Source: Sphyrna mokarran
Taxonomy: Eukaryota
DNA: 64,000 nt
Assembly (NCBI GenBank): GCA_024679065.1
Contig: JAGIQG010000012.1
Span: 47,244,001-47,308,000, forward strand
Reading direction: 5' to 3'
Of this stretch, positions 1 to 64,000 are shown in pieces. The stretch's first letter is position 1; each line of letters begins with the position of its first letter. Position numbers and translations under genes: made by a program. A model generated the notes under the pieces. That model worked only from the letters and a program-made list of their open reading frames with translations. It was not told where the DNA came from and did no database searches.

Positions 1-1814
1 ACCATTCACTCCCTTTTCTCATTCATTTGGCACTTAGAATTTTTATGTAAGGTTATGCTGTAAATTTTTCTTACCACTTATGTAAAAATGCTGTAGGAAC
101 ATGGATTATTTGAATTTGTTAATTAGAAAGCTACATTCCTCTAAATATAATTTCAATAGTGCACAGATGTCTATAAAATTGATATGTGAAGGTGTTGTAT
201 CACTCAATGTAAACAACTTTGAACCTTTGGTGATAAACTTTCTAAATTGGTCCTGAATTTATATTAGGCAAGTACTCCCTATTTTGGCATGGAAGTGAAA
301 AATGCAAGATTTGCAGCGAAAAGTAACCCCTCATTACAAGACCAATATCTACAGCAAATATCTGAAGTTATCATTTTGGGAAACAGTATATCAGTAATTA
401 ATGACATGATGACATAGTGTGGTGTAGCATGCTTAAGACAAACATAATGAGTATTTTTCTGAGACAGACCCTAATTGAAAATGGAAACTGAAAAGGGAAA
501 CGTAGAGGAAGCTGAGAAAGGAACAAGGACTGATACTGAGGTTGGAAATCAAAAACTTCTGATGAACTATATAAAAGGAGATGGAGCCATCATGGCTCAG
601 TTAGTAATGATTCTAGTGGATATACAGGCAGGGTGAACAAGGAAGAAGCTAAATTCAGAAGCTTAAAATAAGTAAAGATATAGTTACTTCAGATTTCTGT
701 CATTTGAAGATCGCATTGGTTAATCTAAGTCCTTTGGACTGAATTGAGAACATTCATGAGATTTGTGCCAATTTTGTTGAGACCCTACCAGGGGAACTCT
801 GGTTAGATGTGTGTTGCTGTCAGCTGGGAATCAGGTTCATTTCTAAAAAGAGTGAAGCTGAAATTCTTTGTGACGAAGGCAGAGTTTTGAAGGAATTTCT
901 GACTGAAATTGATGCTGAGTGAATCAATTCATTAGATTTCTTTTAGCTATGTTTGTAATTTAAGATGTAATTTGTAGTTTATAGTTGACCATATTTGCAT
1001 GTTAAATAATTCCTAATTTATGCTGATTCTGGACATTGGAGTACAGATAAGTATCGGATTTACTATTTGTTTGTTTGGTTTTAATAGTAAACATTCTACT
1101 GTTTTAAACCAAGCGATCATCAACAAGTAACTGGAATTATGCATTTTTTTTTAGTTATTGGTCTTTAAATGTCATCATCAGATTTTACCATCATTAATTT
1201 AACAGTTCCTAAATTCTCATCAGATTCCGTGTATTATGTATGAAATCTAATTATGGGCTATAAAGAAACCAGAAGGTAAGTAGGTTTAAACAATCTGGAA
1301 CTGTTTGTCAAAATATCATGTCTGTGGCACAATCAGTACAAGACTGTCTTGGTCATCTTTTAAAGGGGCATATGTCCAACATATATAACACTGTATGTGA
1401 TATAAAAGTGCAGACTGGCAGCAAGTACATTGTCTTGAAATAAATAATTTCAGACTGTTAAATAAAAATTTGTGAGGGGAGGTTCAGCCTGTATTCCCAT
1501 CAGACAGAATAGTGATGGAGACTGAAAATGCAGAGAGAATCGGGAAATGCCACTCTTTCCAGAGCAATTGTATTCCACTGTGGTTAACCTCATTTGAGAA
1601 GATTTGAATGAATTTAAATCTGATTAACAGGCCTACCTACCAGATATTCCTCCCTCACTGTATTTTCAAACTTCACGTCGGCAAGATTTACAAGATGTTC
1701 ACCCAGATGTGAACCTGTCGAGGCGATCCCTCCAAAGTTAAAAGGAAGTGAATACCATTGAGTACCAGCCTCCAGGGTGCAAGGCAGGTGGAGAGGAGGC
1801 TCAGGTACTGTCAC

Positions 1815-1945
1815 ACTGTGGGATGATAAGCTGAAGGTCATACATAATCTGAATGTTAAGGGTGTAGAATCCCATCTTTTTAATAAAAGACACCCCTTGA
1901 TTGTACAGGGCCCGCAGGGCAACGTGCATGTCATCTACAGTCCAG
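1815..1945 (-). pseudogene. Harbinger (HARBI1-like) DDE transposase fragment
   Basis: Minus strand reads VDDMHVALRALYNQGVSFIKKMGFYTLNIQIMYD, matching the Harbinger motif IDGTHV...FINRKGFHSLNVQLVCD. Confidence 0.7.
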
Positions 1946-2004
1946 AAACTCTGCTAATGTTCTGGGGACCTGCAGACTATAATGTTACAGTCTTAGCTAG
2001 GATG

Positions 2005-3300
2005 TAGAGAAAGATCAACTTAATGCAATGTAAGTCCATTCAAAAGTTTAACAGCAGCAGGGAAGAAGCTGTTCTTGAATCAGTTGTACGTGACCTCAGA
2101 TTTTTGTATCATTTTCCCAATGGAAGAAGGTGGAAGAGAGAATGTTCAGGGTGCATCGGGTCCTTAATAATGCTGGCTGCTTTACCGAGGCAGTGGTAAG
2201 TGTTGACAAAGTCAATGGATGGGAGGTTGGTTTGTGTGATAGATTGGGCTACATTCACAACCTGTTGTAGTTCCTTGTGGTCTTGGGCAGAGCAGGACCA
2301 TACCAAGCTGTGATACAACCAGAAAGATTGTTTTTTATAGCGTACCTATAAACATTGGTGAGAGTCGTAGCTGACAATGCCAAATTTCCTTGGTCTTCTG
2401 AGAAAGTAGAGGTGTTGGTTGGCTTTCTTAACTATAGTTACCACATGGGTGAACCGGAACAGGTGATCTGGATAACTAAAAACTTGAAGCTCTCAACCCT
2501 TTCTACTTCGTCCCTGTTGATGTAGACAAAGACATGTTCTCCTTTGTACTTCTTGAAGTTGATGACAATCTCCTTTGTTTTGTTGTCATTGAGAGAAAGG
2601 CTATTGTTACTGCACCAGTTCACCAGATTCTCTATTTCATTCCTGAACTCTGCCTCATCATTGTTTGAGATACAACTCACTACGGTGGTGTCGTCAGCAA
2701 ACTCAAAAATCAAATTGGAGGGGAATTTGGCCGCACAGTCATGATTATAAGGAGTATAGTGGGGGCTGAGAACACAGCCTTGGGGGAACTGGTGTTGAGA
2801 ATGATCGTGGAAGAGATGGTGTTGCCTACCTTGCTGAATGTGGTCTGTGAGTTAGGAAGTTCAGGATCCAGTTGCAAAGGGAGGTGCTGAGCCCTAGGCC
2901 ACAGAGTTTGGAGATGAGTTTCATGGGAATAATAGTGTTGAAGGCTGAGATGTAGTCAATAAATAGGAGTCTGATATAAATGTTTTTGTTAACTTGGTGT
3001 TCCAGAATTGAGTGCAAGGCGAGGGAGATGGCATCTGCTGAGGACCTGATGCAGCAATTAGCAAACTGCAGTGGATTGAGGTAGTCCAGGGGGCTGGAGT
3101 TGATTTATGCCATGACTAGCCTTTTGAAGCACTTCATAATGATGGACGTGAGAACCACCAAGTTATAGTCATTAAGGCACGCTGCTTGGCTTCTCTTAGG
3201 TATTGGGATGATGGTCATCTTCTTGGAGCATTCCATAATAATGGATGTCAGAACCACCAGCCAACAGCCATTAAGACACGGTGCTTGTTTTTTCTTGGAA
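2005..3300 (-). mobile_element. Rex1/Babar-like non-LTR retrotransposon, 5'-truncated, degenerate RT and 3' end
   Basis: ORF fragments [51 protein letters not shown] and FADDTTVV..NDE...WCSNNSLSLNDNKTKE are typical Rex1-clade RT; frameshifted. Confidence 0.85.
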
Positions 3301-4229
3301 TGCATGTGACATGAGCCCAGGGCAATGGCGACCCTCAATCTGAGGACTTCAGATCACCACAAGCCCCCCAAGCTACATATACGCAAGCCCCTTACCCTGC
3401 AGTGTGACAGCATCTGAGCCCCCCTTCTGTCCCCTTGAACCCTGGTGGGTGGCACTTAACTTTGGAGGGATCACCTCGACAGATTCTCATCCACGTGAAC
3501 ATTTTGTAAATCTCACTGATGTCAATGAAGTTTGAAAATACAATGAGGGGGAATCTATTAGATTTAAAATTATTTTAAATCTTCGAAAATGAAGTTAATG
3601 CCCACTGTGGGCCGCAATCACGCTGATTTTCTTTGGATTTACAGCCTGTGTCACTATTCTCTCTGACAGGGAACACATGCTGAACCTCGCCACAACATTT
3701 TACTTAACAGCACAGCAGCCAGAGAATCTACATGATAGCGACATCTTGTGCAGTTCTGACATCCCCAGGCACTTCAAAGACCAGCCCAGGCTACTGCAAT
3801 TGTAGCCACTCACTAAGACCATGTTACAACGAGACCCACATTACCATCTGGTATATCATTCAGCAGCACATCGGTCTACTAAAGATGCGGTCCCGCTGTC
3901 TGGACCATTCTGGCAGTGGCCTCCAGTACAGTCCCCTGAGGGTCCCCTGCACCATGGTGGTCTGCCTGGCAGCAGTGGTGAGATTTCCTGGAGAAGGGGA
4001 TTGTCCAGGAGAACGTAGATGACAAGACAGAATAGGAGCTGGAGGATTGAGGATAGATGGTGACAAGAGTCCGGTAGGGCAGGACGACAAAGGAGGCTGT
4101 CATCCCAGTAAGATGCTCCCATTCAGAGGCATGAGGATGAACAGGGGTTTTGTGGCTCCTCAGTTGTGTGGCACAGCCTGACCTGGCTGTTGGTCACATC
4201 TCTGTCCTTGGCTTTCGCCAAATGCTTTA

Positions 4230-4765
4230 ATACTTACTGCCTGAATGGAATAAGATGCAGTTCATCTCCACTCTTTTCCTACTCCTGGCGATTATGGGTC
4301 ATCTTCTCTGTGGAAACAACAGGGGATTGAATGTCTGATGCATGGAAGGGCATGAGGTGTCGATGGCGTATGTCAGTATTGTGCCTCAGCAAGCAGGTAT
4401 TTGTTACACAGAATGGCAGAGAGGTACGAGGGATTCAGGTGTTGGAAGGCAACAGGGTGTCCGGAGTGAATCAATGTGAATATTCCAGGTACATCACAAA
4501 GGACTGATGCCACAATGGGATGGACACTCACCCTGGTTGCCTACAGCAGATCATTCATGTTTTTTCAGTACTGGATATCGATGTTCCATGCTAGTGTGCA
4601 TGCACTCACTGCCACTGCCACCACTTCTTACGTTACATTGTTGGGCCAACACCTGGATCATCAACTGTCTCAGAGGCAGGAAGATAAGCCTCCTCCCTGC
4701 ACAGTATCTAGAAGCTGTCTGAAATCTCTCTCTGTGAACTGTGGAGCTACTCTATGTGATGCCAT
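4230..4765 (-). pseudogene. Harbinger Myb/SANT-like DNA-binding gene relic, two exons with an intron at ~4308-4531
   Basis: ATG at 4765 gives MASHRVAPQFTERDFRQLLDTVQ; later EVVAVAVSA...QY*KNMNDLL*ATR|gtgagt; acceptor tttccacag then KMTHNRQE*EKSG. Matches the Harbinger Myb/SANT pattern APRF...LL..V / QCRKKMNDL / EK.AHN.RE. Confidence 0.7.
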
Positions 4766-4994
4766 CCTCCTGGTGACTTGATGTGCATCTATCGTTAGTA
4801 CTTAAATTAATCAATCCACTGCAAAGACAGCTTGCCATTGGCCAGCTGCTGAAACTTCTCATCCCATCATTGTCAATGAGGTTTCCTTTTGAATACACTC
4901 CTTGCCATCTGGAATCCCGTAGTGAGATTGTGCCATCAGTGGAACTGGAAGATCCTACTGGCATGAATGGCCTGGAATTGTAAGAAGATTTGAT

Positions 4995-5503
4995 TTCCTT
5001 ATCTGAGGAAGGATGTTCTTGCTATAGAGAGAGTACAACAAAGGTTTCCCCTCACTGATTCCTGGAAAGGCAGGACTGACATATGAGGAGAGATTGAGTT
5101 GGTAGGATTATATTCACTGGAGTTTGGAAGAATGAAGGAGAATCTCACATCAACTATAAAATTCTAACCAGACTAGACAGGCTAGATGTCAGAAGGATGT
5201 TCCTAATGGAGGAGTCCAGAACCAGGGGTCACAGTCGAAGGATATGGGTAAACCATTTAGATGAGGAAAACTCTCTTCATCCAGAGAATGGTGAACTTGT
5301 GGAATTCTCTACAACAGAAAGCAGTGTATCCAAAACATAATAATTTTTCAAGAAAAGGTTAGATACAACTCTTGTGGCTATAGAGATCAATGGATATGGG
5401 GAAAGCGGGAACAGGCTATTGAGTTGGATGATCATCTATGATCATAATGAACGGCAAAGAAGGCTCAAATTTTGGTCAATCTGGTCCAATTTTCTATGTT
5501 TCT
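4995..5503 (+). mobile_element. CR1 LINE 3' fragment
   Basis: PYLRKD..A.E.VQ.RF...IPG..GLTYEERL-type C-terminus followed by a CR1 3' UTR ending in ttctatgtttct. Confidence 0.85.
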
Positions 5504-6002
5504 CAGGTTGTATATATTGATCATCCCTAGTTGCTCTAAAATGGTTGCAGTTGACCTTCTTCTTGAGCCACTGTAGTTTTTGTGAGGATGGATATCACTA
5601 AGATGGTACATAGAAAATTGCAAGATTTTGGCTGAATAACATAGAAGGAACTGGTCCAAATTCAAGATGCAACTGGGAGATACTCCCATTATATTTTTAT
5701 ATACATTTATATTTATATATTTGGGAGATACTCCCATTACATTTCTTACCCTTTATTATTGTTACATCACATGTCTGGACATGTTGCATGATATTGTTGT
5801 TTCCTTGTCACAAATCAAGTGTTGTATCAACTCCTTCCCAATGACCTGAAAATAGTTGAACCATGGAACAACTCTAGAAGTGAAGGTTGCTAAACATAAA
5901 GTTTTCACAGCACAAGATATTTTCAAATCATCCATAAAGACCCCTGTCATATCAATCAGTTTGTAGTCTGCACATGTTTATTACTTCTCCTTTAGGAAAT
6001 TT

Positions 6003-6570
6003 GGCTTGAATTTTACCAAGCCTTTGCAACAGGCTGGAAAGCAGGAAACCTTGAAAAATGGTGAGGAAACATGTTGAGTGCATGTCTGACAATGTCCTGA
6101 TATCATGTCATTTTGCAAGCATCAAACAAATTGACAGATTAGTCACCTTTCAGGAGATCAATTTAAGTCAAGTAAGTGTTCAATTAAGGGCCACTTTTTG
6201 CCTTTTCCTGAATTTTTGGCATTCTACGTTCCACAGAAAGCTCCTTTGAGCAATACACAATCCCATCCCACACCTGTCTGTCAGGCCCAATGTCTTCCAA
6301 CCTATTTAATCCTCTTTGAGGACACACAACCATTGTGATGTCATCTTTCTTCAGTTTCAACCTCAGCACTGGCCACGACTAACTCTTTGATTGGGTCGGT
6401 AGCTCTCGGTGATGGGCTGCCATCCTGAATTGGACAGCTGCATCAGCCCCAACTATTTAACTGATCACCATAAATATATTTTCCTGAGTCCCTCTGCTAC
6501 CTGTGGCATGGTTGCTTCCCATTTTCAGCCTGGGAATGGGACTTCTGCCATGTGTGTGAAATTCAGCTTC
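6003..6570. mobile_element. Harbinger-type non-autonomous element (MITE-like)
   Basis: Starts ggcttgaattttacc and ends gtgaaattcagct; these imperfect TIRs resemble other Harbinger-like ends in the window. Confidence 0.4.
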
Positions 6571-7119
6571 ATTGTTTCACAATTTATTGATTGTTGCTGA
6601 GGGAACAGTGTTTATGCTCATATTATTGAAGCTGGTAACTCTGTGGCTGAATGGCATTGGGAGCACAAGGCTAACCTCTGCATTCATTGCTGATCCTGCT
6701 GATCAACCCCGAACAACGGAGGAGGATCTCAATCTGTATGCCTTATGTTAATGCACATCTGTCACATCCACAATCAAGAGAAATGAAGGACAAATTCTAC
6801 AACTGTGGCTGCAGCTGGGATTCTCTGCCATCACCCTGAGTGGAGATTTGGTTGAGCACTGAATTCTCCAATTGCACTGGCAGCAGTGGCAGGGTGTGAA
6901 TAGCCAGAAAATTCTAGACCAAGCATGCAGCGTAGGCAAAATATAATAACATAGTCAAATGGCACCAATCTGACACTCTGTACTCAGATTAAGAGGAGAA
7001 CTATACATTCCAACATGTGATGCACTGTCTAAGCTTCTGGAGTGTCTACAAGCTCAACTAAATGTTGGTCTTGCAAAATCATGGTTTTAATGTTATTTGA
7101 TATGTTTACTTTAATTTAT

Positions 7120-7312
7120 TTTTTCACAGGAAATGGGTGATATTTCTTTCTCTAAAGAAGCTGTGAACCAGATGTTTTTTTGTGACAGTTGATGATAGTT
7201 TAATGGTTTTTTGAATTTAAATTCTACCAGATACCGTTGTGGAATTTGAATCCACATTCCCAGAGCCTCTGCATTATTAGTCCAGTGACATTACCACCAT
7301 ACTGCAGTTTCT
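7120..7312 (-). mobile_element. tRNA-derived SINE (internally deleted copy)
   Basis: Similar to copies at 25405 and 61185 (aattctaccag...ggaatttgaa...cccaga...tagtccagtgacattaccac); B-box-like gttcaaat on the minus strand. Confidence 0.6.
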
Positions 7313-7429
7313 CCTGCAAATGTTGCTACAATAAAAGTGCTGAACTGCCTTTTAGGTCATCATAGTTGGAAATTGGATTTGTAAGTAAGGTGAGAATTAA
7401 AGTAATATTCTGAATCAAGGCAGTTGGCA

Positions 7430-7720
7430 AACTTTTAGGTAATTGAAAGTCTGGTTAGGTCAGTGAATATGATCAATTTGGGAGACTTGATGCAGGATAG
7501 AGAAAGAGCAGGCAAGTTCTGGCTGAGCTGAGAATCAGGGATGATGAGCAGTGACAGGTTAGTAAGGAAACTATTGCAATAATCAATGCTGCAAATGAAA
7601 TGACTAAGAATGGAATAGGGAAGAGGGGTATGCTGGAGAAATTACAAAGTTTCTCTCATAGAGAAAATATGGCACTGAATTTTCAAGTCTCGCCAAGAGT
7701 GAGAATGAAGATGGGTATTT
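7430..7720 (-). mobile_element. Old L2-like LINE RT C-terminal fragment
   Basis: Minus strand gives IDYCNSFLTNL...QLSQN, resembling the L2 motif LDYCNSLL.GLP...LQL.QN. Confidence 0.5.
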
Positions 7721-8269
7721 ATCCAACATGTCAGCGCCTACTGCTGGTGTGCTTATTTCCCAATATAATTTCTGACTCCAGCATTGCTCACCATGGTATG
7801 CATAGGCTGGCCTTGTGATCCAACCTGATCCATGATAAAGTTCAGTTAAAATGGTGAAGGAGCTCATTAAGAGCTTATTAGTAGGTAATTTTTATATTTT
7901 CATGAGTATGCACTTGCAGCATGTGCCGTCTGGGACAGATCAGATGAATGCAGGTAATTGCACAGTAAGAAGTTAGTTATGGCCACCCCAGGGAAAAAGC
8001 AGTGCCCAATAAAGAGGGACTTTATCCAGTGGGGAACCGGTGCCATCAGCATTGCACGGCTGCAGGGAAGTCGATAGTAAACACTTGAACAGTCATACTG
8101 TGTCCTCACCCTTCTGGCATCATGGGCCATAAAAGCAGGGGTCAAATACAATTTGGTGGCCACTGAGGAGTAGGGAAGCATCAGAGTTCAGGCCCAATGA
8201 CAAATTGCAGTACTCTACGCAGGAAGGCAGATGTGCAAGACATCAGGAGTACAGGGGAGAGGACCAAGG

Positions 8270-9090
8270 GCCAAGAAGACCATGGAGATAACACCTTTAA
8301 TATTGGATCACCCATTGAAGACAAAGCTACCTAGAGATAATTGGGAACTAGTGCCACAGGAGACTTTGACTTTTTAAGCAGATCACAGTCACCTGTGCTG
8401 TTGCCATGGAATGCCACACACCTCGCAGCACTGGTCATCATGTCTGGCAGCAGCTGTTAAGGTCGGTATGGCTTTGAATCTTTTCACTTCTGGCTACTTT
8501 CAGTGATCAACTACAGCCTTTGGTGGCATCTTACAAATGGCAGCACACCACTGCATTGATGCCTCAAAATCAGAGCTGGACATTGTGTTCAATTCCAGAC
8601 TGACACAGCCCCACAGGCACAGAGAGTAGTGGGTTTCACCTCCATCCCTCGATTCATTAGGCACAGAGCATCATCCTTTGCATGCACACAACCATCAAGA
8701 CACCTAGTAACTGTCCAATCAGATTCATCAGCAGGGAGGGCTTTAATTCCTCAACATTTTAGTGACCATCACAAGAGCTTCCTCAATATGCGTGCTCACT
8801 TTCCTGGCAGCTTCTGTTCCAGCTCTCCAGACTATACAGCTCTTCACACTATGTCTCAAAGCCTTTGAATAGATTCTGGAGGCAAAGGATATCGCTTAAA
8901 GAGATGGCTATTCACTCTCTAAAAGATCATCAGACAGAGCACACAGACATTACAACAAAAGCGTTTTGCTTACCAGGACCACCATTGATCAGAGGATTGG
9001 GTTTCTGAAGACGTGGTTCAAATGCCTGGACTCCTTGGGTGGCACCAATCAGATGCCCTGATATGTGCGAGCACATCTGTTGTCATTGGT
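8270..9090 (+). pseudogene. Harbinger (HARBI1-like) DDE transposase relic
   Basis: Translates with stops/frameshifts to QSYLE..CHRRL, AVKVGMALNLFTSGYFQ*STTAFGGILQMAAHHCI, RAHFPGS, GKGYRLKRWLFT and TRTTIDQRIGFLKTWFKCLD, all collinear HARBI1-family motifs. Confidence 0.85.
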
Positions 9091-9829
9091 CTGGTTAGAG
9101 CCTTCTTTTCCTCTTGCTGTGACCTGTTGAGCTGATTATATCTATTCTCCCTCCTCTATCAATAACTATCTCTGTCTCTGCCACTCGTTCTGCATACTAG
9201 TGCTGTTCTCTTCACCAGGTGTCACCCTATCTAAACATGCGCCAGGATCCACAGAAGTGATTTTACCTGTGCTGATCAACATTGCAATTGTAAGGTTTGA
9301 TAGTGCTTCTTTCAAACCTTGCTGGTCACCTTGACTCAGTCGTGGTGAGGGAGAATATTTTTTGGGCTGACTTATTGGAGAAAAAAAGAAGAGGACATGA
9401 GAGCTAGCCTTGGAGAGTGGAATTCTCTGCAATAAGGCTTCCCAATTCAATTCAGAATTTGCATGGGGACAGAGTGGAGTGCAATATACGCTCCATTATC
9501 AAGCACATTGTCCTATTACATTACTATCTCCTTGAGCGTCCATTTTGCCATGGCTTACCTGCTTATGGTTTGCGATTCTGGCTATTTCCATTACTACTTC
9601 TTCTGATAATGTGAACGTAGAGGATACTTCCCTCCATTTGGACTCGTTCCTCAACATAAAAGGTGGAATTCTCCAGTCCTTTCCCATGGGAAGGTTCCTT
9701 CGGTCCCACCAAAGTCAATCCCCATTGCAGGTTTTTTGACAGTGGGATTGCCATCAACTTCAGTGGGACTGAAAGATCTAGCCACTGGCTAATTACGAAC
9801 CGTTTACACTGCAGGAAAACCAACCACAG

Positions 9830-10090
9830 ACAGTGGGGGCCTGGAGAATTCTGTTCATGTCTCTGCTTCTCCTGCAGGGACAAAATAGAGAAATATTTTG
9901 CACTATTGTCCCCCATAAACAATGGTAGCTGCTCCAATTAACCGGAAGATGTGTGTGTCAGTGTCAACATGCCCTCAGCACCCTCTCTTGCCATCTCCAG
10001 GAAGAGGATCCCCCTTCCCTCTCTCAGAGTCTTTGGCATGAACTCCAGATCTGCATCTAAAAATCTACAGGCTGCCCTGTCCCAGGTTCC
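9830..10090 (-). pseudogene. Harbinger Myb/SANT partner gene relic, convergent with the 8270-9090 transposase
   Basis: RAACRFLDADLEFMPKTLREGRGILF resembles APRFSDADLE.LL..V..RR.ILFP; acceptor ctgcag|GAGAAG at ~9872 as in the 4308 copy. Confidence 0.6.
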
Positions 10091-10286
10091 AGGCTTGTGG
10101 ACATTGTGGAATGTTGGTGTCCTGTGTTCTTTTATTGTGCACTCACAGCACGAAATAGCAGTCACAGTAATGGCCGCTGTGGTCATTTTTAAATCAGGCC
10201 TGTTGCTTAAATGGTCCCACCTCTATAATTGTCCCCTTAGTCATTAATTGACCACAACAGTTACCTGCATAACAATTAAAACAAAA

Positions 10287-10752
10287 TATAGAAACAAGAA
10301 ATAGGAGGAGCCATTCGGCCCTCCAAGCCTGTTCTGCTGTTCATTTTGATCATGGCTGATTGTCAAATTCATAGCCTTATTCCCACCCTCCCCCATGTCC
10401 CTTGATCGCTTTAGCTCCAAGAACTATATCTAGTTTCTTCTTGAAATCAGATATTTTGACCTCACTACTTTCCGTGCTAATGAATTCCACACATTCACCA
10501 CCCTCTGAATGAAGAAATTTCTCCACACCTCAGTCCTAAAAGATTTACCCCTTATCCTTGAGCTATTATCCCCCTAGTTCTTGACTCCCTCACCATCAGG
10601 AACATTTTTCCTGAATCTATCCTGTCTAATCTTATTTTATATGTTTCTATGAGATTGCCTCTCATTCTTTTAAACTCCAATGAATACAGTCCTAACTGAC
10701 TTAGTCTCTCCTCATACAACAGACTTGCCATCCTGGGAATCAGCCTAGTAAT
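10287..10752 (-). mobile_element. CR1 LINE 3' fragment
   Basis: ORF TRLIPRMASLLYEERLSQLGLYSLEFKRMRGNLIETYKI plus CR1 3' UTR with tail (atagaaac on +). Confidence 0.88.
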
Positions 10753-10925
10753 CATAAGGGAAACTTGGGGCGCATCACTGTTTCTGCCAATAAATGAAAC
10801 TGAGTCCTTGGAGTCTGAATTCAGCAGGTTAAATGCCATTTTAATATCACAAACACTTTGAGACAGTGACTAGATAGGGAAATGGAGTCAATGATTTGGG
10901 TTATAGTTGAGATTAAAAATTATAT

Positions 10926-11045
10926 GGGGTGGGATTCCAATCTCGAGTGAGATTATAAATTCCTATCCAAAGTCAATGGGTATTTCGTTGTCCGCCCCTC
11001 ACCTGCTCCGATTCCGTGGTGGGGGAGGCAGCAGAGTTCCAGTGA
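10926..11045 (+). mobile_element. ~120-bp Harbinger-type MITE
   Basis: Shares the core (aaat.cc..cc.a.gtcaatgg...ttc....tcc.cccctc.cc) with copies at 11746, 12656, 37183 and 49788. Confidence 0.5.
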
Positions 11046-11745
11046 TATCTTTAGTCTTCCCTTTGTTTTACCGAAGGAAAATGGAACTTAGTATTGAACA
11101 ACTGTCCAACAGCAGACATTCCATTGATTGAATGCATAGTACTCCCCCAACTGGTTACTTAAAGGTACCACAGAATTTGCTGCTAATGAAACTAAACATC
11201 CTGTTCATATGCATTTGCCAAGACAGTGTAGCCCTCCTAATTTAATGTGAAAACAAGACAAAATCATCTGGAGGATAGCAGAAAATGAAAACTAGATTTC
11301 CTTCAGGGCAGACAGGTGGTGTCAAGTTACTGGTTATCTTTAACATAAAAGAGAAAAGCTGCTGATGTTCTTTCTATTGTAGGAAGCTCTATTCTTTTTT
11401 TTGAAGCTTGTTTGTTGTGGCTGAGGATTTTTGAAAGACTTTTTGATGCTTTAAGTTGATTCTTTGAGACCAATCAGACTGTGAAATTAAAAATACATGG
11501 ACTGAGAAGGAAACATAAATTCAAGAATTTGAGTGGATGAATTCAATATTTAATCAGGAACAGAAGGAGAGGGAATAAATGTTTGGAATAATTTTGAGAA
11601 AGAACAAAATATTTTAAATATTTTACATGAGAGAAATTAATGGAAAAATTTGGGGAGTACTATTTGGATTTTTGCATTTAACCATGCATTTGCTTTTCAC
11701 CTAAAGTTGCTGTAATATTTGCATATAAAATGCAGTGCATCACAT

Positions 11746-11871
11746 GGAGGAAGTTTTCCCGACCTGCCTGCCACAGAAATTGTAGTGGGCAAGGGCAGAC
11801 CACTTAAAGGTCCATTGACCTTGGGCGGGATTTTCTGGTTTTGGGGTAAGTGCAGTCAAGGAATTCTACCC
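11746..11871 (-). mobile_element. ~125-bp Harbinger-type MITE
   Basis: Contains ggtccattgaccttgggcgggattttctggttttggg, the reverse complement of the 37183 copy core; imperfect TIRs. Confidence 0.7.
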
Positions 11872-11954
11872 TGTATCTCAATACCAAATTGTATTTCACA
11901 GCTTTATTGTACTGGGGTATTTATCTTAAAATAGTGCTAACATATTTAGTTGCT

Positions 11955-12150
11955 CACGAGTCAGGGTGTGTGTTACTCGCAACAGAATTCCAAGCCACTG
12001 ATCTGCTTCTGTCGTCATAATATTTAGAAAGCTGTTCCCATTCTGTTTCTGGTTAATGGTAATCCATAAGATGTTGAGATAGGACATGTAGAAGTGGTAA
12101 TGCCATTAAACATCAAGGGGAAATGGCTAGCTTCTCTTATTGGCCATTAC
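11955..12150 (-). mobile_element. CR1/L2-group LINE RT fragment
   Basis: Similar to the 21290-21640 fragment (gttactcgc...tttctggt.aatggtaa.cc..aagatgttg...gtaatgccatt.aa..tcaagggga). Confidence 0.6.
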
Positions 12151-12164
12151 CTAATTTGATGAAG

Positions 12165-12397
12165 TTCTATGAAAAGCATTGGGACATTTTAATAAGAAAA
12201 AAATACTTTTGTTTACATAGTACCTTTCATTTATATTGCACCTTTCTCAGTTGTCTCAGAGGGCAGTTATAACATCTCACCTGTGAGATGACACTTTTGC
12301 CTTCGACTATTTTTTGCTCAAGTCTCTGTTGTAGAACTTCAACTTATAGTTTTCTGACGTAGAGGTGAATGTGCTATCCACTGAGCCACAGCTGACA
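12165..12397 (-). mobile_element. Deu-domain SINE (SacSINE/AmnSINE-like) fragments
   Basis: tRNA-like head (gtgctatccactgagccacagctgaca on +), catttatattgcaccttt tail, gctcaagtctct; related to the 36880 copy. Confidence 0.55.
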
Positions 12398-12655
12398 TTT
12401 ACTATGTTGAAGAAACTTTTAATGCAGGCTGCTGTTGATGTAGAATACCAGCTTCTATATTTCATACACCCTCTATATTGTTGTTATTTTTAGCTGCAAG
12501 GTCTTCAGTTAATTTGCAGACAACATGTGTCATTAATAAACAGATTTTATTCATGTTGCAAAGTTCATTGTCCAGAAGTATATATTATGAACTAATTGTG
12601 TTATGAGGAATCCCAATTGTTGACTGTGACATTTTATAAGAGGTTATAGAATATA

Positions 12656-12765
12656 GGATGGAATTTTACCACGTTACTCGGGCAAAATCATAAAATCCCA
12701 CCCGAGGCCAATGGAGATTTCCATTCTGCGAGCCTCAGCCGTTCTGGAATTGTAAAATTCTGGCC
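12656..12765 (+). mobile_element. ~110-bp Harbinger-type MITE
   Basis: TIRs ggatggaattttac / gtaaaattctggcc; core aaaatcccacccgaggccaatgga. Confidence 0.7.
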
Positions 12766-14654
12766 GAAGTACTTTCTGATCTATATGGTAAGGGGTTAGC
12801 ACAACTGAGTTCTTCCATTTTCTGGAGATTTTGGCCTGTTTCTTACAGATTATTACAATTGAAGAATTTCAGCTCCATTATGTAACTTTGTTCTAACTTG
12901 ATATGTGGAAGTCTTGCATGGTTTTTAGAAGTGTTTCAATTAAGCAAGGCATTTGTTGTAGATTCACATTTATTTCACCTTAGTCCTAATGGTCATTATC
13001 ATGATTATATCAATTTATACAATGCTGTATAATCTCATCTTTTGGAGAATACAATCACTCAGCTTGCTTCATATTGGGAATCGTTATTTACGCATGGTGG
13101 ACCTCCCATCTGCTTAACAATGCAACGCTGAACTCGCGAAAGATTTAGGTAGTGCCAAAATGTGACTGCTGATAGAAATGAGAAGAATTAAAAGCGTTTC
13201 CAGTGCAAACTGGATGAAAGTATTGTCAGCCTGGACTGGGAAGGGGACCTGTAACAAAGAAATATTGTGGAAAATTGGTGTGAGAAATGGCATTTGCATG
13301 AGCAGACTGCGAGGGAAGTTCAAGATGAGTCAGGAAGTATTATTGCTATTTTTCTAATTTGGGAAGGGATATCAGAAGAAAACACAAGAGCAGGACAAAT
13401 CACTAAACAACTCTAATTACTGAAAGCTAGTGTAGTCCAAAGTTCCATGTTGTCCTGCAGTCTGGCACTAGTGTTATCATAATCAACTACTTTTCCAAGT
13501 TTGGTGTTGTTCACAAACTCTGAAATTATTCCCTGTACGCCAAAGATCAGTTCACAATAATAACATATACACATTTTCTTCCAGTCTGAAAAACAACACC
13601 ATTCTGTCCCTGAGTCAGTGTTGTATTCAGGCCTGACCTGTGTTCAAAATTCTTTGAAAGAACCAACTGTTTTTTTCTCTTATGGAATGCAGTCCAGCCA
13701 AAAACTATAGCTTGGGTTTCTTAGACATTTGCTTTTACAGCAGAATATGTTTATGCTCAATAGAGATTAGCCAATCTTTTATTGTTACCTTTCCACATAA
13801 CAAGAATGCTTACAATAAGTACCTTGAATATCACAAAGGCCATGGAAGCCACTACATAAAATCAGATTTGTTTTTCTTTTCTGTAAGGTTGCACAAACCT
13901 AAAGTTGAATAGCCACAAAACAACTTGGTGAAAAAAGCCTGGGGTTGAATCTAATCCACTTTAAAATTAATCACTGGTCAGGAGGTTGTGAGTTGCACCA
14001 GTGTCCTGCCAGCAGAATCTTTGAGGAAATGGCCTCCTAATTGACCGACCCATATTTACCATCTAATTAAGGACAGCAGCCAGATTCCTGACCAGCATGG
14101 GTGAAGTACCTCTGTAGGAAATGGATTATGAGGATGTTGCTGTCTTGAGGTGTTCACTGCAGAGATTTCCTTTTATTTCAATTAACTGTAACTACAGCTG
14201 TGGCCAGATTCTGTGGCAGGTATTCCTGCTAATCTGCCGGGGAAACCATGGGAGATTTTGCGCCCCCATTCCCATGTATAATGGTGTGATTGCCTCTAAG
14301 TACCTAACAATTTTTGGCCATGGGAAGATGTGTTCATTGCTGAAGAGGTCCCAGCAGCAACCTTGAACTGTCCACAAGTGGCTCCTTGCGTATTCAAATT
14401 GGCTACCTGTTGCATCCAGCAGATCTTGCCAAAGGGATGAATTTGTCAACCCCTTGATCCAATGCCCTCCTATACTTCTTCATGATGCCATGCATGGCAT
14501 CATTTGAAAGATTCTGCATTCAATTTTTCCAAACTTGGCATCTGATTATTACCAGAATAATTAAACCATGGAATTCTATGGTTTGCTACTCAACTGCAGC
14601 CTTTTAATCTCGGATTAAGGGCCTGTTTTCTGTGCTGTTTTGTTCTTTAAACAA

Positions 14655-15170
14655 TGAGTAAGTGTTAGCATGGATACAAAATTGGCTTAGGGACAGAAAG
14701 CAAAGATACTAGTGAAGAATGACAGGAGGGAAATATGCAGTAGTGTCCTTATGGATTGGTACTAGGATCATCGCTCTTTTAAAATATTTATTATGACCTG
14801 AATGTGTCTATAACTGTATAATTTCAGATTTGCAAATGAAGTAAACTTGGAAAAGAAGTAGTGAGGATTGTGATAGACCTCTAGACAACAAAGGCTGCTG
14901 AAATGGGCAGTCATGTAGCTGATGAAATTTAATGCCGCAAAATGCAAAGCGATTTGTTTTGTAAGAAAGTATGAAGAAGATAGCGTACATTAAATATTAC
15001 AATTTTAGAATATGTGCAAGAACAGAGATACCTGAGTGTTTCTGTGGAGAAATCTTTGAAGGCACAGGACAAAGCTGCTCAGATTATTAAAAATCTTTGG
15101 CCATGTACATAAAAAAATGGTTATATTAAACCTTTATTAAACACAAGTATAGTCTCAATTGGATATTAGG
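14655..15170 (+). mobile_element. Degenerate CR1 RT fragment
   Basis: WIQNWLRDRKQR, L.MKFNAAKCK and related CR1 RT motifs with many lesions. Confidence 0.7.
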
Positions 15171-17354
15171 CTGGATTTTACGCCTAAGTAGAAGAAGATT
15201 TGAAGTAATTGGGCACATAAAATCTAATGAACAACCTACTAGCCACATGGCTACATGTGATTAATTTAAAACATTTCCAAATGGTCTCATCCTGTGCTGT
15301 AATATTCTGTTATTTCTATTATCTTTTATGATAATTATAAAATATGTGTGGAAGAGTATATGTTATATCAGTAAATACCCATCTTTACCTCTGTCAGTTG
15401 CATGTTGTTAATTTATTTTCAATGATAAATGATAAATTTTATTTTTTGAAGAACTAAGCAAAAAGGCAAAGAGTTATGCAATATGTATTGCCAGTGTTAA
15501 TAAGTGTAAAAGAGAATTCAGAGGCCTATTATTTAATTATGCAGTGGTACTGCTAGTCTTTCCTGCCACCATGTCAGAACATTTCTAAGCAACATATTCA
15601 TAATTTTACCATATATAATGGTGTGACTGTACATGCACAAGCCAATTGTTAGTAAATCACAGAAACTCTATGGAATGAGTGACGAGTTCTACAAATCTTT
15701 TTATACATCATGGTTGGAATCTTCCAGTCATGCTGGTAGTGGGAAGCTTAGAAGATGAGAGACTTTACATTGTCTTGTAGCTAAAAATCAGTTTCCAAAC
15801 GGTGGGATGAACTTTAGAAATTAAAGTCTTGAATCTTGAAAGACAGATTAAGACAACTCCAAGCCTGCAGTGACCATGCTGCCGACTGATCTAAAACCCC
15901 CAACCTTTCTGGGGACCGTATCTCTCTGCTCCAATCCTTTTTGTGTATTTGTCAAGATGCCCCTTAAAAGTCACAATTGTATCACCCTAACTCACCTGTG
16001 CATTCACCAGTCATACACACTCATTAAAGGTTACCTCACTGTAATTAAGTTTCCTCCATCAAATTATGTTCCCCTAGCAAAGGAAGTTGTCTGCCAGCAA
16101 GAAATTATAATTTCATTTTTCTGACTCAGAAAAGTGGCCTTCCAAGGTTAACATGAATTGTTGTTACATTGTCCTATTTGGAGAGTGCCTGTAAATGCCA
16201 AACTAAGTTTAAGATTGGCTGGTGGCAGTGCAAGATATGTGAAGGATGACTGAGGAAGGCAGGAATGGATAGCATGGAAGTGGAGGGAGTGGTGGCTGAG
16301 CAAAGCTGGAAGAAATAGTGCAGGCTGTTTGAATGCCCTTTAAATATGTCATCTGACCCCATCAGGTAACAGTGGAGAAGCGACCTCCTGCCTGTTCCCA
16401 CCATGAGAATTGGCAATCTCCTTGCAGATGCATTTTTAATAAGCTTAACAGTGCTAGAGCATGTGTACTCAACCATCCTACCTCCCCTATGAAAATCAGT
16501 CCTATCTGTGTACCTGTCACCAAACTTACCCTCCAGAATGGAAGGTTCCAGTCTATGATTCAGTCCTAGGATGAAATCTAACTTTGAGATCTTTGGCTAT
16601 GATGGTCATACTCTTTTTGATTGCTTAGATTTTTGCTCTTGATCAAATGGCAGTGCTTTGAAAAGTATCTTCCTCTCTTACATGAACAATTTTAGTTTCA
16701 AAGAATGATTTTCCTGGTCAAATTAGTCTCTTAGAATGAATTAAAAGATTTGATTATGCTTGCTTTGAAAAAAAGCATGATATTCTTCTGATGTGCTAAA
16801 ATCAATATATAAAACCATAGCAACCAAAACCATAAAAAAGTCAACTAGTTATAACTGTCATTGCTGTTTTGCAAGATAGTGGTGTGCACAAATTATTTGG
16901 CATATTTACCTCTAAAGCAATAGTGATAATCAATGTTCTTGCGAAGTTGCGTACATGGATGACTGCATCAGCCTGTGAGCTGCCACAGAGGCACCGTGCC
17001 ATGTTAAATACTGTGCTTTACAAAATTAAAACATGCACTGCATTTAGAAAATTGCCCATGGACAATTAATTTTAAAGGAAGTTGTCATCATTCTTATTCA
17101 CTAGTTAAGGGAAAAACATTTATTGGTGAAGTCTATACAGACTTGCAGCATTGTGGCTGCAGCTATTTCCTGTAAACGTTCTGGAACAGAAACTTGAGCT
17201 CACCAGGATGATTCCCCTACTTTGCTCCCTGGTTGTTTCACCTGGTCATATAACACTTAGTTACCCTCAAAGAGACAATCTTTCTGTCCAAGTCTTTTTT
17301 CATTCAATTTACACAGCCCAAGATAATTAAAATTTAATACATGAATTTAGGCAA

Positions 17355-20300
17355 TTATAATTTTAGTCTTTCAGAGGGTTTCTGAATCCTTGTGGAGTGG
17401 TGTATTTTGTCTGTCTGGGGTGTTTCCACAGAATTGCTGTCAGCTGAAGCCACAAAGTGACGTGCCTCTTCAGTTCTATCTGTTGCCATAGAGATGTTGG
17501 TTGTGCCTGCCACAGGATAAACAAATGCTTCAGTTCTTGGATAGTTAACAACATTCCCAGATGGCAATATAGCTCATGATGGCAGTGCTGGTTGCTGAGG
17601 CAATTCTTGCTCTCTCAAATAGTCTACATGTTTCTGGATGGTGCTTCCTTCTACGTGAAACTTGATAAGACAGGGATCCAGTTTTGGATTCAAGTCAACC
17701 ACTTCCAAAATTCCTCATATACGTGGCTTCATCCACTGACAATGACCGTGTTGATTTACATGAATCATGGTTTGTCTTCTGAATGTTTTGACAGGCCTCT
17801 ATCCTCCCCAGCAAATTTGGAAATATGGAACTCAATCTCATTTTGAGATGATGGTTCAAGAGCAGCTCTGCTGTTGGGACCTTGTTGTACGTGAAGTGGT
17901 CATGCAGCATAAATGAAATTGTGAGATTCTGGGTCTTCAGGGTTCCACCTGACTGCTTCTTTTAGCCAGTCTGAAATTGCTCATTCAGCTGGTCCTTAGG
18001 ATGCTAGATTGTATGGCACACTCCTAATGTGCATGATAACATTGTGGACAATGAAGTTCTGAAACTCAGCACTTATGAAAGTTGTTCTATTATCAGATCT
18101 TAACGGTTCGTCATGCCAGTCGATTGGCATGGTAATCTAGTAAGATTGGGCAAAAAGTCATAAACTGGGTTTGCCTCTGGGTGGAAAGGATGATAGATCT
18201 TCCAGCGCATTGGCAAATCAGGACATATGTGCAATGATGCTCCTGATAGTGTTCAGCCGGCTTCCAAATGTGAATAGGCTTTGTCCACTCGTCCTACTGG
18301 TGCAAATCACATTTTGCCTATTTTTTTTCCCTAAATGCCAGACAATTGCACCTGGGTGCTTACCCAAAAAAAAGGGCAAGATTTTCTCCCATTTTCACAC
18401 TCGTTTGGCGCTTAGAATATTTTTGGTAAGGTTTCACCCCCCCATGACTTCAGGTTTTCTGTGGGTGAAAAAACATTTATGTTATTTGTCAACTGGAGCA
18501 AGAAAATATTGAAACTTTATCTCAAACACTTCCATCTGCTTTGAATATACATCAACAAGGAGCAAAAACATTATGATCACGAATGGCCCAACATAATCAA
18601 AAGGAAATCATATCCCTGGTGCCAGTTCATTCCCAAAGGTGCAGTGAGGCCGTAACAGGCAACTTTTGTTTCAGCTAGCACTGTTCACAATGTTTGACTG
18701 GGTGCTCAATGCTAGCATTAATGCCAGGCCACCAGACATAACTTCTGGTGAACATCTTCATCTCAGACATACCCAGTGGACACTACGTAATTTAGTTAGG
18801 AGCTACTCTTTTCCTGGTACATATTGCTTTCCTTACTCCCTGAAGTATGATATCATCTTGGTAAATCTTTTTATATTAACTATAGTTTATTCTCTTCAGA
18901 AATTGGTTCTTTAGCCCAACTCATTAGTATCCTGTGCATAACTTTGGACAGGAGTGGATCCCAACTAGTCGAGTACTTGATCTGCTTTGCTGAGACTGGC
19001 AAAATATCTCAGGGATTTAATGCCGCAGTAACTTCCTGTGGTATTGGAGATGTGCAATTGTCTTTTGGAAAGGTAGGTGACTAAGTGCATTGCATTTGTT
19101 GTGTGTGTTTCCAGGCCAGTGCTGGAAGGCAAATTCGTGGGCAGAGAAAATTAATGCCTAACACTGAATTCTTGTCGATGAGATTGGCGATGATTCTTGT
19201 CTCCTATGAAAAGACTCAAAGCAAGCAGTTTTTGATCAGAAACAATGCTAAAAGTGACTACAAAAATAACAGTGGAATTTTTTGACATCTAAAACTATTG
19301 ATAATCCTTCTCTCTCAATTTCTGAGTAGCCTTTCCTGGCTTCTGAGAGCGTTCTTGAGACATAGTCTATAGGCTTTCCAGATCCATCATACATGTCATG
19401 GGATAACACCGCACCAACGCCATTGGAAAGGCATTACAGGTTAACACCAATTTATTGGATGGATCAGAATATAAATGTAACAAGTTCAAAGAATGCTGCA
19501 ATTTCTTTAGTCTGTTAAAAACTTCTGTCTGGGACATCTTTCAAAATCATCACTGGTGCTTGTTTATTAGAACATGCAAGAGGGTCAATAACGTCAATAA
19601 ATTCTATATAAAAAAAGTAATTCACCATTCCTAAAAAATGATTTGAGCTCAGATGTGTTTTTGAGTGCCTCCTTTATGGCTCTGATCTGGTATTCCATAG
19701 GGTTAAATTCTTGTGCATCTACACAGTCCTGCAGGTAGGTTACTTCATTGGCATAAAAAGTACATTTCTCCTTCTTGAGACAAACTCAAGCCTCTTCTAA
19801 TCTCTTTAGAACCTCCTCTCAGTTAGCTATGTGCTTGGTTTCTTTCAATCTCCTTATAAGATAATCAATACATAACTAGAACATGTGGCAGCCCTTGTGA
19901 CATTCCATTGTCCTCTGAAAAATAGCACATGCTGACAAAATACCAAGGACAAATGCCTATACTTTTGTATATGTTTATCATGTCATAACCTCAAGAAGTG
20001 TTGTTGAATTCAGATTGTCGATGTGTATGTCTTATGTCCAATTTTATATAAGACTGATCTCTGGCCAGCTTTGCATATATGTCTTCAATCTTTGGAACTG
20101 GATATTTATCCAACTTGGCAATCTAATTAACTGTTAAGTTGCAATCCCCACAAATATGGACAGCCTTCCCTGACTTGAATATGGGGATTATGGGTGCAGC
20201 CCTTTCACAAACTGAACTGGTTGGCCCAGTAATTCTCATTGCTTTAATTCAATCTCTACCTTTTCTCATAAGGCATATGGTACTGATCATAAAAGTCAAG

Positions 20301-21240
20301 AGGTCGTCTCTGAATTTACATGATCTTTGCCTGCAGGCTTATAACTTACCTAACTTGTCAATGAACATGGCCTCATATTTCTGCATCAGCTTGAGCAGTT
20401 CTCCTTCTCACACTTAGAAAATCTTGGTCCAGATTGATTCGCTTAAACAATGCTCAGAAGGCCTGTCACTATTGTTGGGAACTGGGCAGACTGTTGCCCA
20501 TTGAATACAGTTTTCATGTCCATTGTTGTTACGGCTTTGCTTGTGTAAGTTGTTAATTGCTCCTTCCCTCAAATACCAAAATGTATGTTGACCTATCACA
20601 GTAGCAGAAGCCCCGATGTTTACTTCCATCTGAACAGGCTTTCCATTAAAGTAACATTTCAGTAACATTAAAGTAACGGGAATTATCTTGTCTGCTGGGA
20701 GTGAAATCTAAATTATTGGTGTTAGCTTCTTATGCATCATATACTTGTGATGCTGCCCTCATTCGGTTGCTGGGTAGACTTGATTTGCTTTTTTCACCGA
20801 TGCCTTTCCTGTGATCGAGAAAACATCCAACCACTTTTTACCTACAGGATTCAGGGGAGTGGTCACCCCCACAACAGTAACATTCTGCTTCAACCTTTTT
20901 TTGATTGATTTCCTCTTCTAAATCTTTCTTATCACATTTGAGCTGAATTTGCTTCCTGCTTCATTGCTACATCTTTGTTTTTCACACTAATGCTGACTGC
21001 AGATTACTGCTCTAACTGGTGAATATTGCCATTTGGTGTACTTTGTAACTTTTGTGCACCATTTTCAGGACTCTCTATTGCTAGCACTATCACTATTCTT
21101 TAAATCTTCCTTCAACGCTCTATTTATTGTGTCCAATCTTCCATAGAGGCATCAGAAGGATCTATCCTTCAAAATAGGAACATTGTCTCAGCATCACTCA
21201 AGTTTAATGGAAACTGCATACTCACAGTTCAAGGCTCACT
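17355..21240 (-). mobile_element. Gypsy/Ty3 LTR retrotransposon internal region (gag zinc knuckle, PR, RT, RNase H, integrase), degenerate
   Basis: Collinear on minus: CYCCGGDH (gag), VQMEVNIGASATV (protease), AAPIIPIFK..VHICGD..LDKYPVPKIEDIYAKLA (RT), VGAVLSH..KPIDYVSRTLSEA..YSEIEREGL (RNase H), VWWPGINASIE..VKHCEQC and SDN..FISAEFQNF (integrase), ending STRIQKPSERLKL*. Small insertion at ~18130-18450. Confidence 0.9.
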
Positions 21241-21289
21241 TTTACCCTCATCGCTCATGTAATAATTCCTGTATCTTGTAGATAAAGAA

Positions 21290-21640
21290 TGGGCTTTAGG
21301 GAGTCAGGAGGTGAGTTACTATCAGAGAATATTCTGTTTCTGATCTGCTGTTGTTGCCGCAGCATTTATCTGACTGGAACATTTCAGTTTTTGGGTAATA
21401 ATGACTGCAGGCTATTGCTGGTTGTGGACTCAGCAATGGTATTTGTACTGAGGCTCATGAAGAGGTGCTTGGATGTTCTCTTGTTGGAAATGGTCATTGG
21501 CAGGCACTTGAGTGGCATGTATGTTATTTCATAATCAGTCGAAGCCTGAATGTTTTCCAGGTCTCCCATCATGTGGGCAAGGACTGAGGAATAAGAATAG
21601 TACTGAACACAATGCAATCCTCACTAAGCATCTGACCTTT
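21290..21640 (-). mobile_element. CR1/L2-group LINE RT fragment
   Basis: ORF DLENIQASTDYEITYMPLKCLPMTISNKR..TIAES resembles DLDNIQAWADKWQVTFAP.KCQAMTISNKR. Confidence 0.75.
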
Positions 21641-24600
21641 GTTATGATCCCCATGAGGAACGACAAACCAAAATAAATAAATTTTCTTCATGATACTCTA
21701 ATGGAGAAATTACCTTCAAGATTCACTTTGTGTAAATTTTACTTTAACTCTAATCAGAATTCACAAAAATTAAACTGATTTGACAAGCAAATTACAGTAG
21801 ACACAAACAATAATCTATACATGGAATAGTAAACACAGAAGACTATCTCATGAGATTACAAATATTTGTAATACTTAAACAATGTGTAATTTTACAGTCT
21901 TTGCAACTTAGTCTCCAGAATGTAGCATCCCTCACTTTTCTCCATCAATGGATATGGTCCTCTAGTATCTACAAGAATAGTTATATTCCATCTAAGACTG
22001 ATGGAGATGGCCATCACCCAAACAACACACTTTTGCAGAACCTTCTTGGATGGGTCACAACAGTTCAGAGGGCACAAATATCCCATATTCATTTAATAAA
22101 CCTTGTTAAATGATCAGGCCAGCTCGAACAAAACTGAGGCATATTCTTAGAACTGTCCAATTCAAAGCCTCTGCTCTAACTCTGTCATCAGGTTCTGTCT
22201 TTTTTAACTGTATCACACTTACACTCACACACTTACTTTGCTGTGCCTTCTCTCTACCTGGGTGACAAACACTGAAAAAATAAAATGGAGAGGCAGTCTG
22301 CCATTTGGGGTGAGCAGGCTAATTGGTGAGACCAGCAATGGTAGTGGGCACTGGCCAGCTGAGGGGTGCTGACACAGTTGTAGAGAAGTGGGTGGAGAGA
22401 CTGGAGTGGGAGGGAAATAATTTGTTGTATACCTGAGACTCAAGCTCTGGAACTCCAAGCAAACCACAGGCCTCAACTCTAAAGCGAGCCTCAGATTATG
22501 GCATTACTCCTCTGACCAAGCCTTTGGCCTAAACCCCCAAATGAGTTTCAGGCTGTGTCCTCACTCCCCGAGTGAACCTTGCCCCTGAACAAATCATTGA
22601 GCTTTGGGAGATTCATGAAGTTTCCTCCTCCCATTAGCTGTTTAATTGCCCACCATCATTCATGAATAGATTTGGCAGGATTATAGAGAATTGATCTGAA
22701 CCATTAACTGTCAGATTACTCTTCAGTTAGCATGCTGCTTCTGCATGTTCATCTGTGCGAGTGGATATTTATGTCTTAGTGCACCTAATTACATTTTATG
22801 TGGTGCTCCAGTCAGGCCTTTGAAACAACGTCACTGAATTTTTTGTGAGTGACAACTTGCTATCAAGTGTCTTGCCCACTAACTGTTTGCAGAGACCAAG
22901 ATCCCCTTCTTCAACAGCTTTGCCAGAAAAGAAAAGTACACTGTTGTGATTAAAGTTTGAGCATGCTGATTTCCCATTTCAGCCAAAAAGTTGCAATCCT
23001 ACTTTAAGTTATTGGAGACTTTTAAGACCTACTGCAGCATCTTGTTTTTATTCGTTCAGGGGATATGGTTGTCTCTGGTAAGGCCAGAATTTGTTGTCCA
23101 TCCTTATCTCCTCTTGAGAAGACAGTAGGGACCTGACCCTAAGTTTTGAGGTGAAATACTAGGTTTGCAACACGTGTGTAGTTTACTCACAAAACGTTAA
23201 ACTGGAACTCAGGAATTTGGAAGAGTTAAACACCCCAGCTTTTGAGTAGCTGGTCTTGCAGCTATGCTTGCTTTCTGCCAAAACTTATTGCAAACACCAG
23301 AATCAGCCCAAACATGTCATGTGCAAAATAAAATGTGAAGAAGATTTTTATTTTAAAGAAAGAATGAAGTTCCCCTGAAATGTATTCATTCACTTATAGG
23401 TAGGTTAGCACCATGCTACTGGCTCCTCTTTAAGCAAACAACACAGTCGGTACATGCTGTGAGCTTCTCCTTGCTTTCCGATCACCATTAACACTTCCTC
23501 AAGACTAGCAAACAGATGGTATTCTTATAAACAGAGTGAGATAGACAGTGTTAGATTTTCCTTCCCTGTGAAAGGCACTCCTACTGGGAAGCTGGCTGTG
23601 AAGTAACACAATTTATCCCACTTGACAGATTGAAATGACAGGCAATCTTGGGATTTGAACTCCCAGCCATCTGCTTAAGACATAAATATTGTTTGCAATG
23701 CCCACGTTAAGGTATGCTACTGAGGCCATGATATTATATATGGCACGCTGATGTCTATTGTATTGCCTGATACTTTTTAAATATGGTTTCACTGTTCTGT
23801 TCTTGAGTGCCATAGATTGGCAGATACATTTAAGTGTTGAAATTCCAGTAAATGAAAGTTAGCTGAAAATATTGCTCCATAAAAACACACCCTGTCGTTA
23901 AATTTTTGCCTAATAGCATTCTTAAATTCCATTTTGATGAAGATGGGACATATTATTTCCATTAATTTTTCAGTATGATACAGGGAGAAGCTCTCTCAAG
24001 ATAGGTCTTTTTCCCCTTTACTATTTATAATGTTTTTGCCAAGTGAGAATTAGTAGGTCATCTCCTGCAAGGATGCCATCAAGTCAATGTACTTTGGAAT
24101 TAATCAATTTAAATCATGGAGAAGACTCCAGATGGCATGAATTTCATCTCTCTTGGCACCTCCACCCTAATGTAATGCACCTCCATGAAAAGAGTATCCA
24201 CAAAAGCATCTGTGTGCAGAAGTCTCAGAAAGACCAGTGGTATAATGCCAGTATAATGCATGGCTAATTTGAGCCATGCGATGCATTTATGCATTAATTT
24301 AGAAAAGACAAGCATTTAATTGCAGTACTCTGTACTGTTGTTATTTAAGATATGCTACTGAGGCCTGATGTTATGTCAGGTATCCAATTTATAGTTAAGG
24401 TAATATTTAAGAAGTTGTGCTGTAGCAAAGTATCCAGAAGTATTCTGGAGTATTTTAGGGGTATTATGGTAAGTTCCTCAACTTGACAGAAAGTGTCACT
24501 ACATCCTCACATGGAGGACAGCAGATTCTTTGATCTATTCACATACAGGACAAAACTGCTATAGGGGACTGCAACAACAGTCCTTTCAGATCTATAGCAT

Positions 24601-25004
24601 CTAAGGCAGGGAAAACAGAAAGTACAAAGAGGGCAAGCTTTGTGTGATGCCTGCAGTTTTAGCGTCAAGCATATATAAAGCTAATGTGGTGCAGCATACA
24701 GCACCACCCACACAGTAGTGCGTATAATCCAGAACCAGGGATCACTGTGGTGTTGGGCAGAAATGGGTAAAGCCCTAATCCGTAACCTAGATAGCTCCTC
24801 AGCTGCACTCTTTACTTGTGTAAGAAGTTCCACTTGTCGATAAAGACTTACAATTAACATTCTGAAGACTATGAAGAGTTCTTTCAAAGACAGTGATCTG
24901 TAATTAACATTCTCCATTGACACTCCCAATTTGGAGTTGGGCCGAAGGGCCTGTTTCCTGTGCTGTTCTTGTTCTTTGGAACTTGATTCCTCTGTGTTCC
25001 TTAA

Positions 25005-25181
25005 CAGTAAGAAGTCTCACAATACCAGGTTAAAGTCCAACAAGTTTATTTGATAGTTTGATACTTTATTTGATACCATCAAAGGTGGGTTTACTATCAA
25101 ATAAACTTGTTGGACTTTAACGTGGCATTGTGAGACTGCTTAGTGTGTTTACCCCAGCCCAATGCTGGCATTTCCACATCA
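25005..25181. mobile_element. Penelope-derived palindromic element, centre deleted, 8-bp TSD TTCCTTAA
   Basis: Inverted arms cagtaagaagtctcacaataccaggttaaagtccaacaagtttatttgatagt / actatcaaataaacttgttggactttaacgtggcattgtgagactgctta; TSD at 24997-25004 and 25182-25189; same family tail as 29661 and 58063. Confidence 0.8.
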
Positions 25182-25404
25182 TTCCTTAATAATAACAGGA
25201 AGTTGCCTGGCAGGGCAGACAATATATCACAAGTGTGCCTGTCCAGAAGTGCGCTGCTATATGCTGCCCTGTTGAAGTCCTCATCTGAGTTTCCTGCAGC
25301 TGAACTTATCTGCAACTTTGCTCTTCAATGAGCTGATAAATGAACCATCCATTATTCTTGGCCTGGCTGCAGATCACTCATATCTTATGACTCATCATAT
25401 TCTG

Positions 25405-25735
25405 ATTTTATTTTATTTATTGGTTTACAAGCTAATTAACATTTATTGCCCATTCCTAATTGCTCTTGAACTGAGTATCTTGCTGGGCAATTTCAGAGAA
25501 CAATTAAGAATCAATCACATTACTGACTCTAGGGTCACATGTCCTGCAGACCAGGTAAGGATGGCAGATTTCCTCCCCTGAAGAAGTATCATCATTACTG
25601 AGACTAGCTTTTCAAAAATGTTGATTAATTAAATTTAAATCCCACCAGCTAGCACAGGAGATTTGAACTCATGTCTCCAAAGTATTAGAATAGGCCTGTG
25701 GATTGCTAGTCCAATCACATTCCATATGCCATGTT
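25405..25735 (-). mobile_element. tRNA-derived SINE
   Basis: catttattgcccattcctaattgctcttgaactgag...aatcccaccagct...gatttgaactcatgtc; similar to 61185-61495. Confidence 0.7.
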
Positions 25736-26029
25736 TCCCCTCTTTATAATGATATCCAAGGTAAGTTCATGCCAGTATCTGAGCTGGTGGCTACAAATGG
25801 CAGATGATAGAGCCTTGATCAGTGCTATACTTCTCTCTCCTATGGTGGGAAGATGACAGTTCTGGGTATCTGAAAGCAGCAAAGAAGAAAGGGAACAAGA
25901 AGAAGATTGGTCTATAGAAGATTACAGGAGGGGACTGAGTTGGGAGTTGAGAAAAAGCGCAGGTAGGAACATCCTCAATGTTCTCAGTGATGGCAGATGT
26001 TATGTACTTGGTCGAGGATGGCCAATGAT

Positions 26030-26228
26030 TGAAATTTCTTTCAGATGCATGGTGGGGGTCGGGTCATTGAATATTTTTAAAGCTGAGTTAGTTAGATTTT
26101 TGACTGATAAGGGAGTCAAAAGATATAGAGGGTAGACAGAAGAGTGGAGGCCACAGCTAAATCAGCCATGATATTATCAAATGGCTAGCCGGCTTGCAAA
26201 GCCAAATAACTACTCCTGCTCCTAATTC
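26030..26228 (+). mobile_element. CR1 LINE 3' UTR fragment
   Basis: gggtcattgaatatttttaaagctgagttagttagattttt...atcagccatgat...tactcctgctcctaattc. Confidence 0.75.
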
Positions 26229-27474
26229 AATAAAAATAATTCTTCTCATCTCAACTTTGCATAAAACAAAGTCTAGAAATTAAATCACTCTTGAATTGTG
26301 GCAAAATCCAATCCAACCTAATGAATTTGTTGACACCAAGTTCTGTGACCTCATTAGAATATAATTGCAGAAGTCATTTGCAGTCCATGACACTGCTCAC
26401 CTACTATCAGGATTGCAAGCTTGACCAATCTAATGTGAGCCTGGGTCCTCGAGAGTCTTTTAATGGAATGGGTAGTGATTGGTTGCTGGCAACTTGATAA
26501 AATGAAGCCATGTTACCCAAAGTGTCCACATTAATTTTTTGAAAGCACCGTACAATTAATTGCACTTCCTTGCTTTGGAATAGATGAGCAATACCTTGGA
26601 AGTCCCAATTCAGAAACCTATCCTTCTTTGACACCCATTCTATGCTTTCCCAATCTCTAAATTTCCTTGCTCACACCTTTGTCCCCAAGATTTTCACCCC
26701 CTCTACAATCACTGAGTGCTTCACCCTGTCTCTAACTCCTTCCATGCTCACTGGGTCAAGCCACTCCAAGATCCAACTCACCTAGTCCAATGATCTCCAA
26801 CTCCCCAATCCTGCTCATCTCTGCCTCAGCCCAACTCCCCCATTGCCCCCTTCTCTAACTTACTCCAACTGAAGATTGGAAATAGCGGCCTTTACCTGAC
26901 CCCACAATCACATATCCACTATCGCAGGACTTGGTCTGTGTGTTTGTGTGTGTGTGTGTATATATGTGACAGTTCTTGAACACTTTGATAATTCCTTGGC
27001 AATTAGTTCTGTGAAAACTTGATAGTTACCATGAGTTTGCTCATTAAAAAGTACACAATCACCTTTGATTTTCACAATTCCGAAGAGTGCTTACTTCTCC
27101 CTGAGGAGTCCCTGGACTCTATCCGAAGGTTTGTCTTACTACTCTTAAAAAGGTACTTTGACAATTCAAATGCTCTACCGTGTTCAGAACTCGTCTTACC
27201 TATTTTACACTCCTGGCTTTCTGCAGTCTCTTTTCTGTGAAGGCTGCTGGTAATTTAACTGGCTAGTTTCCTCCATGAATCATGCATGCACACACCCTGA
27301 CCTGACTCCAATCCCTGTCTCCACGAAGATGCAAAACACTTAGTTTGGGGAAGGGTTTAGAATTTTGTGGCATTTAAGGCTTTTTGCCATGACGGAGAGC
27401 CTTTCTGCTATGGTGGAAATCTGAACCTTTGAATGGTGGATGACATTTTTGCTAATTATTTGGTATTAAATAGG

Positions 27475-28850
27475 ATAAGTAATGACTTATGACTAGTCTG
27501 TACAGTGAGATTGACTCCCAGGATGTAATCCAAAGCTTTTCACAAACCCATGTGACTGCCAGGGCCTCCTTTTTGGTGGCAGCATTCTGCTGCTCTGTTT
27601 CTCTTAGTACCTCAGAGGCGTACTGCACCAGCTACCAGAGCTGTCTCAGTGAATTTGAAGCAATCCAGTCACTCAACCAATGGACAATACATGGGTGGGT
27701 AGGTCTGGGTCACAATGAGCCAATGTTTCCAAGGATGTATCCTTCATTGTGTCAATTGATTTGTGTTTATCATAATAGTGGGTCTACCCCTATTTTAGGA
27801 GTATGGGTTCATTAATGTCTGCAAAATTGGGAAGTAACTTACCCAGTGATTAAGTATGCCTAGAGAACGCTGAAACTCTGTCACATTAAGGAACTGTGAC
27901 AAACACTTGGTGGCTGCAATTTTCTGTGGATTTGACTGGACAACAACTGTGTGAATAATATGGCCTAAGAAATTGATAGTGAGTTTAAAGAACTCATATT
28001 AATGATAGCTTATAAACATTGTAATATTCTTCATTGTAATGATGCTTGTAAGCATTGTAATATATTGTAACACCCTGGCATTGTGCTCCAGAGTGGTGGA
28101 TAAATGAACCACTTCATATGCCATATTATTCACATGGCAGATGTCTCCATCTAGTCCTTCCAAAATGCCAGAAAATTGACTCAAGGTACATTGATTGACA
28201 GTAGGTAATTTTTAATTGTCGGTAATTAAATGAGTACCAGTCAAAGGCTGTGCTAATTGTCATTAGCAATTTGGACTCATTGTCTAATGGGAACTTCCAA
28301 AAACCACTATTAGCATCTGGTTTATTAAAAGCTGAGGCCCTTGTGAACCTCTGTAAGCTTTTATCAAGAGATGCCATGGGGAAATTTCTCTAATATGGCA
28401 TTGTTCAAACATGTGTTGTTTACATAACTAGGAAGTGAGGTGTTAGACATCCCATAGGTACCATCAGTGAGCATTTGTAAGTTGCTTGTGTTGCCAGCAA
28501 TTTCACTTTCTGATATACCATGAAGACATTTTCTTGTCTCATGTTTTTTTAAAGAATTCAGCTTTAAAGAACTGTGGTAAATTGTTTCGAGCTTCCCCAA
28601 AAATGTGCAGGACTTTGGTAATTCACTCTTGAATTTATCTGGTTCACCTGGTAGTTCAGCTCTTCTATTTTGTAAATAAGTTGTAAATGTGAAAAAAAAG
28701 CTTGGCAGTCCAGTAATGAGCACTCCTGATTCTGATTATCGTAGAGAATTTCTATAATTTATTTTGCATTATAATAAAGCGTGGCAGTGATCTGCTCTTG
28801 TGCCTTCAGAGGAATGTCATGTTGGTGGTGAAGGTGAGTGAATGATGATT
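27475..28850 (-). mobile_element. Second Gypsy pol relic (RT and RNase H)
   Basis: FNKPDANSGFWKFPLDNESKLLMTI, ILEGLDGDICHV (RT) and VQYASEVLRETEQ...KKEALAVTWVCEK..DYILG (RNase H). Confidence 0.85.
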
Positions 28851-29752
28851 GAAGAAATTCAGGCTTCAGCCATTATACAATCGCAGAAAGAATAGTCACT
28901 TCCTATCAACTTTTTCCAGTCCACTCATGACTTTGAATATCTCTATCAAATCTTCTCTTTGCCTTCTTCTCTCCAAAGAGAATAGTCCTGACCTCACCAA
29001 TCTATCCTCATAACTGAAGTGTTGATGGTGGTAATTGCTCTCTCTTTGTTCTGGGTCTGCTTTATATGGGTGCATTGGTACCTCTATTGCTCACAAACTG
29101 GACAGGGCCAATAGTTTGATTAGATAAAGGCTCTTTGGCACTCCATTTAAAAATTGGTTCTCCTTCTGTACCTGAGCATGTCTTGCAAATTGTATCACCT
29201 TGTATAATGCTAACTCTTTTCTGGGCTGTAGAAAAGCTGGCAAGACATCAGCAAGTATACTCACCATTATGTGGTCTCAGATGAGTTCATCCTTTTGAAG
29301 CCCTGTTCATTCAATTGTCAACCAAATGATGTCAGTCATCAATGAAACAAATCAGTACTTTTTCTGGATTAATGATTATTACCTGTTAGACCTTGGCAAC
29401 TCGATAATGATGCTACTCTGAAACTTGAAAAAAGAATGTGAGGCCTTAATAACATCTTAATAGATTGCTGTGCCCTCATTAACATCCTGTCATACTAAAA
29501 TATCATCTGTATTTCCACCAATGGAATAGAGAAATGTGCTAACCTTTTTTTAATCAGTTTTCAATGCTGAACCTGAAGCTGACTTTTACCTGTAGAATCA
29601 ATGATGCCAGTTTTTCTAGTGTGCTGCTTCGTCAGAGCTTTCCATGTAGTCAGAGAAGATATGATGTAGAGATGCCGGTGTTGGACTGGGGTAAACACAG
29701 TAAGAGGTCTGACAACACCAATTTTAAATTCAACCGATTTATTTGATAGTAA

Positions 29753-29793
29753 ACTTGCAAGCTTTCGGCTTTTGTAGCCTCCTTCAGGCGAAT
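29753..29793 (-). ncRNA. Minimal type-I hammerhead ribozyme motif (variant core)
   Basis: AUUCGC-CUGAAGG-A-GGCU ACAAA AGCC-GAAA-GC-UU-GCAAGU; one core substitution (A9 to G, or a register shift). Confidence 0.55.
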
Positions 29794-29899
29794 GACGTGT
29801 TCTGGTCTGCAATAGCACACGTATCAGCATAGACAGTTTACAGATTGTACAGTAAACTGTCTGTGCTGATATGTGTGCTATTGAAGACCAGAACACCAC

Positions 29900-29940
29900 C
29901 TTTGCCTGAAGAACGCTACAAAAGCCGAGAGCTTGCAAGT
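29900..29940 (+). ncRNA. Minimal type-I hammerhead ribozyme motif (mutated)
   Basis: CUUUGC-CUGAAGA-A-CGCU ACAAA AGCC-GAGA-GC-UU-GCAAGU; GAAA to GAGA and a stem II mismatch, likely inactive. Confidence 0.5.
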
Positions 29941-31669
29941 TTACTATCAAATAAATCGGTTGAATTTAAAATTGATGTTGTCAGACCTCTTACTGTGTCA
30001 GAGAAGTTAAGCAGACATAGGACTTCATGATAATTTGTAACTTCAGTTGATTGTCTTGGGACCCCGTTGGTGCATGTCCTATTCATTCCTTTTTGCAGTC
30101 AATTCCTCACTGCTTTATTTTCAATGGCTTGTTCCTTTTGTTCTGTATGTTTTCTGCTTCACTATGAGGTGTTACCCAGGGTGAATTTAACAGCATGCAT
30201 TGGAAACAAGGCCTTCAGGAACTTTCTAACATTTATTAACTACACATAGGGAGAGATGAACATGAAGTTTCTTCCAGAAACATCTCTCTTTGAGTTCTCG
30301 TGTCACATGATCTGACATCACCAATGCTCCATGTTAGCTATTACCATAGTAGCTAATAACACTTTCTATTACAGCTAGAGCTGCATTGACGATGCAGGAA
30401 CTGTTATTACCTGGGTAAGCTCAGACATTTCATCACTCCTTTGAAGGGCTGCTGAAATGTATGATGTGAGCTCCTTCTTGGGTTCTTTACCTGCCACTTT
30501 GTCAATGCTGGCCATCACTGATGATTGATCAGTGTTCAACATGAATGCAATTTGTGGTGGGTTCCAATAAGGATAATGGCCACCATTGCAGCTCTTTCTG
30601 AACTATCATTTTTCTGTCAAATCCAGCAATGAAGACACTCCAAAAAAAAACTGCAGCTTCCACTTTTGCAGAAGACTTTTCAGTTTCATGGATTATGGGG
30701 TGACTCCAGATTCAGACTTTCTCCATGGTCCAGCATGAACTAAGGTTCCCAACATTTGGCCTTAGATAATTTAGTTTTCTATCTTCTTAAGGTTATTTGT
30801 GTTGTGTTCAAAGATTAGAAGTTAATAAGCTATGGAGGCAACAGTTAGCAGAAGTCTTATGACTTATTTTTCTGTTTTCCCCAGTCAAAACACTTTAGGA
30901 AACCATAACAGTGATAAGACAATCATAGACCACTATAGATTGTATAAAATATGGTTCCATTTTCTTTCACTGTGCTCCGGTGATACTACCTACATACACA
31001 CGGAATAATAAACAGTACAGAAACAGAACAGTTGTCTTAGCTGATAAATATTAGTGTTTATATTTTACATAAAATCTTCTTCCCATCCTAATTATCTCTT
31101 TCTGTTCTGGCTGTGGAGCAAAGATTTCTGGATGGGTGGGATGGTGTGGGAAGAAGAATGCCATTGTTAATTTAAAAAAAAGAGTGACACAATGAATTGA
31201 CAAGGGAAAGAAAATCAGGATTGGTCTGAAATAGGAAGGCCCAAGGACAATAAAATACCTGTGAAAGGTTGGGAAGTTTATTGGAATATAGACTCTCTAT
31301 GACTTTGGATCTGGAACAAGTGGGCTGCCTTTACATGTTGAGGGGTGGACAGAGGGTAAATCATTGTGAATGAATAAGTATTAGTTTACATAGTCACTGT
31401 GCCAAATGTATTTTGTCTTAATAAAGTTAATGTGCAGTTATATATCTTTCTAAACTTGATGAACATTGTGAAAGTTAATGTTTTATACAACAATGGTTTT
31501 TGCATTAAGAATGATAAATAACTTGCACCTCTCTCAAAAATATTACACAACATATTCTTCGTATGATTATTGTATATGTATTTTCTTATTCAGCAATTAA
31601 GTTTGATGTAAAAAGCAGTAGTCAATTCTGTGTCACGACTGGTGGAGGAATGCAATGATAATGACATAG

Positions 31670-32085
31670 AAATCAGTTGGGTTCAGTGGTGGGTGGATGA
31701 TCTATTACTAAGTAGGTGTTGAGAACAGAAGTATGGTCCTGCTTGTTGGACTGTGGTTTCATCTCATTGTGCAGGGCCATCTCATTCAAGTGGCTATTAC
31801 TATTCACATCTGAGATTATGTGGTGAATGTTAGCAGGCTTTTCAACTGTGAACTTTTTATGACCACCAAAATCCTATTCTCTCCAAATGATCACACACAC
31901 ATAGAGCATAGGCTCTTGGTTAGCAATCAGGACAGAGATGCTGAAATAATTTTCCTCTCCTATTCCAGTAATATTGAGCAAATTACATTGCCTTGATCAT
32001 AATCTTGACCACAATCAGCACAGATTGAGGAGTGATCTTGCAAAACGTCACTCTGCTATTCACTGGATTAACCAATTGAGCCAGT
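31670..32085 (-). mobile_element. Probable ancient SINE-like repeat
   Basis: Ends in a tRNA-like head (ttaaccaattgagccag on +); family not identified. Confidence 0.3.
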
Positions 32086-34333
32086 GGAAAGTCCTGATTA
32101 TATATTTTTATGGACATTTTTTATGTTGTGCTCCAATAATCTTGTAATTCCTCCTTAACTGTTCTTTCTGTCAGTGATGAAGATAAGCAGTTAATCGTGT
32201 TAAAAATTAAAATGCAGTGTGGTTTTCACTCATGCATTATGTTAATTTTGCTGACAAACAGCTGAGTAGTATTACAGTGCAAGTCATTGGACTTCTATGT
32301 TACCATTAGGAGGAGAAATGCTAGCATTAACCAATGGAAAATTCAACCAAATATTGGATGATCATGGTTCTTAGCATTAAAAGTAAATCTCTACGTACCG
32401 CTGTCAGATGGCCAGACACTTCAGCTGTTTTGTGCTGACTTAACGTTAATTAGACAAGCTATAAAGATGCAAAAATGTTTGTCAAGGCAAACAAAGTAAA
32501 ATTTTGTGCATAAAGCATTGAATTTGTTGGAATTTTTCCACAATTGTTTACTTGCTTCCAGAAATTTGTGTTTGTAGAATGAGCCAAAGTTATTAGTGAT
32601 CACATTGTTATTTACTGATAAGAACAAAGAACATTTAGAGTGAATTTAGAATGAATTGGTAGACTGGAAGGGCCCCAAATCCATTTTTTTTTTGTCTGTC
32701 TATGATCCAAGTCTTTAAAATACTAACAAACATGGATTATGAAGATGTAAATAGGTTATTCCACTTAAATTGATTGAAGAACAAGAAGTGGGAACAACAA
32801 TAAGAAGCCTTGAGCAAGGCTAAAAATTCAAATTGTTCTTTCCTTGCACTCAGAGCAGCAGATATTCAGAATAGTCCCTATTCAAGAATGATTAATGTGG
32901 TGCTAATGGACTCCTTGAAGAAAATAACTGGATGAATATTTGAGAGAATGTGGAGCCAATGGCTATGGGAATAAAATGATCAAATATTCTCTGGAATATT
33001 TGTATTTAATTATATTTGGAACATGGAAAATTAATCTGTGGAATGTACCCAGTTACCGTAGACTAATATAAATTTTGAGGACAGGATAACATTATAGTGT
33101 TTTGCTAGGTGACTTTTGTAAGATTGCCTTACTTTTTTCTTGCAGTTATGAAATTTTCTCAGGAAACACACAATTTGATTAGAGTCCAAAATGGAGTAAA
33201 CTATCTATGGATTTTAGAGAAAAAAAGATTGTTGTATTGAACAGCTATATCGTTTCATAATTCCTTCCATTTGTGTATCATTTAGTTCCCATCTCTTACT
33301 TATGATCTTCAGCAATGCTGCAAAACATGTATCAGTGGTTATGTGGTATGGATGTGATTATCAAGTAAACTATCAGTCCTTGTGATAAATAAAGCTTTGG
33401 TAATCAAAACTCAAGAAGAAAGTGCCTAGCTATTTGCAATGTAACTAGAAAACAACCAAACAGCAAAGTTAATATATAAACAAAAGGTGTCACCTAGCAA
33501 TTGCTTTTGTTTGCCTGTATGCCATTAAGTTTTCATGCTTTAACCTGTAAACATTCAAGCTGCAATGTTATTATTTAGTGATGTAATTCAGAGTTGCTGG
33601 GTGTCAAACCAAGAGACATGGCATCAGAATTAGGCAGTTAAAAGATGTTAACTTTTACGTAAGAAACCTTACATAAATTGCAATTTCTGTCCATAAGATG
33701 TGACAGTGAAAGCAAACTTGGATTTTTTTCTTCAGAAAAGATATCCAGAATTCATAAATCTTTTTTTTTCATTGGCTGCTCAGGATTGTACTTGGAATTG
33801 TTAGCTGCTTTGTTACTGACTGCACATTTTGTATTTGTTGAATAGTGCAAAATCTTGTAGCAATGTGTATTCTTGTGGGTATATGCATCTCTATTTGCTG
33901 GGAAAGGCAGTCAGGAATCACAAGAGACACACCAAGCAGTCAAAACTGCACCTTGATTTGTGAGAATTCTTATAGTGATACTTGTGTATATATGGCTTAT
34001 TGGACAATCTTCAGAATTTTTCCAGCACAGACTTTGACAATTCCAAATAGTTAGGCACACTTGTGCAGTTAGAGTAGGAGACAAATTCAGAAACAATGCT
34101 AAAACTACCAGCAGCTATCATGGTCACAACTGCTTTGAATATTTAGTCTATGTCTTTCAAGCAAGTTGAAAGATTTCATCACTCAAAATTTAGTTCGCAT
34201 TTATTTGAAACAGAGCACTGATGCTTTATTTGCCAGGATTTGTTGGAAATCCAGAGGCAGAATTGCTGCATTCATGTTACCATTCAAGGTCATAGCCCAA
34301 GTGCTCCATGTATCAAAAGAAAAGGCTCTTGTT

Positions 34334-34443
34334 CAGAACACTGCATTTGCCTGAAGAAGACACAGGAGTCGAAAGCTCGCTTTTTTACTATCAAATAAAT
34401 CGGTTGGATTATAAATTGGTGTTGCTAAATTCTTACTGAGTTC
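34334..34443 (+). mobile_element. Solo Penelope pLTR arm with hammerhead motif (34345-34380)
   Basis: AUUUGC-CUGAAGA-A-GAC ACAGGA GUC-GAAA-GC-UC-GC followed by ttactatcaaataaatcggttggatt..aaattggtgttgctaaattcttactgagtt, near-identical to the 57385/58000 arms. Confidence 0.75.
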
Positions 34444-34771
34444 CTGTCAAAGTGCATCAGAATTATGACCATGGAAGTGTAATTATGCATGCAACTTCAC
34501 TATTCATAGGCAATTCTAACAATTTGATGACTCAGATAATCATTGGTGCCAAGAAAACTCCAAGAAAATTTAAGTTTGAGGAACCAGGAATATGTCTTGC
34601 ACCAAAACAAAACAGAAAATGCTGGAAATAATCAGTAATTCTGGCAGCAGCTATGGATATCATTCCTTGCATTGTCTGCTTTTATTTCGGGTTTTAGTAT
34701 CCATAGTACTTATTCTTGGTCCTGCAGCCAACAAACGTAACACCCTGTCAATACGTGAAGACATAGACGAG

Positions 34772-34942
34772 ACATAGAATCCTACAGTGCAGAAGGAGGC
34801 CATTTGGGCCATCGAATCTGCACCAATCACAATCTTACCCAAGCTCTATCCCCATAACTCCATGCATTTTATCCCAGCTAGTCCCCCTGACGCGAAGGGG
34901 AAATTTAGCATGACCAATCAATCTAACCTGCACAACTTTGGA
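34772..34942 (-). mobile_element. HE1-like V-SINE, 5'-truncated
   Basis: catagaatcctacagtgcagaaggaggccatt...aatttagcatgaccaatcaatctaacctgcaca; homologous to the 45952 copy. Confidence 0.8.
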
Positions 34943-36059
34943 CAAGAATCAAAACAGAATAAGAATCAAGGAGTAATTTCTTGGATTACTCAGAAGAATT
35001 CCACAGTATAGCTTCACCAAGGCTAGTATGATTATTATTACCCACTGTGATTACCACAGCTTTGCCTTTCAAAGGGCCTATTGATGGTGTAATTGGTAGA
35101 TGATATACAGCAATAAAACAGAGGAAGGTAGAGCTGAGCATGAAGAAGCAAAATTGCCAATTGAACATAATATCTAACTGCTCAAAACATTCATCAAAAG
35201 CTATTTTCTGTTATTGCATAACATATGCCACATCAAACTTTCTTTCCTCTTGACTCAGCTGTAGATTTTGGAATGTAACCCCAACTTCCTGCAACAACCT
35301 TATCAGTCTTGTACAGAAGGAACTATCAGGTGTATTATAGTATTAATTGGTCTGACTTATATTGACAATTACATATATAGTGCAAGTATGTTCACTGATA
35401 CTCTTCTTCAAATCACCTTATTCAAAGAGTTTCTTCGAATTTGTGACCTGGTGTTCCTTCCCCAATATCAAAAACAAGTGAGGTGCTGAGTATTCAGCTT
35501 TAGGGATGGAAATGACCTTGTTCAATTTCCTTCAAACTTCAAGGGGAAGCTTCATGGCCTCTAATGAAATGACTATTTGACTTGCTGAATGCTAAAATTA
35601 TTTGATTGAGGAGAGGAACGGTACAATGTGACATTACCCTCAGAGACTTCTCCATCGTCAATGACAAGGTTTCCAAATTCCGAACTGCAGAATTCTGAGT
35701 GATCTCCCCAAAACATCGAGGAACTTCAAACATTGTCATAATGTCAAAGCCCCTTCTTTTGCCAAAAAATAAGTATGAACACAGAAACCAATTGTACACC
35801 GTATTTCTATGCTTATACTTATCTTTGGAATTATGGAAAGGCACAACCACAAATATATTTGCCAACAACATGGTCCCCTCACATTAATTCCTGGCCAAGC
35901 CACCCTCCCATGGTCCATTAACATTAACCCCTCGAATTAGTTTTCCCTTTAGGTAATCTGGTAATAATTAAAATGTTCTCTTTTTAATAAGTACTTAAGA
36001 CTTACCTTTTCATCATTTTTAGTGGGAGGAGCAATCTGGAAAGTTGATTTTCATATTGC

Positions 36060-36200
36060 ACATCTCTCTCCCTCACGCATTCACACTTCTCAAACTCTCA
36101 CCTCACACACACCTCTCACATACATTCACTCTCTCTCACACACACCATTCTTGATCTCACAAACACTCACCCCTTTCACATACACACACTCACCTCTGAA
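36060..36200. repeat. CA/CT low-complexity tract
   Basis: Runs of ctctcac / cacacac. Confidence 0.7.
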
Positions 36201-36224
36201 AAACTTACCCTGAGGCCCACACAA

Positions 36225-36875
36225 TCTGAGGACCACTCCAAGGATCACCCAACTACTTTGAGGATTACCCATATGCTTTCTCCAAGAATCACTCATCCCT
36301 TCCGAAGACCATCTGCTCACTCTAAGGACCATTTGCTCACTCCAAGATCTATCTGGCCTCTCTAAGGACCATCCATTCACTCCAAGGACCACCCACTCAC
36401 TCTGAGGACTAACTGCTCATTCTAAAGATTGTTCGCCCACTCTGAAGACCATCTGCTCACTTGCTTCAAAGATCCCTACCAAGTTAGAGGATCGCCTATT
36501 TGCTCCAAGCACTACCCTCTTGTATGCTCCAAGGATTGTTTGCTCACACTGGGGACTATCCACCCACACCATGGATCTACTCACTCCAAAGACTGCCTGT
36601 GTGCGTGAGTCTGGCTTGCTCACTCCAAGGACGGCCCATCCATTCTGAAGACCACATGCTCACTTGTACCAAGAACTGTCCATTTGCTCATTCGCTTTGA
36701 GGCTGGCCTCCTCGCTCTGAAGATTGCCCGATCATTCCAAAGATCACCAACTCACTGCGAGGCTAGCCCTCTTACAGTAAAGCCTGTTCACTCATTTCAA
36801 GGACTGCCTGCTCATCGTGGGACCAGTCCATTCGCTCCATGACTATCCGCTCATTGCTAAGATCACCCATTCATT
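36225..36875. repeat. Degenerate 20-bp minisatellite (roughly 30 units, consensus about CTCCRAGGACCACCCRCTCA)
   Basis: Consecutive 20-mers ctctaaggaccatttgctca / ctccaagatctatctggcct / ctctaaggaccatccattca / ctccaaggaccacccactca / ctctgaggactaactgctca. Confidence 0.85.
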
Positions 36876-36879
36876 TGGA

Positions 36880-37375
36880 GAAGCATATTTATATTGTGTT
36901 TACCAGCACCTCAGGACACCTCAAACTGCTTTACAAAAAATTAAGTTCTTTTTAATTGTAGTCATTGTGGGGATGTAGGGATCACAGTATCAATTTGCAT
37001 ACAATCAACTCCCATAAGCAGCAATTAGATAATGACCAAATAATAGAGTTTTGTTTGAAAAATAAATTTTAGCCAGGACGCTGAGAGTATCTCCATTGCT
37101 GTTCAAAATAATGCGATGTGCTCTTTTACACACATCCAGTCAGGATGATTGGGCATCAGTTTCACATCATCTGAAAGACAGCGAGTGGGATTTTTCAGTC
37201 TCACTTGCCCTAAAACCGGAAAATCCTGCCTCGGTCAACAGACCTTTCCATGGCCCACCCCTCGCCAGTTCCAATTCCTGTGCTGGGCAAGACAAGTAAA
37301 ACACACTCCAGTGCCTTTACAATGCAGCGTCCTCACTATTGCAGTGTCGACCTTGATTTTTATGCTCAAAACCTT
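36880..37375 (-). mobile_element. Deu-domain SINE (SacSINE/AmnSINE-like) with a MITE inserted
   Basis: actcccataagcagcaat..gataatgacca...ccaggac.ctgag...tcttttaca..catc...catctgaaagacagc; resumes after 37308. Confidence 0.7.
37183..37308 (+). mobile_element. ~125-bp Harbinger-type MITE
   Basis: TIRs gagtgggatttt / aaaacacactc; core aaaaccggaaaatcctgcctcggtcaacagacctttcc. Confidence 0.7.
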
Positions 37376-39670
37376 AGCAATACAAACATTGTAGCCTATG
37401 ATAAGAATTCAGCAATGCTTGTCTGATGCAATGAGTGAATTAATGAGCATGTCAGGGTTGAAGCAATACAAAGAAAGAGATAGTAATCATGGTCTAGTGC
37501 AAGAGCTTTAAATTTGCCCTCATCCATTGCTGTGTTGTCTCAATGTTGTGCTCCTTGCAGGAACTCATAGGTAATGGTTTTGCAATATGCCTCCAGTCCA
37601 CAAATAGTGTCTCCAGTTATGTATATGTCTCTCCTGCAAGCAGCTGCAAAAGGGACAGATGTAAGAAAAACCCTTTATGAAAGAAATTGAGTTACAATAC
37701 ATGAACAGTGACAGAGAAGTAAAGACCCTCTGCTCTATCCATTCTATCCAGGCCCCCTCAAATGTGATATGAATTATTTTATCTGACTGTATGAAAATAT
37801 GGTCAGGAATGAAGATCATAGTGGAGAATTTTAAATGCATTTTCTTGGTGCAGGGAAAGGCACTTTTTTTTCCAGCTTTTCACTCTAATTGCTTTTGAAG
37901 ACCATTGTATGCTGCATTTAGATGTCTTGTTTATATTCTTATCACAAAGAAACTGAGACCACTTAAACCTGTTGCAGTTGATACATTAATATATAATATC
38001 TCCAACTCTTTCAAAACCATAATAACATACTTTTGTATTTGTGTTGCCCAGAGCTGTATAATTTCAATACTCTTTTAAAGGGCCAAAACATAACAGGACC
38101 TGTTGTTTGACTTTTAATATCTTGGATACATTATGAAAAGAGATTGTTTGTTTGAATATTGAATAAGTAGATTGGAAAAAAAAAAGTCCCACTCAAAAAT
38201 CAGCTCCAAAGATGTGTACAAATGGCATCTATAATGGCAGGTCAGCACCTTCCCGTCTCCACCCAAATGAAATCCAGGGCAGAAAGGCCCCTTGTATTAA
38301 TCCAGCTGGAGAGAAAAGGGTAGGAGACTGTCACCATGCTGTGTGCACGATGAGTGAAAGTGTGTGACTTGCATGTAGCTTCCTGAGAGTGGGCAATGGT
38401 GGTGACCCTTGTTGAAAGACACAGGGTGTTTAATAAAGGGACTGGCAATCGGAATATTTGGGGGTGGATAGGAAGGGTATAGCTTCCCCATTACCTTCAC
38501 ACTGTGAAACTCTTCACCTCTTGCTCCTTGCCTGTGTTGCTCCTCAGTTCTGGATTGTAGTGGCTCTTGCTCCAGCAGAGCCACTGCTACCACCCTTGCC
38601 AATAGCCATTTCATTTGATACCAATGAACTTTCTCATAGGGCCAACATAGGTTTCTCACCAGCTCTCAAGGCAGTAGCCAAGATTCTAATGCCTCCATAA
38701 AATACTCCCTGCTCTACCCTTTCAATCCCAGTTAATTCTGTCCCCAGTTGTTTCTCTTTGCCTGACCTGCTGATAACTCCCAATTTTTTGTTTTGTTTAC
38801 GACGAACACCAATGTTATTTTCATGTATTATGTAACTCTAGGAGCTAACAGCACACTTCAACCCCTTTTCCATATTTCATTATAACTGATCATAGCAAAT
38901 ACCATGATTGCTGTGGTCAGTTTGTCATGTTGAAAGCTTGAGGATTTTGCTACGACGATGAAATATGTAGCTATAAGAATCTGTATGCTACTTATCAGTA
39001 TGTTCTTCCAGTTGGGTTGATTGATGATCCTCTATCTGAAATCATTCCTCTCTTGAAAGTGAAAAAATCCAAGCAGAGGATCAGTAAATTGAGGCCATAA
39101 TTCAGAACACTATTTCAAATTACATCAGGAGTTGAGAATGGAGGGGCATACGTGTAAAGTATTAAAGGACACATTCATAAAGAACCTCATTAGATAAAGA
39201 GTGATTAACGGAAAGAAACACAGAACTTTCATTTTACTTAATGCCACTCATGCCCTTATAACCTTCCAATTTGTTCTTTGCTGTTGTTTTGTGGAAACAC
39301 ACCGAGCAGCTAATTTTCCTCCGACAGTAGTAAAATGGTTACATTTTTAATCTTGTTGAAAATATTGGCCAGATCTCTGGGGCCTGTTTTCTTTGAATAG
39401 TGTAGAAGAAGCTTCAATTTAAAATTTCATTTGATAGTTGTACACGTGCACTGTGGCAGTAATGTGTGGGAATGTGTCCATTAGTTGTGAAGTGTGTTGT
39501 TTCACTTGACATAGAAATGTATAAGATAGGAGCTGCCCTTTGAGCCTGCTGCACCATTCTTTATAATCATGGCTCATTGTCCAACTCACTTAAATTTCAG
39601 ATTAAGCTAAAATCATCAACAAGAAAAACTATATTTAAAAACATAATCAAGAAGAAGAATTTAAAAATGG

Positions 39671-40962
39671 CATCATAGAGGTTTACAGCAAGGAAACAAG
39701 CCCTTTGGCCCAACTTCTCCATGCCGCCCTTTTTTTTTTAAACGCCTAAGCTAATCCCAATTGCCTGCATTTGGCCCATAACTCTCTATAGTCATCATAC
39801 CCATGTAACTATCTAAGTGCTTTTTAAAAGATAAAATTTTACCCACCTCTACTAGTACTACTGGCATCTTGTTCCAGACATTCTCCACCCTCTGAGTGGG
39901 GAAAGAAATGCCCCTTTGGACACTTTTGTATCTCTCGCTCTCACCTCAAACCCATGCCCTCTAGTTTTAGACTCCTCTACCTTTGGGAAAAGATATTGAT
40001 GATCTCCCTTGTCTATACCCCTCATTATTTTATAGATCTCTATAAGGTCACTTCTCAGCCTCCAATGCTCCAGAGAAAAAACATCCCAGTCTATTCAGCC
40101 TCTATTTATGTCTCATTCCATCAAGTCCCAGGAGCATCCTAGTAAATCTTTACTGCACTCTTTCTAGTTTAATAATACCCTCTCTATAATAGAATGACCA
40201 GAATTGCACACCGTATTTCAAGTGTGGCCTTACCAGTTCTTGTACAACTTTAACAAGATGTTCCAGTTCCTGTATTCAATGTTCTGACTGATGAAACCAA
40301 GCATGCTGAATGCCTCCTTCACTACTCTGTCCACCTGTGACTCCACTTTCAAGGAGCTATGAACATGTACCCTTACATTTATTTGTTCTGTAACTCTCCC
40401 CAGTGCCACACCATTAAATGAGTAAGTCCTGCCCTGGTTCAGTCTATCAAAATGCATCACCTTGCATTTGTCTAAATGAAATTCCAACTGCCATTCGCCA
40501 CCTCACTTGCCCAATTGATCAAGATCCCATTGTAATTGGAGATAACTTCCTTCACTGTCTATTATGCACCAACCTTGGTGTCATATGCAAACTTACTAAC
40601 CATGCCACCTATATTCTCACTCAAATCATTAACATAAATGACAAACAATGGTGGGCCCAGCACTGATCTCTGAGGCACACTGCCTCTAGTTTGAAAAACA
40701 ATTCTCTACAACCATCCCCAGGCTTCTGTCAAAAAGCCAATTTTGTATCAATTTAGATACCTCACCCTGGATCCCGCGAGATTTAACTTTATGCAACAAC
40801 CTACCATGCGGTACCTTGTAAAGATTTTGCTAAAGTCCATGTAGACAACATCAATTGCATTGCCTTCATCTACCTTTTTGGTTACACCTTCAAAAAACTC
40901 AATTATATTTGTGAGACATGATTTTCCAATCACAAAGCCATGCTGACTATCCGTAATCATCT
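39671..40962 (-). mobile_element. CR1 LINE, RT and 3' end, 5'-truncated
   Basis: SQHGFVIGKSCLTNIIEFFEGVTKKVDEG.AIDVVYMDFSK; MEFHLDKCKVMHF; 3' UTR at the left end. Confidence 0.92.
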
Positions 40963-41889
40963 CTAAATGCATGAAGCAAATGCCACAAGTTTTCTCAATT
41001 GAGAGCTGATATGGTTTATTAACGGTTAACCTTGGCTCATGGCCCAGGCTATTCATCTGTTCATAACTTCCCTCCTTGGACTGTGTGTTTCAGATCCAGA
41101 GAACAGTGCAAGAAATTATACCATTGTTTCTGAGGACAATGACACATCCTACTGTCCTTCACAATGTTATAAAGTCATGAGCGCGTGCATGTAATGGACT
41201 GGAAATACTCTCGACCTGATAGGTAGCTACAGAACAAGACTGAGCCATAGGCACAGAACACACAGAACAAGCAATTATAAATTGGTCACTCTGAAGTTTT
41301 GTCACTCTATTAGATTCCCAAGTACCAATAAGCAAGATCCTTTACACCATTCCTGACTATTCTCAGGTTCACATCCCACCTACCTCTCCGTGGGGAGTTC
41401 TCAACGACCCAAACTTGAGATCACAGGTTTGGTTTTCCTTCCCCTCAAACACATGGTATGGTGAAAGTCTCCTATTTTGAGACTCGGTGTTATTGTGGGT
41501 GGCTCTGACGATGCCTGTTCTGTAAACGACAACTGAGGGATCCTGTGCCAGATTCAGTGCCTGGAAGCTCATTAATTATGCAGAAGTGAACTCCATTCCA
41601 ATTTTCCTGGCAGCTGATTCATCCACGCACCCTCAGCTGATGGGTTTGAAGATCCTGGCGCCATTTATAAATACAAGTCCAGCACACTCAACCTATCTGA
41701 CTTCACCAGACCATGCAGGGTGTCAGCAGCTCAGTGGGAAAAGGCTAACAGCCTCAAGAAACCTGTTCCTCAATTCAACTACCTTGCAGAATGCTCATTA
41801 CTTATGGAACATCCTTGCCCAATTGGACCTTTACACATTGTTTATTGATAGGGACGGAATGAAGACTCCAGATGCAATGTAATATTCAA

Positions 41890-44088
41890 CAATGGGGAGA
41901 CTTGCAATTAGAAAAGTTGGGGGGAGGGATTCGAGATGAGGTGACTGGGAGCGAGGAGGTTAGCTTGCAAAAAGAGAAGGATTGTAGACAGTGTAAGAGG
42001 GAGGATAATGATGGAGAAGGGAGCCCTCAGACTGAAGCTTTGAGATGTGTCAGTTTTAACGCCAGGAGTGTGGTGAATAAAGTGGATGAGCTTAGAGCAT
42101 GGATCGCTGCTTGGAAATGTGATGAGGTGGCCATTACAGAGACTTGGATGTCTGAGTGACAGGACTGGATACTTCACATGCTGAGTTTCAGAAAGGACAA
42201 GGAGGGAGGCAAAAGAAGTGGGGAGGGGCGCGGAGTGGCACGGTTGATCAGGGATGGTGTCAGGAATGTAGAGAAGACCCTGGAGGGATTATCTGTGGAG
42301 TCTCTATGAATGGAAGTTCGAAACAGGAAAGGGTCAGTAACTTTGCTAGGTGTTTTCTATAGACCGCCCAATAGTAACAGGAATGTTGAGGAGCAGATAG
42401 GCAAATAGATTCTGGAGAGATGTAGTAATAACAGACTTGCCATGATGGGAGACTTTCATTTCCCAAACATCGATTGGAATATTCTAGGGAAGGGGTTTGG
42501 ATGGGGAGGAATTTGTTAGATGCATTCAGGAGGGTTTCCTGACACAGTATGTGGATAAGCCTACAAGAGAAGAAGCTGTACTTGATCTGGTACTGGCTAA
42601 TGAACCTGGACTGGTGTCAGATCTCTCAGTGGGAGAATACCTTGGGGATAATGATCATAACTCTATCTCCTTTACGCTAGCATTGGAAAGAGGTAGGATC
42701 AGGCAAGTTAGGAAAGTGTTTATTTGGAGTAAGGGGAAATATGAAGGCATCAGGCAGGTAATTAAACAAGTAAATTCGAAGGAGGTATTCGTGGAAAAAA
42801 GTACCTAAGTAAGGTGGCAGATTTTCAAGGAATGTTTGTCTAGAGTTCTGCATGACAACTTTCCGATGAGACAGAGAGGTTTTGATAGGTTACAGGAACT
42901 GTGGCACATGAAAGTTGCAATGATCCTAGTCAAAAAGAAAAGTAAAGCATACAAAAGGTTTGGAGAGCTAGAAGATGTTACAGATTTAGAGGAGTATACA
43001 GCTTGTAGAAAGGTACTTTAAGAAGGAAATTAAGAGAGCCAGAAGGGGTCATGAGAAGGCCTTGGCAGGTAAGACTAAGGAGAACCCTAAGGCCTTCTAC
43101 AAATATGTAAAGAGTAAAAGGATGAGATGTGAAGGAATAGGACCTATAAAGTGTGACGATGGGAAAGTCTGTACAGAACCAGTAGAAATAGCAGAGATAC
43201 TTAATACTTCACCTCAGTATTCACAGTAGAAGAAGATCTGAGTGGTTATACTGTGGGCTTGCAGCAGACTAAAAATATTGAGTATGTGGACATTAAGAAC
43301 GAGGATGTGTTGAGAATTTTGAATAGTATCAAGATAGGTAAGTCACTGGGACCGGATGGAATTTACCCCAGGTTTCTGTGGGAGGTGAGGGAAGAGATTA
43401 CAGAACCTCTGGCAATGATCTTTGCATCGTCGATGGAGAGGTGAGAGGTTCCAGAGGCTTGGAGGATTGTAGATGTGGTTCCTATCTTCAAGAAAGGGAA
43501 TCGGGATAGCCTGGGAAATTACCAGCCAGTGAGTCTAACTTCAGTGGTTTGTAAGTTGATGGAGAAGATCCTGAGGGACAGGAATTATGAACATTTAGAG
43601 AAGTTTAGTGTGCTCAATAGTAGTCAGCATGGCTTTGTCAAAGGCAGATCATGCCTTACGAGCCTAGTTGAGTTCTTTGAAAATGTGACTAAACACATTG
43701 ACAAAGGAAGAGCGGTAGATGTGGTTTATTTGGACTTCAAGGCTTTATAAAGGTATCCCACGCAAGACTTCTTGCAAAAGTGAGAGGGCATTGGAGCCAA
43801 GGGGCTATTGTCTTGTGGATCCAGAACTAGTTTGCCTGCAGAAGACAGAGAGTGTTTGTAGATGGGTCTTTGTGCATTGAGGTCAGTCACCAGTGGAGTG
43901 CCCCAGGGATCTTTTCTGGGACCCTTGCTATTTGTAATTTTCATAAACGATCTGGATGAGGAAGTGGAGGGATGGGTTGGTAAGTTTGCTGAGGACACAA
44001 AGGTTGGTGTGTTGTGGATAGTTTGGAGGGATGTCAGAAGTTGCAAGATGAAATTGATAGGATGCAAGGCTGGCTGGAGAAGTGGCAG
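41890..44088 (+). mobile_element. CR1 LINE ORF2 relic (APE endonuclease and RT), 3'-truncated
   Basis: [118 protein letters not shown]. Confidence 0.95.
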
Positions 44089-45951
44089 GAACTTGTCTGC
44101 CTCAACAGAGTAGTGAACAACACATCAAGAGCAGTGCAGCATTATGAAAGAAAGTTGTTATACCCACTCTGAATTCTTGAGTAAACTGAAAAACACTCAT
44201 TAGCAATCAGTATTACCTTGATATAGGCAGGACACAAAATTAAAAGGCCTGTTGGAATGCTAGTGAATTGCTGTTTTGATGAGCATTCATGAAACGCAAA
44301 TAACATTTGTGCCACTTGTCAGTGGGAAGCGCAACTTGCCATTAACTTGCCATTTGGAAAATTGCAATGTGATTTTCTGTTGGTGGGTTTCGTCTTTTTG
44401 GCTCCGGACGGATTCACTGTGCCTGCTCATCACTAAACTCACCGAAAGTTAGTTGGGAGTATTTTGCTCATAGTCTATGCTGCTAGGCTTCATACTTTAA
44501 AGTCACATTCAGTTCCCTATTTCTCCCTCATCTGAACTTCAAGCACAATATCTGTTATCAGAATTGTTTATATCCATCTGTCAATTTCCAATATCAACTG
44601 ATTCTACCTCTGATTGATACTAAACTCATTCTTGCTCGATAAAGAGCTGACAATTGAGTGCCTAATTAGACAGTATAATAGTGGTCGCAATCAGGCCATA
44701 TTGCCAGCATGCACCTGCCTGTATACATCTGAATGATATTGCAAAGTTGTTTGAAATGCTTTCATGGCATGTGGGCATCACTGTCAAGGCTAACATTTTG
44801 GATGTCAAATCAGCTTGGATCAGTTGGGGAATCATGAAGCCAAGGTGGAAGAAAGGATAGGGGGGTTGTCAAAAGTGTCAATAGTGGGTCAGGAAGGATC
44901 AGTGTAAGCAATTGATACTAACAGTTGCATAATCAGATTAAGTTTTAATCTGTCTAACAGTTCCTGGGTAACTATCCAGTTAAGTAAGCCAAAATCATCC
45001 CAAGTCTCCGTCTCAAACTCAGAATTAGTAACCTTCTTCTGCACTGTAGGGATTCTATGATTTTATTAATTGGTGATCTTATCAGAGGGTCCCAGATTGC
45101 AGGATAATTTCCCATCTGAAGCTCAAACTTCCTGGGCAGTTCACACACATAGTCAGTGTATTGGGACTTCCAATTGTGCATTTTTATGTTTGACAAACTG
45201 GAGACTAGAAGATCTGGGCCAATATGTTCAATATTTAGTCATTCTCAGTGATTTTAAATCAGGTTACTGACAGGTAGAGGGCAGGACATCCTTATTAAAA
45301 ATGCCTATTTTTAGTGTCAATCCCATTTTCAGCTCTATTATTAGAACTGACAAAGATTAGCACTCCTAAATATATTGAAGAATACTTCTTAGTGGAAAGA
45401 GCCAATTACATTCTATAATGCTGCCTGATTGCACTGATGTATTGAAAATTTTATGTTTGTAATTATGCAAATTGATTTTATCAGAAACTTTGCACAGCAG
45501 AATTATAGGGAGTGGGATAGCTTGATCTTGGGATTAGACATAGTCTGCACAACATTGAGGGCTGAAGGGCCTGTACTGTGCTGTAATGTTCTATGTTGTA
45601 GTAGAATTTAGTCAAGCTTTATGAAATCAGGTGGACAGGGACAGTCAATTAGATGGTGAGGCAGAGTGAAATATCAGCATCCCAGTGACAGCAAACTAAA
45701 GGTACATTGTGATTCCCAAAGGCACGCAGCTCCCTGCAACATGAATTATCATGACAGGCATACTCATTAAAACACATGGTAACACATAGTCACCAGATTA
45801 AATCGTATCTTTGCAATTAAGTTGGCAGCAAACAAGGAACATGTGGTCTTTGATTCAAGACCAGTTAAAGGTGACGTGCAGAAGACAAGGGAGTTTACCT
45901 CGTGAATTTGGAGTTAGTAGGAACCGCTTTTCTTGTGTGAGGAACTTTTTT

Positions 45952-46284
45952 CATTGAATCCCTTCAGTGCAGAAAAAGGCCATTTGGCCCATTACTTTTG
46001 CACTGATTCTCCAACAGAGCATCTGACCCAGGCCCTCACCCCTGCCCTCCATAACTCCACACATTTACCCTGCTAATTCCCCCTAACCTACATGTCTTGG
46101 GACATTAAAGGACAATTGATCATGGCCAACCCACCTAAGTTGCACATTTTTGGGCTACAGGAAGAAACCAAAGCACCTGGAGGAAATCCTGCAGATACTG
46201 GGAGAATGTGCTCACTCCTTACAGACAGGGTCCCAAGGCTGAATTGAACCCAGGCACCTGGCACTGTGATGCAGCAGTGTTAAC
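45952..46284 (-). mobile_element. HE1-like V-SINE, near full length
   Basis: tRNA-like head (gaattgaacccaggcacctggcactgtgatgcagcagtgttaac on +), V-domain (ggaagaaaccaaagcacctggaggaaatcc...gggagaatgtgc..actcc..acagaca) and CR1-derived tail. Confidence 0.85.
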
Positions 46285-48052
46285 TTGGGACCAGAGGAGA
46301 GGAAGCTGAGCTGTTGCAGGGAGCTGGGGTGAGACTATCCATGGAGGTCAGGGCATGGCTAGATCTGGAGAGGGTTGAGGATGATGGAGGATAGGTGCAC
46401 AGTGATGGCTTGTAGCTCTAAGGATTCAAGTCTGTAGATGGTAGGGGTGACAGCAGTTGAAACTATATTTTTGTCCCTCAATCGTTGGCTTGCAGGGAAT
46501 AGAAGTTAATTCAAGAGTTGTTTAAATATGGCACCCTGATCTTTCACCATCTTAATGTAATGACAGGGTCAGCAACTTTATGCCCACCCTTGCTGCAGAG
46601 TTGGCTAGGTCGCTTAGCTGTACATAGTTAATATAATGACTTTTATCAGGCCATTGAGGTTGGCCTATTGGAATATGAATTCTCTGATTTAAGGAATCAA
46701 TTGATGGGCTAATCGGGGAGCACCTTGCCTTTTACTTACCCGGGTGTGTAAGTTCCTTTGATACTCTCCGGAGTTAATCTGCAAACTGACAGCACTCTAT
46801 GTACTACTGTTAGAGTTGTAAGTATGTGGGATTTTGGTGAAGGGACTTCCGTCTCTACAGACTTAGTACAGTTAATTGGCTGGCTGCCACATGGAGCCAA
46901 CCATCCTGCTTCCGAGCAGAATTCTCACTCACTTCTGGTCAGAGAAAACTTGCAAATTCTGTGGAATTCTACTCTCAGAATGTAATTTCACCAGCCTGAT
47001 TTTTAAACTGAAAAAGCAGAGGCAGAAACAATATCTTCATATAATTTTCAAGGTGCCAGCTCCTGGACTTTGGAAAAAAAGACAGATTCAGTTGGGTTGG
47101 CAACTTATCCAAAAATATAACCTTTAAAATTTAAATGCTACATGTAAACATGTTCTCAAGGACAAGTGAAGGCACATAAAAATGACATTTTAGCTCACTG
47201 AGTAACCTTATTCCCTGCAGGAATATTTTGTGACAAATAGCAGGTTCACTTTTATACTGCTAATAAACTACTCTGCAATCCATAAAGCACACAGCACATA
47301 GTGAATTACCTGCACACTATGTTATTGCTAAATTAAACATTGATTTCCTTGTCCCTGTTTTCCCCAACATTCACTATTTGTCACTCCTGATTTATGCAGA
47401 CCAAATTATATTTATTTGAAAGTAACAAACGTAATGAAAATAGATTTTTAAACATGGCTTCTAAAGATCAATTAGTATTAACAAGATTTTTCTCTGATTA
47501 CTTGCTTGACCTCATCAAATTGATTTTTTTTTTTTGTTTTTATTTTCAGTTTTACCTATTTATTTGTTCTAAAGAACAACTATTACGAGAGCAAACTGCT
47601 AATCCCAATTTAATGCTGATAAACCCATTTGAATAAATAATCATAGACGGCAGGAAATTTGGACAATAGGCCAGATGTGGAGAGATGTTCATACTTGATA
47701 GCTTAATAGTGATAAATTTATTCTCATTACTTTTAAATTATCTTCAGCATCCACAAAGCTTTACTATTAATTTGAAGTGTTTGCTAGCCTTTGCCAAAGC
47801 TGAAGACAGGAGGTGGAGAAAGTAAAAGTAAACAAAACAAACTGAAAGGAGATAAAGTATGGAAGAATAAACTCTATTATGTGAGCAAGTGATGAGCAAT
47901 ATCACTTTCAACAGACAGGTAGTTGCAAAAGTATAAAGTTGAATTGCACAAAAGATTTGCAAGGAATGTTTCCCTATTTAGCACATCAGGGATGTTTTCA
48001 TTTTTTTTTACAGAGTTTGGCAGCAGGCAGGGAAAGCAGTATGGAAGCTATT

Positions 48053-48055
<3 letters not shown>

Positions 48056-48087
<32 letters not shown>
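48056..48087. repeat. (CA)16 microsatellite
   Basis: Uninterrupted CA run. Confidence 0.95.
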
Positions 48088-48090
<3 letters not shown>

Positions 48091-49787
48091 GCTTCTTTCA
48101 CCATATTGTTAGGGACATAGAAAAGATCTCAAGCCACAGGTCACACAACATTGTGATGGCCAGAACCCGCCCTGCCACTCCAAAGTTTATGTTTTAAAAA
48201 GTTGGGGTGCCCTTTTTAAGAGCTGTCCTATACAAAAAATTAAAAGTAGAACTCCACAGTCCCAAGAATATCCCCTGAACACTTCTCCTTCTTCACCACA
48301 ACTCCCCCCTGATTAAGTCTCAACAGTTCCTCAAAACTGGAACAGCTCCAACACTTCCCCCTCCCACAAATCCCATCTCCGAGTCCCCCACCCTCCCCCC
48401 TCCTCTCCCATTCTCACCCCTGCTTGGCACTGCACCCTGGTGCTGTCCTGTAGTGTCATGGGGCAGTCATGGAGTTATGCACTCACCTGACCTCCTCTCA
48501 GGTTCTCCTTACCAGGTACACAGAGATCTGTCATGAATAGACATAAATGAATAATCTATAGAGGCCTGATAATTATATTTAAATATATTCAATAAGGGAT
48601 CCCAATATTAAATGTTGGAATCATCACTGTCATTGGTGAGGGTGGGAAGACATTTGCTGCAGGAAATCTCAGAAGCTTAAATCACCACTTTGCATTCCCA
48701 CATCCAATTATGCTTCCTCCTAAACAAAAACAGCATATATTCCAACCTGTTGGACCACATTGAGGTCTTGCACAGTTATCTATCCCTTTGATTGTATTTG
48801 ATGAACATCTCAGTAAGGAACATCTTTAAGTTGCAATATATAACTAAAAACCTTAGCATATATACTTTCCAAAACATTGCCAGACATTGTAAAACATTCT
48901 AGCTATAGTCATGTTATGATATCTAGATTGGAGAATGTCTTTCCCTATGCACGAGCTTCCTTAACTTAGAAACTCTGTTTCTAAAATAAATTGTGTATCA
49001 GATATTTAATGAAGTGTTTAATTTTGTCCAGAGAAAGCTGTTCCTAGTGAAGTGTAAAGAGCAAGATGTCTCTTTTATGACATATCTATGTAGATCTGAT
49101 GGGTGGTCTGCACAGAATTTGATTTGGGTGCAACCAAACTTTCATTTAACCATATCTCTATAATTCATCCTTATTATGAGCACCTGACAAATCAGTGTTG
49201 TAATAAATGAAGAAACTGCCTTGAATGATAATTGGAGAAAAATAGAGTAAAAACAAAAATAAAGCCACTAAAATGCATGATTATAATAATCTACCCACCT
49301 GAATACAAAATTGCGAAAGAAATATGCAATCACCTAAGGAAACAACAGAGACAAAGCATTTTATTGTGATTGTTAAAGAGAAGGAAATTGTTTCACAAAT
49401 GAACCAGGCTGATACTGGGAGTGATTGGTGCTGACTTTCAAACTTGGACTAAACTATATTCAGTATTTTCAAAACCATCATTGTTTGTGTTTTTTTTTAA
49501 AGAATAGTGATAACAAATTTAGCAGGGCCAATCTTCACAGACGTTACGGCCAGTTCAAAACTGGTCGAGGCATTTTTAGGTGGCCTTGGAGCCATTAGGT
49601 ATAAACTTCATTTTAAAATTGAAATACATTTCCTGCACAAATTTCTGACCCAAAATGGTGGAATTCCTTACACTGTTCAACACTTGCTATATACACCTGA
49701 AGGAAGGTCACCAGTGGTCATTGAAGGGACAATTGGAAACCACTCAAACATGGCCCAAAGACTGATAGTTTGTATTTGAAGAGTCAT

Positions 49788-49953
49788 GGCCAGAATTTTA
49801 CCACTTTGCCCACTAAAGCTTGTAAAATCTCGCGCAAGATCAATGGAAAATGCCACTCTGTAAGCCTCGCCCACCCTGATTTTGGACCGGGCAATGCTTG
49901 CAGAAAGGCATTCTCCATTGGCCTTGAGTGGGTGAGGCAATAAAATTCTGACA
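49788..49953. mobile_element. Harbinger-type MITE
   Basis: TIRs ggccagaatttta / taaaattctgac; internal inverted caatgga.aatgcc / ggcattctccattg. Confidence 0.7.
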
Positions 49954-51189
49954 ATGTTAACTTAGACTTTTGCTCCAATTAATTAATAGACTCACCAACT
50001 ATTTTTCAATCAAATCATGCCTTTATTTGGGAAATGTAACAAAACTTATAACTGCTGCAAGACTGACTCTTTTGCACTGTATCACAAACCAATGCTTCTA
50101 TTCCCATTATAAACCTGCTATAATTTTCCAAATGTAGATTTTAACTACCTATAATTACCTAATTGACCTGTAGGGGTTTGTCTATCCATTTATGCTGGGC
50201 AGGCATGGAGAGGGATCCAACTTTATCAAGCTTTACTTGAGGTTTCTTTTTTTTCCTTTTGTTCTTCTCTGATTCTGTTCTTCAAAACTGCAATATTTAT
50301 TATTTTGAGATTGACTGAAATACCTGCATTTCTGCATGTAGGTATTGACCACAGGCATATCATCAAATTAGGCTGCCAGACCTTAGGGTAGTTGTTCTAA
50401 GTTATCTTAGCACTCAAAATCAGATTTCTGCCCCTATTTTTATCTGTTTCCTGACTATGCAATAAATTAGAATGACTTTATTACTTATAATAAAACCAAA
50501 GACATTTGTGACAAGCGAACAGAGCAGTCCACATACTGAGCCTGGAGTTAAAACCTTTGGCCCTGAAGTTAGCCACATTTCCTATCAAGTTATTGTTGTG
50601 TCTTTTTTTTTTGGCCATTTTGAATTAGATTATAGCCCAATGTGTATAGTCACAAAAAACTGGAATACTGCTCCTGGCTCCAACTACGGACCATTGCAAG
50701 TCTGCTTTCATGCTTCTCCTGGCTTGGTAAAGGGTGACATTGATAAAGGCGTGTAAGTGAAGCTGTATTCAGGTGGTTGATAGCTGGATTTCATACAATC
50801 TTAATGAGGATGAACTCATTTTGATCTTGAAGCCTCTCTGTTCTGACTGCCAAAACTGGGTCCCATCAAAATCTTGCATCATTTAAGGATCTAAAAACTG
50901 ATACTCTAGGACTCTGCACTATAGCTCTGAAGAACCCCTCTATCTAATCCAATTTCTCTGTTTGTTCCCCATAACCCTTTACTCAATTTTCAAATATTGC
51001 TCCAATTTCTTTGTTTTCCAAATATTTAACAGTTTTGTTTGACAACCATCTGCATGGGAAAATCCTCCAACTGTTATTTTGGTCTTGAATTTATATTTAT
51101 GCCCTATAGTTTATTGACTTACCAACGAGTGAAAATAGTTATTTTCCTGCTTACTTAATCAAAATCTGAATAAGTAAAGAGTAGCAGTG

Positions 51190-51510
51190 AATGCTTGTTT
51201 TTCATCTTGGAGGTATGTAGACAGTTTGGTTCCCTGGGAATTGGTATTTGGAAAAAGACTCTTTTTTTGATATATACTATGACATGGTGGGCAGAGTACA
51301 ATTTCCAAATTTGCAAAATGACACAATGTGGAGCAATTGTAAACTGAATTCAAGAGGACATAAACAGGCTGGTGGAATGGGAGGACGTGTAAGATTAATT
51401 TCAATGCTATGAAATATGCATTTTGGTGGGAAGAATGAGAAGAAGCAATATAAATCAAAAGGTTCAATTCTTAAGGTGTGTGGGAGCAGAAAGACTTGGA
51501 TGGATACACT
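51190..51510 (+). mobile_element. Degenerate CR1 RT fragment
   Basis: TISKFAK*HN.., QEDINRLVEW, FNAMKY..HFGGKNE motifs. Confidence 0.6.
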
Positions 51511-52729
51511 TTCAATAAAACAATAAGTAATTAACAAAAGAGGGTGGCATTCTCTGTTGGGACATTGCAACTCAAATAAAAGTTCAAAAAGCAACTTAAT
51601 TCATTGAATTAAAATGATACTTGGGGTGGGGGGGAGGTGATGATGATCCAAGAGCCTGGTTGCAGAAGATGAGAAATGTGCGATGGACACAGTGTGTTCC
51701 CTCTTCCAGGCCACCCAGCCATAAATGTAGCCCTAGTATAGGGCAATCAGACTAGACAATCTCGATCATTTGCTACCTAGAAGAAACCAAAAACAGCCCA
51801 CTGGCCCTCACACCCCTTTTTCCTCAACACATTTACTTCCCATGTCCTATCCAAGCCAATTCAAATTGTCTAATGTCCCCTCATATCTCTGTTGACAAAT
51901 TATTTCCCACCACACACCACCTTGGCCCTTATAACACTAACATTGTGCCAACTCATATCAAGCTATGCCCCCACCACCCTTTTCCCTTGCACTGTCCATG
52001 CCAGCTCAAAAAGTATCCACCCTGAGCAGACATCAGGAGCCATTCTGAGCTGAAATGAAACAGAGACACAAAGTTCTAAATATCTATTGCAGATTTTATT
52101 CTAAGAAAACACATAGAAATGCATTCAGTACATTTAAATTCCTTCAAGTATATAATCTCTTATGAAAATACATATGTATTCATTGTTCTGCGTCAAAGAC
52201 TTGGAGCATCATTCAAACAATGAATTGAGAATTCTTCCCCCATTGTGATAATGGGTTATGGAATCACTCGAGCAGCACCGATCCTACAGTGATAGCTTTC
52301 AGGTTTATGTCAACAGACAGCTAGTGAAATTGCAAATAGTTTTTTTTCCAACTGCAAAGTGTTTAATTTTCAAAAAGTTAGAGTTTGAGGATTTAAGTGC
52401 CGTGACAGTTTTCTAGTTCTACTGAGTGCATTTTTACTCATATCTAATTTTAAAAATATGAAAGGACACTTGACTTCTCCAAAAGTGATACCTGGACCTC
52501 TCCAACAGGACCCTCTGAATATGTTTGAAGGCGACTGTACTTTAATATGTGCACCCACCTCCATGAACCAGAGATGTGCAAAATACAAGCTACCCTTGTT
52601 CCCCCAGTGAAAATGTTGGGTGCTAAGTTTAGAGGTGCATCTTCTGGAATTGGAGGCTCTGGCATCATTTTAGCTAAGATGTAGAGCTCTTCTAACCCTG
52701 CTAATATTTGGACCATACAGTATAAAATC

Positions 52730-53370
52730 AAACAAGTTATGATGTATCTTATTAAAACTCTGGTTCAGTCTCAGCTGGAGATTGTGCCCAATTCTGGGCA
52801 GCATATTTTAGGAAGCACATGAAAGCTTTAGAGAGAGTACAGAAAATTTTTTTTGATAATAGTTCCATGAATGAAAGTGTTCAATTGCATTCAGTACAAG
52901 AAAGCTAGGGTTGTTCTCCTTAGTGGTGGATGGAAGAGAGTTCTAAGGTTTTGGTCCAATAGCACTAAAGGAACAGCAATGTAGTTGGTGTTTGACTTGG
53001 AGAGAAACTTTACAGGTGGTGATTCTCCTATGCATCTACAGACTTTGTCCTACTTGATAGTAGAAATCATGGTGAGGGTCTTTGGCCATGTAGAAGGAAA
53101 TTATTCCAATTGGCAGCAAGTTTGACATCCCTTAAGGTGTTGGGCAAAGGAATCAAAAACAACATGTGGAAAGGTTTGTTTTATGCAACGAGTTGTTTGT
53201 AATCTAGAATACACTACCTGAGTATATAGTATTGACAGATGCTGAAGAGAAGAGATTGTGGGCTTTAGGGTAAGGACAGAAGGAGTGGAACTAGCTGAGT
53301 TGTTCTTGCAAAAAGCTGTCACAGAAATAACAGGACAATGGCCTCCTTCTGCGCTGTAATCATTCTATAA
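52730..53370 (+). mobile_element. CR1 3' fragments with an intervening LINE fragment
   Basis: KTLVQSQLE..QFWA..FRKHMKALERVQ (52750-52850); CR1 3' UTR ending ggcctccttctgcgctgtaatcattcta at ~53370. Confidence 0.65.
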
Positions 53371-53578
53371 TTCAAATCCTTTGATAATATACCAGTTATT
53401 CCTTGCAAATGTCAAAAATTTGCTTGATGTGTCAAAATATTGGTTTTTCAGATTTGGTGAATCAACAAGTGTTTTCAAATATTCTGTTAAAATATCTGCT
53501 ATTATCAAGTATTTAAAAGTCGGAATATTTCATAGGTGAAAATGCTGAATTCCTGGAGGGTGCAAAATTAAAACAGAA

Positions 53579-54587
53579 GGCCCAATTTTACCATCGCATT
53601 GCCAGGTGCAAAAATTTGTTAATATTGGTAGTGAGGCAAGTAGTGTGATCAACACCCGCCTGCGCACTGGTTCCCTTTTTCACCAATGCATACATTTAAA
53701 TTGACTTAATCGGCTGTACGATTAAGCCGATTATCATACAGCTTATCTGCTGTACATATAAAGTTACCAACTTTATCACATTTCCCCCTTTAACACTGTG
53801 TTCACCCATTTGAAATCGAAACAGACATGCTCCATATAAGTCCGATTCAGGCATCCTGTCAGTGAGGGTTAATGACAAGGTAAAGGCTGAGGTCTTTGGT
53901 TGAGATTGGTGGGGGGCAAGGTAGGAGCTGTGGGTCTGACGACTCTCTGCTTGATATCGATGGGGAAGGGTGAAAGGGGCATCTGGTACCTCTCTGCCTA
54001 TGATCAGTGAGGGTGAAAGGGGATCTACTGCCACTGCCTATGATCAGTGGGGGAGGGAGGGGTTTGCTGCCACTCTGCCTGTGATCAGTAAGGGGGAAGT
54101 GTTTGTTGCTACTCTGCCTGAGATCAGTAAGGGGCGGAAGGGGGATCTGCTACCACTCAGTCGGAGATCAGTAGATGGGAAGGTGGAGTCCATTGACGCT
54201 CTGCCTGAGATCAGTGGGAGGAAAGGGGAGGGCTCATGTTCATCTGTATGGCAGGTGTGTGTGGGGGGGGGGGATAAGGAAGTCAGTGGGTGGAGCAATA
54301 TCTGTGGGGGCCAGGGGGAGACATTATCCAGCCCAGGAAGGAAATGCAGAGGAGCAACATTCTATAATTTTTTTCTGTGCATGTGTAGTTGGAGATGTCA
54401 ATCGGAACTACAGAGTTTTGGGCATGTTAAGCCCCGCCCATACGCTTCTGTAGTGCAATTCAGTGTCACTAATATTTCTTCAGGCAGAGTGCATATGGGG
54501 GTGCCCCAGAACAGGTCTAAAAGTCAGATCTGAAACACTTCCAGTTTCAAGTCTGCCCAGCACTTAGTAAATGGTAAAATAGGATCC
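53579..54587. mobile_element. Non-autonomous Harbinger-like element with an internal G-rich tandem array
   Basis: TIRs ggcccaattttaccat / atggtaaaataggatcc; both arms homologous (inverted) to the 55350-58441 element. Confidence 0.7.
53940..54232. repeat. ~36-42-bp tandem repeat (ctctgcctgwgatcagtgggg...gggatctgctgcca), about 7 units
   Basis: Repeated ctgcct[ag][ta]gatcagt motif at regular spacing. Confidence 0.8.
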
Positions 54588-55489
54588 AGTATCAGGAGAG
54601 TCATTCCTAATGGAAAATTTTAAAGTGATCAAATAAACTATGTTTAATTTTTCAGCCAAAAATGTGCTTCATATTGATGGGGTTTGAGAATATCCCAGGA
54701 GCCTATTCATTATCTTTTTTTCCGAAATTTATTCATCAAACCTGTCAATCTATACTTCCTGTCTAAGCTGGAAGGATGAGTCCCACAGTGGTGTAGAAGA
54801 CAGGAGCCAGAACTGCAGTCAGTGTTGATCTGTGATAAGCCAACATGGAATGCATTTCTTTCAGAAATCACTTGGTGTGACTTGTTTGTTTTCTTCTTTG
54901 TGAAACCCTGCTGTTTATGTTGCAATCCACTCTCAAACAGACCACATCACTCTTTAACTAAGACAGTGTCAAATAACAATCAAGACTAAGGTTTGAAAAA
55001 TTCCAGCCATGAGCCCAATGCTTCATGAATAAGACAACATATATACATCAAATTTGAACTTTGGCACATATATTTCATGGAAAATTATTAAGTTCTTGCC
55101 ATATCCATTACTCCTATACATGTCACCTTGATAGGTATTTTCAATGATGAATTGTTACAAAGGAATATAGGACTTGAGAGTAGGATTATTGATTTTCAAT
55201 AAGATCATGTTTCATCTTTCCAAGTTCCAATGGGTCTAGGCTCAACCTGTTCAATCTTTCGTCATAAAATAAGCCCATCATCTCAGGAATGAGCCATGTG
55301 AACCTTCTTCAAACCACTTCTAATGCAGTTCTAGAATTTTACAAATAAAAGATCTGATTTTAGCATTTTAATTCCAAGCGCTGAATCTGGACGCAATTCA
55401 GATCCAACTTGGAAATCTGAATTCAGACGTCCCCATACGCACTTAGCCTGAAAAAAAAAAGGTCCCAATCATGCTGTGGGCAGGGCTTA

Positions 55490-56497
55490 CATACAGCACA
55501 GGAACAGGTCCTTCGGCCCTCCAAGCTTGCACCGATCATGTGTTCGTAACTAGACCATCCATTTGTATCACTCTATTCCTAGTCTGTTCATGTGGCTATC
55601 TAGATAAGTCTTAAATGATCCTAATCTGTCTGCCTCAACTACTTTGCTTGGTAGTGCATTCCAGATTCCAGATTCCAGGCCGCCGCCACCACCCTCTGTG
55701 TTAAACAAAAAATCCCCCGCATATCTGTATTGAACCTTGCACCACCACCCGCACCTTGAACTTGTGATCCCTTGTGTTTGTCATTTCTAACCTGGGAAAA
55801 GGCTTCCAACTGTTCACCTTATCTATGCCCTTCATAATTTTATAAACTTCTATTAGGTCGTCCCTCAACCTCCATCTTTCCAAAGAGAACAATCCTGGTT
55901 TACTCAGTGTCACCTCATAGCTAATATCCTCCGTAACATGCAACATCCTGGTGAACCTTTTCTGCATCCTCTCCAAAGCCTCCACACCCTTTTAGTAGTG
56001 TGGCGACCAGAACTGGACACAGTATTCCAAATGTGGCCTAACCAACATTCAATATAACGGCAAAATCATATGCCAACTTTTACACTCTATGCCCAGTCCA
56101 ATAAAGACAAGCATGCCATATGTTTTCTTTACCACCTTTTCCATTTGGGCTGCCACCTTTAAGGACTTGTCGACTTGCACACCCAGATCCTGTGTGTGTC
56201 TATGTTCCTGATGGTTCTGCAATTAATTGTATATCTCCATTGTGCATTAGATCTATCAAATGTATCACTTCACATTTATCTGGATTAAATTCCATCTGCC
56301 ATTTCTCTGCCCAATTTTCCAGCCTATCTATATCCTGCTGTAATCTCTGACAATGTTCATCACTGTCTGCAATTCCAGCAATCTTTTTGTCATCTGCAAA
56401 CATACTAATCAGACCAACTACATCTTCTTCCAAATCATTTATATATCCACATCAGAGGTCCCAGTACAGAGCGCTGAGGAACTTCACTAGTGATAGA
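55490..56497 (-). mobile_element. CR1 LINE, RT C-terminus and 3' end
   Basis: ISMFADDKKIAG..LQQDIDRLENWAEKWQMEFNPDKCEV; ALERMQKRFTRML..GLFSLERWRLRDDLIEVYKIMKG. Confidence 0.92.
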
Positions 56498-56619
56498 TTA
56501 GTGTGCCTGAAATGGAGCTCTGAACTGCAAATGCACAGTTAGAAAAAAAATTTAAAAACGCACTGTTGTCACATTGCTCCCAGCTCGCAAAAAGCAGATA
56601 AAACAGCCCTGAAGCAATG

Positions 56620-57370
56620 ACATCACCCCCACCCCATAACACAATTTTCCCTCTTATCCACCCATGCACCCCCGCTACCCAGACTGATCACGACTTCCTG
56701 CCCCTTTCTCCCTCGATTACCTGCACAGTGGCAGCAGACCTGCCCACCCCCCCATGAGAGATCATCTGGCCATCCCTCCCTCCCTCGCCCCCCCCCCACC
56801 CGCCGCCAGCCAAGAGATCCATCAGCTTCCTAACCCCCCAGAGAGCCATCTGGCCACCTTCTGCAGAACCATTTGGTCCCCCTCACCACCAGCACCTCTA
56901 CCACATACCCCCCCCACTACCCCCACCCGAGGTCCATCTGCTCCACCCCCCTCTCCACCATGACCAGTCATCCATTTGGCCCTCTGCCCCACTTCCACAC
57001 CGAGATCCATCTGCCCCCTCCTCCCCTTTAACCGGACCATAATCTGGCCTCCCTCCTTCCTCACCCCTATTCACCAGAGATGCATTTGTCTGGCCTCCCT
57101 TCTCCTGCCTAGCACCCCCCCCCACCAGAGAATGATTAAGTCAGCCTCCACTCCACCCCACCCCCCCGCTTCACCAGACGACAATCTGCCCTCCTTCTGC
57201 CCACCTATCACCTGTCCCCCCAACTAGAGAGCAATCTTTCCTCCCTCTGCCCTCCTGCCAGAAATACATCTAACCCACTCCCTCCTCGTCCCTCCACCAG
57301 CGAATGATTTGGCCTCCCTTCTCCCTGCCCCCCACCAGAGAATGATCTGGCCCAGCTCCCTCCATCACTG
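56620..57370. repeat. C-rich (G-rich on minus) degenerate tandem array
   Basis: Recurrent ccccaccagaga..atctggcc.cc units separated by C runs. Confidence 0.7.
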
Positions 57371-57441
57371 ATTTGAGTCACAGAACTCAGTAAGAATTTA
57401 GCAACACCAATTTTCAATCCAACCGATTTATTTGATAGTAA

Positions 57442-57480
57442 ATCCGCGAGCTTTCGACACTGTGTCTTCGTCAGGCAAAT
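57442..57480 (-). ncRNA. Minimal type-I hammerhead ribozyme motif, intact core
   Basis: AUUUGC-CUGACGA-A-GACA CAG UGUC-GAAA-GC-UC|GCGGAU: 6-bp stem I (two GU pairs), complete core, palindromic AGCU stem III, CUC cleavage triplet. Confidence 0.75.
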
Positions 57481-57695
57481 GCAGTGTTCTGGTCTGCAGT
57501 AGCACACATCAGCACGGACAGTTACAGATTGCTGATTAGAATGCGAATCCTTACATCTAACCTGCTATTCAAGTGTTAAAGTGGCTAACAATGTGTGTGA
57601 AGGGAATCCTGAGCATTGGTTAGAGAATTGCATATTTTCTCCAGACAGCACAGTAAGTGAGGTTTTTTTTTGCTAACCCAGGCAAGTTAAAGGGG

Positions 57696-57965
57696 TTACA
57701 GATAGTGTGTCATGAAGCCAAGATCCCTATTAAGGCCGTCCTCATGTGTGCGGAACTTGGCTATCAGTCTCTGCTCAGTGACTCTGCGCTGTCGTGTGTC
57801 ACGAAGGCTCCCTTGAAGAACATTTACCCGCAGGTCAGAGGCCGAATGCCCATGACTGCTGAAATGTTCGCCCACAGGAAGGGAACTGTTTTGCCTGGTG
57901 ATTGTTGAGCGATGTTCATTCATCTGCTGTTGTAGTGTCTGCATGGTGTCCCCAGTGTACCATGC
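57696..57965 (-). pseudogene. Penelope GIY-YIG endonuclease C-terminal fragment
   Basis: AWYTGDTMQTLQQQMNEHR...LPVGEHF..HGHS..DLRV.VL...RRVTEQRLIAKFRTHEDGLNRD, matching the YIGET..R..EH / HF..H / E..I..F.T...GLN motifs. Confidence 0.88.
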
Positions 57966-57998
57966 CTGACGAAGACACAGTGTCGAAAGCTTGCAGAT
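57963..57998 (+). ncRNA. Minimal hammerhead ribozyme motif, stem I 5' side truncated
   Basis: UGC-CUGACGA-A-GACA CAG UGUC-GAAA-GC-UU|GCAGAU; core intact, only 3 bp of stem I retained. Confidence 0.6.
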
Positions 57999-58454
57999 TT
58001 ACTATCAAATAAATGGGTTGGATTGAAAATTGGTGTTGCTAAATTCTTACTGAGTTCTTACTACCCCAGTCCAACTCCGGCATCTTTACATCTTGAGTCA
58101 CAGAGCCATTGGAAGCTCTGAACCTATCTCTTAAAAAGCTGGAGCATCTGAAACAAACCTTTTGTCGAGCATGTCTGTTTCAGGCCGAACCTGGATATGT
58201 GAACATGATGCTAAAGGGGGCAATGCTGATAAAATTGGACAGGCAGTTCGTTAGTTCAATTTAAATACATACAACTGCATTTAAATTGCTACTGTGTCCA
58301 TTTTGGGTGCGAATCGGATCGCAGCCCTTCCCAGGCCTTATTAAAGTGGCATCTGCGTGGATGTGGGCGCAGTTTGCATTAATGGCCTCACACCCAACTT
58401 TTCCACATTTTTGGGCATGATGCAGTAATAAAATCAGGCCCAAAGAGACTAAAA

Positions 58455-59790
58455 CTCTACACAGTACTCTAGATATGATTTCACCAAGGTCCTGTATAGC
58501 TGCAGAAAAATATACCTACTGTTATATTCCATTCCCATTGCAATAAGCACCAATATTTCACTACTTTCCTAATTGCTTGTTGTACTTATACAATACGCTT
58601 TTGTGATTCATGTACCAGAACATTGAGATCTCTCTTTCCCTTGAGTTTTGCAGTCTCTCTATTTATTTAGTGTTTTGCTTCTCTCTTTTTCCTAGCAAAA
58701 GTGGACGAGTTCACATTTTCCCACATTATACTCCATGTGATAATTTATTGTCCATGCATCTGTATCCCATTGTAGATTTCTTACCTCCTCTTGACAATTT
58801 ACTTTCCTACTTACCATGGTGCCATTTTCAAATTTAGTTACCATACATCTGGTCCCTTCATTGAAGTCATTGATATAGAATGTATGTAAAATGTTGAGAC
58901 CACAGCACTGATCCCAATGGCACTCCACTAGTTACAATTTGCCAACCTAAAAATGATTTATACTTCTTCTTTGCTTTTTATAAGCAATCCAATCCCTTTT
59001 GCATGCTAATGTGTTAACTCTCCACTGTGGGCTATTAATTTGTGGAGTAACCTTTGATGTGTTACTTCATACAGTTCCAATAAATAAGTTAAACACAATT
59101 TCTTTTTACAAAACCCAGTTGACTTTGTCTGATTGTATTATGATTCTTTGAATAAATCTGTTTTTAACTTCTTAACTGATTTGAGCAATTTCCATTTGAC
59201 AGATGTCAGACTAGATGGCCTATAATTTCCTTCTTTTTGTCTTTCTCTTTTCTTGAATAAAGGTGTTAGATTTGCTATTTTCCAATCTGTTGGGACCCTT
59301 CTGGAATGTCAGGAATTTTGAAAGATTATAACCAATGTGTCTACTATATCTGCATCCACTTCTTTTAAGATCTGAGAATGCAGACCAGGCCTTGGTAATT
59401 GGTTAGCCTTTATTCTGATGGTTCTGAGAAAACCTTTTTCTTTGGTGATGGTGATTGTTTAAACCTCCTCCCTCACTTTGATCTCTTGATTTTCAAGCTT
59501 TTTTGGGAAGTTTTCTAAGTCAGTAAAGGCATACAAAATACCTGTTCAACATTTCTTCTATTTCCTTGTTCCCCGTTATTTGTTCCCAAGGCTCATGCTC
59601 TAGAGAAGCAATGTACATTTTAGTTACGCTTTTCCTTTTTAAATATTTGTACAAATTTTACTATCTGTTTTGTGTTATAGCTAGCTTTCTTCCAAAATCT
59701 AGTTTATCTCTCATTGTTACTTACTTCAGTTACCATTTTTTTGCTTCTTACAATCTCTCCAATTTTGTGACTGTGATAACCTCCTTGAGT
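58455..59790 (-). mobile_element. Old degenerate CR1 ORF2 fragment
   Basis: YINDFNEGTRCMVTKFENGTMVSRKVNCQEE..LQ; GNYRPSSLTSV on minus near 59200. Confidence 0.75.
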
Positions 59791-61184
59791 CTATGGAATT
59801 AATTGAATATGGGTTCCTTTGATTACAGTTGAAGATTCTTAAAGTTAAAATTTATTTATTACTGTCACAAGACCTGCAACAACAAGGGCTTGCCCAGGTG
59901 GAACTCATGACCTGAATCTGTTGGAAGACAGACACCCTGCCAGAGGTCAACTTTTCTGTTCACATCCTATTGAGGGATATCCTGATTTTTTTTTTCCCTA
60001 GACACTTGGGAGAAATGGGTGTGTATGAGATGCCATTTACCAGTTTAGGAATGCCAGCATAGCAGCCTGAACTAAGACTGTTCAGAGGTTAAAATGTTTA
60101 GAAGTCCTCTTTGCAGAAAGGCAATCAGTGCTACTTGGAAAGCTTGCTTATTAAAACCCAATTTCTTACAGCTCCTCCAATTTGAGAAGGAAATATCCTT
60201 ATGACTTTTCATAACTATTTTTTGAATATTATAGTTATTTCTAAAATACATGTTTTTTCCCCTAATTTATTGATTACACATTGTTTGTAAGATCCCAAAG
60301 CTACAAGAATTATCTGATTACTTGGTCTGGCACTCCCTACTGCAGATCTTAAGGTTGCTCCTTTAAGTGGAAAATATCCTGAAGGCAGGATATTCCTGGC
60401 CCTTAGCATATAAGAACATGTAATTAAAGCAATAAAATATGCATGGACTGGAAAGATTCTCCAGCTCTGTCTTCATCTAGATCCATCTTGTGAATAATTC
60501 TTATTACATGTTATTTCTCCCTAGCCTTCCTTTGTCTCAATCCAAATTTCCTTTTGCTTTAATTCTACTGTCAGTTGGCAATGGTAAAAGGGAGTAGAAT
60601 TAAAGTCAGTTTCTCTGTGGAGTATGTGTCAGTGCCTTGACTATTAAAAAAAATGTTTTCCTGCTCTTTGGGCCATATTAATCATTTTCATATCATCCTA
60701 TTTAACAAGTATCTGAGCAAGTCCGACTCTTTGCAGCTGCATCATGTATTTTTTCATATTAGTTTGTTTACAAATTATAAATCACTTCTGCACCCTCATA
60801 CCAGTGTTCTAATTTTTATTTTAATTGTCATATTTGTAAGTGATGTTCATGCATTTCCTTATCTGTTATATGTGATCTCTAATCCTTTTTAAGTAAGATT
60901 TTCAATTTGCATAGTATTCTTTCATGATGGGTAATCTTTCTTCCCTCTCCCACAAATCCTTGTTTTGTATTTGTGGAAGGTTTATCAGATCTATAGGGAT
61001 CAAGCTGTATTGTTTACCAGTCAGCTTCATGATCTGACATCTCATTGTCTTTAAAAAAAACTTTTCAATAATTCTTCCTAATTTTATAGGATCTCCCCAA
61101 AGGATGAAAGAGGGTCTTCATCTCAAGGATTTTTGCTCATTTCCTACAGTTTTTTGTCCCATGTTTCAGGTGGCAGCCAGATTT

Positions 61185-61495
61185 GTTTTTATTCATTCAT
61201 GCGACATGGGCATCACTAACTGGCCAGCATTTATTGCCCATCCCTGGGTCATTTCAGAGGGCAGTTGGGAATCAACCACATTGCTGTTGCTCTGGAGTTG
61301 CATGAGATTTCCTGATTCGTGAACAAGAGTGTGTTGATTGTTGGAGAAACAATCACTTCACGGTCAGCAGTGAATTCTTAATTCCAAATTTAAAAAAAAT
61401 TCAGTTCTGTGTGGTGAAATTTAAACCTGAGTCCCCAGAACATTAGCTGAGTTTCTGGAATAATAGCCTAGCGATAAAACCACTGGGCCATCACT
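61185..61495 (-). mobile_element. tRNA-derived SINE
   Basis: ggccagcatttattgcccatccc...gagggcagtt...aatcaaccacattgc...ccccagaacattagctgagtttctgga..aatag...agcgataa.accact. Confidence 0.75.
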
Positions 61496-63039
61496 TCCGT
61501 CATTATAAAATTCAGTTCTCTTAAAATGTTCATAGGCAAAGACATAAATGTATCCAAGAGAAAGCTGTCATCTCATTCATTTCATCTATGTTTCCTTTCA
61601 CTAGAATTTATATCAACACCCAAAGTTATTTTAATTCCCATTTGGTGTTATGCCCTTTTCTCCTAATTCCAATTGTAAGTGGGGCATCCCATTGTTTCTT
61701 CCAATAGCATGTTTTCATAATATCTTTGAAACAGAAATTAAATTTTTTGACTTGATTCTAGGGATTAATTTTTAAATTTTGCTTAGTTCCTTCTCTTAAA
61801 CAATATTTTATTTTTTCAAAAGAGACCCACTAAATCAAGTTTATCCAAGGGTGAGTCCATGAAACAGAACTGAAATATGAGTCTGGGATTCACCATGGAG
61901 CTGCCAAGTACATGGGTGTGCATTGATATTTTGTGGCAGGCAAAAAATAGGGCAAATATCTCACTGAATCAGTGCTCAGTGGCAGGGTGGGGTGGGAGGT
62001 GCACATAAGATTTTTAGTTCTGCAGCTTGTCATAAGGATACAGATTTGTGTTGTTTTGAGTTATACTGAAATACATTTCCACTCCTTAGAGCATATCCTC
62101 TTTTCACCCCAAAAATTGAAATATGCCCTATCTGCCCCAACCCTAAATAAAGAAAAGTTTGGATAAGTCGGCAATATTTTGTGTCTGACTATTTTTTATC
62201 AAATAACCAAAATTCAAACAGCAGTATTGCTGGATATTTTCCAAGTGCTCAGTTTATTTCTTTCAGAAACAATTTTTTTTTCTGGCACTGAGAAACCACC
62301 TAGACTGCTTTTTCATCAGTTTTTTGGGGAAAAATTAGTATTTGTTTATGCCTTGATTATCAAGTAAATAGTTGAAATAACAACTCATGTTCAGTTATTT
62401 TTACCAACTTGATTTGCTATCAAACCCCCGGGTTGTCTTTATATTTTGGGACCAAACTGCATTATTTTACAATTATATTCTAGCATGGTTTGGTTTTCTT
62501 TAACAGAAACTCACAGCTGTTAACATTAAATTTCTTCCAAAATTAATTCTATGAATCTTAATCTTTGCAACAAGCACCCTGCTTTAACAATCACTTGACT
62601 CCGCTATATGTTATATATTCAACTGGGCAGAAGTACTCTATAGTGTTAGAGGATCATAAATGCTGACAAGCCAGGCATCAAATGTCTCTGTAAATACACT
62701 CGGGCTTTTGATAGGGAACTGTTGAATACCAAATTGACCTTTGGGAATATCCATCTCTTGCTTTAACTCGAGGAAGCCTACAGATGGAAGGATATCTGTA
62801 AAATCATAGCTTCCTAACTTTGGAACCTCCTCGGCCTCCATTTAACTCTGAAAAGATTCTCAAATGCTTCTCTGAAGCCACTACAGCTTCCTGGCTTCCT
62901 GCATTTGATCTAATTTTTCATCTTGTATAATGTACTTTGTCACATGTTTCCTGTTCGCAATAGAACTGATCAAATGGGTCAGTCCCTTTTGGAAGTTACT
63001 GACCTGTTCTTCCCCCAACACCTCTTTATAGAAAATCCT

Positions 63040-63430
63040 AAAAAGTGCATAAAATATCAGCTTTCTAATTTCTTACAATACTGCTCGAAGAATTTGTCCT
63101 GAATATACACTATGAACTCATTTTCTGGGCTTTCTTTTGCAATTTCATTCCCCTAATCTGTGTGGGTTAAAATCACCATTGATTGTCACAATGTCTTTTG
63201 TCCATGGCCCATTTATTACTTCCTGTATACTCTTTCCCACAGTGCACAACTGTTAGTGGGTCTGTAAACTACAGCAAATGACTCTCACTTTTACCCAAAC
63301 TAAATGTATATTTTGATTTTTTTCAAATAAAAATACTCACTACTATTCTATTGTTATCTTAATAGACATGATTCTTCTCCCTTTCTATCTTTCTGAAATA
63401 TCAAGTATCACTGATAATTCAGGCCCCAGC
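63040..63430 (-). mobile_element. Degenerate CR1 APE endonuclease fragment
   Basis: Minus strand contains VVYRPTN, GDFN and FIVYIQDKFFEQY, resembling CR1 endonuclease motifs. Confidence 0.55.
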
Positions 63431-63589
63431 CACTCTCTGGTTATCATTATCCTGACTGCACCCTGTTCTATCACCTTGTTATTATCCTTTACCACATCTT
63501 CCCTCAAGATTTTATGACCTTGGTCATTATTGGTATTATTACCTTCTCTTAGGTATATGACTCACTGTGCTACTCATGGTTTCATTAAA

Positions 63590-63692
63590 ATCAAATTCTA
63601 TGGAAGGATCATTCAGATTTGATGCATCAATTCTGTTTCTCTCCATGGATGCTGCCACACCTGCTGAATTTATCCAGTCTTTTCTGTTCTCT
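63590..63692 (+). mobile_element. Short Penelope-derived repeat of a second family (degenerate)
   Basis: tctgtttctctccatggatgctgccacacctgctgaatttatccagtcttttctgtt; the reverse complement of its 3' part occurs at ~34605-34657. Confidence 0.5.
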
Positions 63693-64000
63693 TTCATGTT
63701 TCGAGTTGTGTACTCACTCATTTTGCGTTTGATTTTGAAGGACAATCAGCTGTGCTTTCAACTATTTATTTTCTTGTTGACCTCTTGCAATTTCACGTTG
63801 TGATTTTAGTGCGTAGCTTTGTTGCTACAGATAATACTACTGGAGTATTTTCTGAAGTAGTATTCAACATCCTTTTTAATCTTCTCATAATTTTCTGGGG
63901 TTACTTTTTGATTTCTTGAAAAGTCATTTAGAGCAGCAACTTATTTAAGTACCTTTACTATTTGCTATTGTGCTTGTCTATACTTGTTGATTCTACCAAC

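What the first reader, a model, noticed from the sequence alone, without database searches (positions are those of the whole stretch)
57442..57480. Minimal hammerhead ribozyme with structure-preserving variation across copies, predicted to need dimerisation
Seen: five motif copies (29753-, 29900+, 34345+, 57442-, 57963+). Stem II is GACA/UGUC in one subfamily and GGCU/AGCC in the other. Stem I keeps pairing through Watson-Crick or GU pairs (AUUUGC with GCGGAU; CUUUGC with GCAAGU). An extra A follows CUGANGA, and stem III is just the palindrome AGCU. Established: Penelope-like elements carry minimal type-I hammerheads with palindromic stem III that cleave as dimers of tandem copies. Inference: here the copies are inverted or solo, so a transcript holds only one sense motif and would cleave only with a partner RNA in trans, which could make dispersed copies conditional cleavage sites in host pre-mRNA. 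This copy is the best candidate for activity.
Basis: partly seen in the sequence, partly recalled or inferred. Interest (0 to 1): 0.7.

Follow-up and report, generated by a model that had tools for sequence, protein, structure and literature searches.

The report
Shark Penelope hammerhead with fossil cuts
This is the known tiny self-cutting RNA motif at the end of a Penelope-type jumping gene, lying backwards in a neurexin intron where it is likely inert, but six sister insertions elsewhere in the genome restart exactly at its predicted cut site, which suggests the motif does cut the element's own RNA in living cells.

Summary
The motif at 57442-57480(-) is real: a minimal type-I hammerhead in the end repeat (pLTR) of a 5'-truncated, head-to-head Neptune-type Penelope-like insertion (57382-58092, 9-12 bp target duplication). 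The genome holds 21,863 core matches (0 control). This is the class Cervera and De la Pena 2014 described, solo and inverted copies included. The host-cleavage idea fails here. The window is an intron of alpha-neurexin-1 on +, so this copy is antisense. Its inverted arm is predicted to bury it in dsRNA. The three sense copies are defective, and cores decay at CpG without strand bias. Full-length tandem elements carry two sense motifs, so no trans partner is needed. Stem II covaries; stem I is conserved for only 2 bp. The added value lies outside the window: 6 of 6 insertions with an A-run after the element's AATAAA restart exactly at the predicted scissile bond, and all 4 partner arms end within 2 nt of it. 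That is likely a DNA record of in vivo cleavage plus a reverse-transcriptase jump onto poly(A); a transcription start at that base is the rival. This scan noted such elements (36 notes) and related cut-site junctions on other DNA before.

The parts
57442..57480 (-). Minimal type-I hammerhead (stem I 6 bp with two G-U, core, extra A, stem II, AGCU palindrome); predicted cut between 57448 and 57447; antisense to the host gene
57382..57965 (-). Long arm of the insertion: end of the ORF plus pLTR, ending 66 nt after the predicted cut (tail-less end)
57696..57965 (-). C-terminal remnant of the element ORF (second half of the GIY-YIG endonuclease), 89 aa plus stop
57427..57432 (-). AATAAA at +16 to +21 after the predicted cut; likely the element's polyadenylation signal
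   Evidence: sequence; A-runs start 13-15 nt behind it in six sister insertions
57963..58092 (+). Short inverted arm, 5'-truncated inside stem I, motif core 57966-57991, U17; 3-nt overlap with the long arm
58059..58092 (+). 34-nt tail, present on this arm only; in full-length copies it ends at the ORF start codon
57373..57384 (.). Target-site duplication, left copy (9 bp, 12 with 3 nt shared with the element end)
58093..58104 (.). Target-site duplication, right copy
29659..29998 (.). Head-to-head insertion of another subfamily with a 10-bp target duplication; motifs 29753-29793(-) (A9>G) and 29900-29940(+) (A14>G, stem II broken)
34334..34443 (+). Solo pLTR arm, motif 34345-34384, intact core, stem I only 2 bp (a subfamily state); sense to the host gene
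25004..25187 (.). Older head-to-head stub with an 8-bp target duplication and no hammerhead core
1..64000 (+). Part of one intron (about 142 kb) of an alpha-neurexin-1 gene
   Evidence: flanking exons match neurexin-1-alpha residues 225-332 and 383-530 of 3qcw_A, with a 54-codon exon between them upstream of the window

Best explanation
The motif is the minimal hammerhead in the pLTR of a Neptune-type Penelope-like retrotransposon; this copy is a truncated, antisense and likely inert passenger in a neurexin intron, whereas in the element's own tandem RNA the motif likely cuts now and then at the predicted bond. Steps: (shown) tandem pLTR-ORF-pLTR elements carry two sense motifs 3.03 kb apart; (inferred) the two pair through AGCU and swap stem I, probably helped by the element protein; (inferred from DNA junctions) the cut makes an RNA 5' end 100 nt before the start codon, while the 3' end comes from polyadenylation behind AATAAA; (inferred from arm ends and the Anolis work) reverse transcription starts at two internal sites, 66 and 100 nt after the cut site, from both target strands, giving head-to-head arms with one tail; (inferred) on a cut template the enzyme runs off at +1 and sometimes jumps onto a poly(A) end. 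Most insertions, this one included, were copied from RNA that was uncut or rejoined without a scar.
For: Element: 893-aa ORF with RVT_1, DKG, YIDD, CxxxxCxxC linker and GIY-YIG in L071; 5 of 30 ORF loci are tandems with two sense motifs; tail on exactly one arm in 32 of 33 inverted pairs and a duplication of 7 nt or more in 23 of 33. Selection in the element lineage: N7 takes all four bases and position 17 takes C/U/A in 124 of 124 copies while the extra A is fixed; G17 in only 75 matches against 21,863; core intact in 29 of 30 loci picked by protein alone; stem II covaries. Cutting: 6 of 6 A-run junctions restart at +1 though about 31 restart positions were allowed; partner arms end at +1 exactly in 2, at +1 to -2 in 1 and at +1/+2 in 1 of the 4 that have one; L346 joins an unrelated AATAAA + A6 end to +1. 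Inert here: antisense to the host, buried in dsRNA, cores decay in the gene.
Against: No RNA or cleavage data. Only six junctions among 57,792 arms, and the first (L233) prompted the search, so five are the test. 5' ends at the cut site are at most about twofold enriched and under 1% of arms (hand-curated). A transcription start at the same base would leave the same footprint. The active dimer is not the predicted optimum (+1.7 kcal/mol over two monomers; an alternative duplex is -24.6 vs -11.7). 18 of 30 young ORF-bearing copies have only 2 bp of stem I. In Anolis no RNA-seq reads ended at the site and cleavage was dispensable for insertion in vitro (PMC11167929).
Confidence: 0.8

Rival explanations
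1. Same element and same inert copy, but +1 is the element's transcription start site rather than a ribozyme cut; the junctions record jumps from ordinary mRNA 5' ends and the motif may not cut in vivo.
For: D. virilis Penelope has an internal TATA-less promoter in its 5' repeat (PMC2377424, passages). The -1/+1 bases are pyrimidine/purine, like an initiator (recalled rule). No reads at the cut site in Anolis.
Against: It needs a start site that falls by chance on the scissile bond in several subfamilies. No extra G, as a cap can leave (recalled), at any of the 6 restarts or 4 partner ends. G17 is avoided.
Confidence: 0.12
2. One reading: dispersed copies are conditional cleavage sites in host pre-mRNA, cut when a partner RNA pairs in trans.
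For: About 22,000 intact cores; 2 of 23 sense motifs in 1.06 Mb of the neurexin locus keep core, stem II and 4 bp of stem I; the dimer needs only AGCU plus stem I pairing, which two molecules could supply.
Against: The named copy is antisense and sequestered; the window's three sense copies are defective; no strand bias of intact cores (p 0.50) and non-CpG core positions are no better kept than flanks (25 of 451 vs 12 of 574, flank partly chosen as anchor; 6 of 377 vs 60 of 8,779 in 29 sisters); published rates are low even in cis (PMC4209133).
Confidence: 0.04
3. The motif is only a protein-binding or structural signal, or a dead relic, and the six junctions are DNA-level duplications or microhomology joins.
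For: Stem I shrinks to 2 bp in successful subfamilies. Many head-to-head joins near the motif are microhomology-driven.
Against: The A-runs hold 4-8 non-templated A, start at a poly(A)-like distance from AATAAA, and in L326 join two different subfamilies; restarts at the A-rich core, which microhomology would favour, are 0 of 6.
Confidence: 0.04

Closest known systems
Minimal hammerheads (min-HHR) of metazoan Penelope-like elements, Cervera and De la Pena 2014 (PMC4209133; parts 1-2 of 4 read, figures and supplements not seen)
   Same: No helix III beyond the palindromic 15.2-16.2, extra base between 9 and 10.1, G10.1-C11.1, location in pLTRs of Xena, Poseidon and Neptune in fishes, thousands of solo copies, pairs on opposite strands 100-700 bp apart, predicted dimers.
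   Different: More copies (about 22,000 against 4,000-9,000 there); stem II of 3-5 bp; stem I down to 2 bp in young subfamilies (2 bp is reported there for D. virilis); that paper had no in vivo evidence.
Poseidon element of Anolis carolinensis, Frangieh et al. 2024 (PMC11167929; parts 1-2 of 4 read, supplements not seen)
   Same: Two internal RT start sites that bound the tail, both target strands extended, hammerhead in the pLTR, uncut RNA the main template.
   Different: There the motif overlaps the ORF start and the tail lies in the ORF; here the cut is 100 nt before the start codon and the tail ends at it. No ends at the cut site were found there; six genomic junctions are found here.
Insertion units of EN+ PLEs (Craig et al. 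2021, PMC8557442; Arkhipova et al. 2013, PMC3846280; passages only)
   Same: Partial tandems, adjacent inverted 5'-truncated copy, one-sided 30-40 bp tail, 8-10 bp target duplications, Zn-finger-like linker of Neptune.
   Different: Nothing essential for the window copy; poly(A)-to-cut-site junctions did not appear in the passages seen.
Dimeric PLE hammerhead variants, Lunse et al. 2017 (PMC5785218; not held, title and a review's passages only, PMC6765202)
   Same: Short palindromic stem III, cleavage as dimers.
   Different: Could not be compared in detail.

Membership tests
min-HHR of metazoan PLEs | Core CUGANGA ... GAAA ... UH | tested here: met
   57442(-) intact; 29 of 30 protein-selected loci intact
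min-HHR of metazoan PLEs | Unpaired base between A9 and stem II; G10.1-C11.1 | tested here: met
   A in 124 of 124; first stem II pair G-C 77, G-U 46 of 124
min-HHR of metazoan PLEs | No stem-loop III, palindromic AGCU | tested here: met
   sequence
min-HHR of metazoan PLEs | Covariation in the helices | tested here: met
   stem II: 3 of 4 pairs with two-sided changes, 91.8% paired; whole structure 0 of 500 shuffles reach the score, a control that ignores relatedness. Stem I weak beyond 2 bp
min-HHR of metazoan PLEs | Lies in the pLTR of a PLE, repeated in tandem copies | tested here: met
min-HHR of metazoan PLEs | Cleaves as a dimer, not as a monomer | not testable with these tools
   energy model only; indirect DNA junctions
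EN+ PLE, Neptune clade | Single ORF with RT and C-terminal GIY-YIG | tested here: met
   L071: RVT_1 E 1e-9, GIY-YIG E 4e-4 (just under the Pfam cut-off), DKG and YIDD
EN+ PLE, Neptune clade | CX2-5CxxC linker between RT and EN | tested here: met
   CHSNLCKTC at residue 755; Nematis shares such a linker
EN+ PLE, Neptune clade | RT phylogeny groups with Neptune rather than Nematis | not tested
   no reference RTs at hand; the clade name rests on the linker and the vertebrate host
EN+ PLE, Neptune clade | Inverted 5'-truncated copy, one-sided tail, target duplication | tested here: met
Canonical type-I hammerheads in Rfam (including intronic HH9/HH10; names recalled) | Match to the curated models, closed stem III | tested here: not met
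   no hammerhead family among 9 matches at E up to 10
Metazoan retrozymes | ORF-less 170-400 nt units in direct tandem (PMC11722881 passage) | tested here: not met
   the arm carries an ORF end and copies are inverted or solo

The most novel reading that the evidence does not exclude
Minimal Penelope hammerheads, even with a 2-bp stem I, cut the element RNA in the shark germ line to make its 5' end, and the element's reverse transcriptase jumps from that end onto poly(A) tails, its own or a host RNA's. This would rebuild a tandem pLTR from a single processed transcript and capture host 3' ends.
Probability: 0.6. Interest if true: 0.65.

Novelty: new member of a known kind. Interest (0 to 1): 0.42.

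Why it matters
The copy itself is ordinary transposon debris. Whether the weak minimal hammerheads of animal Penelope elements ever cut in vivo, and why, is stated as open in the papers read (PMC4209133, PMC8557442, PMC11167929). The poly(A)-to-cut-site junctions name the bond, the likely product ends and a candidate route to the tandem repeats these elements need, and a single pattern search can repeat the test in any shark, fish or reptile genome. My paper searches listed no report of such junctions; Lunse 2017, subscription papers and supplements were not seen.

Tried and rejected
Rfam scan of the window: no hammerhead; the MIR841 hit only reflects the 29.7-30.0 kb fold-back. Sequencing runs: none was listed for 58100-64000, so no reads were laid. 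Pfam on the 89-aa remnant: nothing useful. Spike of 5' truncations at the cut site: 867 pattern hits, but 19 of the first 30 were register shifts with the core intact (by hand); of the first 100 listed, 56 were inspected (30 unselected, 26 picked as not looking like shifts) and about 26 were true ends, 12 clean at +1, 10 ambiguous, 4 at +2 to +6 (labels corrected by hand); neighbouring bins gave 86 and 276 hits. Result: at most about twofold, not decisive. Copies simply ending in poly(A): 1 hit, and it is an expanded A-run inside an element. L319, the seventh hit, is a chance CAAATAAA in the flank and was dropped. L338 and L343 start at +1 but share 2-3 nt with the target, so they are not counted. 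U6-type fusions: no Rfam match in 14 junction loci. The count of 139 copies held duplicates; (124) replaces it, and both samples are weighted to the subfamilies I searched with. Five outlier rows of 63 were left out of alignment A1. Lunse 2017 and Ferbeyre 1998 were not held.

Full report
1. Observation. The minus strand at 57480-57442 reads stem I 5' (AUUUGC), core CUGACGA, an extra A, stem II, GAAAGCU, C17 and stem I 3' (GCGGAU) (hammerhead numbering and residue roles are recalled). A covariance model built from 58 family rows finds five matches in the window, the five named. Only this one is intact. 29753(-) has A9>G, 29900(+) has A14>G and a broken stem II, 34345(+) has 2 bp of stem I, and 57963(+) is cut off inside stem I. 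The G at 57445 that gives GCGGAU is private: 0 of 29 sisters share it. Rfam gave no hammerhead.

2. What it belongs to. About 220 nt upstream on the same strand ends an 89-aa frame whose homologues are shark proteins at up to 84% identity, one with an RT domain. Searching the 2.77-Gb genome with that protein gave long open frames in the 69 places scored. L071 encodes 893 aa with RVT_1, DKG, YIDD, a CxxxxCxxC linker and GIY-YIG: an endonuclease-bearing Penelope-like element of Neptune type (no tree was built). Of 30 such loci, 5 are pLTR-ORF-pLTR tandems with two sense motifs about 3.03 kb apart. The window copy is a head-to-head insertion, 57382-58092: a long arm without tail, a short arm with a 34-nt tail, a 3-nt overlap and a 9-12 bp target duplication. 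Among 33 inverted pairs, 32 have the tail on one arm only and 23 have a duplication of 7 nt or more (a few pairs may be counted twice). This layout is published (PMC8557442, PMC3846280, passages) and fits the two RT start sites shown for Anolis Poseidon (PMC11167929). Copy numbers: 11,940 strict and 21,863 broader core matches, 57,792 pLTR ends, controls 0, 0 and 1.

3. Is the motif under selection, and where? In the element lineage, yes. In 124 de-duplicated copies N7 is C/G/U/A 67/27/24/6, position 17 is C/U/A 101/12/11, and the extra A is fixed (part of the sample came from a pattern that excluded G17). Genome-wide G17 occurs 75 times, scattered over subfamilies. Stem II pairs switch among A-U, G-C and G-U, and among A-U, U-A and C-G. 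Stem I is another matter: pairs 1-2 hold in 120 of 124, pairs 3, 4 and 5 in 78, 88 and 59, and 18 of 30 protein-selected young copies have only 2 bp. After insertion, no. In 1.064 Mb around the window 59 arms were found, 41 with a motif part; 12 have an intact core, G12 is changed in 12 and G8 in 7, mostly CpG transitions.

4. The host-cleavage idea. Exons of alpha-neurexin-1 flank the window on the + strand (E 1e-97 and 1e-114 to 3qcw_A), and the window lies in one intron of about 142 kb; further exons run to +865 kb. The highlighted copy is therefore antisense to the pre-mRNA. On either strand the motif is predicted to pair with the 96-nt inverted arm (mean probability 0.91 and 0.96). The pre-mRNA holds several sense motifs, so the premise of one motif per transcript is wrong, and the three in the window are defective. 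Intact cores are not depleted or enriched on the sense strand (8 of 23 vs 4 of 18, p 0.50; small numbers, and the ends of the region are only presumed to be in the gene). No RNA data could be laid.

5. Does it cut at all? Most insertions run through the motif, and 5' ends at the predicted bond are at most about twofold enriched and under 1% of arms. So most templates were uncut or rejoined without a scar, as in Anolis. One locus from that test, L233, showed a pLTR running past AATAAA into an A-run and restarting at +1. A genome-wide pattern that left the restart free over about 31 positions returned six hits, all at +1. A second pattern with a shifted free range returned the same six and one chance hit. 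The six lie on six contigs and in five subfamilies. Their A-runs start at +34 to +36 and hold 4-8 A beyond the element sequence, two of them with a stray T. Four have an inverted partner arm and a target duplication; those arms end at +1 exactly (L329, L330), at +1 to -2 (L326) or at +1/+2 (L328). Setting L233 aside, five of five at one of 31 positions is about 3e-8 under a uniform model, which is crude. L346 adds a junction in which about 60 nt of unrelated sequence with its own AATAAA and A6 precede +1 inside a 15-bp duplication with one mismatch. L325 and L329 belong to the 2-bp stem I subfamily.

6. Mechanism. Shown: element anatomy, tandem sense pairs, lineage-level conservation, junction positions. 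Inferred: a cis dimer in tandem RNA, probably protein-assisted as in Anolis; a cut that makes the 5' end; polyadenylation as the 3' end, since the upstream units keep an uncut motif before the A-run (5 of 6; the sixth is too short); a jump by the reverse transcriptase rather than ligation, because joining 3'-OH to 5'-OH is not RtcB chemistry (recalled) and stray bases sit at two joins. The energy model does not favour the active dimer on its own, which fits the low rates reported (PMC4209133). The main rival is a transcription start at +1 (PMC2377424 shows an internal promoter in D. virilis).

7. Novelty. The motif, its dimer logic and its solo and inverted copies were described in 2014, so the finding as written is a new member of a known kind, and its host-cleavage twist has no support here. 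The junction set is what deserves follow-up. Earlier notes of this scan cover the same elements (36 notes; 27 in this genome), gave me the lead on polyadenylation, and, as seen after my test, report U6 fusions and one single-case junction at such cut sites; they are unchecked AI notes and are not counted as support. Supplements of the papers were not read and may bear on the claims about read ends and on novelty.

Noticed in passing
L325-L330 (G000 C1:35.58 Mb, C446:58.93 Mb, C668:21.77 Mb, C871:8.33 Mb, C1215:60.04 Mb, C1437:91.22 Mb): Six insertions with pLTR, AATAAA, A-run and restart exactly at the predicted cut site; L326 joins two different subfamilies.
   Followed up: yes
L346 (G000:C113:69.99 Mb): About 60 nt of non-element sequence ending in AATAAA ... 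A6 is joined to +1 inside a target duplication; it may be a captured host mRNA 3' end. Source gene not sought.
   Followed up: partly
window 25004-25187: The plus arm starts at 25085, which is +1 of its subfamily, after about 27 nt of filler made of repeated pieces of the other arm; a small deletion in the core would look similar.
   Followed up: no
window 34390-34400, 58008-58013 and other sense arms: Sense arms put AATAAA followed by a GU-rich stretch into the neurexin intron; premature polyadenylation is a more plausible host effect than ribozyme cleavage. Untested.
   Followed up: no
L061-L090: The youngest ORF-bearing subfamilies keep core and stem II but only 2-3 bp of stem I (25 of 30); L072 and L082 have different motif variants in their two pLTRs.
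   Followed up: partly
window 36234-36766, 53974-54219 and 56700-57370: Degenerate tandem arrays (about 20-nt and 40-nt units, C-rich or G-rich); the finding's insertion sits at the edge of one.
   Followed up: no
window 2441-3104, 40233-44124, 55704-55991: Broken reading frames that look like LINE reverse transcriptase or endonuclease pieces (by eye).
   Followed up: no
proteins P0008, P0013, P0014, P0021-P0024: Several annotated shark gene isoforms carry this element's endonuclease end as an exon; real exonisation or annotation error not checked.
   Followed up: no
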